Positions 1 to 64,000 of a stretch of 64,000 bases of DNA are shown here, piece after piece. Made by a program: the position numbers and the translations under genes. Source of the DNA: Lingula anatina (Eukaryota > Animalia > Brachiopoda); the NCBI GenBank assembly GCA_051362555.1, contig CM120647.1:10764651-10828650 (forward strand). Direction: 5' to 3'. A model generated the notes under the pieces. That model was not told the origin of the DNA and did not search any database. It worked only from the letters and a program-made list of their open reading frames with translations. Position 1 is the first letter of the stretch, and each line of letters opens with the position of its first letter.

Positions 1-368
1 AATCTGTCATCTATTAATATAAGTTAATTATATTAATTATATTTTATAATAGTATATACTAGTATACTTAGCTAGTATGTTAGAATTTGAATGTTAGTCT
101 GCCATGGCTGAATATTTTATCCAGTTGTTTGAAATAGTAGTTATGATGGACATTTTTCTGCCACAGTTTTACTATTTGTTTATTTAAACACTTTTTTTTA
201 GTTTCTGATCATGTTACATGTAGCCTGTATCTTATAATCTGAAACAGCACAGTTATATAAGGAAGAACAAGTCCACAATTTTTTCTTTAAATAATTGAAA
301 TGTTAAAAAAGAAAAGTATATTGTGTTACAGATAGATTTGTGGTGTGCAACTTTCACATTGAAAGATA

Positions 369-630
369 ATGGGAATCTCAGTTGAGGCATGGAGGCTGAG
401 AATAGGTTGTTTTACACACTCTTCCTCGGCCAGCAGTGAAGATGACCCTCACAGAAACAGCCACCGGAAACGAAAGTGTAGAACCACAAATCATGATTGT
501 GTAGCCAAGGTCTTGCCTGTTGAACAAAATGAGGAGTTGCCCAGTGCCCTAGGGGCTAAAAGATTGAAAACAGCCTCTCCTAGAAAATCCTTTGCACAGC
601 AGTTATGCGCTTATATTCCAAATCTCAGAG
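369..630 (+). CDS. HELZ2: Coding exon 1: leader MGISVEAWRLRIGCF... with basic patches (HRKRKCR, AKRLK)
   Basis: ATG in strong context (ataATGg), in-frame TGA at 360-362, acceptor-like ttgtgttacag at 321-331, donor GAG|gtaatg at 630/631 (phase 1) matching exon 2. Confidence 0.72.
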
Positions 631-3600
631 GTAATGGAGGCAATTCATAGACTTGCTTTAAAAAAATCAGTTTTATTTATTTATCTATTTTAATTAATTG
701 ATTAATTTTTGTATTTATCTTATTTGTTTATTTATTTTTGAGGGATGGACAGGGATAAGAGTTCTGCTCCAGAGTTGTTTCAAACTCTTACCTTTAAACT
801 TTTTTTAAGGGACAACAACTGTTCATTTTGGCCAAAAAAATGAATGTTCTTGGGGTAAACAACAATTTCCCCATACTTACCAATGGTTAATGAATCCATT
901 TCTACATTCAAATTTAGTCCCTATTTTTTTTTTTTCAAGAAAGTTTTTTTTTTTGCAATAATCTCTTAAGAGATTATTATTGAGTACAGCCATCTGTGGA
1001 GGTCACATGGTTAGAATACAAGCACAGAGTTCAGAATAATTGTTTAAACTGCCATTTTTTTGTTGTGAAATTGAATATATTATATTTTTATGAGTTTTTT
1101 ACAATGTTTTTATTGTGAAGTATAGATCTCATACGAAGAGTTGTTATCCCTTTAACTTAGAGCTTACAATTTTTAGAGCCATGTCTCTCTTTCTCTCTCT
1201 CCCTCTCTCTCTCTTATGTGACTATATTAAATGATTAAGACTATTTTACTGCTAAAATGCGATCCAAAGATTTTACTTGTCCTTAGAAATTTAGGTTCAA
1301 CATAATAAGCAATTCATGTACTTAGAATGCTTTAAAAATCCTGTGCTTCATTCTTTTAATATCTCCCTCCCTCTCCTTTTTTTTTATGTACAGACACAGA
1401 TGTGTCTGTACATATAGCCATCATCTGCGTCTGTCGTCGCCGTCGTCGCCGTCGTGCACTTTTACCGATAACACGATAAGTGGAATTGGCTTTTGGCTTG
1501 AAACTTACAGAACTGATGAATATTCATAATACGCGGGTCAAGTTCGAAAATCAGCATGATCGGGCCATTTTTAGGGAAGTTATGCTGTTTTTTCACTTTT
1601 TTCAGCATATATGCAGCACCGATAACACGATAAGTAGAAAACCATTTTACTTTTTGGCTTGAAACTTACAAAACTGATGAATATTCATAATCCGCAGGTC
1701 AAGTTCGAAAATCAGCATGATCGGGTCATTTTTAGGGAAGTTACGCTGTTTTTTCACTTTTCTCAGCATATATGCAACACCGATAACACGATAAGTGAAA
1801 TAACATTTTACCTTTTGGCTTAAAACTAACAGAACTGATGGATATTCATAATACGCAGGTCAAGTTCGAAAATCAGCATGATCTGGCCTTTATTTTAGAA
1901 GTTATGCTGTTTTTTCACATTTCCTCACATTCAATTCTTAGGCATGTTAACAGTCTCATTATTGAACTAATAAGATATGTAAAAGTGTTTGTTTGACATT
2001 TCCTGCATCTTTACAACATTGTTAGTTGATTTTTTAAAAATGATGGTAAACTTGTTATCATGTATTGTGTAATAAAGTGTCAAAAATGGAAATAAACTCA
2101 TATCATTGCAGTTTGTCAGATGCATTCATGAATCCACTATGTTCAGAATCTCAGAATGGAGGAAGTTGGACATTTAACACGGTTCTATTGATATTTTTCC
2201 CATCTCATCAATTTTCTTAGTTGGTCATATAAAAATGGCAACAAACTGTTTATTTTGTTTTATGTTAAAAAAATGTTAAAAATGGAAATAAACCCATTTC
2301 AGAACAGTGCTGTCTTGTTTACATTTTGGCATTTTCAAGGTGTGACTTTGAAGTTCCATGAGCCTGCAGACCTTTGCTAGTCACGTTTTCTGAATGTTCA
2401 TGTTACTAATATTCTATTATTAAAAATTGATGGTCATTATGCTGTTAAACATTATGTAATATTGCATCAAAATGTGAAGAAACCCCTATTTTGGGCACTG
2501 CTCCCATGATGACCATTTAAGAAAAACCATGTCACTTACTGTTTTCAAACTTACAGGAATGAAACATGGGGCTAAAATACAGCAGTAGGCAATGCAGTCT
2601 GTTTGGTAATTTTTTCTGGCAGTTAAACAGTTTTTGTGAAAATTTAATTTTTCACATATTGGCATTTTCAAGGTGTGACTTTTAAGTTCCATGAGCCTGC
2701 AGACCTTTGCTAGTCATGTTTTCTGAATGTTCATGTGACTAATATTCCATTATTAAAAATTGATGGTCATTATGCTGTTAAACATTATGTAATATTGCAT
2801 CAAAATTTGAAGAAACCCCTATTTTGGGCACTGCTCTCATAATGACCATTTAACAAAAATCATGTCAATTACCGTTCTCAAACATACAGGAAAGAAACAT
2901 GGGTCTAAAATACAGCTTCAGTTGGCAATGCAGTCTGTTTGGTAATTTTTTCTGGCAGTTAAACAGTTTTTTGTGAAAATTTAATTTTTCACTTATTGGT
3001 GTTTTCAAGGTGTGACTTTGAAGTTCCATGATCCTGAAGACCTTTGCTTGTCACGTTTTCTGAATGTCCATGTTACTAATATTCTATTATTAAAAATTGA
3101 TGGTCATTATGCTGTTAAGCATTATGTAATATTGCATCAAAATAGAAGAAAACACAATTTTTGGTGCGGCTGCTATGATGAGCATTATGGGAAAACCGTG
3201 TTATGACTGTAAAACCTTTAAAAAAGAAACACAGGACTAAAATGCAGAATGAGTTGGAAAAGCAGTCTAATTGGCTTCTTTTTCTGGAAGTTATACATTT
3301 GAGTGAAATATTCATTATCTTTTTGGCATAATTATTGTGGGACTCGGAGCTCCCATGGACATGAAGCCGAATGGTAATCAAATTTTCTACATGTCCATGC
3401 TATTTATTGTCAATAATCAAAGATTGGTGATAATTATTCTATAATTTATTATGTAATGTTACATCAAAATTGACAACAATATTTTTGCATTGCTACTGCA
3501 AACATTATGAAAAGAAAACTGTGCCACTTATTATAATTTTAAACTTACAAGTACGATTTTTAGGATTGGCCTTCAGCTCATGAGAAAACCAGCTCTATTG

Positions 3601-6600
3601 GATTATCATGTTTATTGTATTTATGCATTTTTTGTGAAATTTTCATTTTTCTCATTCTGGCACTTTCTAAGTATAAACTTGAACTCTGATGGGCCTGGAG
3701 CCTTATGCTTTTACTTTTGTCTGTGTTACCTGTTGTGCATAAGTTGATGTTGACTGTGCAGTTAAACATAATGTATTATTGCATCAGGATTGGTAGTCTC
3801 CTATTTTGGGCATTATGGTTTTGTGCTTTTCTTAAGGTGTGACTTATGGGCCTGAAGACCTTTGAGTGGGTCAGTCTGTAAATTACCCTTGGGTATCACT
3901 AGATTAATTTCAGAGTTATAAAGTCATTTGCTTTAATAGGTCATTAAATGAGATTACGTAAAGCACACTTGTTGATATTTCCCTGTAAACTCCCAAAGGT
4001 AAAGCTCTCTGCTAGATTAATAATAAGGAAGCAGTGATAATTATGCAGGTAAATTTTGTTTAATATTGCAAATAAGTTTTAAATATATATATATACCAAA
4101 CTGGAAGATTAAAAGTTTGAATAGCATCTTCATTGGAATTATATTTACCTCAAGCTCTGCCAAGGAGGTTATATTTTCACCCCTGTTTGTCTGTCATCCA
4201 CATAACACAAAAAAGTTATGGACCGATTTTGCAGAAATTTTCAGGAACTGTCGGAAGTGGGCCAAAGAGGACAATGATTAATTTTTGGTGGTGGTCCGGA
4301 TCAATAATCAATCAATTATCAATAATAATCAACAATTGCTGCCTTGGCAGAGGTCTGCACTCTCAAAGTGCTTTTCTAGTTTTGTTGTTTTCCTTTATAA
4401 TTTTTTCTCAAACACTTGCATTTGTGACTTTTAACTCTCATCTGCCTGGGGCTCTGCACATTTTCTGTATTTCTACATAAGCAGTTGTATTGTTTTTTAT
4501 GTCTTTAAACATTATGTAATATTATTTTATGCACTGTCATCATTTTTCAAATATTGAGACTTTCATAATGTGAATTTGAACTCTCATGGTCCTGAAACTG
4601 TAATCTTATTGAAGGGGTGGATTGAGACCATCTTCTGGGTCTTCCGGAAGACAGTCAGGTTATTAAGTTTATATTGACTGGTATCTATTTTTTTCTGTTG
4701 GAAGACCATCAAAATGGAGGATGGATCAACATAGATACTTTGTAATACTGTCAGAAAATATCTCTGGGTCTGCTCCTGTTATTGACCATGTTACCTGTTG
4801 TGCAAGATTAAAATTCAGTGTTGACTGACAGTGCTATTATAAGCATTATTTATTATTGCATCAAAATTGACAAAATGACCTTTTTTGCATCTTTATTTTC
4901 TGTTTTTTGTCTGTACATTTGACAGCTTTGCTGCCTTGTACTACATTTTTTTCACTCTTGTGCACATGTTTCAGGGTCTCCAGAGAATGTCATCCATAAA
5001 ATTAAATAAGTGCAACCTTAAATAGACATGAATGTACCCACATGGACTTTTTTGTTCTGTTTTTCACATTATTAAAAAAAATTTGATGTTAAAGGGTACC
5101 TGTCAGCCGGCCTGAGACTGCTGTTGTTAATAGGACTACTGTTGCTGGTGGCAGGAGATGTGGAGGCTAACCCAGGACCCAGTACAACACCTGGTTCTGA
5201 ACAGGTTTGTGGGAATGTAAATTACTAATTAAGCTGCATTCACAGTGGCTGACTAACTAGTCCGAAGATCAAGTATGGTGACCCACTTTAAAGTTTGCCA
5301 TCTAGTGATCTCCTTAACCGAATAGAATCCCATAGGGATTACGCAACAAGTATTTAAGTGAGGCGGCCATATTTATTCCACCGACTACATAGTCCACTGT
5401 TGTGAATGAGGCCTTAGAGCACATTCAGAACAGTGAACTAACAGCTAGGTCCACAGATCAGATATGGTGACCCACTAAAAAGCTTGCCACTTACTTCTCA
5501 ATTAGACATTGAAAAGGTTCCTTACTGGGATAATGCAACAAGCATTCAAGTGGGTCGGCCATATTTGATCCATGGATCTGTTAGGGCATTCAGAAGTATG
5601 ATGGATGATTCAAGTACAAACTGACTAAATACGGCTGACCCCACTACAAAAGCGATGCCACTGATTCCTGATGATAAAACAAATTAAATCTCGGCGTCAA
5701 GGTTTAATTGCTAGGCCCCTGCAGCAACGGACCAACATGGAATTAGTGGCATTGCTTTACAAGTGGGGTTGGCCATATTTAGTTGGCGAATCAGTTAGTA
5801 CTCTGATCATCTTTTCTGAATTGCCCTTCAGTCTGCTTTTTTGAATGTGTTCTTTGATATAACCATCTTATAATTACTTTTGGTTTATTGATTGATGATA
5901 TCAATTTTTTTATAAAATAATTTTATGTAAAAAAAAAATTTGTATTTTTATTTAATTTTTTTTACTTTGATTTAATGCTTTATATATCTAACATATTGTG
6001 GTAAACATTGCTATTTGCAAGATTGGTGCATTGATGTTCTTTTTTCTTATTTTTTGAGTGAACAATACGAATTTGTTAAAATGTGTTTTTAAAGATTTTT
6101 TGTTATTTAATTATTAAAGAACAATGGGGAAGATCCTGCCAAGGAAGAACTGTAAGTAAAAATGATTTTCACAAATTTCTAACACCTCTGTTATTGTACC
6201 ACCAGCGTTAGAGCTGGCGGTACACATGGTTTCGGTCCCGACCGGATCGTTCCGCCGGCTCCGCCAGCTCTGCCGGCTCCGCCGGATGGCTACCGTTACC
6301 GCTTCTCCTCCTAGACGGTAAGGGCCCCCGTACCCATCTCATGGATTTAGGTCACCTATAATCTCAACTCGTTCCACGTAAAATTTGGGCTTTGTCGGTA
6401 TTGGGGTCTGGGTGTGGCACTCATTGCAATGCACCCTTGTCTAAAAATGGCAAAATTAAATGCTAATTATCTACCCTACGGAAGGGGTTATGGGAAAAAT
6501 TTCTATAGACGGCTTTCCAAAAGTCATATGTGTAGATTTCAAATATACCCTTGGATTTGACCTTTGACCTTTATTTCAAGGTCAAATGGGCAAAAATTTT

Positions 6601-9600
6601 CAAAAAAATGAAATTTTTTACAAAAAAAAATTTTTTTGCCCTGTTATTCAGACACCACACAGACTTAACCAATAATATTATTGGAAAGTGTTACCCTTCA
6701 GGTCATCTTTCATCTCCATGAATTTGGGGTCAATGGGTGCATTTTCACGGGAGTAGCGGCCATAAGATACCGAAACTGAAAACTGTCTCTAATTCGGGAA
6801 CCGTTAATGCTAGAGACCCATTCTTTTTTGCATTTTGTAGAGCATGTAAAGCCCAACACTGGAGGTGGTCTCAGTTTTTTTTGTATTCCATACGGTTTTC
6901 GAGTTACGCTGTATCAAAAAGTACATATTGGTGGTAAAAGCAAAATGTGCAGTACGGTAATGGATAATAAATTTTGAACTCTGGAAAAATAAAACATAAG
7001 GCTTGGCAAAGCAGACAACTTGTGTTCAAAAATGACATTATTTCATCAAATTTGAACTTCTGAAACTTCAGAGCACCTCCTATTTCAAGAATTTTGACCA
7101 AAATGACATTTTCTTTATTTTAATTAATTTTTTTCTGTAGGAAATTTAAGGCACATTATGGTAACTCCAAAATTATAACATTTAGTCCCTTATATCTCCA
7201 AAACTGGCAGAGATAGGTCCATAGTTACTATTGAAGTTAAATAGGAAGTCATATACTGGCAATCTTACTATGACCTTGAAATTGACCTTTGACCTACTTT
7301 TCACCATGAACTGAACTTTGCAAATTTTTCTTCCCTTTTATCTCCAAAACTGGCAGAGATAGGTCCATAGTTACTATTGAAGTTGAATAGGAAGTCATAT
7401 ACTGGCAATCTAAATGTGACCTTAAAATTGACCTTTGACCTACTTTACACCATGAACTGAACTTTGCAAATTTTGCTTCCCTTTTATCTCCAAAACTGGC
7501 AGAGATAGGTCCATAGTTACTATTGAACTTGAATAGGAAGTCATAAACTGGCAATCTAAATGTGACCTTAAAATTGACCTTTGACCTACTTTTCACCATA
7601 AACTGAACTTTGCAAATTTTGCTTCCCTTTTATCTCCAAAACTGGCAGAGATAGGTCCATAGTTACTATTGAACTTGAATAGGAAATCATATACTGGCAA
7701 TCTAAATGTGACCTTGAAATTGACCTTTGACCTACTTTTCACCATGAACTGAACTTTGCAAACTTTTCTTCCCTTTTATCTCCAAAACTGGCAGAGATAG
7801 GTCCATAGTTACTATTGAAGTTGAATAGGAAGTCATATACTGGCAATCTAAATGTGACCTTAAAATTGACCTTTGACCTACTTTACACCATGAACTGAAT
7901 TTTGCAAATTTTGCTTTCCTTTTATCTCCAAAACTGGCTGAGATAGGTCCGTAGTTACTATTGAACTTGAATAGGAAGTCATATACTGGCAATCTAAATG
8001 TGACCTCAAAATTGACCTTTGACCTACTTTTCACCATAAACTGAACTTTGCAAATTTTGCTTCCCTTTTATCTCTAAAACTGGCAGAGATAGGTCCATAG
8101 TTACTATTGAACTTGAATAGGAAGTCATATACTGGCAATCTAAATGTGACCTTGAAATTGACCTTTGACCTACTTTTCACCATGAACTGAATTTTGCAAA
8201 TTTTGCTTCTCTTTTATCTCCAAAACTGGCTGAGATAGGTCCATAGTTACTATTGAACTTGAATAGGAAGTCATATACTGGCAATCTAAATGTGACCTTA
8301 AAATTGACCTTTGACCTACTTTTCACCATGAACTGAACTTTGCAAATTTTGCTTTCCTTTTATCTCCAAAACTGGCAGAGATAGGTCCATAGTATTGAAC
8401 TTGAAAAGGGAGTCATATACTGGCAATCTAAATGTGACCTCAAAATTGACCTTTGTCCTACTTTTCACCATAAACTGAACTTTGCAAATTTTGCTTCCCT
8501 TTTATCTCCAAAACTGGCTGAGATAGGTCCATAGTTACTTTTAAAGTTGAATAGGAAGTCCTATACTGGCAATCTAAGTGTGACCTTGAAATTGACCTTT
8601 GACCTACTTTTTATCATGAACTGAACTCTGTTAATTTCTTTCTCTTTTAACTTCAAACTTGACAGAGATAGGTCCATAGTTACTCTTGAACTTGAATAGG
8701 AAGTCATATACTGGCAATTTACTGTGACTTTGAAATTGACCCTTGACCTACCTTACGAAGAACTTAAATTTGATTGTACCATATATATTTTTTGCAATAG
8801 TTTAAAAATTCTTGTTGATTGCATTTTTACAGCTTGTCAAGCACAAAACTGGTGGCTATGTCCCTTATTTTGTGTATGTGGGGGTCTATACGAATGCGCT
8901 TGCTCCAGCTGGTGGTACAATATTTGGAGGCAGTATCGCCTCTCTGATCCTCTAGTTTCAATATCATTTATACAAAAATTTTTGTCTAAAAGTGTACGTA
9001 AGGATAAGAATCCAGCTTGCTTTTTAAACTGTCAGAGTTTCTTAGAAGTGCCTTGCAGAGATTCTAGGTTTCATATTTTGTAAAACTCATTTTAAAATTA
9101 ACATCTTCAGGCAAGCTCAGCCCATATCCCCAGAACAGCCACAAGCTCATGACGAAGAAGTAAGTAGAGAATATCAGAAAAGACATGGAAATAGGTATTT
9201 ACTACTTTACCTTAAATCACATTTAGAACAGAAGACTAACAGATCTGTGGATCAAATATGGCCGACCCACTTGAATGCTTGTTGTGTTATCCCTGCAGGA
9301 AATCTGTTCAGTGTCTAATTGGGAATTAAGCAGTGAGCTTTGAATTGGGTCGCCATATTTGATCCATGGATCTGTTAGTCAGCTGTTCTGAATAGGCTTC
9401 TATAGTCTTGGTATGTTCGTAAAAACAGACAGTCAACCAGCTCTTTGGGCTACTAGTGTCTTTCCAACCACTGTCCCACAGAACAAATGGTGGACATTAA
9501 AGAACACATTTTTAAGAAAAATGACCCCCCTCCCTTTAATTTTACTTGAGCCCATTTGTAGTCTGAGGTCTGAGGTCTTGGGTATTTTGTTCTTATAGAT

Positions 9601-12600
9601 TTGATTTTTTTTCTTTGCAGATTGCCAAATATGAGGAGGAGGTTATGGTGTATTTGGAGCGTGGCAAAGAACCATTTAAAAGAGGGGAATTTGATGTTGC
9701 TGCAGAGCATCTAAGCAGAGCACTGGAGTATGTGGAGAAATTCCACCTGCAGAAAGGCATTTGTATCACCCCCCTGCTGGCAAATGTTTATTTTAATCGC
9801 TGTCTTTGTTATCAGATGATGGTATGTTCCTGAGAGATTTTTATATTCATATATGTTTTTGGCCATCTTTGGAATTGTCTGTAGTGTGTAATTGTGTCTG
9901 TCTGTCTATATGTCTGTCTATCTGCCTGTCTGTAATTATGCAATTTACATGCTTAATGTATGTCTGCACTTGCATTTAAAGGTTTAATCAGTGATTTGAA
10001 AAGATTATTTAAAATATTCTTTTTCAAGTCTATTGAACCATCTGTTTTGTGACTATTGCAATAAAATGATTTTTATACCAATTGCATTATTTTTTATCTT
10101 CCAGGGTGAGGGCCATTATCTAATGGCATTGAAAGATCTTCACAAAGGTAAATTTGTTAATTTTTTCAAAATTTCTCTCTCCATTGGTTGCACATGGGGG
10201 AATTGATATAAATTTGGAATAGTCAAAAATTTGTTGTCAACTTTCAAATAAATAGAATTGATAGGTATAATTGTACCACCAGCGTTAGCGCTGGCGGTAC
10301 ACATGGTTTTAGTCCCATCCGGATCGTTATTTCAAGGTCAAACGGGCCAAAATTTTCAAAAAAATTAATTTTTTTACGAAAAAAAAAATTATTTGCCCTG
10401 TTATTCAGACACCACACAGACTTAACCAATAATATTATTGGAAGTTGTTACCCTTCAGGTCATCTTTCATCTCCGTGAATTTGGGGTCAATCGGTGCATT
10501 TTCACAGGAGTAGCGGCCATAAGATACCGAAACTGAAAACTGTCTCTAATTCGGGAACCGTTAACACTAGAGACCCATTCTTTTTTGCATTTTGTAGAGC
10601 ATGTAAAGCCCAACACTGGAGGTGGTCTCCGTTTTTTTGTATTCCATACGGTTTTCGAGTTACGCTGTATCAAAAAGTACATATTGGTGGTGAAAGCAAA
10701 ATGTGCAGTACGGTAATGGATAATAAATTTTGAACTCCAGAAAAAAAAAATATATAAGGCTTGGCAAAGCAGACAACTTGTGGTCAAAAATGACATTATT
10801 TCATCAAATTTGAACTTCTGGAACTTCAGAGCACCTCCCATTTCAAGAATTTTGACCAAAATGACCTTTTCTTTATTTTAATTAATTTTTTTCTGTAGGA
10901 AATTTATGGCACATTATGGTAACTCCAAAATTATAACATTTAGTCCCTTATATCTCCAAAACTGGCAGAGATAGGTCCATAGTTACTATTGAAGTTGAAT
11001 AGGAAGTCATATACTGGCAATCTTACTGTGACCTTGAAATTGACCTTTGACCTACTTTTCACCATGAACTGAACTCTGCAAATTTTGTTTCCCTTTTATC
11101 TCCAAAACTGGCAGAGATAGGTCCATATTTTCTATTGAACTTGAATAGGAAGTCATATGCTGGCAATCTTAATGTGACCTTAAAATTGACCTTTGACCTA
11201 CTTTTCACCATGAATTGAACTTTGCAAATTTTGGTTCCCTTTTATCTCCAAAACTGGCAGAGATAGGTCCATAGTTTCTATTGAACTTGAATAGGAAGTC
11301 ATATACTGGCAATCTAAATGTGACCTTAAAATTGACTTTTGACCTACTTTTCACCATGAACTGAACTTTGCAAATTTTGCTTCCCTTTTATCTCCAAAAC
11401 TGGCAGAGATAGGTCCATAGTTACTATTGAACTTGAATAGGAAGTCATATACTGGCAATCTAAATGTGACCTTAAAATTGACCTTTGACCTACTTTTCAC
11501 CATGAACTGAACTCTGCTAATTTCTTTCTCTTTTAACTCCAAACCCGGCAGAGATAGGTCCATAGTTACTATTGAAGTTGAATAGGAAGTCATATACTGG
11601 CAATCTATATGTGACCTTGAAATTGACCTTTGACCTACTTTTCACCATGAACTGAACTCTGCTAATTTCTTTCTCTTTTAACTCCAAACCTAGCAGAGAT
11701 AGGTCCATAGTTACTATTGAAGTTAAATATGAAGTCATATTCTGGCAATTTACTGTGACCTTGAAATTGACCTTTGACCTTCTATTCACCATGAACTGAA
11801 CTTTGCATATTTTGCTTCCCTTTTATCTTCAAAACTGGCAGAGATATGTCCATGGTTACTATTGAACTTGAATAGGAAGTCATATACTGGCAATCTTACT
11901 GTGACCTTGAAATTGACCTTTGACCTACTTTTCACCAAGAACTGAACTTTGCAAATTTTGCTTCCCTTTTTTTCTCCAAAACTGGCTGAGATAGGTCCAT
12001 AATTACTATAGAACTTGAATAGGAAGTCATATACTGGCAATCTAAATGTGACCTTAAAATTGACCTTTGACCTACTTTTCACCATGAACTGAACTTTGCA
12101 TATTTTGCTTCCCTTTTATCTCCAAAGTTACGCTGTATCAAAAAGTACATTGGTGGTGAAAGCAAAATGTGCAGTACAGTTATGGATAATAAATTTTGAA
12201 CTCCAGAAAAATAAAACATAAGGCTTGGCAAAGCAGACAACTTGTGGTCAAAAATGACATTATATCATCAAATTTGAACATCTCGAACTTCAGAACACCT
12301 CCCATTTCAAGAATTTTGACCAAAATGACCTTTTCTTTATTTTAATTAATTTTTTCTGTAGGAAATTTATGGCACATTATGGTAACTCCAAAATTATAAC
12401 ATTTAGTCCCTTATATCTCCAAAACTGGCAGAGATAGGTCCATAGTTACTATTGAAGTTGAATAGGAAGTCATATACTGGCAATCTATATGTGACCTTGA
12501 AATTGACCTTTGAACTACTTTTCACCATGAATTGAACTTTGCAAATTTTGCTTCCCTTTTATCTCCAAAACTGGCAGAGATAGGTCCATAGTTGCTATTG

Positions 12601-15600
12601 AACTTGAATAGGAAGTCATATCCTGGCAATCTAAGTGTGACCTTGAAATTGACCTTTGGCCTACTTTTCACCATGTACTGAACTTTGCGAATTTTGCTTC
12701 CCTTTTATCTCCAAAACTGGCAGAGATAGGTCCATAGTTACTATTAAACTTGAATAGGAAGTCATATACTGGCAATTTACTGTGACCTTGAAATTGACCT
12801 TTGACCTACCTTACGATGAATTCACTTTGATTGTACCATTTTAAGTTATATATATTTTTTGCATATTTTGAAAATTCTTGTTGATTGCATTTTTACAGCT
12901 TGTCAAGCACAAGACTGGTGGCTGTGTCCCTTACTTTGTGTATGTGGGGGTCTATACGAATGCGCTTGCTCCAGCTGGTGGTGCAATATTCAGAGGCGGT
13001 ATCGCCTCTCTGATCCTCTAGTTTTTTATGGAAGCAGCAAATATTGTTCTTGTTTTGGCTGTCACTTACATTAACTACGGTAAAAACGTGAACATTTAGT
13101 TAGTCTTGAAAATTTTGTTGAAAGACAATTCTCTACCAACCAAAGTTTTACACTTTGAAAATACAGTAAAACTTGAAAATAGGCCTCTCCATTCTTTTGA
13201 ATAGTTCATCACCTAATATGGCCATGTCATATTCATGCATTTAAAAATATTAATTGTTATTTAAATGACGAAATTTTTATCTCAATGGGCTGACCTGGCT
13301 GAACCACAGGGTGTAAAATTAACTGAATCAATTATTTCTTGTGACATTATTTTTTAGTTTCCATTGAGACATTGTGATATTTTTAACCAAGTAAAAGGAA
13401 AGTTTGGCGTAGTCAAACGACATTTTATGGCGACAACAATCTCCAGAGCTTATTTATGCACATGGGCATTCTGCACATGCTCAATTGTGCCCTAGAGGGG
13501 TAATCTCCTTTGAGGCACATGTTGCTACTTATACCATGGGGCATCACTGCCTGGCCTCATTTTGCTTGATTCATTCTGTTCACGAGTATGATACAATCAA
13601 GCTACAAGTTATCTCAAATCTGCAACTGAAATCTTCAGTTCAAAAAATTTCATTTTACCTCTATGAGAACTTTCCAGCAGTTCACTCGATCTGTTGAAGC
13701 GTACAGTGACAGATTCTGCACAACTTCAAGCAAGGATCAACAGTACAATTGCTGACTGTTACATGAATGCGGTAAGTTTTAGTTTCTCTAGCTATTTAGC
13801 AGTTGCAGTTGACAAAACGTTCTTTATCCAGGTGTTGCTTGTTTACTCGGATAGCGGTCACTGCGACTGCACAAAGAAATTAAGGGTCCTTGCGTGTAGA
13901 ATCTCCAGTCACCTGAAGACATAGGCGGACGCAACGTCCCAAAATTTATTTGATATCACATGGGCACATGCTTTGCCGATTCAGTTACCTACTTTTAGTT
14001 TCCCACTTCTATCATATTCCTCGTCAGGCGTTTCACTGTTCAGGGTAGATACCTTAGCAAAGTAGAGTATCTTGCTCAGTCTGACCTGCACATCATTATA
14101 AACCAGCTCAATCCAAAAATCAACCCTCCTTTCCTCATCAACTATTCGTTTTTGTTAGCACTGAAGTTACCATTTACACCTACTGTTTACTTATCATTGA
14201 GTTTCACATTTATAGCTCTGTCTTTAAGTCTTCTGAAGAAAATTTGTGGTCTTATATCAACTCCCACCCTCCACACATATCTACTACTTGGGTTCACTTA
14301 CTTAGGGCATTACAACTGATAGAGCATCTTAATTAAGTCAGAGAAGTAAATAGTTATTAGCTTTTCACTTTTCAGTAAGCAAGATAATTTTGCATGGGTA
14401 TTACAAGTCCCCCAGATATGGAAGATTTAAATACTTATTGAAGCACAGTGCCTTCATTTTTATCATATTCAATAACCTCTGTCCATTTTCTTAGGACTTC
14501 TCTCTTTCAGCTTTCAGTAGGATATTGCAAAACTTTCCCACCCTAGTTAATCGTATAAACATGTCTAGTATTCCTGACCCATTTTCAAGTCACAAGGCTC
14601 CATGAAAAGTCTCCTGTTCTCTGATTTAAATTAAAATTACAACCCAGCTTTACGACCCTTCTATGGCCTATTAAGTGAGGCTGGTCCCTTAATTAAGCAG
14701 TTGATAGAGGCTTACAATGCCTGACCCTACTGCTGAGGGTAATTATGCCCTCACCATAGCAAATACATCCTGGCCACCTGTTATGATAGTGATAAAGGCT
14801 GACAGCTGCCTAGTAGTAGTTCTCTAAAGATAAATACGAGCTATAAAGATGAACAAATACACAGGAATTACGAGTTACTGGCGAAATAGACTGAATTCCT
14901 TTAATCATTCAACAATTCAGTGGCGACTATTAAGTTATACATCTGAACTCACAACAAGATAAAACATAAAATTTATATATTATATATTATATACATATAT
15001 CTGAGTTTCAAAAATGCACACTAGCTTAGACATGCTTTTGAAATCCTAACGTTTTTAGGACCAGTGGTTGAAATAGAAGAACGCATTTTATAATATACCT
15101 CAATTTAATAATCATCTTGGGCATCGGTTATTTTAGAGGCTAACATGACAACTTGCCGTATATTTGAGTGTAAATAAAGAAATCCTCCAAAAACAAAATA
15201 AACGGCTTCATCTGGGAAATTCAGTCTCCTCGGTAGTAAATAAGACCATGATTCAAACCTTCATGTAAAGTGTACCCCATGATAACATACAAGACATACA
15301 AAGACAGGAGTCTGACATAATTCCAGATGTACACCCTGGCAACTGGGCAAGCATCTTAAGAGGGCATTTCATTCACTAGTTCCCTCAATCATCGAGGATT
15401 TAGTTCTTATAATAGTGACAATAATAATAATAATGATAATAGTGGTAACAATATCATTTTTCACTTTGTTTGCTGAATGCCACTCGGGTTGGAGCACACC
15501 TTTCGGACATGGGGCAATACAAACTTAAGCCTAATAAGCATGGACCCATCAGAAAGAATTTCTCTCAGTAAGTTGAACTAACCCCCCCCCCCCCCCCCCC

Positions 15601-18600
15601 CCCTTTCACTTTTCTTAATCAGACTCTGACCTTTTCAGGGCCTCATGTAAATTGGTCACTTAACTGTATCACGACCTTTTCAGGGCCAAGGTACACTTCC
15701 TTTCTAGGTCAGTTTCTGACCTTTTTAGGGCCTCATCCACGTAACTTTCTTAACCAGTTTCTGACCTTTTCAGGACCAAGGTAAACTTCCTTCATAATCA
15801 GGGCCTTGTGCACTTTAGTTTGTTAAACAAATTCTGTCCTTTTCAGGGCCTCATACACATTTGCTCTCTTATCCGGATCCCGACCTTTTCAAGGCCAAGG
15901 TACACGTACTTCTTTTCAGGGCCTTGTGCACATTCGTTTTTTAATCAGATTCTGTCCTTTTCAGGACCAAGGTTCGCCTTTCTTTACCAGTTTCTGACCT
16001 TTTCAGGGTTTATGTATGTTGTGTTCTCTACCAGTTACTGACCTTTTCAGGGTCTATGTTTGTTGTGTCCTTAACCAATTTCTAACCTTTTCATGGTTAT
16101 GGTACATTTCCTTCTTAATCAGATCTTGTCCTTTTCAGGGCACATTCATTTTTTAACCTTTTCAGGACCAAGGTTCACCTTTCTTTACCAGTTTCTGATC
16201 TTTTCAATGTTATGGTACACTTACTTCTTTATCAGATCCTGTCCTTTGCAGGGCACATTCTCTTCTTAACCAGATTCTGTCCTTTTCAGGACACAATCGT
16301 TTCTTAACCAGATTCTGTCCTTTTCAGGACCAAGGTTCACATTTGTTACTGGTTTCTGACCTTTTCAGGGTCTGTGTATGTTGTCTTCTTTTCCAGTTTC
16401 TGACCTTTTCAAGGCTATGGTACATTTACTTCTTTATCAGATCCTGTCCTTTTCAGGGCACATTCGCTTCTTAACCAGATTCTGTCCTTTTCAGGGCACA
16501 TTCGTTATTAACCAGATTCTGTCCTTTTCAGGACTAAGGTTCACATTTGTTACTAGTTTCTAACCTTTTCAGGGTCTATGTACGTTGTGTTCTTTACCAG
16601 TTTCTGACCTTTTCAAGGCTATGGTACACTTCCTTCTTAACCAAATTCTGCCCCTTTTCAGGGCACATTCTTTTCTTAACCAGATTCTGTCCTTTTCAGG
16701 GCACATTCGTTTCTTAACCAGATTCTGCCCTTTTCAGGGCCAAGGTTCACCTTTTTAACCAGTTTCCTAATTTTCAGGGCATCTTGCACATTCGTTTCTA
16801 AACCAGCTTCTTAAGTAGATTTCGGCCTTTACAGGACCTTACATACATTCATTTCATCACCAAATTGTCCTTCTCAAGGTCAAGCTACATTTCTTTACCA
16901 GTTTCTCAAACAGATTCTGCCCTTTTAGATCCAATTTGTTTCCTACCAAGATTAAGGCCCCCTTATACACCATGCATGCTGCACAGTTTCAGACCTCTCC
17001 ATTTCATTTATTTATTTATTTATTTAATTTTCTCATACAGCATTAATGTCATTTCAACTTAATTTTTCTGGCATCTTTCTATGCCACAGTCAGTTTATTT
17101 ATTTATATTTTATTTCCCACTGCATCGGGACTAATGGCATGCTTTTCCAACATAGTTCTTTATTTACTTATGCGTTCCTCATCAGTATGTTGGGTAGAGT
17201 GGCATGCTTTTAGTACATACTTGTTTATTTATTTATATTTTCCTCACCCGCTACGTCGGGTTGAGTGGCATGCTTTTATGAGATGTTTATTTATTTATTT
17301 ATATTATCCTCCCCGCTACATCGGGTTGAGTGGCATGCTTTTATGACATATTTATGTATTTATTTATATTCTCCCCGCTACGTCGGGTTGAGCGGCATGC
17401 TTTTATGACATTTTACTATCCTCCCCGCTACGTCGGGTTGAGTGGCATGCTTTTATGACATATTTATTTATTTAATTATATTATCCTCCCCGCTACGTCG
17501 GGTTGAGCGTCATGCTTTTATGACATTTATTTATTTATATTATCCTCCCCGCTACGTCGGGTTGAGTGGCATGCTTTTATGACATTTATTTACTATCCTC
17601 CCCGCTACGTCGGGTTGAGTGGCATGCTTTTATGACATATTTATTTATTTATTTAATTATATTATCCTCCTCGCTACGTCGGGTTGAGTGGCATGCTTTT
17701 ATGACATATTTATTTATTTATTTATTTATATTATCCTCCCCGCTACGTCGGGTTGAGTGGCATGCTTTTATGACATATTTGTTTACTTATTTATACTTTC
17801 TTCCCTACTGTGACGGGTCAATAGGTATGCCTTCTTTACAGGGTTATTTATCTTTTTCCCCACTATCAAAAGTCTGTGTATGTGCATGCACGCTTTCATA
17901 ATTCATTTACTTACTCATTTTCCTTTTACTAATTGCCATTATTTTTGTGCAAGTTCATTGTTCTCCAAGCTGCATTGGATTGCTTCATTCTTTCCTTTGT
18001 GGGGTTTTCCTTGCCCAGTGCATTTGCACCAGTCAAGGTTATGGCCTCTTTGCAACCCCACAAATTAAATTTGTGCAAAATTGTTGGTAAATAATAACTT
18101 TTGCTGACTCGTCGCATGGTAATTTTTAGGATGATGAGTCTCATTGAATATTTGATATATAATTTTTATCCCTAAGGCCATAACATTTAATACAGGCAAC
18201 AATTTGCTACATTGTCATTATTGTAAATACGATTAGGATAGAGGAGTTATATAATAAAAGCGGCCTGGTTTGGCCAAATCACAAACAAACAATATTCCTT
18301 GTTGCCTTCTTTCTTGCTATGAATGAGACTATAAAAGTTTGTGGTACACTGAGATGGAGGAGACATAAAGGAAAGTTTGGCGTAGTCAAACGACATTTTA
18401 TGGCGACAACAATCTCCAGAGCTTATTTATGCACATGGGCATTCTGCACATGCTCAATTGTGCCCTAGAGGGGTAATCTCCTTTGAGGCACATGTTGCTA
18501 CTTATACCATGGGGCATCACTGCCTGGCCTCATTTTGCTTGATTCATTCTGTTCACGAGTATGATACAATCAAGCTACAAGTTATCTCAAATCTGCAACT

Positions 18601-21600
18601 GAAATCTTCAGTTCAAAAAATTTCACCCACCACCATCCCCGTCTCCTCCTTCATACCACATTTGTCTCCTCTGCTGACCGAACTTTGCTTGCATTATATT
18701 TGACCATCATACTGCGTGCGTTTTTACTTTGATTTTTCAGTGTTGTATACCTGTCAAGAGCACCACTGCCCAGCGAATGTGCCAGTACACAGACGCCTAC
18801 CAGTAATGCCACAGTGAAATCTTTGGATGTATTCATCTAGAGCAATGAATGGGTGGAGTCGCCTACCAGTAATGCCACAGTAAAATCTTTGGATGTATTC
18901 GTCTAGAGCAACGAATGGTTGGAGTCTTGTCTTTTACAAGTTAAACTTTTACATCTTCAACTGAAGGACGGCTGTTGCTTATGTCAATCTGTGGTCCACG
19001 CATTGCAGCATCCACACCATCTTCCTAATCCAGAGGAAAGGGAGAAGAAATTGTATGTGGGTAGTCATTGCGCATGACTTTACAGGTCCTTTAAAGGCTA
19101 CCTCTGTACTGGACAGTCATCAGCCCAGCAAGTCTTGCGGGTTGATCAAACATTAGTATCGACATATGGTGTTAAGAGTTTTGATTTTTCACTTGTTGCC
19201 ATAGACTTCTTTCAATGCCCACCACCAGCCACATATCAAGTCTCGTCGTTCCATATTACATTCTCCCGAGTTCAGATGATATTGGGTCACCTTTATAAGA
19301 GTATGTGACATTGTCACATGAAGATTTAGTGGGTTCATTTTCAGATTACTTTTTAAATATAACGAACAGTGGCCCAGCAAGCCTTGCGGGTCCATTTTTG
19401 ATCTGTGCATACTGCAGAGGTCATTGGAACAGCTGTATAATAATCTGTCATACACCGTTTTAGGGGCCAAACAGGCTCCATTCCCGGTTTTTGCTTACAC
19501 GATTATTAGCCATTTCAATGTGTGGCGACATGAGTGTTGCAAAAATACAACTTGTGTACCTGCTGTTTTCATGTTGTATGAGAATTTTGACTCTATTTTT
19601 AAGACCCAGTCATGCTTTTTGCATAATACGGCCCAGCAAGCTTTGCGGGTCCATCTCTACATTTGTTGAAATCAGGAATATAAGGGGATCAGTTGTATTA
19701 GAACATACATGTGTAGGTTATCCCCGACTCTGCTTCTTCATTCACATTTGATTCTAGTCATTGATAACTATAAACCGGAAGGAAATTGCCCTTCCGCAGA
19801 TAACCACTTAAAACTGTTAACTATAATAGTAATCAACTAGTAAGGTGCAAGCTAGGATGGCATGGCAATTATAGAGAGTTCACTCTTCCAGCTGTTTTCA
19901 GCATATGGGAAAAACTGAACCTCCCCCCTTCCTTTGTTTAAAAAAAAAAAAAAAAAAAAAAAAGGGAGTAGGGGTTAGGTCACCCGCTAACAGCATTGTC
20001 ATGCCGTACTTATGTAGATTTGTATTGAGAATCCTGCAATAGGCAATGCATTGGCCTCGCCTTTGCAATCAGACAAGCTGAATTGGATGCAATACCGTAG
20101 CTTATACTGAATCACTGCTTAGGGTAACTAGTGTTATTGAATATTCGACATAGTGGGGGCCTCTTTGCAACCCCACAAATTAAATTTGTGCAAAATTGTT
20201 GGTAAATAATAACTTTTGCTGACTCGTCGCATGGTAATTTTTAGGATGATGAGTCTCATTGAATATTTGATATATAATTTTTATCCCTAAGGCCATAACA
20301 TTTAATACAGGCAACAATTTGCTACATTGTCATTATTGTAAATACGATTAGGATAGAGGAGTTATATAATAAAAGCGGCCTGGTTTGGCCAAATCACAAA
20401 CAAACAATATTCCTTGTTGCCTTCTTTCTTGCTATGAATGAGACTATAAAAGTTTGTGGTACACTGAGATGGAGGAGACATAAAATTTAAATGGAAGCAA
20501 AATGTAGTTCAACACTGTTTTAAACAGCTTTTGTGGAACAGTGTATTGCAGGAGGCCTGATAGAAATGTTTGCAAATTTGTATATTGTAAATTTTTACTG
20601 CAGCGTGAAACCCAAGATCAGTACCAATATTTATACTATATGATTTAATTGATTTAATATTTATTGATAAGGAATGATCATTTCAAAGTAATTAAAGTAT
20701 ATAGAAGTCATGAAGATATGAAATCAAGAGGGTAGCATATAATAGATAAATCATATCATCTGACTTCTACATCTATATGCTTGACAAGAGCCTCACATTA
20801 AGCCAATATGTTATTTTTTCAGCCATTGTGTACTGCAGTGAAATTACTATGATAATTGATGAATACCTTGTTCGAGGGAATATACTGTTAAGCATGATCA
20901 GCAGACAAATTAGGGTTGACAATGACAGAAATCAGGTATAGTGTACCCTGACTTTGATATAAGCCTGATACTTTTTTATGAAAGTTTGGTCATGGTATAC
21001 AGAAATGACTCCTTATTTTCAGTGGGAAAAAATATGAAATTTTCAGATGCATAATTTTACAATTAAAAAATTAGCTGTTTGCATTATTTGTGGTACTTCT
21101 TCTGTATAGAATAGAAGTATTAATATTAACTGCTTTTCAGTTTTGTTGCTACCACTCCACAGGAATGTCCTTGATTTTGAGGTACAACAATAGTGTTAAA
21201 ATGCAAATTGTGATATTTAATTGTCAAAGATAGAAACCAAAAATAAATCCTTACCAAATAGATGTCTTTTTGTGTGTGTGTAGGCGGAGGAAGCAAAAAG
21301 AGTTATCGAGGTCATGAAAAAAGACGGCATCATTGGGTTCAATAAACAAGAATACATGAAAGCCTTAGCAATATATGGTCATGCATGCAAACTGGCTCAC
21401 CTCTTGCGCAACTGGAGAGATAAAGATGCAGATGTGATTTTGGCCGATATGAAAGTGAGGTTTGCAGAAACATGGTTCGCGTTGGTGAGTATTCAGAGAG
21501 TTGGTAACTGAATAGGTGAAACCATTTAAAGATGCATACAAAGTCAATTTTTTGTCACAAAAACCAACCAAATGCCAGCATATAGGTTCAAGTAGTATAA

Positions 21601-23477
21601 CTAAGAGAATTACCAAAAGGCATTGTTTAATTTTACCCAAAAATGATGTTTGAACAGATTTTTCTGCTGGCATTCTAAGCTGTATGTCAATGGGGCAGGA
21701 AAGTAGGTCACGGAAGTAGGTTAAATTTACAACCATAAATTTAAAAAAAGTAGCAGTCTAAAGGTCTTTTATGGCTGATCAAGTGATCTATTCAGTTTAT
21801 CCCTTGGCATGTCAAATTTACTTGAGTCATATAAGAATCTAGTAGAAGTGGTTTACATGTGTTACTGGGAATCCACGCTCCACCGATGCTCGGTTCGTAT
21901 GTACCTTTAAGTGCAAGTTTTTCTAACCACCAGGCAAATCAGCCAAAAAGCGGCAAGGTGGGGTTCTCACAGAATACACTCATTTTGCCCACAGTTAATC
22001 ACCTTTGTGACCTTAATTTAACTGTAAAATATTAAAGCTTTCCGTTGCGTTATTGTCGAGATACAGCCACATGAATATTTCACTGCCTCGCGTGGCTCCC
22101 GTCTCACTTTTCAGCTGTGTGAGTGGTGTATTTTTCACCGAAGTTTGCTTCACAAATGTGCATCAAGTGATCAACTCATTACTTCGGTCAATACCAAAAT
22201 TGAAAGATGGATATATAATCTTTATAACGACAGAGATTTATATCATAAATCCGTTGCTATGGTTACAAACTACCGAGGTTATTTGAGGTCACTTGATGAC
22301 TGCCGCAGATACCCACCCTGTCAATAGCCTTATATCTCCACTAGTAGAGCACCTTAGATAATTTCACTGATATTTACTGAAAATATGGACAAGGGGCCTA
22401 CCATAAATTAAAACACTGGCGTGGCCTTTTGCCTACAAATTTTGCAACAGCGACGCAAATTCTTCTATTTTCTGGCTACATTATCGTAAAGCATTTTTGC
22501 TTCCTACTGTTTCGATTTGCATTCAAGAATGTTTAAGTTAATTTCAACGTTAGTTAGGGACTAATTAACTGAAATAGTCTTCTGTAGTTTTTATTTATTG
22601 ATTCCTGGATAATAAGTATATGCTAAGTTCAAATACGGGGGTTAACATGCATTCGAAACTAAATTCGTGTAGGCGGCCATGACAGTTTCAAGTAGCAGTG
22701 GTGGAAGACGTGCGATGAATGCACTGCAGATTTCCCGAATTTCAAGCAGCAAAGCGTATACTTTGTTGTTCTGTAGACCGTTACAAAGACGGAAAGGTTG
22801 TGCGATACTCAGGAGATACGACTAAGATGATTGGGGTCACCTCCCGATGCTAAAAGTTACATGCAGTGTGAGAGGCTAATGAGAGGCAGTGTCATCATCA
22901 GAGGAAATGGAGAGTGAGCTCGACTCAGTCGTGTGTCCAGCGCATTGTCACATGCTGTGGATCCTTTGGGGAGCTGCAAGAACACGTCAACTACTTCTTC
23001 GGACCAAGTTATTATTGTAGGACTTCCCTTGCTCGGACCAAGCGGGAGCTTTCATGAACAGTCAGTGTATTCAAATTTTTATGAAGACGAAGCCAAGATG
23101 TTCAGTTCGTTGGGCCCAGGTAATTAAAAAGTTGACATTCGTCACATCTTTATAATTAATTAACACACCGAATTCACATACAGACGGAAGGTTGATAATG
23201 GTATGATATCTGTGTTGTTTGAATTAAATATGCATAGTAATTAGACAAGTGAAGCTAAGTCATCATCTAAATACTGCTATCTCTGACCCTCAGAACCACA
23301 GCAAATTTGTTATTACATATAGTGAAAAGAGCTTATGTTTTGTACTGTACATATCAGCAGTGTAAACTTTTTTGTTTGTAAGAGCAACAAGTTACAGAAC
23401 CCTCACAACTAAATAATACTGCTTTTGTAGGTCATTGCTTGTGATTAAAAGAGTAACAATCATATCACAATTACATG

Positions 23478-23537
<60 letters not shown>

Positions 23538-26500
23538 AAGCTTAGTTGTAGCCTAAAATGGGGTTTCATGTTAAATTTTGTTGGTTGAAAATTAAAACCA
23601 TTCAGTAGATTAAAGAATAAATTTTTGTTGTTATTTTAGCTAGAAGATGTTTGGAGACTGGTCAGAAAGAGCAGCCAGGAATCAGATATATGGCAAAGAA
23701 AATAAAGTGATTAATCCAAGCACCCGAAAAAGAAGTTTTGTGAAGAGGATTGACTTACTGCCCAACAGACTGAAATGTATTTTTGATGTTTTTCTACTTT
23801 GAACAAGTATTTGTATCTACAGTTGAAGGACACCAATGACCTGACAGATAGCTAATGTCAGCCCTGATGATCCAAGCAAGTAGCAAGGAGATCCCCCATA
23901 AGGAAGGACAGTAATTTATGGGAGCTTCATTAAATGATGAAAACTGACACTTTTTCGGTGACCTTTTTTTACAAGACATGAATTTTTGCCCCAGAAACGT
24001 GGAATTCCGCATTTTTTAATTCAATTCAAGGTGTCCCGGACCTCTGGCCGCTTAGGAGTCCCATGATAAATGTTCGGAGTTCTTTATTTATTTATTTATT
24101 TATTATTATTTTTTTTTTTGAAACCTAGGATCATGTCTGCTTTTTCTGTTTCATTTTACTGAAGATATCCATGAATGCCACCTTTAAATGGGATAAGATC
24201 TTACTGAGATATTGATATGGAATATCATATTTTTATTCCTTGGAGCAAAAGATCAGTTTGACTTAAATATTTAGAAGCAGCAGTATATGTTCCTGGTCCT
24301 GAGTAGTGCAGAATAATCCATGAATTACACCGTTACAGAAGTTGAACTTATTTCTTCATTCTTCTCAGGAAGGGGATTCAGTTGGATAATATAGATTTAC
24401 ATTACTTTGATGTTTTTGTAGAATGAAAATCAACCTTACTTTTTTTTTTTTGAAACATTCACTTAAATCTTGAGTCAAAACTTTGTCGGTGTCTTATTCA
24501 GTTAAGGGTGACAGGAGTAGTCTTGAATGGCAGTTACAATGCCTTCCACCCATTTATTAAGTTATTGGTAATAAATATTTTCCAGTATAAAGATTTGAAT
24601 TGTTTGCTACACTTCCAAATAATTTGCTTATTTATACTTAAACTTTAAAGATCCAATAAAGAGATGATTCCACATCACCGTCTAGTGACGTAATAGGCTC
24701 CACATGAGAGATGCGCGCGCAGCTCAGCGTCATTTCATTGCGCCGTTTCTCAGCGAAGCGTACGCGGATTTACAAGCTGCATGAAATTAATATTTCTGCA
24801 GTGTTTTGAGTTTTTTGAGTGCTCAAGCACGTCTGCTGACATACTGTTAATACAGTGATTTGTGTTTTAATACACACTGATACATATTTATCGCAATAAA
24901 TGCACGAAATCGTGCTAACTACTGTATTCATGTGTTGGGATTAGCGTTTCAGACTGTTACAAGCACTGTTTTGCGCACATTGCTACTGCGCTTCAATTTA
25001 TATGCGCACAAGTGTACTGCGCAATAAAAGTATATTAAGCGTGGTAAAAGTTTTATACAGTGACACCGACAAAAATGGCGGATAAAAATTCTGAAGGTAA
25101 CAATCAGCCCGAAAATTCGGGTTCAAAAACCAGTAAAGTTATCGTCAAAGAGAGTAGACCAAAACAAAAGACTGACAAGGAGATAAAAACACATGCGAAA
25201 CGGGTTGTCAGTGCGTCTAAGGAGATTTCTAACGAGGAGGTGAAAGTGCCGACGCCACGTGCTTCGGCTAGCACATCGAATGACACCTCCAATGGAGGGA
25301 ATGTCGATCTTTTGGGTCAAATTCTCCAAAAAATGGAGCAAATGCAAAAACAAATCAATGAAAACAGTAAACGTCCTTTAGAAGTCGACGAAGACGATTT
25401 GTTGGCTCTTAGCGATGAGGAGTCGCTTGATATGGATTTAGAAGTTGACAACCTACTGACTAATACTGAAATCCACAGTGAAACGGAAGGGAATATAATT
25501 CTTGAGAAGATTTCCCAAGAATTAATTGACGAAGAAGCAACATCTCCTAGTATAATGCCAGAATTGGCGGAGATTCTCAATAGAATAACGTCAAAAAGAA
25601 TTTCGGATGAGAAAATTAAGGAAAAGTTGGAGAAGTTTCCACCTCCAGCGAACTTGGGTGGGCTGAAAGTGCCCAAAGTTAATACAGAGGTGTGGAATAA
25701 AATTCTACCTGCTACCAGAGGTAAAGATATTAGATTACAGAAAGCGCAGACCAGGGTGGTCAGAGCGCTCACACCTCTGGCCCAACTTGCGAATATGTTT
25801 CTGGAGGCTAAAAATAAAAAGGAGTCATTTGATATTCCAGCTGGTTTGTCTCTTGTATTAAATGCGTTTTCGTTTGTTGCCAATGGCAGCATTGAGATAT
25901 CCCTTAGAAGGAGAGAACTGATAAAACCAGACTTGCACAGGGAGTACAGAGACGTTTGTTCACCGGACACCCCCATTACCGAATGGTTATTTGGCGATGA
26001 TTTTGCCGGGGTTGTGAAAGGTATCAATGAAACCAACAAGGTAGCAACAAAAGTGGGAAGCCGTAAAGATTACCATGGGCGTAATCGCCCAGCATATAGG
26101 CCAAGAGGTTTTCAAAAGTACACACCTTCAAAAAACGGCTACAGAAATTTCAAGAAATCAAGGCCAAATCACGCAGGCAAGCCCAAGCGGGATTAGAGAG
26201 AAAAAATGAAGCACCTAAAGAGGTCAGTATCAATTGGTCATCATATATTGATGCTTTAAAAGATAAATTGGCCACTGAGATAGCAAATTTTACTGCAGGT
26301 AATTTACAAAAGTGCAAAAAGTTTTGGCCAAATCTTACGTCAGATAAGTATATACTGAATACTGTTTCATATGGTATCAATATTGAAATAGACCAATCAA
26401 CACAACAGTCAAGAATTCCTCAGACTTATGCTTTCAATAAAGTAGAATCTGATATAATTTGTACTGAAATCCATCAACTTTTAGAGAAGAAAGTGATACG

Positions 26501-29500
26501 AAAGGTCAAACATTGTGCAGGTGAATTTATTTCCAATATTTTCTTAAGAGAGAAAAAAGATGGAAAGTACAGATTGATTTTAAATCTGAGGAAACTTAAT
26601 ACTTCTGTTGTATATCATCATTTTAAGATGACCAGTTTGCAGTCAGCCATTAATCTTATGAAACCTCAGTGTTTTATGTCAACCATAGATTGGAAAGATG
26701 CTTATTATTGTCTGGCAGTTTGTGATGAACACAAGAAACTGTTAAGATTTGAATTTGATGGGAACTTGTATGAATATCAGGTTTTACCAAATGGCTTGGC
26801 GAGTGGACCACGTGTTTTTACTAAAGTTACCAAACCAATTTTTTCCTATTTGAGGAAATTAGGTCACATGAATTGTCCATACATTGATGACAGTCTCTTA
26901 GTTGGAGAATCTTTGCAAGATTGCAGAGAGAATGTGATGCAAACAGTTAAAGTTTCTACTCAAGCAGGGTTTACTGTGCATCCAACTAAGTCTGTTTTAG
27001 AACCAACACAAAAGTTGGATTTTTTAGGCTTTACATTGGATTCTGTAAAAATGCAAGTGTCCTTAAACAAGAGACAAGCAGATAAAATATTTTCGGCATG
27101 TACCGATCTCTTACAGCAGGACTGTATAACTATTCTACAATTGGCAAAAGTAGTAGGATTATTGGTAGCATCTTTTCCTGGTGTAGAATATGGGCCTCTT
27201 TTTTATAGGTCACTGGATATGAGAAAAAATCAAGCTTTAAAAGCTAGTAAAGGAGACTTTCAAGCAAAATTGCAGATTGCCAATGATGATGCCTTGAAAC
27301 TAGACTTGACTTGGTGGATACAAAATATTCATTCAAGTTTTAAGTTGATTTCACATGGGAACCCTTCATCAGTTATTTATTCTGATGCATCAGAAAAAGG
27401 ATGGGGGGGAGCATGCAGGGGCATCACATCAGGAGGAAACTGGTCAGCAGTTGAAAGTACTTTTCACATTAATCATCTTGAATTATTAGCTGCATGGTTT
27501 GCTCTAAAATGCTTTGCACGAGATGAAACAAATATTCACATTAAAATGTGTATAGATAATACAACTGCTTTGTCATATATTGCTCGAATGGGAGGGAAAA
27601 TACCCTCGCTAAATAACTTGGCCAGAAAAATTTGGTTATGGTGCAAGGGAAAAAATATATGGTTATCAGTTGCATATATTGAATCACAAAATAATGTAGA
27701 AGCTGATAAAGAAAGTAGACTTGATCATGATAATCTTGAATGGAAGTTGCACCAAACAGTATTTAAAGATATAACTAAGCAGTTTTATCTACCAGAAACA
27801 GATCTGTTTGCTTCAAGGCTGAATAATCAACTACCTAAATATGTATCATGGAAACCTGATCCATTTGCTATGACAACAGATGCCTTGTCTATTGACTGGT
27901 CACAGATAAATGCTTATGCATTTCCACCTTTTTCTTTAATAGGAAAGATGTTAAGCAAGATAGAGTTTGATCAAGTGGATAGTATCATAGTGGTAGTGCC
28001 TTATTGGACAACTCAAGTATGGTTTTCAAAATTGAGCCATATGTTAATATCTTGTCCTTTTTTACTTCCCAGGAAGCAAGAATTGCTGTGGCACCCACAC
28101 AAAAACATGGACAATCATCTTCCAAAGCTACAGCTAATGGCTTTTGTATTGTCAGGGAAAGTTTCGAAGACATGGCATTTTCGCCAACAGCTGTCAAATT
28201 GGTCATGTCCTCATGGAGAGATACAACTGTCAAGCAATACGAATCTTACATTTCCAGATGGATTCAATATTGTAGTGAGAGGAACATTAATACCCTGTCA
28301 CCAAATGTAACTGATGTTGTAAATTTTCTAGCCCATTGCTTTGATATGGGACTTGGATATTCTGCTCTTAATACAGCAAGATCAGCACTTTCAACTTTTA
28401 TTATGGTGGATAAGTGTCCAGCAGGTGCTCATCCTCATGTGGTTAGACTGATGAGAGGAGTTTTTACTTCTAGACCTGCATTACCAAGGAACAATGTGAT
28501 ATGGGACACAAGTTTGCTTTTGAATTACCTCAAAAAACTTTCACCTGTGAAAAAACTTAATCTTTTACAACTGAGCAAGAAAGCAGTGACATTGACCATT
28601 TTATTGACAGGTCAAAGAACGCAATCCTTGCATCTTATTGACATTCGTAACATCACAATTAATAAGTCTAAAGTCACATTTAGATTTGGTGATTTACTGA
28701 AGCAGTCAAGACCAGGTCACCACATTGGTGAAATAACAGTGACAGCATATGCACCAGATAGACGATTATGTTTATGTACTGTCTTAATGGAATACATGGA
28801 CCGTGTCAAACATTTAAGAGGAAATATCACAAGATTGTTTTTAACATCTGTAAAGCCATTTAAGGCAGCAGCCAAATCTACCATATCTAGATGGATTAAG
28901 CAAACTATGAATATGGCTGGTATAGACATGGAGAAATTTACTCCACACAGCACACGTAGTGCAGCATCTTCACAAGCAAAACTTGCTAAAGTGCCATTAG
29001 ACACTATTTTGAAGACGGCAGGCTGGTCTAAAGATTGCACATTTGCTAAATATTACGATAAAGAAATAACTCAACAGGGCCAGTTTGCAGATGCGATTTT
29101 GTCTGGCACTAGTGCACATGTTTGACATGGACATTCAGATTTACAGGGAGATGTTTTATAAACTGTTTATTTGATTTTACTTTTTTAGCTGCAACTTGTG
29201 CAGTTACAGTTGTTACCTGCAAATTGTGCAGATGAAGTTCTTTCGAGCATTTAAATATGCTGTTTATAACTGCAACTTGTGCAGTTAGAGTTGTTTCCTG
29301 CAAATTGTGCAGATGAATTTCTATTGTGCATCAAATATGCTGTTACAAGTTGTTTGATAAACAAGTTTATTGTTCTTTGCAGTTAATACATGTTGATTTA
29401 AACACATAGTGTTTGTGCCTTTATTTGCTGGTTTCAAAAAACCTTGTAAGGTGTTGTGTTCGGACCACACTTTGAACGTCTCATGTGGAGCCTATTACGT

Positions 29501-32500
29501 CACTAGACGGTGATGTGGAATTAGAGGGTTAAATGAACTTACCGTAGGTGAGTGATATTTGACCTGGATTCCACATCATCGTCGGTGACAGAATAGGGTT
29601 CACATCCCACCCTGGGATAGTTCCCTTCCCGTGAACCTTTCTGTCACTCTGTGGTCCACACTACAACTACTTTGAAATATGACGCTGAGCTGCGCGCGCA
29701 TCTCTCATGTGAACCCTATTCTGTCACCGACGATGATGTGGAATCCAGGTCAAATATCACTCACCTACGGTAAGTTCATTTAACCCTCTAATTATGCATT
29801 ATGAAACATTGTTGATTGATTAAAAGCTGTGTGTGTGATTGGTGTCCAATAATTGTTGAAGTAGTAGATGAAAAGAAATGTTAAAAGAATACAGTTTTCT
29901 TTATATGATTAAATGTAAGAAAAATGTGGGTTTTTTGTCGTTTTATTTTCTGAATAATTAAATTTATTAGGCTAAAAATATTTTTAATTAATTTTGTAAG
30001 CTATAGTGTTACAGGGAATACCATTCCCAGGTGTACAATCCAGATGGCAGCTATTGAGCAAAGGGTAAAAACTTGAGGCCAAGTAGCAGGTTGAAAAGGG
30101 TTTATGTCTTGACCAAAGCTACATAAATTTCTATCACAAGTCATCAAAATATGAATATGACGGTTTAAATCCCAAAGGTAGGCTCTGTTATAGGGCAATT
30201 GCCTATTCTTGTAAAGTCTATTGTTCAATTCTGCCGTGATTAGAGTAATTGAGCAGGTGTTACTGGCCAAGACAAGAGCAACACGCATCCAAATTTTACA
30301 ATTTTCGGATATTTTAATATTAAAATATATCGCCAACAAAAGAAAAGGCCACGAGGATCTCCTTTGTACTTTATATTTTTAATGTTCCTTTACAAACCCA
30401 TACAGGTTTGACAGCCATAGGGCCTCTACTAGTGGGTATATGACCCTCTGAAAATCGCCATGCGTAAACTTAGTTTTGGGGGGTGGGGTAAAAAAAGTGA
30501 GTACAGTGTGGACAAGAAGGGTTATATTTTTAGTTTGAATGTCTTGGGGGGAAGAATATTGATCAACAAAATACATCATACATAAACATAGTAAATATAT
30601 TACTAGATAAGAGTATAATAAGCATATATATGAGTGACGTGTATGATAACTGAAAATCTGCTTCGAAAGCTGGAAAAACAGAAAATTGGGCATAAATCCC
30701 CTGAAATACAGTTTTATGGCATAACATTTGGCAGAAGTTAAAAGGGTCCTCAGGCAAGTATTTCAGCCCAATAAGGTCAAATTCTGTGAACCCCCACCTT
30801 GCCGCACTTGTCTGGTGCTTAAAAAAACTGGCACTTAACCATCTCATTTAAAGTATTGACCTGCAGAAAGAAAGGCAGAAACCAGCATTTGAAATATATG
30901 CTCCAAAGCTAAATAATGTACTGCCATAGACTGTAAGGATGATAAAAAACTCACTCTTTTAAAATCCTGTCAAATGCTGACATTATTAAAATAAAATTTG
31001 AAGTCTTTTATAAACCAGTTGTTTTTAAATGTTTGCTTTACATCTTAATTGATATTTTTTTGTATTCTTTCTATGTGGAATGTCTTAAATGGCTTTAATG
31101 AGGCTATTGGCATTCCATGGCATCATGTCAGACTAGAAATGGAGCTAGAGTGAGGTGGAGTAAAATGTTTTAGTGATAAATGTGAAATATTATATGTGCC
31201 ACAAATGCGGCATCATAAAACAATACAAAAGGTATATGCAAAAAATGATGAATTGGTAATGATGATGCTATACATCGTAATTTGACTGACCTTATAAGGA
31301 ACAACCAGAAAATATTTGTTGATACACTGTACATAACTTCTACCAGCTAATTTTAATCTTTGATGCACCGCACTGGCTAGTCTGTCATAATATCTGCCAT
31401 AATTTTTTTTCATATGGTCTAAATGTTATGAGCAATTGCAAGCTATCTTCTTCAGGATTTTCAGTTTTTACAAATATTCCCCCACGTATACATCACTTTT
31501 TACATTTATCAGCATCTTACACCTGACCAGGATATAAAACCAGTATCATTCACTGTTACAATTGATAGCTTTAATTATTATATTTTTCATTGCAGATCAC
31601 TGTTTTAGGGCTTGATCTTCAGCGTGTGGTTCGTATGATATCAGTGAATTTCCAGGAATGTAAGGACATTATTTTTTTTAGTAAAATGACTCTTATACAT
31701 TAATATATTTGTAGTTACAATAAAAAAGTGTTACCTCCCAATCCCATTTTTAATATTCTAATTTGTCACATCAGGTCTTGGTATGGGCGGCTGTTTAAAA
31801 ACATGATTAGACGTCATAGTTATCAGATCAGACCATTAAAAACACGATTAGACGTTGTAGTTATCAGATCAGACGAACTAAAAACATGAATAGACGTTGT
31901 TGTTATCAGATCAGGGGGGAAACTTCTCAGTGTCTTAACTGCTGCTGGTGGTGGGAGTGGTGTTGGTGCTGCTGCTGCACGAAGCAGCTGGCACTGACTA
32001 AGGGAGCTGTAAAGGCATGTTGAGCCTTGTCCTCTATCGTCCAACAAAGGACTAAGTGACCACAAGGGCCCCTAACATGTATGAGTAAAATATCACAAGG
32101 GCAGTGTAGTAGCCAATCAGAGGCTGTGGTTTAAGCTGGATACAACACTTGCCTGCGGCTGGATAATACACTCGTAATATTTCACGTACAGCTCGGCGAC
32201 TTGTAGGGGCCTATTGTATCAATCACATACTAGCCTACTACAGTACAACATCTGTCAACTCTCCTAAATCTGCCAATCGCAAGCACTTGTCAGTGTCAGA
32301 TTTTCGTAGTATTGACTGTGACGTCGGCGCAAGGGTGGCCAAGACCATTGACAAGAGCGCCATCTAGCGTCAAATCGAGTTTTGGCTTCTAGTTGCGTTT
32401 TGACGACTAGTCGTATTTTGCCGTCTGATCTGATAACTACAACGTCTAATTGTGTTTTTAATTGGTCTGATCTGAAAACTACGAAGTCTAATCATGTTTT

Positions 32501-35500
32501 TAATGCGCAATATTCAGGAATGCCTCCTTTAATTCTAAAGTGTTGCCGTCTAATCTGATAACTACAATGTCTAATCGTTATTTTTGTTCGTCTGATCTGA
32601 AAACTAAGGCCTCTAATCGTGTTTTTAATTTTTGTATAAACCGCCGCTCGTACTTAGTGATACAGTTGTACTGGTGAGTTTTCATAAGTAGAAACATGAG
32701 ATTATGCTATAGGGGATTCCCTTTCAAATCTGTACAATTTTTGTGGATTTTAATTTATTAGCCATATTGAATGTGATTGCTCCATTTAAACAAGAGGTAA
32801 GAGGTGTTGATGTCCTGCTTTCAGGCCTTGACCTGATAGAAGATGTACATCAGTCAGAATTGGTCAACAACATTAAGATGAAAGCCCAGTTCTACAGGGC
32901 ACAATGCTTTTGCAAGTCTAAGATGTATAAAGAAGCCAAAGAAGCTATTGATACAGCTTTGCAGCTAGCCAAAGAAGTCAGAGATTTAGAAAATTTAAAG
33001 GTAAAAATTAAAGGACAATGTTCATGTAAAAATCCATTTCTCGAATTTTGAAGATTCAGCACTCAATCTATACACTAGAGGTATGTTTTAATCGATCCCC
33101 GCCATTTAAAAATTATAAAAACAATCTATTAATAGTAAAAAAGCGTTTTAGTAAACCTCACCTCAATATGCATAAATGAAGCAACAGATCTGGGTCACGT
33201 GGTACTGTGACGACAATCACGATAAAGGTCTATGAGACTCAACTGAGCTGCATGCTGCAAACAGACAGAATGATTTTGGAAAGTTGTGTTGAACGGGGCT
33301 GAGCAATTTTCTTTATGCCTCAGTGTGTTGCCGTGGGATTCACAAAAATTGCAGCACTCTTTGACTATCTTTCTTTATCTGTGACGGTCTTCCGTGACTA
33401 ACTTGCTAACTTTGGTGACAATAGTTGCGATCCTCGCGATCTCGGTCACCTGAGGTGTTTTAGATCATATCAAAAGCTGATAGTCTTTTAGATACTGTCA
33501 TCAGTTGGCAAGCTTACTAATTGCTGATGCATTTTTAAATTCATTGTATTTGACCAAGAGCTCGTTAACAATAAAATCTGTTAATTATGCACCGCTGCAA
33601 TTCCCAAGCCAGGTAATAACAGGTATGAAACTCGTCTTGGTGGGCTTTCATATTTTTCAATATATCTCATTTATTTCATGGGGTTATTTTATTGGTATTT
33701 GTAAATGACGTTAAATATCAATACTTAAACAATTAAGAGAGAACAGTTTCATTAGCTCTGTATGTATATATTCAAATTCTTGTTTTTCTTTTTATCAAGA
33801 GCTTGTAAAATATGTGGGTATTACCTCCAATATATAAAAAGAAAAACAAGACTTTGAATTAAACAATTAAGTTCTAACACGGTCGCGAACATTAATAAAA
33901 GAAATTGCTCTCAGGGTATCTTGAAGCTTCCGTGCAAGAAAACGTGTTGAGGAAAAACAGGAAAAAGAGCGTTATATTAAAGAAAAAATGGGAACTGCTG
34001 TAATAAAATGGTTCGTTATCCTAATTCGTTTATGCATTGAGGATTTGTTTCTGAAGAGTATTTCATCTGAAATATTAAATAATTTAAAAGATTTATCATT
34101 TTATAACTTGAAACGCAAATTCTGCGTCAGTACGCAATTTTTTTTTTTTGCAAATTTGTAAGCTTATAACACCGTGCTATAAAGATCTACTCAAGAAAAA
34201 AATTTGCTTGGGTAAAATTGAGTACGGAATGAACTGGAGACACTTGGCCTGTCATTAAGTTTACACGAAAATATGTCAGGTAACTTTATACTGTTTTTGA
34301 AAGAGTAAAGATTGAAAGATATCTAGTACCCCCAGGTCTACGGGAGCTGCTCTTTGTAACTAACGCACAGGTAGATTTTTACCTGAGATAACTGGAGTAA
34401 AGCTTAGATAGAGAGTGCGTTCGATACAAGCAAGACAAATTGAATGCCATTTAACCCTCTAATTAAGAGGTAAAGGAAGTTCCAGTTAGATGGATGATTA
34501 AGATAGGACATGTAAAGGTAACGGGCATTGTTTACCTCAGTTTAATAAAAGTATGCAAGACGGAGTGTCAGCGGTTTAATAAAATAAATTGAATTTCACA
34601 AATAACATGGACCTCATATGCAATAATCAACATTCAAATGCAGTGTTTTATACAACTTGGGATAACCATGATTAAATGCTTGTTAAAGAATTGACTAGAC
34701 AGGAAATGGTTTTACACAGCTTCATGAGGATTTAGACCCCTCGGGTAAGAGATTTGAATGAGTATAAACTTTTATCAGAAGCCAGAGAAGTCATCTTACA
34801 GGAAGACAATGCAGCTCAGTTTAACAGCTAAGCACGCTCTATTCTCCAGTGGCTCGATTGTCGTCATCAGACCACGTGACAACGTAGCTCATTAACTCTC
34901 AGGCCGAGCAAATAGGACGTTTTTTAAAGCCAAAAATTCACAAAATGAGCTTTTAATTTGTGTATTTGGATAAAGATATCGTTAGTTGGGCATGTTTTCT
35001 GAAGAATATGTTCCGTTCAGGCCATTCTGACGGCATGAAGCAAACCCTTTAATGCATTACCTGGCAACCCTTAGCAAAATATCAAGCCTGCTGCGAATTT
35101 GCAGCAATTTTGCTGAGAACTGCAATTCTTCTTGCAAATTTGCTGCAATATGGCTGCAAAATTGGAGCAATAAAATTTTCTTGCAAACCCTGCAAACTTG
35201 TTGCTGCAAACTTTTTATTTTGCTAAGGGTATTCAGTAGTACAAAGCATAAGGTTTTCCCACTGAAAATTTCTACTTAACAAAATTTTCTTAAAATAACC
35301 TCATTTGATCCCCTTTTCTTGACATCTTTCATACTCTGTAACAATATGGGGAAAACAAAAAGTCTTGAACCCATGCTTCAGGCTCAGTTTTTGCAACTTC
35401 TGCCAGATTCCACTATTTAAAACTGTCAGTATGGTTGGTAGGAGGTGAGGTTCGACAAGATGGGGTAATTTCGTTTTTTTTGCGATATTAAAATCGCTGT

Positions 35501-38500
35501 TGTTATCTGTTAAATATTATCAAAAAGTTTTTACTGTCCTTAAAGTGCACTAAAAATCCTCCTCATTGGCACTTTAAAACTGTTACCTTTTGCAGTTTAT
35601 GAACTAGTCATATTTTTATGTAAAGCTAAGTAGTTTATTATGTTCTTCACTTAATTTTATGTGATATGGGCATAGAGTAAAATATTCATTAATGGCTGTT
35701 GCATGTTTTGTAGTACGTAAATGATGTGTGATCCTCCATAACTTGAAGAGATCTTTTAATTCAAATACTTCTTAACATTAAGGAAAAGGATATGCTTGAA
35801 CTGAGAAAACTCTGCACTGAAAAAATGGAAGCCATTAGCGGCTCACAGACAGCAGTGAATGAGGAATGGTTGGAGGGTACAAATATTGCGGAGGGGATCA
35901 GGGTAATTCATCATGCTTTGGTGGTTTCTCTACTTTTTATGAACAGACACTGCTTTCTGTCTGTACATTTGACAGCTATGCTGCCTTGTTATTCAAAATG
36001 AACAATTTGATAATTTAATATGTATTACTTATTAATGAATAAAAGACCTTAGTTTAGAATAAAAGGAATATAATAGCTTTTTGACAATTTAAAGTTTTTA
36101 GTTCAATTTTGCACAAAGTTGATAGGTTTTTAGATAATTTTGTCAACATTGCATGCTTAAGATATTATTAGTACAAGTAGTGTTTGAAGTTACTGAATAG
36201 TTTGTTGGGAACTAATGTGCTTATACATGTATATGTTTTAGATGTAATTTTTTATCCTTTTTCCTTGTTTTTTAAGGCTAAGAGGTACCAAGAAAAAATA
36301 CGTAAGCGTTACCAAGGTAAGATATAAGTGTTGCAAAGGTATCATTGGTGTAGAAAATTGAGTCAGTTTTCAAAACGTAATGACAGAAGATAAAACAAAA
36401 ATAATAGCTTACATGTATATGGTAAAGTCTTGAAAAATTCGTTACTTAAAAATTAATTAATATTTTTAATTGTGTAAATCCGACTAATTTTTCAAAATTA
36501 CCTCTCTCCGACTCTTGGGTATGACGAAATTTTCAAAAATCATGCCTTTGCCAAAGTTTGGGCTTTTATTCTTAGCGACTGTTACCTTTGACCCTCCTAT
36601 ATTGTAGGATATTTATTACTACTTCCTAAGTCATTTTCTGGTGGTAAATAATAATCTATTTATTAGTGCATCTCAATTAAGTTATACTTAACTTACTGTA
36701 CCGGAAAACATGTTGAGAATTATATTCTCGGTAAGAAACATACCTCCTGATAGAGGAGAAGAATCAAGATAAGCCTAATTGCAACCTTGCATCATAACCT
36801 GGACGCGACATATTAAAAAAAAATTACGCTCTTGGGAACGTTTGTTGCATGCAGGGCTTTTCCCAGGATTGAGTGTCAGGCCTTCTAAAATCACCATCTG
36901 TAACTTTCGAAAAATTTACAGGGAGTTAAAATAATGATCTCCCGTTGTTGGTCTTCCGCAATTTAAGTTCCTTGAACTAATATGAAAACTGCATTTTTTT
37001 ATTGCTTACATCACAAACAATCTCCCAGTGAAGATGTGAAAAGATGTGAAGATGTGAAGATGTAGCAAGGATGGCGAACGATCTCCCTCTGATATGATAT
37101 TACGCGAACAAAGTCCTGAGAATATTACGATTCTCCGCCAAAGATATACCGCAAGGGGCGGATTAAAGATAAAATGAAAATGAATATTAAAAATAAATCC
37201 TGCCGACGAAATTTTCAAGACTTTACCGTATGCAAGGAATTTTTTAAAAGGCACAGCTGTAGGGTTCTGGTTGTGGGCGACATTTTAAAAATGCCAGTCT
37301 TCTGTTGGATATTCCCTAAAAATAGAAAACTGCACTGCCAGTCAGTCTATGATAGTAACCCCATGGCAAATGCCAGTTAAATTGTAGCCTGTCTTGTAAA
37401 GTTTTGTCAGTTTGTTCAGTTATGTACTGATGACTATTTTTCTTTTTAGTACCTAGCTGCTTTAAAATTTTTCAGTGACATATCTGATGGTATACAGTCC
37501 TTTTTTTTTTTTGCTTAAATGCATATTTCTGTTTTGTACTTGTAGAATCGAAGACCCTAAAAGTAAAGAAGATAAAGTACAAGCAAGTACCTCGAAAGCC
37601 AGAAGCAGGGAGACAAGTATGGACCAGAACAATGTCTTGTCACTTATCTTTAAATATGTGGCCATTAAGGATAAGCATATACTTAAAGGATATTGTCACC
37701 CTTCTTCCAAAATTCTAAGCCCCCTTCACACTTATTCGGAATCTGCAGGAATCAAGTAGAACCAGCCAGAATGACTAAATTTCAAAATTCGTACTACATT
37801 TCGGAAGAAATTTCAAATTGACCTAAATTCTTGTAAGAATGCCGTTGGAATACTCAGAATGCGCTTGAATTCGCCTGTAATAATTCGTGCACATTTCGCC
37901 TGTATTAGCTCTCAAATGTAGCCAGAATGTAGTTGGAAAACTAGGAATATCAATAATGCTGTCGGAATGCAGTCAGAATATTTAGAATACACTTTGAATG
38001 CCGACAAGTGTAGTTTGATTGTTGAAATAGGATCGAGATGCATTCTAGTTGCATTCTGGCTCATTCTAGCAGGATTTGAAGTGTCTTACCATTTCGGTTC
38101 TCCCTCGAATGTGATCAGAATGTTTCCAATGCTGTCGAAATGCCATGAGAGTATTTAGAATGCAATCATAGTGCAGTTAGAACCACTTCAAAAGTTTTAA
38201 ACATGAGCAAAACATTCAGGACGGCCAAAAGAATGGGTAAAAATATTTGGAATGCATTTGGAATTTTTAGAATGCACTTCGAATGCACAAAGAATTGTCT
38301 TTTCGACGGCATTCTTGCTTATTCCACCTCTAGTGTGACGGCGGTATTATTTACTGCCTTACATGCATTCTTTTTGGTAGTAAATAAATCTTCAGTATTC
38401 AGTGACTAAATTAATTAACATTTACACTTATGTCATCTTACCAGTGACATCATAATTGCGATTTTGGGGTAAAAACTGAAAAATCGGTTTCTCAAATTTT

Positions 38501-41500
38501 TCTTTTACCTGAGCACCCACGATCACTGTTTTAATACCGATTTACTGACACATTTAATACACATTTGACACATTCCCATAGATTTTAGATCAATCTATCC
38601 CTGTGGGGAGTCTCACTAGATTACTGTCAGATAACTCAGCTTAAATGTCCATGCCGCCTACTACAAGCTGTAAAGGGGTAATTAAGTTTCGTGCCCACTC
38701 GGCTGACAGCTATTTAGCGTGAACCCCCAGGCCCCCGTTTCACAAAAAAAACTTAAGTCGGTTTCCCTGACTAAGAGCTTGGTTACCAACGTAATAAAGT
38801 CGTTATGTCACTAAGTGCTGTTTCACAAAGAATCTAAAAGGTCGCTTACGTTGTTTTTTTCTTAGCTGCTAGTCGAGGATGTCTAGCCTCCTCGGGAGGA
38901 GACTTAAGTCAGCAAGCTCAACTAAAACTCGGTAAATGAGAGCATAAACGACAAAAATTTGGAAAGAACATACCTCATTCAAGATATTGTGTTATAATAT
39001 CCTTGAATAGCACTGACATTTATGGAATATTGAAATAAAAAAATAAAATGCCACTTCACCCAGCCAATCGCGTGTTTGTTTATGTTTTGACCACTAGACG
39101 TCCGTCAGCAGTGTTCCACGACAAGCTAATGTTTAACTGCTACTTTAAAGTTGTATCAAAGTTAAACTATTCAATAAAGTTCAAAAACAAACTTTGTATG
39201 TGTTTTGGCTGATTTTTATTGTTGATAAACGATCGTTCTCGGTCGAAAGAGGCCATGAAACGTCATGTCTTGTGAAACTTTTGAAATTTTAAACCTCCTT
39301 TTCTTGAAGAGTTTCTCGTGCGCGTCGACTACAGTAAGCACACCAAGCTACAACTTTAGATTCTTTGTGAAACACTCCTAGTCGACTGCAGCGTAGACGA
39401 CCTAGCGTAGTCGACCTAGCTAGGCCATCGACTACGGATTTAAGATTCTTTGTGAAACGGGGGCCAGGGAGTTAGGTCGATCTTGTTGGATCGATCTAAT
39501 CTCTGGGAATGGGGTCTAAGTTCAGATTTTTTCGTTGATCAAGCAAAATAATGCCTTTGTTTAAAAAAATCTGTAATTAAGGGCTCATCAATCCATAACA
39601 AACACATTTAAACCAAAAAGTACAGGATTGTAGCTGATACACTAGTTAACTGTCTATCTGACTGATAAATAGAAAGATACTGTCACCAAGAAAATGGTGG
39701 TGATTTCAAATTCTCATAGTATTTTTTTCTGGTTCAGCAACTGAAAGCAGCGTCTGCACCTGCACCAGTAAAAGCAAAAGAAGGCAATTTACCTCAGAGA
39801 ACTGATGAAAGAGAGATAATTAGCAAATTGGATAAGCTCACAGATACATCTATTCCTGATGACAGAAAGAAGAGTGATGCACCATTAGAGTACAAACTGA
39901 CCACAAGAGGAAGTGGTGTGTATTCTCAGGATATTTTTTGAGTTTTCTGCATTCTGATATTTATACTTCATTTCAGTCAATCATGAAACATATTCAGGAT
40001 TTAATCCATTTCAAAAACTTTTCTTTTGTCCTGTTACAAAAAATTTTGCCCTTTGGCACCACCTACAATTATTGTGACACAGAATTTGTTGCCTTTCCTT
40101 TGCCTAGTTTTGTTTTGATAAAAGTGTCTACAATTTAAAAAGAACTCTCTCTGTATTTGAACTCCGTACTAATACTTATTTATTCCAGTTGTGTTGATCT
40201 TTTATTTATGTTTATTTTAGGAATTTCGAGAGACTCCGGACAGGTGGTTGGGATCAAAGCAAAATTTCCTTTACAAGATGTAAGGATACAACTGGCATGC
40301 TCCTCTTGCTGTGTTGAATCTGAAAACAGTGGGGATGCTTACTGGTATGACTGGAAGGCTCATGAAAATTGCTACGAAGACCGTTTACTACTTCAGCGCA
40401 AGGGTGGGAAACTGTGGTTGTGGATCAAGGCTCCTTTATACAATACTTTTACTGACCTTTGCAAAACTCATTTGCATGGGAGATCTTCACCTTTTCCAGT
40501 TAAGAAATGCAAATATCCCCACAGCAAAGAGGAAAAGATTTTGTGGAAAAAGGAACAAAGGCATGAGTTCAAGATTCTTAATTTTATTGATGAACTCCGA
40601 TATGCTTATCATCCCAAACCAAAAACTCCGCAAGAACTGATACAGAAATATGGAGGAAAATTAGTTTTTGTATGTCGCAAGTGCTTTTTCATGAAACCGA
40701 CAGTTATCAGTTGGAAAGTGAAAGATAAAGATTGCTGTGAAAATGGGCATCGCTGGAAAGTTGAGGGGTTTTTACTTGTACATGAAAGTATTGTTGGTAC
40801 AGGAAGAAACCGCATTCCAATAAGAGAAAGACCACGTGGTTATGCTGAAAGTGATATGTACCAAAGATGTGCCAAAGGAATTTGTACTGACGTAGATTGC
40901 CCAAAGGCACATTTTGATATTGAAAGGGATGTATGGCATCTAGAAACAATCAATAATTGGTCCAGAAAAGACTTCATACGAAATCTAAAGAAATTAAATT
41001 CTCATGACAAGAAAACCCAAACAATGAAAAATACACTTGGAACAGTCATAGAAAATACAGAAGTGTTGTCAGCAAGAATCCAACATTTGGACTCCATATC
41101 ATCTGCAAGTACATTTACACCAGCTAGTGAAGTCAAGTGTCAGGAGAAGGTGCAGTATGCTTGTCGTAAATGTTACATCAAAAACCGAAATCTCATTGTT
41201 GGTCCATCAGTGGATTTTAAATTTTGTTACAAGCAGTTGCATCCATGGAACCCAGATACTTATTTGTGTGTTGTCCGTCTGGAAGATGGAAAATATTGTG
41301 AAATAAGGGAATTGCCAGATGTTAAGAGGGACCAGTTTGACCTGTGTGTCAACATAAAAAGCTTTAATCGTTGCTTCAGGGGAAAGGAGTGTACCTATGC
41401 TCACTCTACTATGGAGAAATCGCTGTGGGAATGGATGCAGAAAAATGGTGGTAAGGTTAACTTAAAAGTAGCATGCAAGTATATTGAAGGCATCTGAATT

Positions 41501-44500
41501 ATTAAGTTATTTATCTTAAAGGGGAAAATTTATTTTTAAAATGGTTTTACCTTCAAACTGCCTCAAGGCAATGAATTAGTGCAAGTGACCAGTGCCGCAT
41601 CACATCATAGTTTACTGATTCCTATGTTCTCATCCATTCAGAACAGAAGGTCTTCAGATCTACTGATCCGTGGATCAAATATGGCGAACCCTACATGAAA
41701 GCAAGACTGCTTAATCCTGTAATGGTCTCCCCATCCGCATGTCTGGTCCCTGCAGGCGCCTAGCAATTTAATTGAAGCTGAGATTTTATCCATTTAATGG
41801 TTTGTGTGGAGGCGATGAGACCATCCTGGATTAATCCGTCTTGCTTTCATGTAGGGTCTGCCATATTTGACTTGCAGATCAGTTGATTTGAGGATCATTT
41901 GTTTTGAATAGGCTCTGTGTGTGGTTGGGGTGAAGCATTTTTACAGGAGTAGCTGCCATTAGATGCTAAAATGTAAAGTTTATTCTTATTTTGGCACTGT
42001 TTAAGTTAGCAACCTCTTGTTTGTTGAATATTGTTGAGCCCGGCAAGAGCAATACTGAAGGTGGTTTCTTCTTTTCTTTTTTTTTTGGTATCTGTATGAA
42101 TAAGGAGTTGAGTTATTAAAATTATACTGTTTTTCTGCATACCTGACAAAACTTTTAGGAAATTAAATGTGAACTATCTCCTAAATTGAAGGATATATGT
42201 TTTATTTCAAGTTTTCTAGTTTTTAAAGAAAAAAAAAATGCATGCCAAGTTGAACTTTACAAATTCAGTAAATTTCCATAGACATTCAAATATTTGTTTT
42301 TATTTTTAGTTCTCAGTCTGGATGAATTGGTGATTGCATCTGAAAGATCTCGATCCAGTCTAGCACCAAAACAGGATGCAGATGATGTGACAGAGCGCAG
42401 AATTCTTGGCACTAGATTCTGCTTCCCAAAGTTCTACTGCAAGTATTGCTACAAGGAGTGCAACAGTAAGATACAGTTGGAGAGACATTTCAGCTCACAA
42501 AAGCATAAGTCTGTGCTCTCCATGCTGAACAGGAGCGATCAGTCATGGAATTGCCGGGAACCACCACCTAATTTGATAGACTTTAAGCTTTGCAAAAGGT
42601 AAAAAAAATTAAAGTTACGTGTCCTCCATGTGGATTTCAGAAAGAAGAAAAAAGTGAAGAATTGGTGATCGACCCAAGCAATGTTGTACAGGCAAGACAC
42701 CATGCCTTCTGCACCACTAGATGGTGGGCACCACAGTGGTGTATGGCAGGCAAGACACCATGCCTTCTGCACCACTAGATGGTGGGCACCACAGTGGTGT
42801 ATGGCAGGCAAGACACCATGCCTTCTGCACCACTAGATGGTGGGCACCACATGGCAGGCAGGATGCTGAGCATTCTCTAGTGCACTTGATTTGGTCTTAA
42901 AGTTAAAATACAGACCACAATTGATCTTACACAGACTTAGTCATTACAGCAGTAGTCTTAAAATTAACTGAATTTGCTATTAAGATAAAAAATGATCTAA
43001 CATCTACTTAAGTGGTTATGCAATTTCCTCCCCTCACAATGGGGGACACCTCCACTCACAGTGGACGACACCTCTGCTCACAATAGGGGAAAGTGTGAGG
43101 GGAGACAATATTGCATAACAACTTAATTGGATGTCAGTGCAGTAATGGTCTTACTCATGGTTTTAGACCACGCACAACTGTTTGTGATCTGAAATTGCAT
43201 TTTTAGACCAAATCAGGTGTACTAGTGTCTTGGCACCACTAGATTGGAGTGATATTTCGAAATACATTAATGAAAGATATAAAGTGACATATTTGATTTT
43301 GTAAGAAGTAAGGGAATTAATTGTATTTGAGATGTTTTTTAAATAGAATTGTGAAAAATAAAATTGGTACAATTTCATTGCTTGCTTCGGGTTTTTTTTT
43401 CCATAGAAATGCCCATACAGTGAATAACTGTTATCTAATCATGAGAATAAAAAATAATAAGTAAGTCACTCTTATTCAAGGCATTGTGAAGATGGAGAAA
43501 CCTGTTTGTACTCTGGGGTTGAGGACCATCTGAATCTCTGCCCATTTGCACATTCTGAAGAGGAACTTGGTGAATGGAATCAGAGAGCCGCACAGAAAGA
43601 TGCCTTGAGGAGTCTGATGAAAGAGACCAAAGTTTATCCCTATCTGAACCAAGTTTATGAGGATTACTTAGCAGTGAAAGATACAGAGAAAGAAAAACAT
43701 TTGGTAAGCTAAGCTGATATTAAATTCTCTTTAATACAACAGCGAAGACAATGAAGATAAATAAATAAAGCTGAGTTATTTACAGATCATTGTCCACCAA
43801 AATACCTTCAGGGATTGAGACATTAGGTGTTATGATACGGTAGTTTATGCCTGTAGTGAACCGTCAGCAACTTCCTCTACCATTATTGCAATAACATTGC
43901 TTTGAAATGCATAGAAGAGACCCATTATTTCATTAGAAAATGATACTAAGGAAACCAATAATATACGGTAATGTGCCATGAATTTCGAACAGTAAAAAAT
44001 AATTAAATTTGGGAAGAGATCGTTCTGGCTGAAATTCATGAAATGGAGATGCTCAGAACTTCCGAAAGTTCGAATTTCATGGAATTCTGTCAATTTTGAC
44101 CGGAAGTTGTCTGTTCGTCGCTAGGCTTTCTGTTATCTTCTCCCGACGATCTATTTAGAGTTACCATAATGTATGATGTGTGAGTGTCGATAATTGCGAC
44201 CAAAGGTATACACGTACTTTCACCCGATCACTGTGTATGGCCCATAGATAGAGCGGTAATGTTGTCTAGGGCCGCAAAACAGTATCGTTATCAGTAGTGT
44301 CGTTTTTCAAAAGCGATTCTGGCAGCCAGAAACAAGTGTCGTTTTTCAAAAACGATCCTGGCGCTCAGAACGGGAGTGGACGTAGGGAGAGACGGCCGAC
44401 GATTAGCGCTGCCACGGCCAGATAACCTTTACTATGGAAGCTTAGTGTTACCGTTGCTCCTTTCCGTGCACTGAAACCGAGACGACAGCCGATCAGTGTC

Positions 44501-47500
44501 TATGGCGCACGTGCAGGTAGCCTTCATCTGCGATAAGTGTCTTCCGCGACCAGGTTCGTTGCCTTTACCGTTAAAGTCGGGCGGAGCTTTACGCGCGAAT
44601 GCGTCCTCATCTCGCCGTTCGCGGGTCGGTGTCTCCGACGCATACGTAGCCTTCCCTGCAGAAGCCGGCCTCGGCACTACGGCCTCTCCTCTGTGCGGGG
44701 AGGCCACTACGACCGCAGATCGGTATGTGCGGCGCACAGGTAGCCTTCGATTTCGCCACGGCAGCCGAACTGTGTATTACGTTCTCTCTCCGTCGTGCGC
44801 TGCGACCAAGATGACCGCTGATTGTTGTCTGCGATGAAATATACTAGGTTTGGGGCAACCCAATCTTAACCAGCAGCAGCAACTGATTTCCTGGCGCATA
44901 GTTGCGTCAATGTACGCATTTGAAAAGCGTGTACGTTTTGTCATTGAAACCATCTTCAAACAAACGCGAGAGATAGGTAATCTAGAGTAAACCGAAAAGG
45001 CAGTTTTTATATTCGTTCAAGGGACTGGAAGATCGTCAATGGGAGATAGTGAGCGATCTGAGCGTGACAATAAGCCAATTTCCACACTAGTTCAAGGGAC
45101 TTCTTTACTATATTCGTCAGCAAGAGATCGTCAGCGATCCGAGCAAGCATAGAAGCTTGGACTTTTTGTCCATGCTAGAAGGCAATTTTCATGTAATCAG
45201 CAGGATATGGTTTGCTGGTTTGCAACAGGGGCGTAACCAGGCATACGCACGGATACACTGTGCGTATATAATTTCTTGGCCAACCATGCTATTATTCTCT
45301 ATAAATCTAGTGTACTTTTCAAGGAATATTATCGAAAATCCCCTTAAGTTAATGTCACCTGAATGTACAAATTCTCTGTATAATTTACATATGCACCATT
45401 GTTCTGACACCCTTCTCGTTTGCTTTCACAGAACTGAGGTAAACAATACTAGTTACCATCTGAAGTCCGATCTTAATCGTCCATCTAGCTGGAACTTGCT
45501 TTACCTCTTAATTAGAGGGTAAAGTGCCCTTCAGCTCACAGGTAGCTTTTGTCTTGAGTGTATCGAACGCGATATTTATCTCAGATAAAAATCTACCTGT
45601 GTGTTATTTTCAAAGAGCTGCTCCAGCAGACCTGGGGGCACTAGATAAATCTGATCATCGGGCTAAACAAGGAGCCAGAGAAACAAAGGAAGATTGATTT
45701 TTCCTGCAAAGTTTCAAAGAATTTTGACACGGACTTGATCCAGCATAACCCTCCAAACTAACGGGGTGGTATGGGCAATTTTTACAAATTTACAAACAAT
45801 TAAACTTAGATATATTACAATTTTATCCTTTAATATAATTTTGGGAGGCATGCACCCGCATGTAAGCTGGGTGATGTCAGTAAGCCCCTAGTTAAATAAA
45901 CATACCCTTATGAGCAAGGCTTTTCCCAGCGAACCGTCCAGCCGTCATTTGGACGGCCGCTGACATCACCGGACGGCCTATATTTTCAAAGACGGCTAGA
46001 CGGCTTGCGACTTTTTTTTTAATGACGTCTTGGCTTGTCGGGACAGCCGTGGACATTGTAAGAAATTTTCTTAGAGTAATTTGACGTACCTAGCTTTTAT
46101 GATGCGTCAGAGATGAATGGTACTACTTTGTAGTGTACGCTGATATTCAATCACGATGAAACTACTTCCTAAAGCTTACAAAACACAATAAAATGTTTCT
46201 ATGAACTTTAAGATACACATTCCACGCCGTATGCAGCAGTGACAAGAGTGACCTTCATGCGGTACAAAACACTAAGCAAACTACAGGCCAATTTGTGAAA
46301 GGGGACACCTTCCGGACCTTCATACGCACGGCAACTGACAAAGCTGATTGACAAAAAGGAAAATTTCAAATTTTCAGCGAGAGATCGTTCGCAATCCGAG
46401 AGAGACCAGGAGGCAATTTTCATATTTGTTAAAGAGACTTCGTAAGCCAAAGGGCGAGACGAGAACGCAATTTTCGTATCGTCAGCGTCGCAATCCGAGT
46501 GAAACGAGAAAGCTCATACTCGTTCAGTGGCTTTTGTTTGCGGAAGATCGTCAGCCGGAGATCGTTCTCGATTGTTTTTAACCCTCCATCCCTCCCCATT
46601 TGAATTTATAATTTTTAAAAATATTTTTCATTTCATTTGTACATTTCAAGGGACTTCATTACCGGAAGATCGTCAGCGGGAGATCGTGAACGATCTGAGC
46701 GAGACAAGAAAGCAATAATGGTTATCTTTATTGCAGCTCTTAATATTGCTCTTTTGTTCTGTTACTGAAGTCTCTACTGTTAACAATGCTATAGTGCGCC
46801 TCAGCAAAACTACCGATCGCTATCTCACACCGAATACTGCGGTAAAGAAACAACAGCCCGACAGTACAACTCTTAAAAGATTCTCCTGTTATCTGAATGA
46901 ATAGATATGACGATGTTGTTTAGCGTCCTAAACTAACTGTACTGATCGTTATCTTGCACCTTGGGCCGCACATGTAGTACTCAGGTAAAGGTACGCTAGG
47001 GCAACATTGCCGACTGTTAGATCTTTATAAGCGCGAGAATAGCCTGGTGGCCGATTTTAAGGTGTACGAAATTCACGAAATCAAGATCGCGCAAAATTGC
47101 TTACTGGCCGAAATTCATGGTCCAGAAAAAACTCCAGACGGCCGATTTTAAGATCGTTCGAAATTCAAGAGCCGTTCGAAATTCATGGCACTTTACCGTA
47201 TATACATGAGGTAAATTCATGCTTTATCCTTTGTCATAAAACTTAACAAAATGCATCTTATTCATTTTGGTAATTTCTGTCTTGCATAATCCATTTTACA
47301 CCTCATTGTGGTTACATTGTTTCTGATAATATTTTTATTTTAGATTGTGTATGATATGAAAGGTATTGACATCACACCAAATCCACAGACAGAAGAAGGC
47401 AAGCAACTTTTTCACAAACAGTTTCAAGATGAGATAAAGAATGATGATAAGGGTTACACATTTACTGTCAAAGTGGATACCAGCAAAGTGGTAAGAACTG

Positions 47501-49788
47501 TAATATTTAGATTCTGCATTTGTGGTAAACTTGAGTTTGTTTACATTTTTTAGTAATTTATGGCAGTAAGTTTGTGATTGGTATATTTATTTTCCCTATT
47601 TATTGCAACACCAGTGTGAGTGGTGGTGGGTACCATAATTTTACCTCCTAACTACCAGCTGTATGTAAAAAAAAACTGGAAAAAAGAAAAATTGCTTAGT
47701 AATGTAAAAAATTTTGCATTTCTAGGATCTGAAGCTGGAGAGAGCCTCTCTTTTACTGTTCAAGCACAGAGATCACTTTGGTATAGAGACAGATGGAGGT
47801 GACACTGTGCAACTCATCGCTGGAGACTCAGTGTGCAGCAATGTGGATAACAATACATATGAACTCCGAGTGTTGTTTAAGACCTTCATCTTTGGAACCT
47901 TTGAGCAAATTTTGTTACTGGACTTTGGTCAGAGGCCTTTTCTTGGTGTTTCTTTAAAAGTTGATGTTGGTACTGAACAGGTGTTAAGGAAACTTTTTAA
48001 AGTAAGAAAGTTGAAGCAAATTCCAAGAGGTCATGTTATTTCTGATTACATCCCTTGTGCTAGTAATCCAACTCCTCTGCAGGAAGTTGTGGGAAAATAT
48101 TTGGAAAACACATGGGATTCTTCTTATAACTTGACATCACTTTTTGATAAGAAAGAGTTGAACCATCTTAACTATGTCCGTGTTATGCATCAACTGCTGA
48201 TGGAAGAACAAAAGGAGCAGGCTAGCCTTGTACAGGGGTATGTATGCCCCCATGATATTAGTTCGACGTATTTCGACGTATTTTAAAGGCCAAACCTGTA
48301 GATTGTCTTGTGTTTATTTCACTGTATTTCAGGCCTACAGGCCAAGAGTACATATTAAGGTTTTCTAAAAATCAGTTACTAAGATAAAGAGCATTTTTAT
48401 ATCAAAATTTGGTAAATTTTATAGAAAGAAGTAACTTGTATTTTGCACCTGATGTCTCTCTGGTTTTTGGTGCTGTTTTATTGTTTATGATAGTAGTTGA
48501 TTGAAATCTGCAATTTGAACATTGCCAAGTTAATGGTGGAAACATAAGTTGATACCCATTGTTACTAACATGAATATTATTGATTTGAAAAATCAGGATT
48601 ACCCATTTATTTCTTGCAGTTGTAGAATAAAGGCAGGGACTGAAGTCATGACACATCTCCCTCCTTCTCTCCACCACATCAAAACAGACAAACATCTTTT
48701 TGCTAAAATTTCCATGGATGAAAACCTTCTTCAGTTTGGCAGGGGAACTGTGGAGCTGCTCCTCACTTCAGTTAGCAGATGTTATGTTCAGCTGGTTACG
48801 TCTCCAAGTTCAGAGTTTTATGAAGTAGAGGTGTTGAACTACCAAGACTTTATAGATAAAGGTCGAACGAGAGACTCCATCTATCTTGCCTTGTCCGCCC
48901 AGTGTTGCCAAGATCTGGATTTGATCCCAGAAACCTGTACATATTTGACAGTGCAGTTCAAGTTAGATGTGACAAATTTTCAGCTTATGCACTTAGCCCT
49001 GGAAAGACTTGATGCAAATCTTGATGTTTTCTTCCCTGACTACACTCTTGATCAGCCAATGAGGGACTGCCTACCTGGGGAATTGAAAAAGTAAATATGC
49101 GAATACATATACCCCTACCCTGTCTAACGCAATACTTTTCAATCAATATCTTTCAGTTAAATGCACCAACATATACCTAGATATTATGATGAATGTTTTG
49201 TTTGCATTTAGTTTGGAAGAAAACTTGGGATCCATAGATTTCAGTTGTTTGCTAGTTTTTTCATTCTCTCTTTATATGATTAATAAATAATTTTTAACGC
49301 TAATTGTTCTGTCAAAATCGCTTTTTATAATATAAATTTCAAATATGTATGGACATGTGGCTGTGTATCATTTTGTTATTGTGATTACATTTGTTAATGT
49401 AGGAAATTTCAGTGAACAGTTAACATTTTATTATGTACAGTACAATAAGTGTCTGTATGTATTCTGATTGGTCTGTCTGCCCATGTCGTTGCTGTCATTG
49501 TCTGACACATGACTTTCACCCCGTAAATGCCAAACCGTATTTTTCTTCACTTTAAATTTACTAAGTGGCTTTGTTTGCTAAAGAGGCTGGTTGCATTCAA
49601 AAATTCAGTTTACATTAACAGTAACTATTGTGTTTTTTTTTTTTTTTTGCACAATTTTAGTGACAATTGTCCCGTAACATCCAAACCGAATTTTTATGTA
49701 ATTTAAGCTTTACTTTAAATTAATTGAGTGGCTTTGTTTGGCAAAGAAGCAGGTTGCTTTGGATAATGGACACAATGGTAATTATTCT

Positions 49789-49835
<47 letters not shown>

Positions 49836-52800
49836 CACAATTTTGGTGATGTTCGTATTTTTCACTTTTCTTTAAATTTACTGAGTGGCTTTACTTGTTA
49901 AAGAGGCAGAATGCCATAAAAAATCAGTATGATTGGTTTACATTTATGGTAATTATTCTCTTTATTTATTTATTTATTTATTTATTTTTGTCAATTTACA
50001 GAATACATAGTCTGGAAGAGAAAAAGGTAGATATATTAAAAAATATACTTTCTGAACCAGTGGGGGATTTGCAAATTCCACCTACCATTATTCTTGGTGC
50101 ATTTGGAACTGGCAAAACATATATTCTGAAAGAAGCAGTGGCACTGCTGATGAAAGATACTTCAAAAAGAGTCCTGATATGCTGCAAGTTCGATAGGTAT
50201 TTACTTTTGTCTTGTAATATTTATGAGTACTTTTCTCATTACAGTAGAAGACGGGCAAAATTTCAGGTGCAAAACTATCTGCAGTTTTGCTTTGACTTTT
50301 GTTGTAGATTTGCCTAATTCAACCATTTTTCTTTTTATACATGTTACAGTATAAAGATGAATAGTGGAAAACAAAATTGTCAGTAATTTACTTTGTTTAG
50401 CCATTGATACTGGTATATTACAAAAATAAATCCCTAGGAAAATCCTGAACTAAAGTTAATGAGACAGTCAAAGTACCAAATATCTAAATTATATTCATGA
50501 ATTAATAATAGTGATATATAGTTTTAAAGAATACTAGTTTCAGGCTTATATTTTTCTTACTATGATTTTGCCTTTTTTTCTCCAGTGCTGCAGATCTGTA
50601 TGTGTCTTTTATTGAACACAAACTGATGGAACACTCCAAACAAGCAAGCAAACGTGACCATCCTTTGAGAATATATGGAATAGAGAAAGAGAAGGATTAC
50701 AAGGATGTCAAGTACTCAGTTTGTACCAGGCCATCGCAAAAACAGCTTGATAGACATAGGATTATAATAACAACACTGTCTGCATCCATGCTGTTAAAGT
50801 TTGGACCTTCAAAGGCACCGGTTTTTACCCACATTTTCATCGATGAAGCAGGACAAGCGTTAGAGCCTGAATTGGTTATGCCTCTTTCACTTGCTGATCC
50901 CAAAACTCTTGTTGTATTAGCTGGAGACAATAGACAACTACTTCCAAAAATATACAGCAGAGTCGCAAAGGACCAGCATTTTGAAATGTCCCTGCTACAA
51001 CGTCTCTTTCACCTCAACCTAAAGCAAATGAAAGAAAAAGCTCCAGAAGCAGCAGCAACTGCAAAGAGTGCCAACCAACATGTGTTTCATCTCACAATTA
51101 ACTATCGAAGTACACCGGAAATTTCTCAATTTCTGGGGCAGACATTTTATCAAGGTCATCTTCATTGTGCTGCAGAAATTGGATCAGAAAAAGGTGTTCC
51201 TCCTCTCTCATTTTGGGTGACAAGAGGTGAGGAGAAAAGGTCTGGAGCGTCCTACTACAACATACCTGAGGCCAAAGAAGTGATGATGCGAGTTCAGTAC
51301 CTTATTGGGAATGGTAAAATTAAACCATCCAACATGGCTGTTGTAACTCCCTATGAAGGGCAGGTAATACTGTAACATGTGTATGATTTTGTTTCCTTAG
51401 TTGTATAATCAGCGTTGTTTAATACAGGTTAACAATGTTTTGTCAGTCCAGAAGCTACATATATATTTTAGAATATATCACAATTGTTTGTTGGTCCAAC
51501 TCGCAATAACTGTTTGTTGATCCTAGTAATTACTGACTGGCAATTACAGTTTAGTTTTGGGGACTGATATTGTTAGTAAGTAATACAGTGGAAATGCCTC
51601 AGGTTGATTGGTCCAATATTAGATTCTTCTAAAACGCATGCTGTTTCAGCATTAGATTTTGCTTAAAAAAGAAAGAAAGAAACATGTTTTGTCCCATTTT
51701 TATTTTCAGATGCTAGTTATTTCAGAAATGCTGGAAGAGAAAAGACTAGGTGCTGTCAAGACAGAAATCGTTGAAAACATTCAGGGTATTTATCAAATAA
51801 TAAGGCTATACAGTAGTGAACGACCTAATTCAAACAAATGTGATATACATGTATACAGCAATGCCTCAATTTTTTCCAATGGGTGAACATTACCAATTTT
51901 TCAACATTACCAATTTTTCAGGTATATAATTTTAAAATCACAAAATTAATAAAAAAGAACTATATAGTAACTTGCTTTTTAATTTGTTGCTTCCCCTCAT
52001 TAGAAATGTTCTAATTTTAAGACATTACGTATGACTAAAAAAATGCAATATCTGTAACATTTACACTTCCCCTCATTGAAAAGATCTGAGTCTGAGTAAC
52101 TACCATAGTTCTGAGAACAGTGCTTTAGTCACAGAACTGCATAAGGTGATTTGTAAGCTTCTAAAGTAGTTTCATTTTCTGTCAAAAGTGTTTTTTGTGG
52201 GTACTATTTGAATATATGACATCCTGATAGAATTCAATATTAGTAAGGCATTTGAAATTAATCAGCAGTATTTTACCTTAGAAACATTTTGCTACTAGGT
52301 TATGAACAAAATTTTTTTTCTCTGTTTCAAGAGTTGATCTCATGGTATAAGTCTTGTGTAAATAATCTGCAGGCAAACTGTCAAAGGGTGATTATTCTAG
52401 ATCTTATTTTGAAAAGATTAACATAAGATATGAAATATTATTTCTACTAGCTGTAAGATTACTTTGACTTGACATCCAGCATGTTGGGTCTCACCATGGA
52501 ACATTTTGTATTACAGGTCTTGAGTTTGATGCAATAATTCTGAGTACAGTACGAACTTGTAGTGGTGAAACTTCTAGTGGTGCTTTGGGATTTTTGGAGA
52601 ACAGTCGTCTTCTCAATACTGCCATGGGAAGAGCAAGGAGGCACATTTTGGTGGTTGGGGATCCTTTTACTCTTTGTAGCATTGGATCATGTCGTACTAT
52701 ATGGAAACACTACATTGATGAATGTAGGGAAAAAAGTTCGTTGTACCCAGATATTGGGTGTGAGATTGTTGAAGAGATTCTTGGTAAAGATTACCAACGT

Positions 52801-55800
52801 CTGGGAGGCACAGAAAATGGAAAGGAAACTACAGAACATCATGAAACAGCCAAAAGTATCTGCACAGATACGACTGCTAGAGATTCCGGTTACAGTTCAA
52901 TGACTGGTTCTGGTGATTCAGAATTTACCTCTGAAATAGACTCAGACAAAGATGACGAATTAAGTGATGAAGATATCTTCAAAAATTTAGAAAAGCAATG
53001 GAAAGATGACGAACAATTTGTTTCCAGTAAAGAAATATCTAAAATCCAAGATGAAATCCATTTTGAGAGAGATGGAAATCTTGAAGATGAACACAGCACC
53101 AATACCCTCCATGATATGAAATTGGATACATGGTTGTATCAGACACATAGATATGCCAGGGGTGCAGATGATGAAGAAATGAATGAGGGTGAGGCAGAAG
53201 ATGAGGATGATGACAGGGATCTCAATGAACATTTCTATGATTTCTTTGTCAAAGACATAGACCAAAAAGAAACCTATTATGAACATCATTCAAAGATTGA
53301 ATTGATGGATATGTTGAAAAGGGAGCCGAGCAAGTTTAAGATCTGTACTCTTTACATACAGAGTGCACAGAAAGGGTTTGCAGCGCCCGTTGAGAGAAAT
53401 GAACCAGTTCCCAGGATAAATCTCTATGGTAGAAGCAACTGTGGGATGGCTTTTGATAAAACTGAGGTTGTTGTAAGGCTCAATAATCCCCCAACATCTG
53501 ACAAAATCAACTTGGACACCGATTTCCATGGAAAAGTAATAGGGACATGGAGTCAGGTAAAAGTCAGAAAGTTTACAAAGTTTGTATGTACAGTTGATGA
53601 ATTCAGAATAGATCTTATGAAACCTTTAAACAAGACAGTACCTAAAATACATGTGATGAACCCTACAGGGACTGACAACAGAATTGCAGTTTATTCATCA
53701 GACAAAGATGGGAGACTAAATGTCAAGAGATGGGAACCAGTAGACCTCCGACTGAGAGACAGCAAGGTTTTTGTGGTCAGGTGTTTGAAGTGGTCCCCTG
53801 TCTTCCAGTATCCACTTGGATATGTCGTAAAAGTTTTACCTGCTGGCACTGACTTCACAAATGCCCAGGAGATATTGAAAATCCAATACCAGTTGTCTCA
53901 GAAATTCCCAGTAGATGTTGAAAAAAAGAAGCGAGCCCTCATGAGAGGTCTCTCAAAGAGATCTCAAAAAGTTCCAGAAGATGAAGAACCCAAAACATCC
54001 CATCTTCCAGATGACTTTTTTACAAATAGAGAGGATTGTAGGCAGCTCCACTGTTTTACAATTGACCCAAAGGACTCCGAGGACTTAGACGATGCACTAT
54101 CAGTGGACTTTTGTGAAGATGATACTGTGAGAGTTGGAGTTCACATAGCTGATGTGTCGGCATTTGTTGAACCAGGGGATCCCATAGATCAAGAGGCAGC
54201 TTTACGATCTAGAACCTTTTATCCTGCAGAAATGCCAGATACAGACGAAAGAAGCCACCCTGAGAAACCATACCATATGCTACCTACTGAACTTAGCACC
54301 AACTTCTGTAGTCTCTTAGAGGGGAAGGACAGAGTTGCAATATCAGTATTTTTCAAATTTGATAAAAATGGGAATATCACCATTGGAAACAATGGTGATG
54401 ACCTACCTGGTACACCAGAAATTAAAAGGACAGTCATTCGATCAAAAAGGCAGTTGTCATACAAAGATTCAGAGGACATTCTCAGGGACTCTGAAAAAGA
54501 GATGGGCAGTTATCTGACAGACAGTTTAATCTTTCTGCACAAAGCAGCAGAACATTTACGCCACAATCGTCTCAAAGAAGCTGCAAAATTTGTGCATGCT
54601 GATGGCAAGGAGTCACCTATGTCAGAGCGAATCATTGGAGAATTCATGATTTTGACAAATGCAACAATAGCAAAAATTCTGACTAAAACATTTAGATATG
54701 TACCTTTACGAGTGCACTTTCCACCAGATAAAGAAACTCTAGCTGATTGGCAAAACCAGTATGGTGCCATAGCAGAACTAACATCTTATCTGAGTCATTA
54801 TGTGAAGGAACCGCAAACTTCGCCAGAGTTCATTACAGTCAGACAACAAACTTGGCAGAAGATGATCAGTCTTGCGGAGAGCACAGAAGGGCTGTCAGAT
54901 CTGAAGAATTGTCTTGCATCTGAGGAGGACTACCCAATGCAGTTCTGTGCCATGGCAGCTTGGTTTGATGTGCAACGACCAGCACGCTATGTCATCTCAG
55001 ACCCAAATGATTCTGATGCAGACTATTCTCACTTTGCTTTGAATGTTCCCATTTACACCCAGGTCTCCTCACCGATTCGTAGATATATGGACCTCATTGT
55101 CCAACGTCTGCTCTGTGACATGTTGGATGGAAAAACAAAACCAACTGAGCCTTCGTACAACAATTTAGAAAGTATGCAGCAGATTTGTTTGTTGTACAAT
55201 GAGAATTCACTCAGGGAAAAAATGTTCAGCAAAGACTGTAAAATTTTGAAAACAAGTCTGGAATTGCAAAAGAATGGCCAGGCATTGTACTCACCAGTTG
55301 TCACACAAATTGAAGAGTCTTCTTTAACATTAAATAATCCAGCCATGTCTTACCTTCCAAGAAAATATTCCAGTGTAAGATATGGAACCCTGGGTTTAAT
55401 GGATGCCCCAGTTCATGGACAACACAATGATATATGCTTCAAATGGTCCAAGAGACTTTACAACAAAGAATATGAGACGGCCAAATCAACATTTTTGCCT
55501 TCCAAAATGGAGAGGGATTTCAAACTGTATCCATTTCAAAGTGAAGTTTTAGTTCCAGTTGACTGTTGGATTAATTTGCAAAATCCTTCATTTTGGTTTT
55601 CAGGCAAATTGAAAGGTATGTTACGTTACATACAAAAGTTTAATTATAGAAAACAAGCAGCATATCATAGTTATGTGTCTGGAGACATGTTTGTACACGA
55701 GCAGACAAGCAAGAAGGGCAGTCATGGCAAATCTCTTGTCCTCCCAGAATGCAAATTAGCATTACACTTAACAACAGGAAATGTGTTGGAAACCCTGATG

Positions 55801-58800
55801 TCTTCATGTGTTGAGATGGGGAAACTGAGACCTTTTGTGAGTTTACTTGGCATTACTCCGCACTTCAAAATCTGCTTGTCACATAGGGAGGACCCAGTCA
55901 AAATGTTTTCAGATTCTCTGGCTGCACATCCATTGATGGACAAATATGCAGGAATTGAACATTACCAGAATGTGATTCTTCCAGTCCTGGCAATAGAGTC
56001 TGCAGCCTGTGCTGTGGCCAATGATGAAGCTGTTACTATCCAAAATGTAAGCATTGTGTGGGAGGCAAAGGAGACTGAAAACAAAACTGTATACTATGGA
56101 ACATTTACCCTTGGGGATTTATTTTGTGAAGAGCGTAATATTGAGTTCTTCCATGAGGAACGTGATTTCAACTTGGAAGAAGATAACGAAATGATTGTGG
56201 ACTGTGGACAGTATGGTGATTACATCTGTGTAATCTACACCAGGATGAACAAATCTGAGGAGACAAAACACTCTTCTTTCCCATGTACCAGTATTGCCAA
56301 ATGCGACCCTATTTGGTGTGGCCATGGTCTATTGATCACAGTAGGAAAGAACAAGAGGGTGTTGTTCAGATTACTTGGTGAGAATATTCCAGGTGCCATT
56401 CTTGAGCAAAGTGATAGTGAAGATGGAGATTTCAAGTGCTGCGTGGAAATAATCCAGAAGACCCTTCCTAACAGGTACATGAAATCATCCATCCATTCTC
56501 CACTATGGCTAGATATGTGTATTCTTTCTTCATTATGACAATTGCTGAATATTTGTTTCAGAATTTGTCAGAAACCATTAAGCCATCCACCTTGCCTAGA
56601 TATTATTGAATCCACTTCTTTTAATTTCTTTTATAAATATCTGTATTTGTTCCATCTTTTATGTTTAGTTTAATTTTATTGTTGTTTTATGTTTTAAGAC
56701 GCATGGAAGGAGCTGTGCATGAATTGGCCAAAGCCACGGATCTTGCCCAGAGCATAGCCATTGGAAACCTATTACCTGAAGATTCTAAACCGGAAGCTTG
56801 TAAGCCTCATTCATGAATACATACACCAACATTAATTTATACAGCAAAAATACTTCAGAATAATCTTGGAAATTTATACACATTTCCTTTCATAATACTA
56901 ATGAAATATGTGCAATTTGGGGACTACCTTTTCAGGATACTGTAAGGGTTTGCCAAAAATTTGGAATCCTTATCTGCTGCCTTGCATAAATTCTTACAGA
57001 TAACAGATAAATCTTCAGTGTTCAGTAACTAAATTAATAAGCATTTACACACGTCATCTTACAGTTGGCATCATAATTGCAATTTTGGGGTAAAATTGGA
57101 AGAATTGGTTTCTCAAATATCTGAGCACTTAAGAATACTGTTTGAATGCCAATTAAATGATACCATTTTGTACTCCAAAACTTTTCTTAAAACCCTCAGT
57201 TCAGATTTTACCATTGATAAAACAAAATAATGCCCTGGCTTAATGAAAATCTGTAATCAGGGGCTCATAACTCCATAACAAAAGCATTTAAACCAGAATG
57301 ATGGCATGGTATTGAAGCCCATGCACTTGCTGTCAACTCTGCCAATGTTACCGATAAAATCTTTTTTTAAGGATGAAGTTAAGCCCCATGCCAATTGCTT
57401 CAAAAAAGGAAAGTGCAAAATCGATTATCAAAGCTTTGAGTTTCCTATGCTTATAAATTGCATAGAGAAAGATAAACATTGATATTATATGCTTGAGGGA
57501 GGATATTTATTGCTTTAAATCGGCACAAAGTTAGAAGCATTATCAAATAATTAGATGCAGGAAAAACCTCATTTTTGGTATCTGGATGGTAATAAACCCT
57601 TTCATTGCCCTTAAGAGAATTAATTAAATTTGAGACTTATGTGATGTATTATGTTTTTTATTTCAATTTCACTTTTTCAGTGACTGAGCAAAGCATGGAG
57701 GAGTTCATAGACAGAGAAAATAATTTTTTGAGAAGATATACATATTTACCTGGCTTCAATGAAAACCAGAGAAAAGCTGTATGCCAAGCTCTCTCAAGGC
57801 CTTTTACACTTATTCAGGGCCCTCCAGGTGTGTTCTCTTTGCGAAATTATCTATAGTAATTACAGTCACTGTGGTGCTTTCTTTAAAGCTACAACTGACA
57901 TCAGTGTTATTTGAACTTAATTATTTCTAGTTTTCATGAAACAAGGGCCTTCAACTCTTGGGGGATTAATGATAAGGTTTGCTTTTCTGGGTGTTGGATT
58001 CTGGTGTGAAATCATCGTGCATGTGACAAAATGGTAGATGCTGACCGAAATGTCATGATTAACTTAATTATTATTTAGTCTCTAAGAAAAGAATAATTCT
58101 GTTTTATATTATTTAGCAAAAATCAGAGCCTTTACATGTGGCATGCGGGATGCATATATGTAGTCGAGTTCAAGTAATGTCTGTTCTTAGGTGGTTATAG
58201 TAGAAACAGTGCATTTATAACAGAGCTGAAGATATTCTATACGTTAATTTAGAAAAATTTAAATGGATGGGTAGATTAAAGATAGAATAAAAGTTCTGTG
58301 AATAACAATTTACTTAAGAAATATGGCTAGCTTTTAACAGAATGGGGATAAATATGAATATAATAATAAGCTTAACTTATCTTGGATGCAGGTACAGGGA
58401 AATCGTTGACAGGGATACGGATTGTATATCTTTTTGTGAAGTGGAATGAGGCAACAAGAAGTGGGTCGGACCTAAAGCAAGTACTCTATTGTGGACCATC
58501 AAATAAATCTGTGGATGTGGTAACAGGTGCATTTATAAAAAGACACATTCTTTCCAGATAAAGAAGTGGATCTTTGTACAACTTTTTGACACTACAGGTA
58601 TTGTCTCTGATGAAATGTTTCTTTATGCAAAGTTTTTAGGGAAAATTCAATTGATAACTTTGATATTTTAGTCTGTTTGATTTTAAGAGATATACCAAAA
58701 TTGTTTGTGGCACTTTAGGTTTGCTGAAGAAGAGGTTCAACCCAAGGCTGCACAATAAAGATGATCAACGACCGTCAGTTTGCCCAAAGATTGTCAGAGT

Positions 58801-61800
58801 ATATGGAGAAAATGTTGTTCAACGAGAATTTCCTGTCCCTCTGGAACAAACAAACAAAAGCGAAAGATCTACAGATTCCATGCAGCATTCGGAACATAGT
58901 GATGTTGCTCTTCACCACATAATAAGGCACCATACCAACCCATATGCAAAACAAATAAAAAAATATGATGCTGAATTTGGTAAATATTTCAAAAATCCAA
59001 AGAATTTTGATGCAAAAAGACTTGAAAATGATATAAGGAGATATAGAGATTTGGTGAGCAAAGCAGAGGAGCATGAACTTCGCCACCATGATGTGGTGCT
59101 TTGCACATGCTCAGTGAGCTCAAGCTCAAGAGTGGTCACAGTAACCAACTTTGAACAGTGTATAGTGGACGAGTGTGGAATGTGCATAGAAGCTGATAGC
59201 CTCATCCCAATAGTTTCTTCAAGAGCGAGACAGGTAATAAATAATGATCAAATAATAGTAAAGAAAATTCTAATGTAATGTTTCCCATTGAAATCTTGTT
59301 GCTTTCCACCTTAAAAAATGATTGAACAGTGTAAGAATATTATTTTAGAAAGGCAGAATTTGAAAAATAACATGTAAAATTAAAGATGGAATTATCAAAA
59401 ATGTAAAAAGAATATGTCTTTAATTTCAATTTTGTTAAATCCCTTAAAATTTGGCTATTCATCCCAAAGGTGGTGCTTATTGGAGATCACAAGCAACTGC
59501 GACCAATTGTCTTGAGCCAAGCAGCAAGAGATCTTAGGCTTGAGACTTCTTTGTTTGAGCGTTATGCAAATGAGGGCAGGGCCATCATGCTGGACATCCA
59601 GTATCGTATGGTAAGGGCTATTAAAAATATTTCTAAACCATAGAAATTTTTTCATTATTTTGATATGTTTGCTCTACTTTCAGGGATGTTCCTTGGTCAA
59701 AATCTGTTTGGGCCATTTTGGCCCACTTTGTCAAAAAAGTGGTCCATTTTTATTAAAAAATGCCTGCCATGAATTACATAGTGACTATTTATTTTATTTC
59801 AGTATTTTATATGATTAAAAACACTGAAAAAAGCTTGATGTTACCACTCTGAAGTTCTTAATGATTGTAATACGTGGAAAATCTTCAAAAATTAACAATT
59901 GTACTGTCCAAATAATTGTACTGAATGGAAAAATCTTTCAAAATCAATACTTGTGCTGTGCCAAATAATTGCACTGCATGGAAAAGGTTTGCAATGCCCA
60001 TATTTATTGTGTTAAAAAAGCCCTTGCTTTGAAAAGATTTTTTTTTCAAAATATTTGCATTCTTTTTAACCTGAAAATAATTAAGCACTAATCTAAACTG
60101 AGAGAAGCCCATCTTACATATATCTGTATTTACATAAAATCTATCAAGCAACTTTATAACATCACTAAAATGAGTTGGCTTATCTGTTAATGAATTTATA
60201 TTTATTTTTTTATTTATTTATTTATTTATTTATTTGTTTATTTTTTGCAGTAGAAGAATGTTAAAAAATGTATTTAAGCTGCAGATTTGAGTTATTTCAT
60301 ATATGTATTTTTTCAGCATAGAGACATAGTTGAGTTTCCTTCTCAAGAGTTTTATTCTGGAAAGTTAAAGACTGGACATAGTCAGGAAATGTATGAAGAT
60401 GAAGAAAAGAGTCTTGGCAGATATGTCTGGCAAGGAAGCAAAAGGTACAGGTTTTGCCATGTGGAGGGGAAGGAAGAGACTTTAGTTGTTGAAACCCCAG
60501 ATGGCGGAGAACAGTCGAAAAGAAATGAGGAAGAACTTGAGCATGTGGTAAATTTTATTTCAGACTTCATTAGGCTTGTAGAAAAAAATGTTCACCAAAA
60601 ATACACTGTCGATGAAAAAAATTCCTTGAACTAGCTTTTCACTTAGTTTAAAACAAAAGATAAATTAATATGTTTGTCAGTCAAATTGTAATAGAAAGCT
60701 AAGGCTTAAAGACAGACATGCCTATTATTGATACAGTAACTAAATAAGATGTTCAGTCTTTTGAAATTTGTGCAAGCACTTTTTGAATACTTGCATAACT
60801 TTTTGTATTTCAGTCATTTTCTTGTTTTTAAACAAAATTCAAATGGTATAGTAATTTGTTTTTATATGGCTTGCTCTATTTCTAAGGTCAGATTATACAG
60901 AACATTTGTGAAAGGGTTCAATATATCAAAGAAGAGGGTGATAGTATTGTCCCAGTACAGAGCTCAGGTGTCTCGTGTGCAGGAAGTTCTTAGTGACGAG
61001 TTTGGCCGTGGAGTGAATGTCAGCACAGTGGTTCAAAGTCAGGGTATGTATTGTGATGATGACATTGATGAGTTACATATGATGTCTTTGATAACTGAAG
61101 GTATAACTTTAAGCTCACCATGAGGAACAGTAATGACTCCATCTTTTCAATGGGCAATTGCAATTTTGTTGCAACGACTCAATAGGAATGCTCTAATTTT
61201 AAGAAATTTTGACAAAACAGGGGCGGATTCAGAGATATTTTCTGATAGTCTTCCAAATGATCTTTGTTGCTTAATTCTTCATTTTTGACCATATTCCGAC
61301 AGAAAAAATTAGATACTTGTCAATGTAAACTTGAAAATCTGACCGTTTTCTGGAAAGCCCAGAAGATGACCTAAAAACGCCCCTGTAAAAAATACAGCAT
61401 CTGTAAAATTCACAATTTTCCTCTATTGAAAAGATCAAGTCATTACCATACATGTGATGTATATGACAACAGTAAGGGAGTATTCTGATTCAGACATTGT
61501 ACCAGCAGGATCAATTCAACTTTGTGGGGATTCTGGCTGAAGTGCAGACAGTGTAATCAGCTCAATTGTCTGGCATGCTCTCTCAAGCAGTGAGTTACAT
61601 ACAATGTCTATGATAACAGTATGGTATTGCTTTAAGCTCACCATGAGTTAGGTATTATATGTGTGATAACAGTAAGGTATAGCTGGAAGCTCACCATTAG
61701 TTATGTACAATGTATGTGATAAGTGTAAGGTATAGCAATGAACTCGCCATGAATTGCATATAATGTATATAACTGGGTTCCCATACCTAGATCAATCTAA

Positions 61801-63531
61801 CAAGATCAATCCATCTCTCCAGGGGATTTCTCATTAAATTGTTTTTAGTTAAAGCTGCTTAGATGTCTGAAGCTGCTAAACGATAATTAATTACCCCCTA
61901 GCAGCTTCAGTAGGCATGACAGACATCTTAGCTGTTAAAGTTGATGCAATTTAGCAAGAATCCCCTTGGAGATAGATTGATCCACAGTTAGTATGAGAGG
62001 GTCTGGGAATGTTCCCTATGGCCACATTAATTTTTAGATAGGAAACTAAAATGTGGCTTTGAGATAATCCAGATAAGGGGTTAAGAGTGTGATTGTTCAC
62101 ATTTTTTTTAAAGTAAACTATTGCAAGAAAACTAACTTTACTTGGAAAGGAGACTATAGCAGACATGCTGAAACCGTCAGTCTGATTGGTCATGACCGGT
62201 AAAATTTGTACGGCCTGTTAAAAATTGGAAATGGTGGGCCCATACAACCAGTAAGAGTTTTCACAGCCACCATTTTGAATTTACAGTCATCATTCGACAT
62301 ACTTCACTAATTAAATTATATAAAGCCCAAAGCATTTTTCCCTTCCATTTCAAACTGACCACATTCACAAACAAAGTAAGCTACCTAATTGTAGTCTCCG
62401 TTTCAAACAAATAAGGTGATTTTCAGTCCGGCAAATTTTTCATTACTGCCGGTCCAAATGTCGGGCCATTCTGAAAAGTTTTCCGGATGTCTGCTATAGA
62501 CAAAAGCACTGCCTTCCAGCAAGTTGTGTTGTACTTGAGCAAAGAGAGGCATAGAATTTTAAGTGTGTTATCCAACTTATGACCTGTCCTAAACCTAGTT
62601 AGGTTTGACTCGAAATGTTTGTCACTACAACTTAATAGGTCTAGTGTAGAATGAATGTTGTAAGCATGTCCCACTTGTAAGTTCAAATGTGGCTGGTGGT
62701 ACCTTCTTAGTAGGCAATATTCCCTTTCCATGCCTTAAAGGTTTTCTATATGGGATTTACCCACCAAATGAATAATGTAGACAAAGATAAGCTGACACTG
62801 AGAAAAATTCAAACATACATAGTATAACTTTAAACAGTTTCAAGAGAAGTTTTGTCATTTTGCAGGAGGAGAGTGGGACATTGTGATATTTACTACAGTG
62901 CGTTCCTTGCCCCAGTACCAGATAATCAAAAATCCAACACAGGGATGGTGCCGAAAGAGCTTGGGCTTTATAACAGATGAACATCAAATTAATGTCGCAC
63001 TTACAAGAGCCCGCAAAGGACTGATCATCATTGGTAACAATTTTTGTAATAAATTTTGTCAAAAAATAGATCCTAATTTAGGTTAGATAGTGAGTTTATG
63101 AGTAATTGTCATCTTATTCCAAAATGTTCAAGGTAACTTTTTAAAGAAGTGCATGCATGTTAAGAAAAGCTTGCTGAAATTGTTGTATTGATGCAATTTT
63201 ATGCACAAAATTATACATGTCAAAAATATTTTTGTTTATGTATTTAAAAATTACTATTCAAGCATTCTTTCAAAATATTGTTTGCCAGTTTTGTTCAAAT
63301 TGAAAAATTTCCTCATACGAGTGCCATTAATGTAGGATTGATAGTTTAAAAAAATGATTTAGAAAAGACACACTGTAAAATTAAAGACATAATATACACT
63401 TTTCCGTTATAGGAAACAAGAATTTGTTAGGTTGTCATCCCGTGTGGAATAGGCTGTTACAGCATTACAATGATCAGAATGCTGTTGTCAATGCTGAAGA
63501 TTTTTTGCGAGGTGGAATAAAAAGCAAGTAG
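369..63531 (+). CDS. HELZ2: HELZ2-like helicase with zinc finger / RNB exoribonuclease, 33 coding exons, about 3750 aa, with N-terminal 2A leader, TPRs and zinc fingers
   Basis: Manual splice model, all introns GT-AG, phases consistent, 11253 nt including stop. Exons: 369-630, 5095-5204, 6120-6151, 9111-9159, 9621-9821, 10105-10147, 20823-20935, 21284-21484, 31596-31659, 32825-33000, 35783-35902, 36277-36316, 37546-37616, 39738-39915, 40221-41450, 42310-42598, 43481-43703, 47344-47490, 47726-48237, 48620-49090, 50002-50196, 50586-51363, 51710-51785, 52517-56474, 56699-56799, 57681-57827, 58392-58526, 58719-59233, 59470-59610, 60317-60547, 60887-61043, 62866-63033, 63413-63531. Two UPF1-like helicases flanking an RNB domain is the HELZ2 architecture. 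The 3' half is secure; the small 5' exons are less certain without RNA data. Confidence 0.88.
1464..1920. repeat. Tandem repeat, about 161-bp unit x3
   Basis: gttcgaaaatcagcatg recurs at about 1542, 1703, 1864. Confidence 0.9.
2320..3360. repeat. Tandem repeat, about 335-bp unit x3, with degenerate copies downstream
   Basis: ttttcaaggtgtgacttt..agttccatga recurs at about 2330, 2665, 3000. Confidence 0.85.
4144..4381 (+). mobile_element. Short Helentron/HINE-type element nested in the family 1 element
   Basis: subTIRs ctctgccaagg / ccttggcagag, tgtttgtctgt motif, 3' hairpin gcactctcaaagtgc, ends ctagtt. Confidence 0.7.
5095..5204 (+). CDS. HELZ2: Coding exon 2 encoding a 2A/StopGo peptide: (G)YLSAGLRLLLLIGLLLLVAGDVEANPG|PSTTPGSEQ
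   Basis: Acceptor ttaaag|5095, donor cag|gtttgt at 5204/5205. DVEANPGP is encoded at 5157-5180 and matches the D(V/I)ExNPGP consensus. Confidence 0.8.
5232..5853. mobile_element. Cluster of palindromic MITEs (Harbinger-like), one nested
   Basis: Inverted ends gcattcacag..tgtgaatg (5235-5408) and cacattcagaa..ttgaatgtg (5420-5850), with an inner gggcattcagaa..ttctgaattgccc element. Confidence 0.55.
6120..10147 (+). CDS. HELZ2: Coding exons 3-6 (6120-6151, 9111-9159, 9621-9821, 10105-10147): linker and first TPR cassette
   Basis: Phases 0-2-0-0-1 chain correctly. Exon 5 reads ...YLERGKEPFKRGEFDVAAEHLSRALE...LLANVYFNRCLCYQMM, a TPR pattern. Confidence 0.75.
6194..8957 (+). mobile_element. Non-autonomous Helentron/HINE-like element, family 2, copy 1, carrying a 146-bp satellite array
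   Basis: subTIR ttgtaccaccagc / gctggtggtacaa, 5' palindrome, (ccgccggct)n tract, 3' hairpin gaggcagtatcgcctc then ctagtt. Confidence 0.8.
7193..8750. repeat. 146-bp satellite array, about 11 monomers
   Basis: tatctccaaaactggc recurs at 7193, 7339, 7485, 7631... with 146-bp period. Confidence 0.95.
9217..9399. mobile_element. Palindromic MITE, same family as 5420-5850 and 41632-41915
   Basis: agaacagaagactaacagatctgtggatcaaatatggc ... gccatatttgatccatggatctgttagtcagctgttct. Confidence 0.65.
10271..13023 (+). mobile_element. Helentron/HINE-like family 2, copy 2, with a 5' internal deletion and an internal duplication splitting the 146-bp array
   Basis: Same termini as 6194-8957. Arrays at about 10950-12125 and 12413-12810; the pre-array segment is repeated at about 12127-12412. 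Confidence 0.8.
15610..16850. repeat. Minisatellite of about 39-44-bp units (core ccttttcagg) with higher-order variant cycling
   Basis: Roughly 25-30 occurrences of (a/c)cagattctgtccttttcagg-like units following a poly-C tract (15582-15603). Confidence 0.9.
17115..17830. repeat. Array of a conserved ~42-bp unit CCTCCCCGCTACGTCGGGTTGAGTGGCATGCTTTTATGACAT separated by variable (TTTA)n spacers
   Basis: About 9 near-identical copies plus degenerate copies at both edges. Confidence 0.9.
20823..21484 (+). CDS. HELZ2: Coding exons 7-8 (20823-20935, 21284-21484): TPR region
   Basis: tttttcag and gtgtag acceptors, gtatag and gtgagt donors; MKKDGIIGFNKQEYMKALAIYGHA is TPR-like. Confidence 0.75.
23482..23531. 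repeat. (AT)n microsatellite
   Basis: About 25 AT units. Confidence 0.95.
25075..26196 (+). CDS. DIRS gag-like ORF1
   Basis: ATG 25075; PPPANL..LKVPKVNTEVW, DIRLQKAQ, RRRELIKP, WLFGDD motifs typical of DIRS ORF1. Confidence 0.85.
   Translation: MADKNSEGNNQPENSGSKTSKVIVKESRPKQKTDKEIKTHAKRVVSASKEISNEEVKVPTPRASASTSNDTSNGGNVDLLGQILQKMEQMQKQINENSKRPLEVDEDDLLALSDEESLDMDLEVDNLLTNTEIHSETEGNIILEKISQELIDEEATSPSIMPELAEILNRITSKRISDEKIKEKLEKFPPPANLGGLKVPKVNTEVWNKILPATRGKDIRLQKAQTRVVRALTPLAQLANMFLEAKNKKESFDIPAGLSLVLNAFSFVANGSIEISLRRRELIKPDLHREYRDVCSPDTPITEWLFGDDFAGVVKGINETNKVATKVGSRKDYHGRNRPAYRPRGFQKYTPSKNGYRNFKKSRPNHAGKPKRD
26100..28310 (+). CDS. DIRS pol: reverse transcriptase, RNase H and DNA N6-adenine methyltransferase-like domain
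   Basis: KKDGKYRLILNL, IDWKDAY, LPNGLASGP, YIDD; YSDAS, NHLELLA, IDN, ADKESR; DLFAS...YAFPPF. Frame is open from 26100, overlapping gag in the -1 frame. Confidence 0.92.
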   Translation, partial: AKRFSKVHTFKKRLQKFQEIKAKSRRQAQAGLERKNEAPKEVSINWSSYIDALKDKLATEIANFTAGNLQKCKKFWPNLTSDKYILNTVSYGINIEIDQSTQQSRIPQTYAFNKVESDIICTEIHQLLEKKVIRKVKHCAGEFISNIFLREKKDGKYRLILNLRKLNTSVVYHHFKMTSLQSAINLMKPQCFMSTIDWKDAYYCLAVCDEHKKLLRFEFDGNLYEYQVLPNGLASGPRVFTKVTKPIFSYLRKLGHMNCPYIDDSLLVGESLQDCRENVMQTVKVSTQAGFTVHPTKSVLEPTQKLDFLGFTLDSVKMQVSLNKRQADKIFSACTDLLQQDCITILQLAKVVGLLVASFPGVEYGPLFYRSLDMRKNQALKASKGDFQAKLQIANDDALKLDLTWWIQNIHSSFKLISHGNPSSVIYSDASEKGWGGACRGITSGGNWSAVESTFHINHLELLAAWFALKCFARDETNIHIKMCIDNTTALSYIARMGGKIPSLNNLARKIWLWCKGKNIWLSVAYIESQNNVEADKESRLDHDNLEWKLHQTVFKDITKQFYLPETDLFASRLNNQLPKYVSWKPDPFAMTTDALSIDWSQINAYAFPPFSLIGKMLSKIEFDQVDSIIVVVPYWTTQVWFSKLSHMLISCPFLLPRKQELLWHPHKNMDNHLPKLQLMAFVLSGKVSKTWHFRQQLSNWSCPHGEIQLSSNTNLTFPDGFNIVVRGTLIPCHQM
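28004..29125 (+). CDS. DIRS tyrosine recombinase (N-terminal SAM-like region plus catalytic domain)
   Basis: YSALNTARSALS, TGQR, PHSTRSA, AGW, FAKYY (R-HxxR-W-Y intact); overlaps the pol 3' end. True start codon uncertain. Confidence 0.92.
   Translation: MDNSSMVFKIEPYVNILSFFTSQEARIAVAPTQKHGQSSSKATANGFCIVRESFEDMAFSPTAVKLVMSSWRDTTVKQYESYISRWIQYCSERNINTLSPNVTDVVNFLAHCFDMGLGYSALNTARSALSTFIMVDKCPAGAHPHVVRLMRGVFTSRPALPRNNVIWDTSLLLNYLKKLSPVKKLNLLQLSKKAVTLTILLTGQRTQSLHLIDIRNITINKSKVTFRFGDLLKQSRPGHHIGEITVTAYAPDRRLCLCTVLMEYMDRVKHLRGNITRLFLTSVKPFKAAAKSTISRWIKQTMNMAGIDMEKFTPHSTRSAASSQAKLAKVPLDTILKTAGWSKDCTFAKYYDKEITQQGQFADAILSGTSAHV
31596..39915 (+). CDS. HELZ2: Coding exons 9-14 (31596-31659, 32825-33000, 35783-35902, 36277-36316, 37546-37616, 39738-39915): end of TPR region and charged linker
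   Basis: KAQFYRAQCFCKSKMYKEAKEAIDTALQL is a TPR; phases chain 0-1-0-0-1-0-1. Confidence 0.68.
31784..32650. mobile_element. Foldback-like MITE with TA flanks and TIRs built from ~40-bp subrepeats
   Basis: ta|tgggcggc ... gccgctcg|ta; attagacgt.gtagttatcagatcagac x3 at left, inverted x4 at right. Confidence 0.65.
33012..35048. mobile_element. Kolobok-like non-autonomous DNA transposon (TTAA flanks)
   Basis: ttaa|agg...cct|ttaa with imperfect TIR (..ttcatg / catgaa..); inverted subterminal tcacgtggt..gacgacaatc / gattgtcgtc..accacgtga. Confidence 0.55.
35068..35229. mobile_element. Small MITE
   Basis: TIR cccttagcaaaata / tattttgctaaggg, internal tgcagcaa subrepeats. Confidence 0.65.
37719..38345. 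mobile_element. Harbinger-like MITE rich in gaatg motifs
   Basis: Imperfect TIR gcccccttcacact / agtgtgacggcggt. Confidence 0.5.
38731..39464. mobile_element. PIF/Harbinger-type MITE with CAG target duplication, nested inside another MITE (about 38569-39517)
   Basis: TIR gcccccgtttcacaaa / tttgtgaaacgggggc flanked by cag on both sides. Confidence 0.8.
40221..43703 (+). CDS. HELZ2: Coding exons 15-17 (40221-41450, 42310-42598, 43481-43703): three CxxC/CCCH modules, a matrin-type C2H2 finger and a further CCCH finger
   Basis: CKYPHSKEE, CPKAHFDIE, CTYAHSTME and CPFAHSEEE motifs; CKYCYKECNSKIQLERHFSSQKH. Confidence 0.88.
41632..41915. mobile_element. Palindromic MITE
   Basis: aaatatggcgaaccctacatgaaagcaagac / gtcttgctttcatgtagggtctgccatattt, ends ttgaataggct. 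Confidence 0.7.
42691..42860. repeat. 58-bp tandem repeat x3
   Basis: ggcaagacaccatgccttctgcaccactagatggtgggcaccac at 42691, 42749, 42807. Confidence 0.95.
43966..47198. mobile_element. 3.2-kb non-autonomous Tc1/mariner/pogo-type element with TA target duplication
   Basis: TIR cggtaatgtgccatgaatttcgaac / gttcgaaattcatggcactttaccg, TA on both sides, no transposase ORF seen. Confidence 0.8.
47344..51785 (+). CDS. HELZ2: Coding exons 18-23: pre-helicase region and SF1 (UPF1-like) helicase 1
   Basis: FGTFEQILLLDFG, Walker A GAFGTGKT, SAADLY, Walker B IFIDEAGQ, LAGDNRQL, NYRS, VVTPYEGQ, VENIQG|LEF. Confidence 0.92.
52517..56474 (+). CDS. HELZ2: Coding exon 24 (3958 nt): helicase 1 motif VI, acidic linker, cold-shock-like region, RNB (RNase II) domain
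   Basis: LLNTAMGRAR, FTIDPKDSEDLDDALS, VGVHIADVS, CSLLEGKDR, EFMILTN, HFALNVPIYTQVSSPIRRYMDL. Confidence 0.95.
56699..63531 (+). CDS. HELZ2: Coding exons 25-33: SF1 helicase 2 and C-terminus
   Basis: LIQGPPG|TGKS, CGPSNKSVD, IVDECGM, LIGDHKQL, QYRM|H, LSQYRAQ, SQG|GEWD, INVALTRARKGLIIIG|N; stop TAG at 63529-63531. Confidence 0.93.
61773..62012. mobile_element. Palindromic MITE related to the 38569-39517 element
   Basis: ttcccata..tagatcaatc..atctctccaggggatt / aatccccttggagatagattgatc..tctgggaa. Confidence 0.55.
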
Positions 63532-63712
63532 ACATTTTATACTTAAATTATAATGGAAAATTAAAGTGAATTAACATATATGTTTAATTGAATAGAGAGA
63601 TAAAACTGTTGTGAGGTATCAGAATTTTTCTTTCCTAACTAGTTACCAAGAGATTTGGAGAATTATGCCCCCTGTCATCATAATTAAAACAAAATAGAGA
63701 TAGAGATAATTG

Positions 63713-63718
63713 AATAAA
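63713..63718 (+). promoter_or_regulatory. Candidate polyadenylation signal
   Basis: AATAAA about 180 nt after the stop, followed by GT/T-rich sequence; weak evidence in AT-rich DNA. Confidence 0.3.
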
Positions 63719-64000
63719 GTGTTTGAGCTTTTGATTTCCCCATACTCCTTTTACATTCCTAATGCACTTGATATGTCTTGTTAGCAAAATTTCCTTGTAT
63801 TGGACTCATACAAAAGAAAGTAACTGAAGAAGCCCTACTGGTGACTTGATTTGATAATTTGCATATCAAATATTTCTCAATATAGACACAGAGAAAGAGA
63901 TCCTACCTGCAGAAAAAGTAATTCATACACAATTTTTCATATGAATGCTTTTAGGTACTGAGTTCTACAAAAATTTAGCACCCAGGATGCAAAGACAACT

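What the first reader, a model, noticed from the sequence alone, without database searches (positions are those of the whole stretch)
5095..5204. Virus-style 2A/StopGo ribosome-skipping peptide at the N-terminus of a host HELZ2-like helicase-exoribonuclease
Seen: a 110-nt exon, too short for the ORF track, splices in phase with exon 1 and the downstream TPR exons. It encodes LRLLLLIGLLLLVAGDVEANPG|P (residues 94-116; motif at 5157-5180). Known: (G)D(V/I)ExNPGP preceded by a Leu-rich helix is the picornaviral 2A consensus (compare FMDV LLKLAGDVESNPGP). Cellular 2A-like sequences occur in non-LTR retrotransposons and at the N-terminus of some invertebrate immune genes such as sea urchin NLRs, where they can double as signal peptides. 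Vertebrate HELZ2 is interferon-stimulated and antiviral. Inference: one mRNA would yield a 115-aa leader plus a free, Pro-starting enzyme of about 3635 aa. Unskipped read-through would give a form carrying the hydrophobic segment, possibly membrane-targeted. That would be a recoding switch for dual localisation of an RNA-defence nuclease. I know of no description of this for HELZ2.
Basis: partly seen in the sequence, partly recalled or inferred. Interest (0 to 1): 0.9.

Follow-up and report, generated by a model that had tools for sequence, protein, structure and literature searches.

The report
Transposon-type 2A leader on brachiopod HELZ2
A brachiopod gene for a large RNA-unwinding and RNA-degrading enzyme begins with a spliced two-part leader that also heads many jumping genes and several unrelated invertebrate immune genes, and its ribosome-skipping signal likely cuts the leader off and limits how much enzyme is made.

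Summary
Observation confirmed. The 110-nt exon (5095-5204) encodes a canonical 2A/StopGo site in frame at residues 109-116 of an intact Lingula HELZ2-like gene: 34 exons, at least 3759 aa, no stops. Eight RNA reads from four runs cover the exon, and three cross the 5204/6120 junction. Dropping the exon frameshifts the gene.

The identical 20-mer was already tested, unnamed, in a 2026 pooled reporter library. It was classed 'skipping/fall-off, reduced protein', although its green (skip) score was weak.

The source looks transposon-like rather than viral. Exon 1 starts with a second conserved peptide, MG[IV]xxxx[WY]Rx[RK]IGxF. Paired with 2A, this peptide heads LINE ORF1 and endonuclease-RT proteins, cGAS-like genes, and sponge, urchin and clam immune proteins. 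None of 10 viral 2A loci has it, and 0 of 120 other HELZ2 proteins have the 2A.

Best reading: a captured LINE-type leader that releases a free cytosolic enzyme and throttles its output. Dual membrane targeting is possible but unsupported, because this is not an N-terminal signal peptide. Cellular 2As on invertebrate immune genes are known. The HELZ2 host and the upstream motif were not found in my literature searches.

The parts
369..630 (+). Coding exon 1 (residues 1-88): first in-frame ATG with A at -3 and G at +4, upstream motif and polar spacer; phase-1 donor
   Evidence: same N-terminus in NCBI models P0002 and P0005
369..416 (+). Upstream leader motif MGISVEAWRLRIGCF(T), consensus MG[IV]xxxx[WY]Rx[RK]IGxF, shared with LINE ORFs and other immune genes
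   Evidence: 16 of 16 residues identical in three Lingula versions
5095..5204 (+). Coding exon 2 (110 nt, phase 1 to 0, residues 88-124); skipping it gives a stop at codon 112
5112..5156 (+). Leu-rich helix LRLLLLIGLLLLVAG upstream of the core (LLLLSG-like class)
5157..5180 (+). 2A/StopGo core DVEANPG|P; predicted skipped bond between 5177 and 5178 (Gly115|Pro116)
   Evidence: identical 20-mer in the reporter library
6120..6151 (+). Exon 3; junction from 5204 seen in 3 reads
9111..35902 (+). Exons 4-11: TPR-repeat region that would begin the released protein
36277..49090 (+). Exons 12-20: Cys/His-rich (zinc-finger-like) and linker region
50002..56474 (+). Exons 21-24: first SF1 helicase (GAFGTGKT, DEAGQ), OB_HELZ2 and RNB nuclease with TIDPKDSEDLDDA
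56699..64000 (+). Exons 25-34: second SF1 helicase (GPPGTGKS, DECGM); the gene continues past the window end

Best explanation
The Lingula HELZ2-like gene starts with a 115-residue leader, split over two exons, that was likely captured from a LINE-type retrotransposon and whose 2A site likely stalls the ribosome, releases the leader and lets only part of the ribosomes go on to make a free, Pro-starting helicase-nuclease. Shown here: the exon, its frame and expression; two leader motifs; and the same pair at the start of LINE ORF1 and endonuclease-RT proteins and of unrelated immune genes. Shown by others in a human-cell pooled reporter: the same 20-mer lowers the signals on both sides of the site. 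Inferred: skipping in Lingula, a throttle function that keeps a potentially harmful RNA nuclease low, and the direction of transfer (LINE to gene).
For: Canonical core plus LLLVAG hexapeptide. [quoted passage not shown] The exon is obligatory for the frame and is transcribed. Read variants in the exon are 2 synonymous and 1 Ala>Ser, the last towards the LLLLSG consensus. phmmer over 1.84 billion proteins: 7 of 8 non-Lingula hits carry both motifs, two of them on ORF1p-like coiled-coil proteins. 17 of 28 metagenome loci carry both motifs, and 4 of these have Pfam endonuclease plus RT (L004, L010, L016, L019). The upstream motif is conserved as peptide: synonymous codons vary freely. It is absent from 10 of 10 viral 2A loci; an IMG/VR scan gave 1 match with no 2A in the 200 codons translated. 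0 of 120 other HELZ2 proteins have either motif, so the leader is a lineage-specific addition.
Against: The green score, the direct indicator of skipping in that reporter, is 3.00, nearer the non-skipping controls than P2A. The class comes from a model that re-called 86% of its training samples, near-identical peptides fall into different classes, and the per-replicate file could not be read. Only 7 of 22 peptides tested singly in that paper skipped classically. The exon 1/exon 2 junction was not seen in reads, and depth is only 1-3. The metagenome loci were picked by similarity to a motif-bearing query, so 17 of 28 is not a frequency; 9 of the 10 viral loci are near-identical. No Lingula LINE with this leader was available to test as donor. 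The spacer is as conserved as the motifs among Lingula versions (68-72 of 72), so selection on the motifs is not singled out.
Confidence: 0.6

Rival explanations
1. Dual targeting: unskipped product keeps residues 90-108 as a signal-anchor and goes to the ER, while skipped product stays cytosolic.
For: 19-residue Kyte-Doolittle mean of 2.3 and a crude insertion sum of -0.6 (both scales recalled, no positional term). Urchin NLR 2As work this way (PMC4981915, parts 1-2 read). Three long LINE leaders have an extra hydrophobic stretch by eye.
Against: The segment is internal, not an N-terminal 26-aa peptide. Only 6 of 26 related leaders reach a negative sum. Flank charge (+1 before, -2 after) would put the enzyme in the ER lumen, away from RNA, which looks more like disposal than a second working site (inference). 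Human HELZ2 is cytoplasmic (PMC10516660 passages).
Confidence: 0.15
2. The Leu-rich peptide acts only as a stall or degron: it lowers protein output, or makes ribosomes fall off, without much true skip-and-continue, so the enzyme that is made keeps its leader.
For: Green score near the non-skipping controls while red and infrared drop. PMC13405545 argues that reduction is the main phenotype of Leu-rich eukaryotic 2As. The Mercenaria peptide with the same leader type is classed fall-off/reduced.
Against: The core is fully canonical in three Lingula versions and in read variants. L-rich upstream motifs skip at over 92% in vitro for a viral example (PMC12846837 section 10).
Confidence: 0.15
3. 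Neutral passenger: a LINE 5' end was captured for its promoter and start codon, and the peptide motifs persist only because the capture is recent.
For: Lineage-restricted (0 of 120 homologues); only one species sampled; the spacer is as conserved as the motifs.
Against: A 4.5-kb intron splits the leader, the spacer is longer than in most relatives, and no LINE body or DNA similarity remains, yet both motifs stay at consensus. The leader (129-134 of 135 identical) is better kept than the TPR region (266-270 of 305). The same pair recurs on unrelated immune genes in several phyla.
Confidence: 0.1

Closest known systems
N-terminal 2A-like signal sequences of sea-urchin NLRs (Roulston et al. 2016, PMC4981915; parts 1-2 of 6 read, Table 1 not shown)
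   Same: Cellular innate-immune gene of a marine invertebrate with a Leu-rich 2A near the N-terminus
   Different: There a 26-aa peptide at the very N-terminus doubles as a signal peptide; here a 115-aa leader has a separate upstream motif, is split by an intron, and precedes a helicase-nuclease
2A-bearing APE-type non-LTR retrotransposons (Odon et al. 2013, PMC3708506; part 1 and passages read)
   Same: 2A within about 40-120 aa of the N-terminus. LINE loci found here carry the same upstream motif
   Different: No ORF1, endonuclease or RT remnant in the window; the leader serves a spliced host gene. The passages read do not describe the upstream motif
Leu-rich eukaryotic 2A-like 'stall-helix' peptides (Snell and Matreyek 2026 preprint, PMC13405545; parts 1-4, part of the discussion and rows of supplement files 1, 3, 4 read)
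   Same: The identical 20-mer, with DNA 59 of 60 bases identical to the window, is in their library and classed active
   Different: The text names neither Lingula, HELZ nor helicase and the protein is not in their structure table. They tested 20-mers without the upstream motif
Vertebrate HELZ2 (PMC10516660 abstract and passages; PMC9839780 abstract; PMC5316548 listing only)
   Same: Two SF1 helicases, OB and RNB domains, zinc-finger region
   Different: The Lingula protein adds TPRs and the 2A leader; interferon control does not apply. Human HELZ2 starts at a GUG codon, a different unusual translational start

Membership tests
2A/StopGo element | Core (D/G/C/N)(V/I)ExNPG|P | tested here: met
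   DVEANPGP
2A/StopGo element | Compatible upstream context (L-rich hexapeptide ending in (A/S/C)G) | tested here: met
   LLLVAG; class defined in PMC12846837 section 10
2A/StopGo element | In frame inside an expressed ORF | tested here: met
   the 5' junction rests on NCBI models, not on reads seen here
2A/StopGo element | Gly-Pro bond is skipped and translation continues | not testable with these tools
   A published pooled reporter classes the peptide as skipping/fall-off with reduced protein, but the green score is ambiguous
SpNLR2A-type signal-2A | Short 2A peptide at the extreme N-terminus | tested here: not met
   2A ends at residue 116; the only Met before residue 160 is Met1
SpNLR2A-type signal-2A | Unskipped form enters the secretory pathway | not testable with these tools
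   Hydropathy is borderline; no signal-peptide predictor was available
2A-bearing non-LTR retrotransposon | 2A followed by ORF1, or by APE and RT domains | tested here: not met
   16 proteins from leader-bearing loci, mostly LINE ORF1/ORF2, match the window only at the upstream motif
2A-bearing non-LTR retrotransposon | Leader layout (upstream motif, spacer, 2A) as found in LINE loci | tested here: met
   this feature is defined here, not in the papers read
HELZ2 family | Two SF1 helicases flanking OB_HELZ2 and RNB domains | tested here: met
   Pfam AAA_11/12, PF25049, PF00773; motifs located in the window model
HELZ2 family | RNB catalytic aspartates | tested here: met
   TIDPKDSEDLDDA at residue 2375; the four-Asp pattern is recalled and discussed in PMC10516660
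HELZ2 family | Nuclease activity, immune induction, LINE or virus restriction | not testable with these tools
   Shown for human HELZ2 only

The most novel reading that the evidence does not exclude
The upstream peptide and the 2A pause form one co-translational device. No leader seen here is shorter than 55 residues, about what is needed to expose the 15-residue motif at the tunnel exit while the ribosome waits at Gly-Pro, so a host factor could read the motif on the paused ribosome and decide location or output. LINEs use this device, and immune genes in at least four phyla (NLR, death-domain, GVIN1-like, cGAS-like, HELZ2) have borrowed it. In Lingula, a homologue of a human LINE-restriction nuclease would thus be made under the control of the LINEs' own leader.
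Probability: 0.15. Interest if true: 0.85.

Novelty: new variant of a known kind. Interest (0 to 1): 0.58.

Why it matters
What cellular 2A peptides do in their own proteins is an open question, and the papers read tested short peptides in reporters. This case gives an intact, expressed host enzyme whose 2A already has a reporter score, and it identifies a second conserved peptide upstream that those assays left out. If the pair is a mobile regulatory cassette passed from LINEs to immune genes, it explains why 2As recur on unrelated invertebrate immune proteins and makes the role of the released leader directly testable.

Tried and rejected
No genome is held, so other Lingula genes or LINEs with this leader could not be counted. 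No RNA holder was listed by the index; same-label raw-read runs were laid instead. Exon 1 has no read data, so the 630/5095 junction and exon-skipping rates stay open.

Viral origin rejected on present data: 0 of 10 viral loci (19 sites, effectively two viruses) have the upstream motif; the single IMG/VR match looks like a RecA-type loop (recalled) with no 2A. IMG/VR is mostly phage, so this is weak for animal viruses.

Amphipathic membrane helix for the upstream motif rejected: hydrophobic moment 0.08 in Lingula and 0.05-0.33 across 26 leaders. DNA-level (promoter) conservation of the motif rejected: codons vary synonymously. A folded leader domain is not supported: two separate helices, pTM 0.31, from 18 sequences with one row misaligned.

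No Pfam family for the 2A exon or for the leader-only hits; no PDB or ESM Atlas hit for a short leader. P0129 was dropped as a repeat-driven hit.

Literature: HELZ2 + StopGo gave 0 papers; Lingula + 2A-like gave 2 unrelated listings; four spellings of the upstream motif gave 1 unrelated listing. Subscription papers and theses are not covered. Three supplement files of PMC13405545 (media-1, -3, -6) were too large to read and may name the protein or give replicate scores.

Full report
Observation. 5095-5204 has AG/GT ends and reads GYLSAGLRLLLLIGLLLLVAGDVEANPGPSTTPGSEQ. It holds the only NPGP in six frames of the window, and chance expectation for the octamer is about 1e-5 per protein of this size.

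The gene. The largest ORF is 95% identical to a Lingula anatina 'helicase with zinc finger domain 2' (P0002, XP_013400663.2), so the window is a Lingula or very close brachiopod sequence. Guided by P0002 and P0007, I resolved 34 exons, all GT-AG, giving 3759 aa without a stop and continuing past base 64000. The order is leader, TPRs, zinc-finger region, helicase 1, OB_HELZ2, RNB with TIDPKDSEDLDDA, helicase 2. Exon 2 is phase 1 to 0, so omitting it ends the frame at codon 112. The next Met after Met1 is residue 160.

Expression. Four of nine listed RNA runs were laid on 4990-5300, reading 6-30% of each. Eight reads lie on the exon (3, 1, 1, 3) in the orientation of a sense transcript. Depth falls to zero at the exon ends, except for a few bases upstream in run X9 that I cannot explain. 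Three X1 reads continue from 5204 into exon-3 sequence. No loose end was listed at 5095, so the join to exon 1 rests on phase and on the NCBI models. The three listed base differences in the exon are two synonymous changes and Ala107Ser.

Activity. The identical 20-mer is in the library of Snell and Matreyek (PMC13405545). [quoted passage not shown] P2A scored 2.25/2.54/2.30 and five non-skipping controls 2.88-3.12 / 3.07-3.45 / 2.87-3.09. So the peptide clearly lowers both flanking signals, but the green channel, which should drop on skipping, barely moves. The class is a model call from pooled sorting in human cells, the authors ask for individual confirmation, and 7 of 22 singly tested peptides skipped classically. 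I take activity of some kind as likely and clean skipping as unproven.

Origin. None of 120 listed HELZ2 homologues (of 613 hits; roughly a third invertebrate, no other brachiopod) has the 2A core or the upstream motif. A phmmer search of the leader against 1.84 billion proteins gave 9 hits: the second Lingula version, one repeat artefact and 7 proteins that all begin MG[IV]xxxx[WY]Rx[RK][IV]GxF and reach GD/NVExNPGP 60-73 residues in. Two continue into ORF1p-like coiled-coil proteins (judged by eye and by likeness to a tick ORF1p so labelled in the preprint table); another hit continues into a PHD finger. A metagenome scan (25 of 64 parts, 601 pattern matches, 28 confirmed loci) gave 17 loci with both motifs. 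L004 and L010 are two-ORF LINEs and L016 and L019 are single-ORF endonuclease-RT LINEs. These loci were chosen by similarity to a motif-bearing query, so the fraction is not a frequency. Ten viral 2A loci lack the motif. The motif is kept at the peptide level. No LINE body is left in the window.

Other hosts. The same pair heads Mab-21/cGAS-like genes in L008, L009 and L011, as an exon with a phase-0 donor 81-84 nt after NPGP and an in-frame acceptor downstream (Pfam Mab-21_C for L009; the others by similarity). [quoted passage not shown] An earlier AI note of this scan (e1-9929062) reached a similar view for another gene; that is a lead, not independent proof.

Mechanism. Most likely (0.6) the ribosome pauses at Gly115, releases the leader, and a fraction resumes to make free HELZ2, so the cassette both removes itself and limits nuclease dose. 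Stall or degradation without real skipping (0.15), signal-anchor dual targeting (0.15) and neutral relic (0.1) remain. The hydrophobic stretch could anchor in a membrane, but it is internal and this property is not shared by most relatives. The upstream motif is predicted helical but is not amphipathic and does not pack into a domain. Leader lengths run from 55 to 123 residues in 26 redundant examples; the floor may reflect exposure of the motif during the pause, or only the sum of the two motifs and query bias. Human HELZ2 restricts LINE-1 (PMC9839780, abstract), which makes a LINE-type leader on its homologue worth testing, but nothing here shows that the Lingula protein acts on LINEs.

Verdict. 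A real, expressed, intact element. Cellular 2As on LINEs and invertebrate immune genes are known, and this peptide has been assayed anonymously. The HELZ2 host, the intron-split leader and the conserved upstream motif were not found in searches. New variant of a known kind; interest 0.58.

Noticed in passing
window 25048-29125 (+), inside intron 8: DIRS-type element with three long overlapping ORFs: gag-like, RT with a Dam-like methylase stretch, and tyrosine recombinase.
   Followed up: partly
L008 1237-3520, L009 2260-6326, L011 2863-5997 (family also L006, L007, L012): A family of Mab-21/cGAS-like genes from an animal in metagenome data has the same two-motif 2A leader as a separate first coding exon.
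   Followed up: partly
L014 1424-4756; L017 90-590; L021 450-977: The leader also heads ORFs that are not LINE-like: a 1100-aa coiled-coil ORF with a Spin/Ssty hit, a C2H2-rich ORF, and a herpes-tegument-type deubiquitinase-like domain.
   Followed up: no
window 5251-5300 and 5260-5800: A roughly 190-nt degenerate repeat just after exon 2; 15 reads of X1 at about 90% identity match it in the opposite orientation and come from elsewhere.
   Followed up: partly
window 1490-3151, 7186-8751, 10944-12809, 15673-17795: Large intronic tandem arrays (periods 161, 333, 146, 146 and others); the 146-nt array occurs twice.
   Followed up: no
P0002, P0005/P0007 versus window: Three versions of the gene differ by about 12% in the TPR region but 1-4% in the leader and 4-6% at residues 1001-1500; alleles or recent paralogues, with possible diversifying selection on the TPRs.
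   Followed up: no
L029-L034, L036-L038, L023: Picorna-like viral ORFs with two tandem 2A sites 110-160 residues apart near the N-terminus.
   Followed up: no
L039 1501-1545 (-): The only viral match to the upstream motif looks like a RecA-family loop (recalled); probably coincidence.
   Followed up: partly
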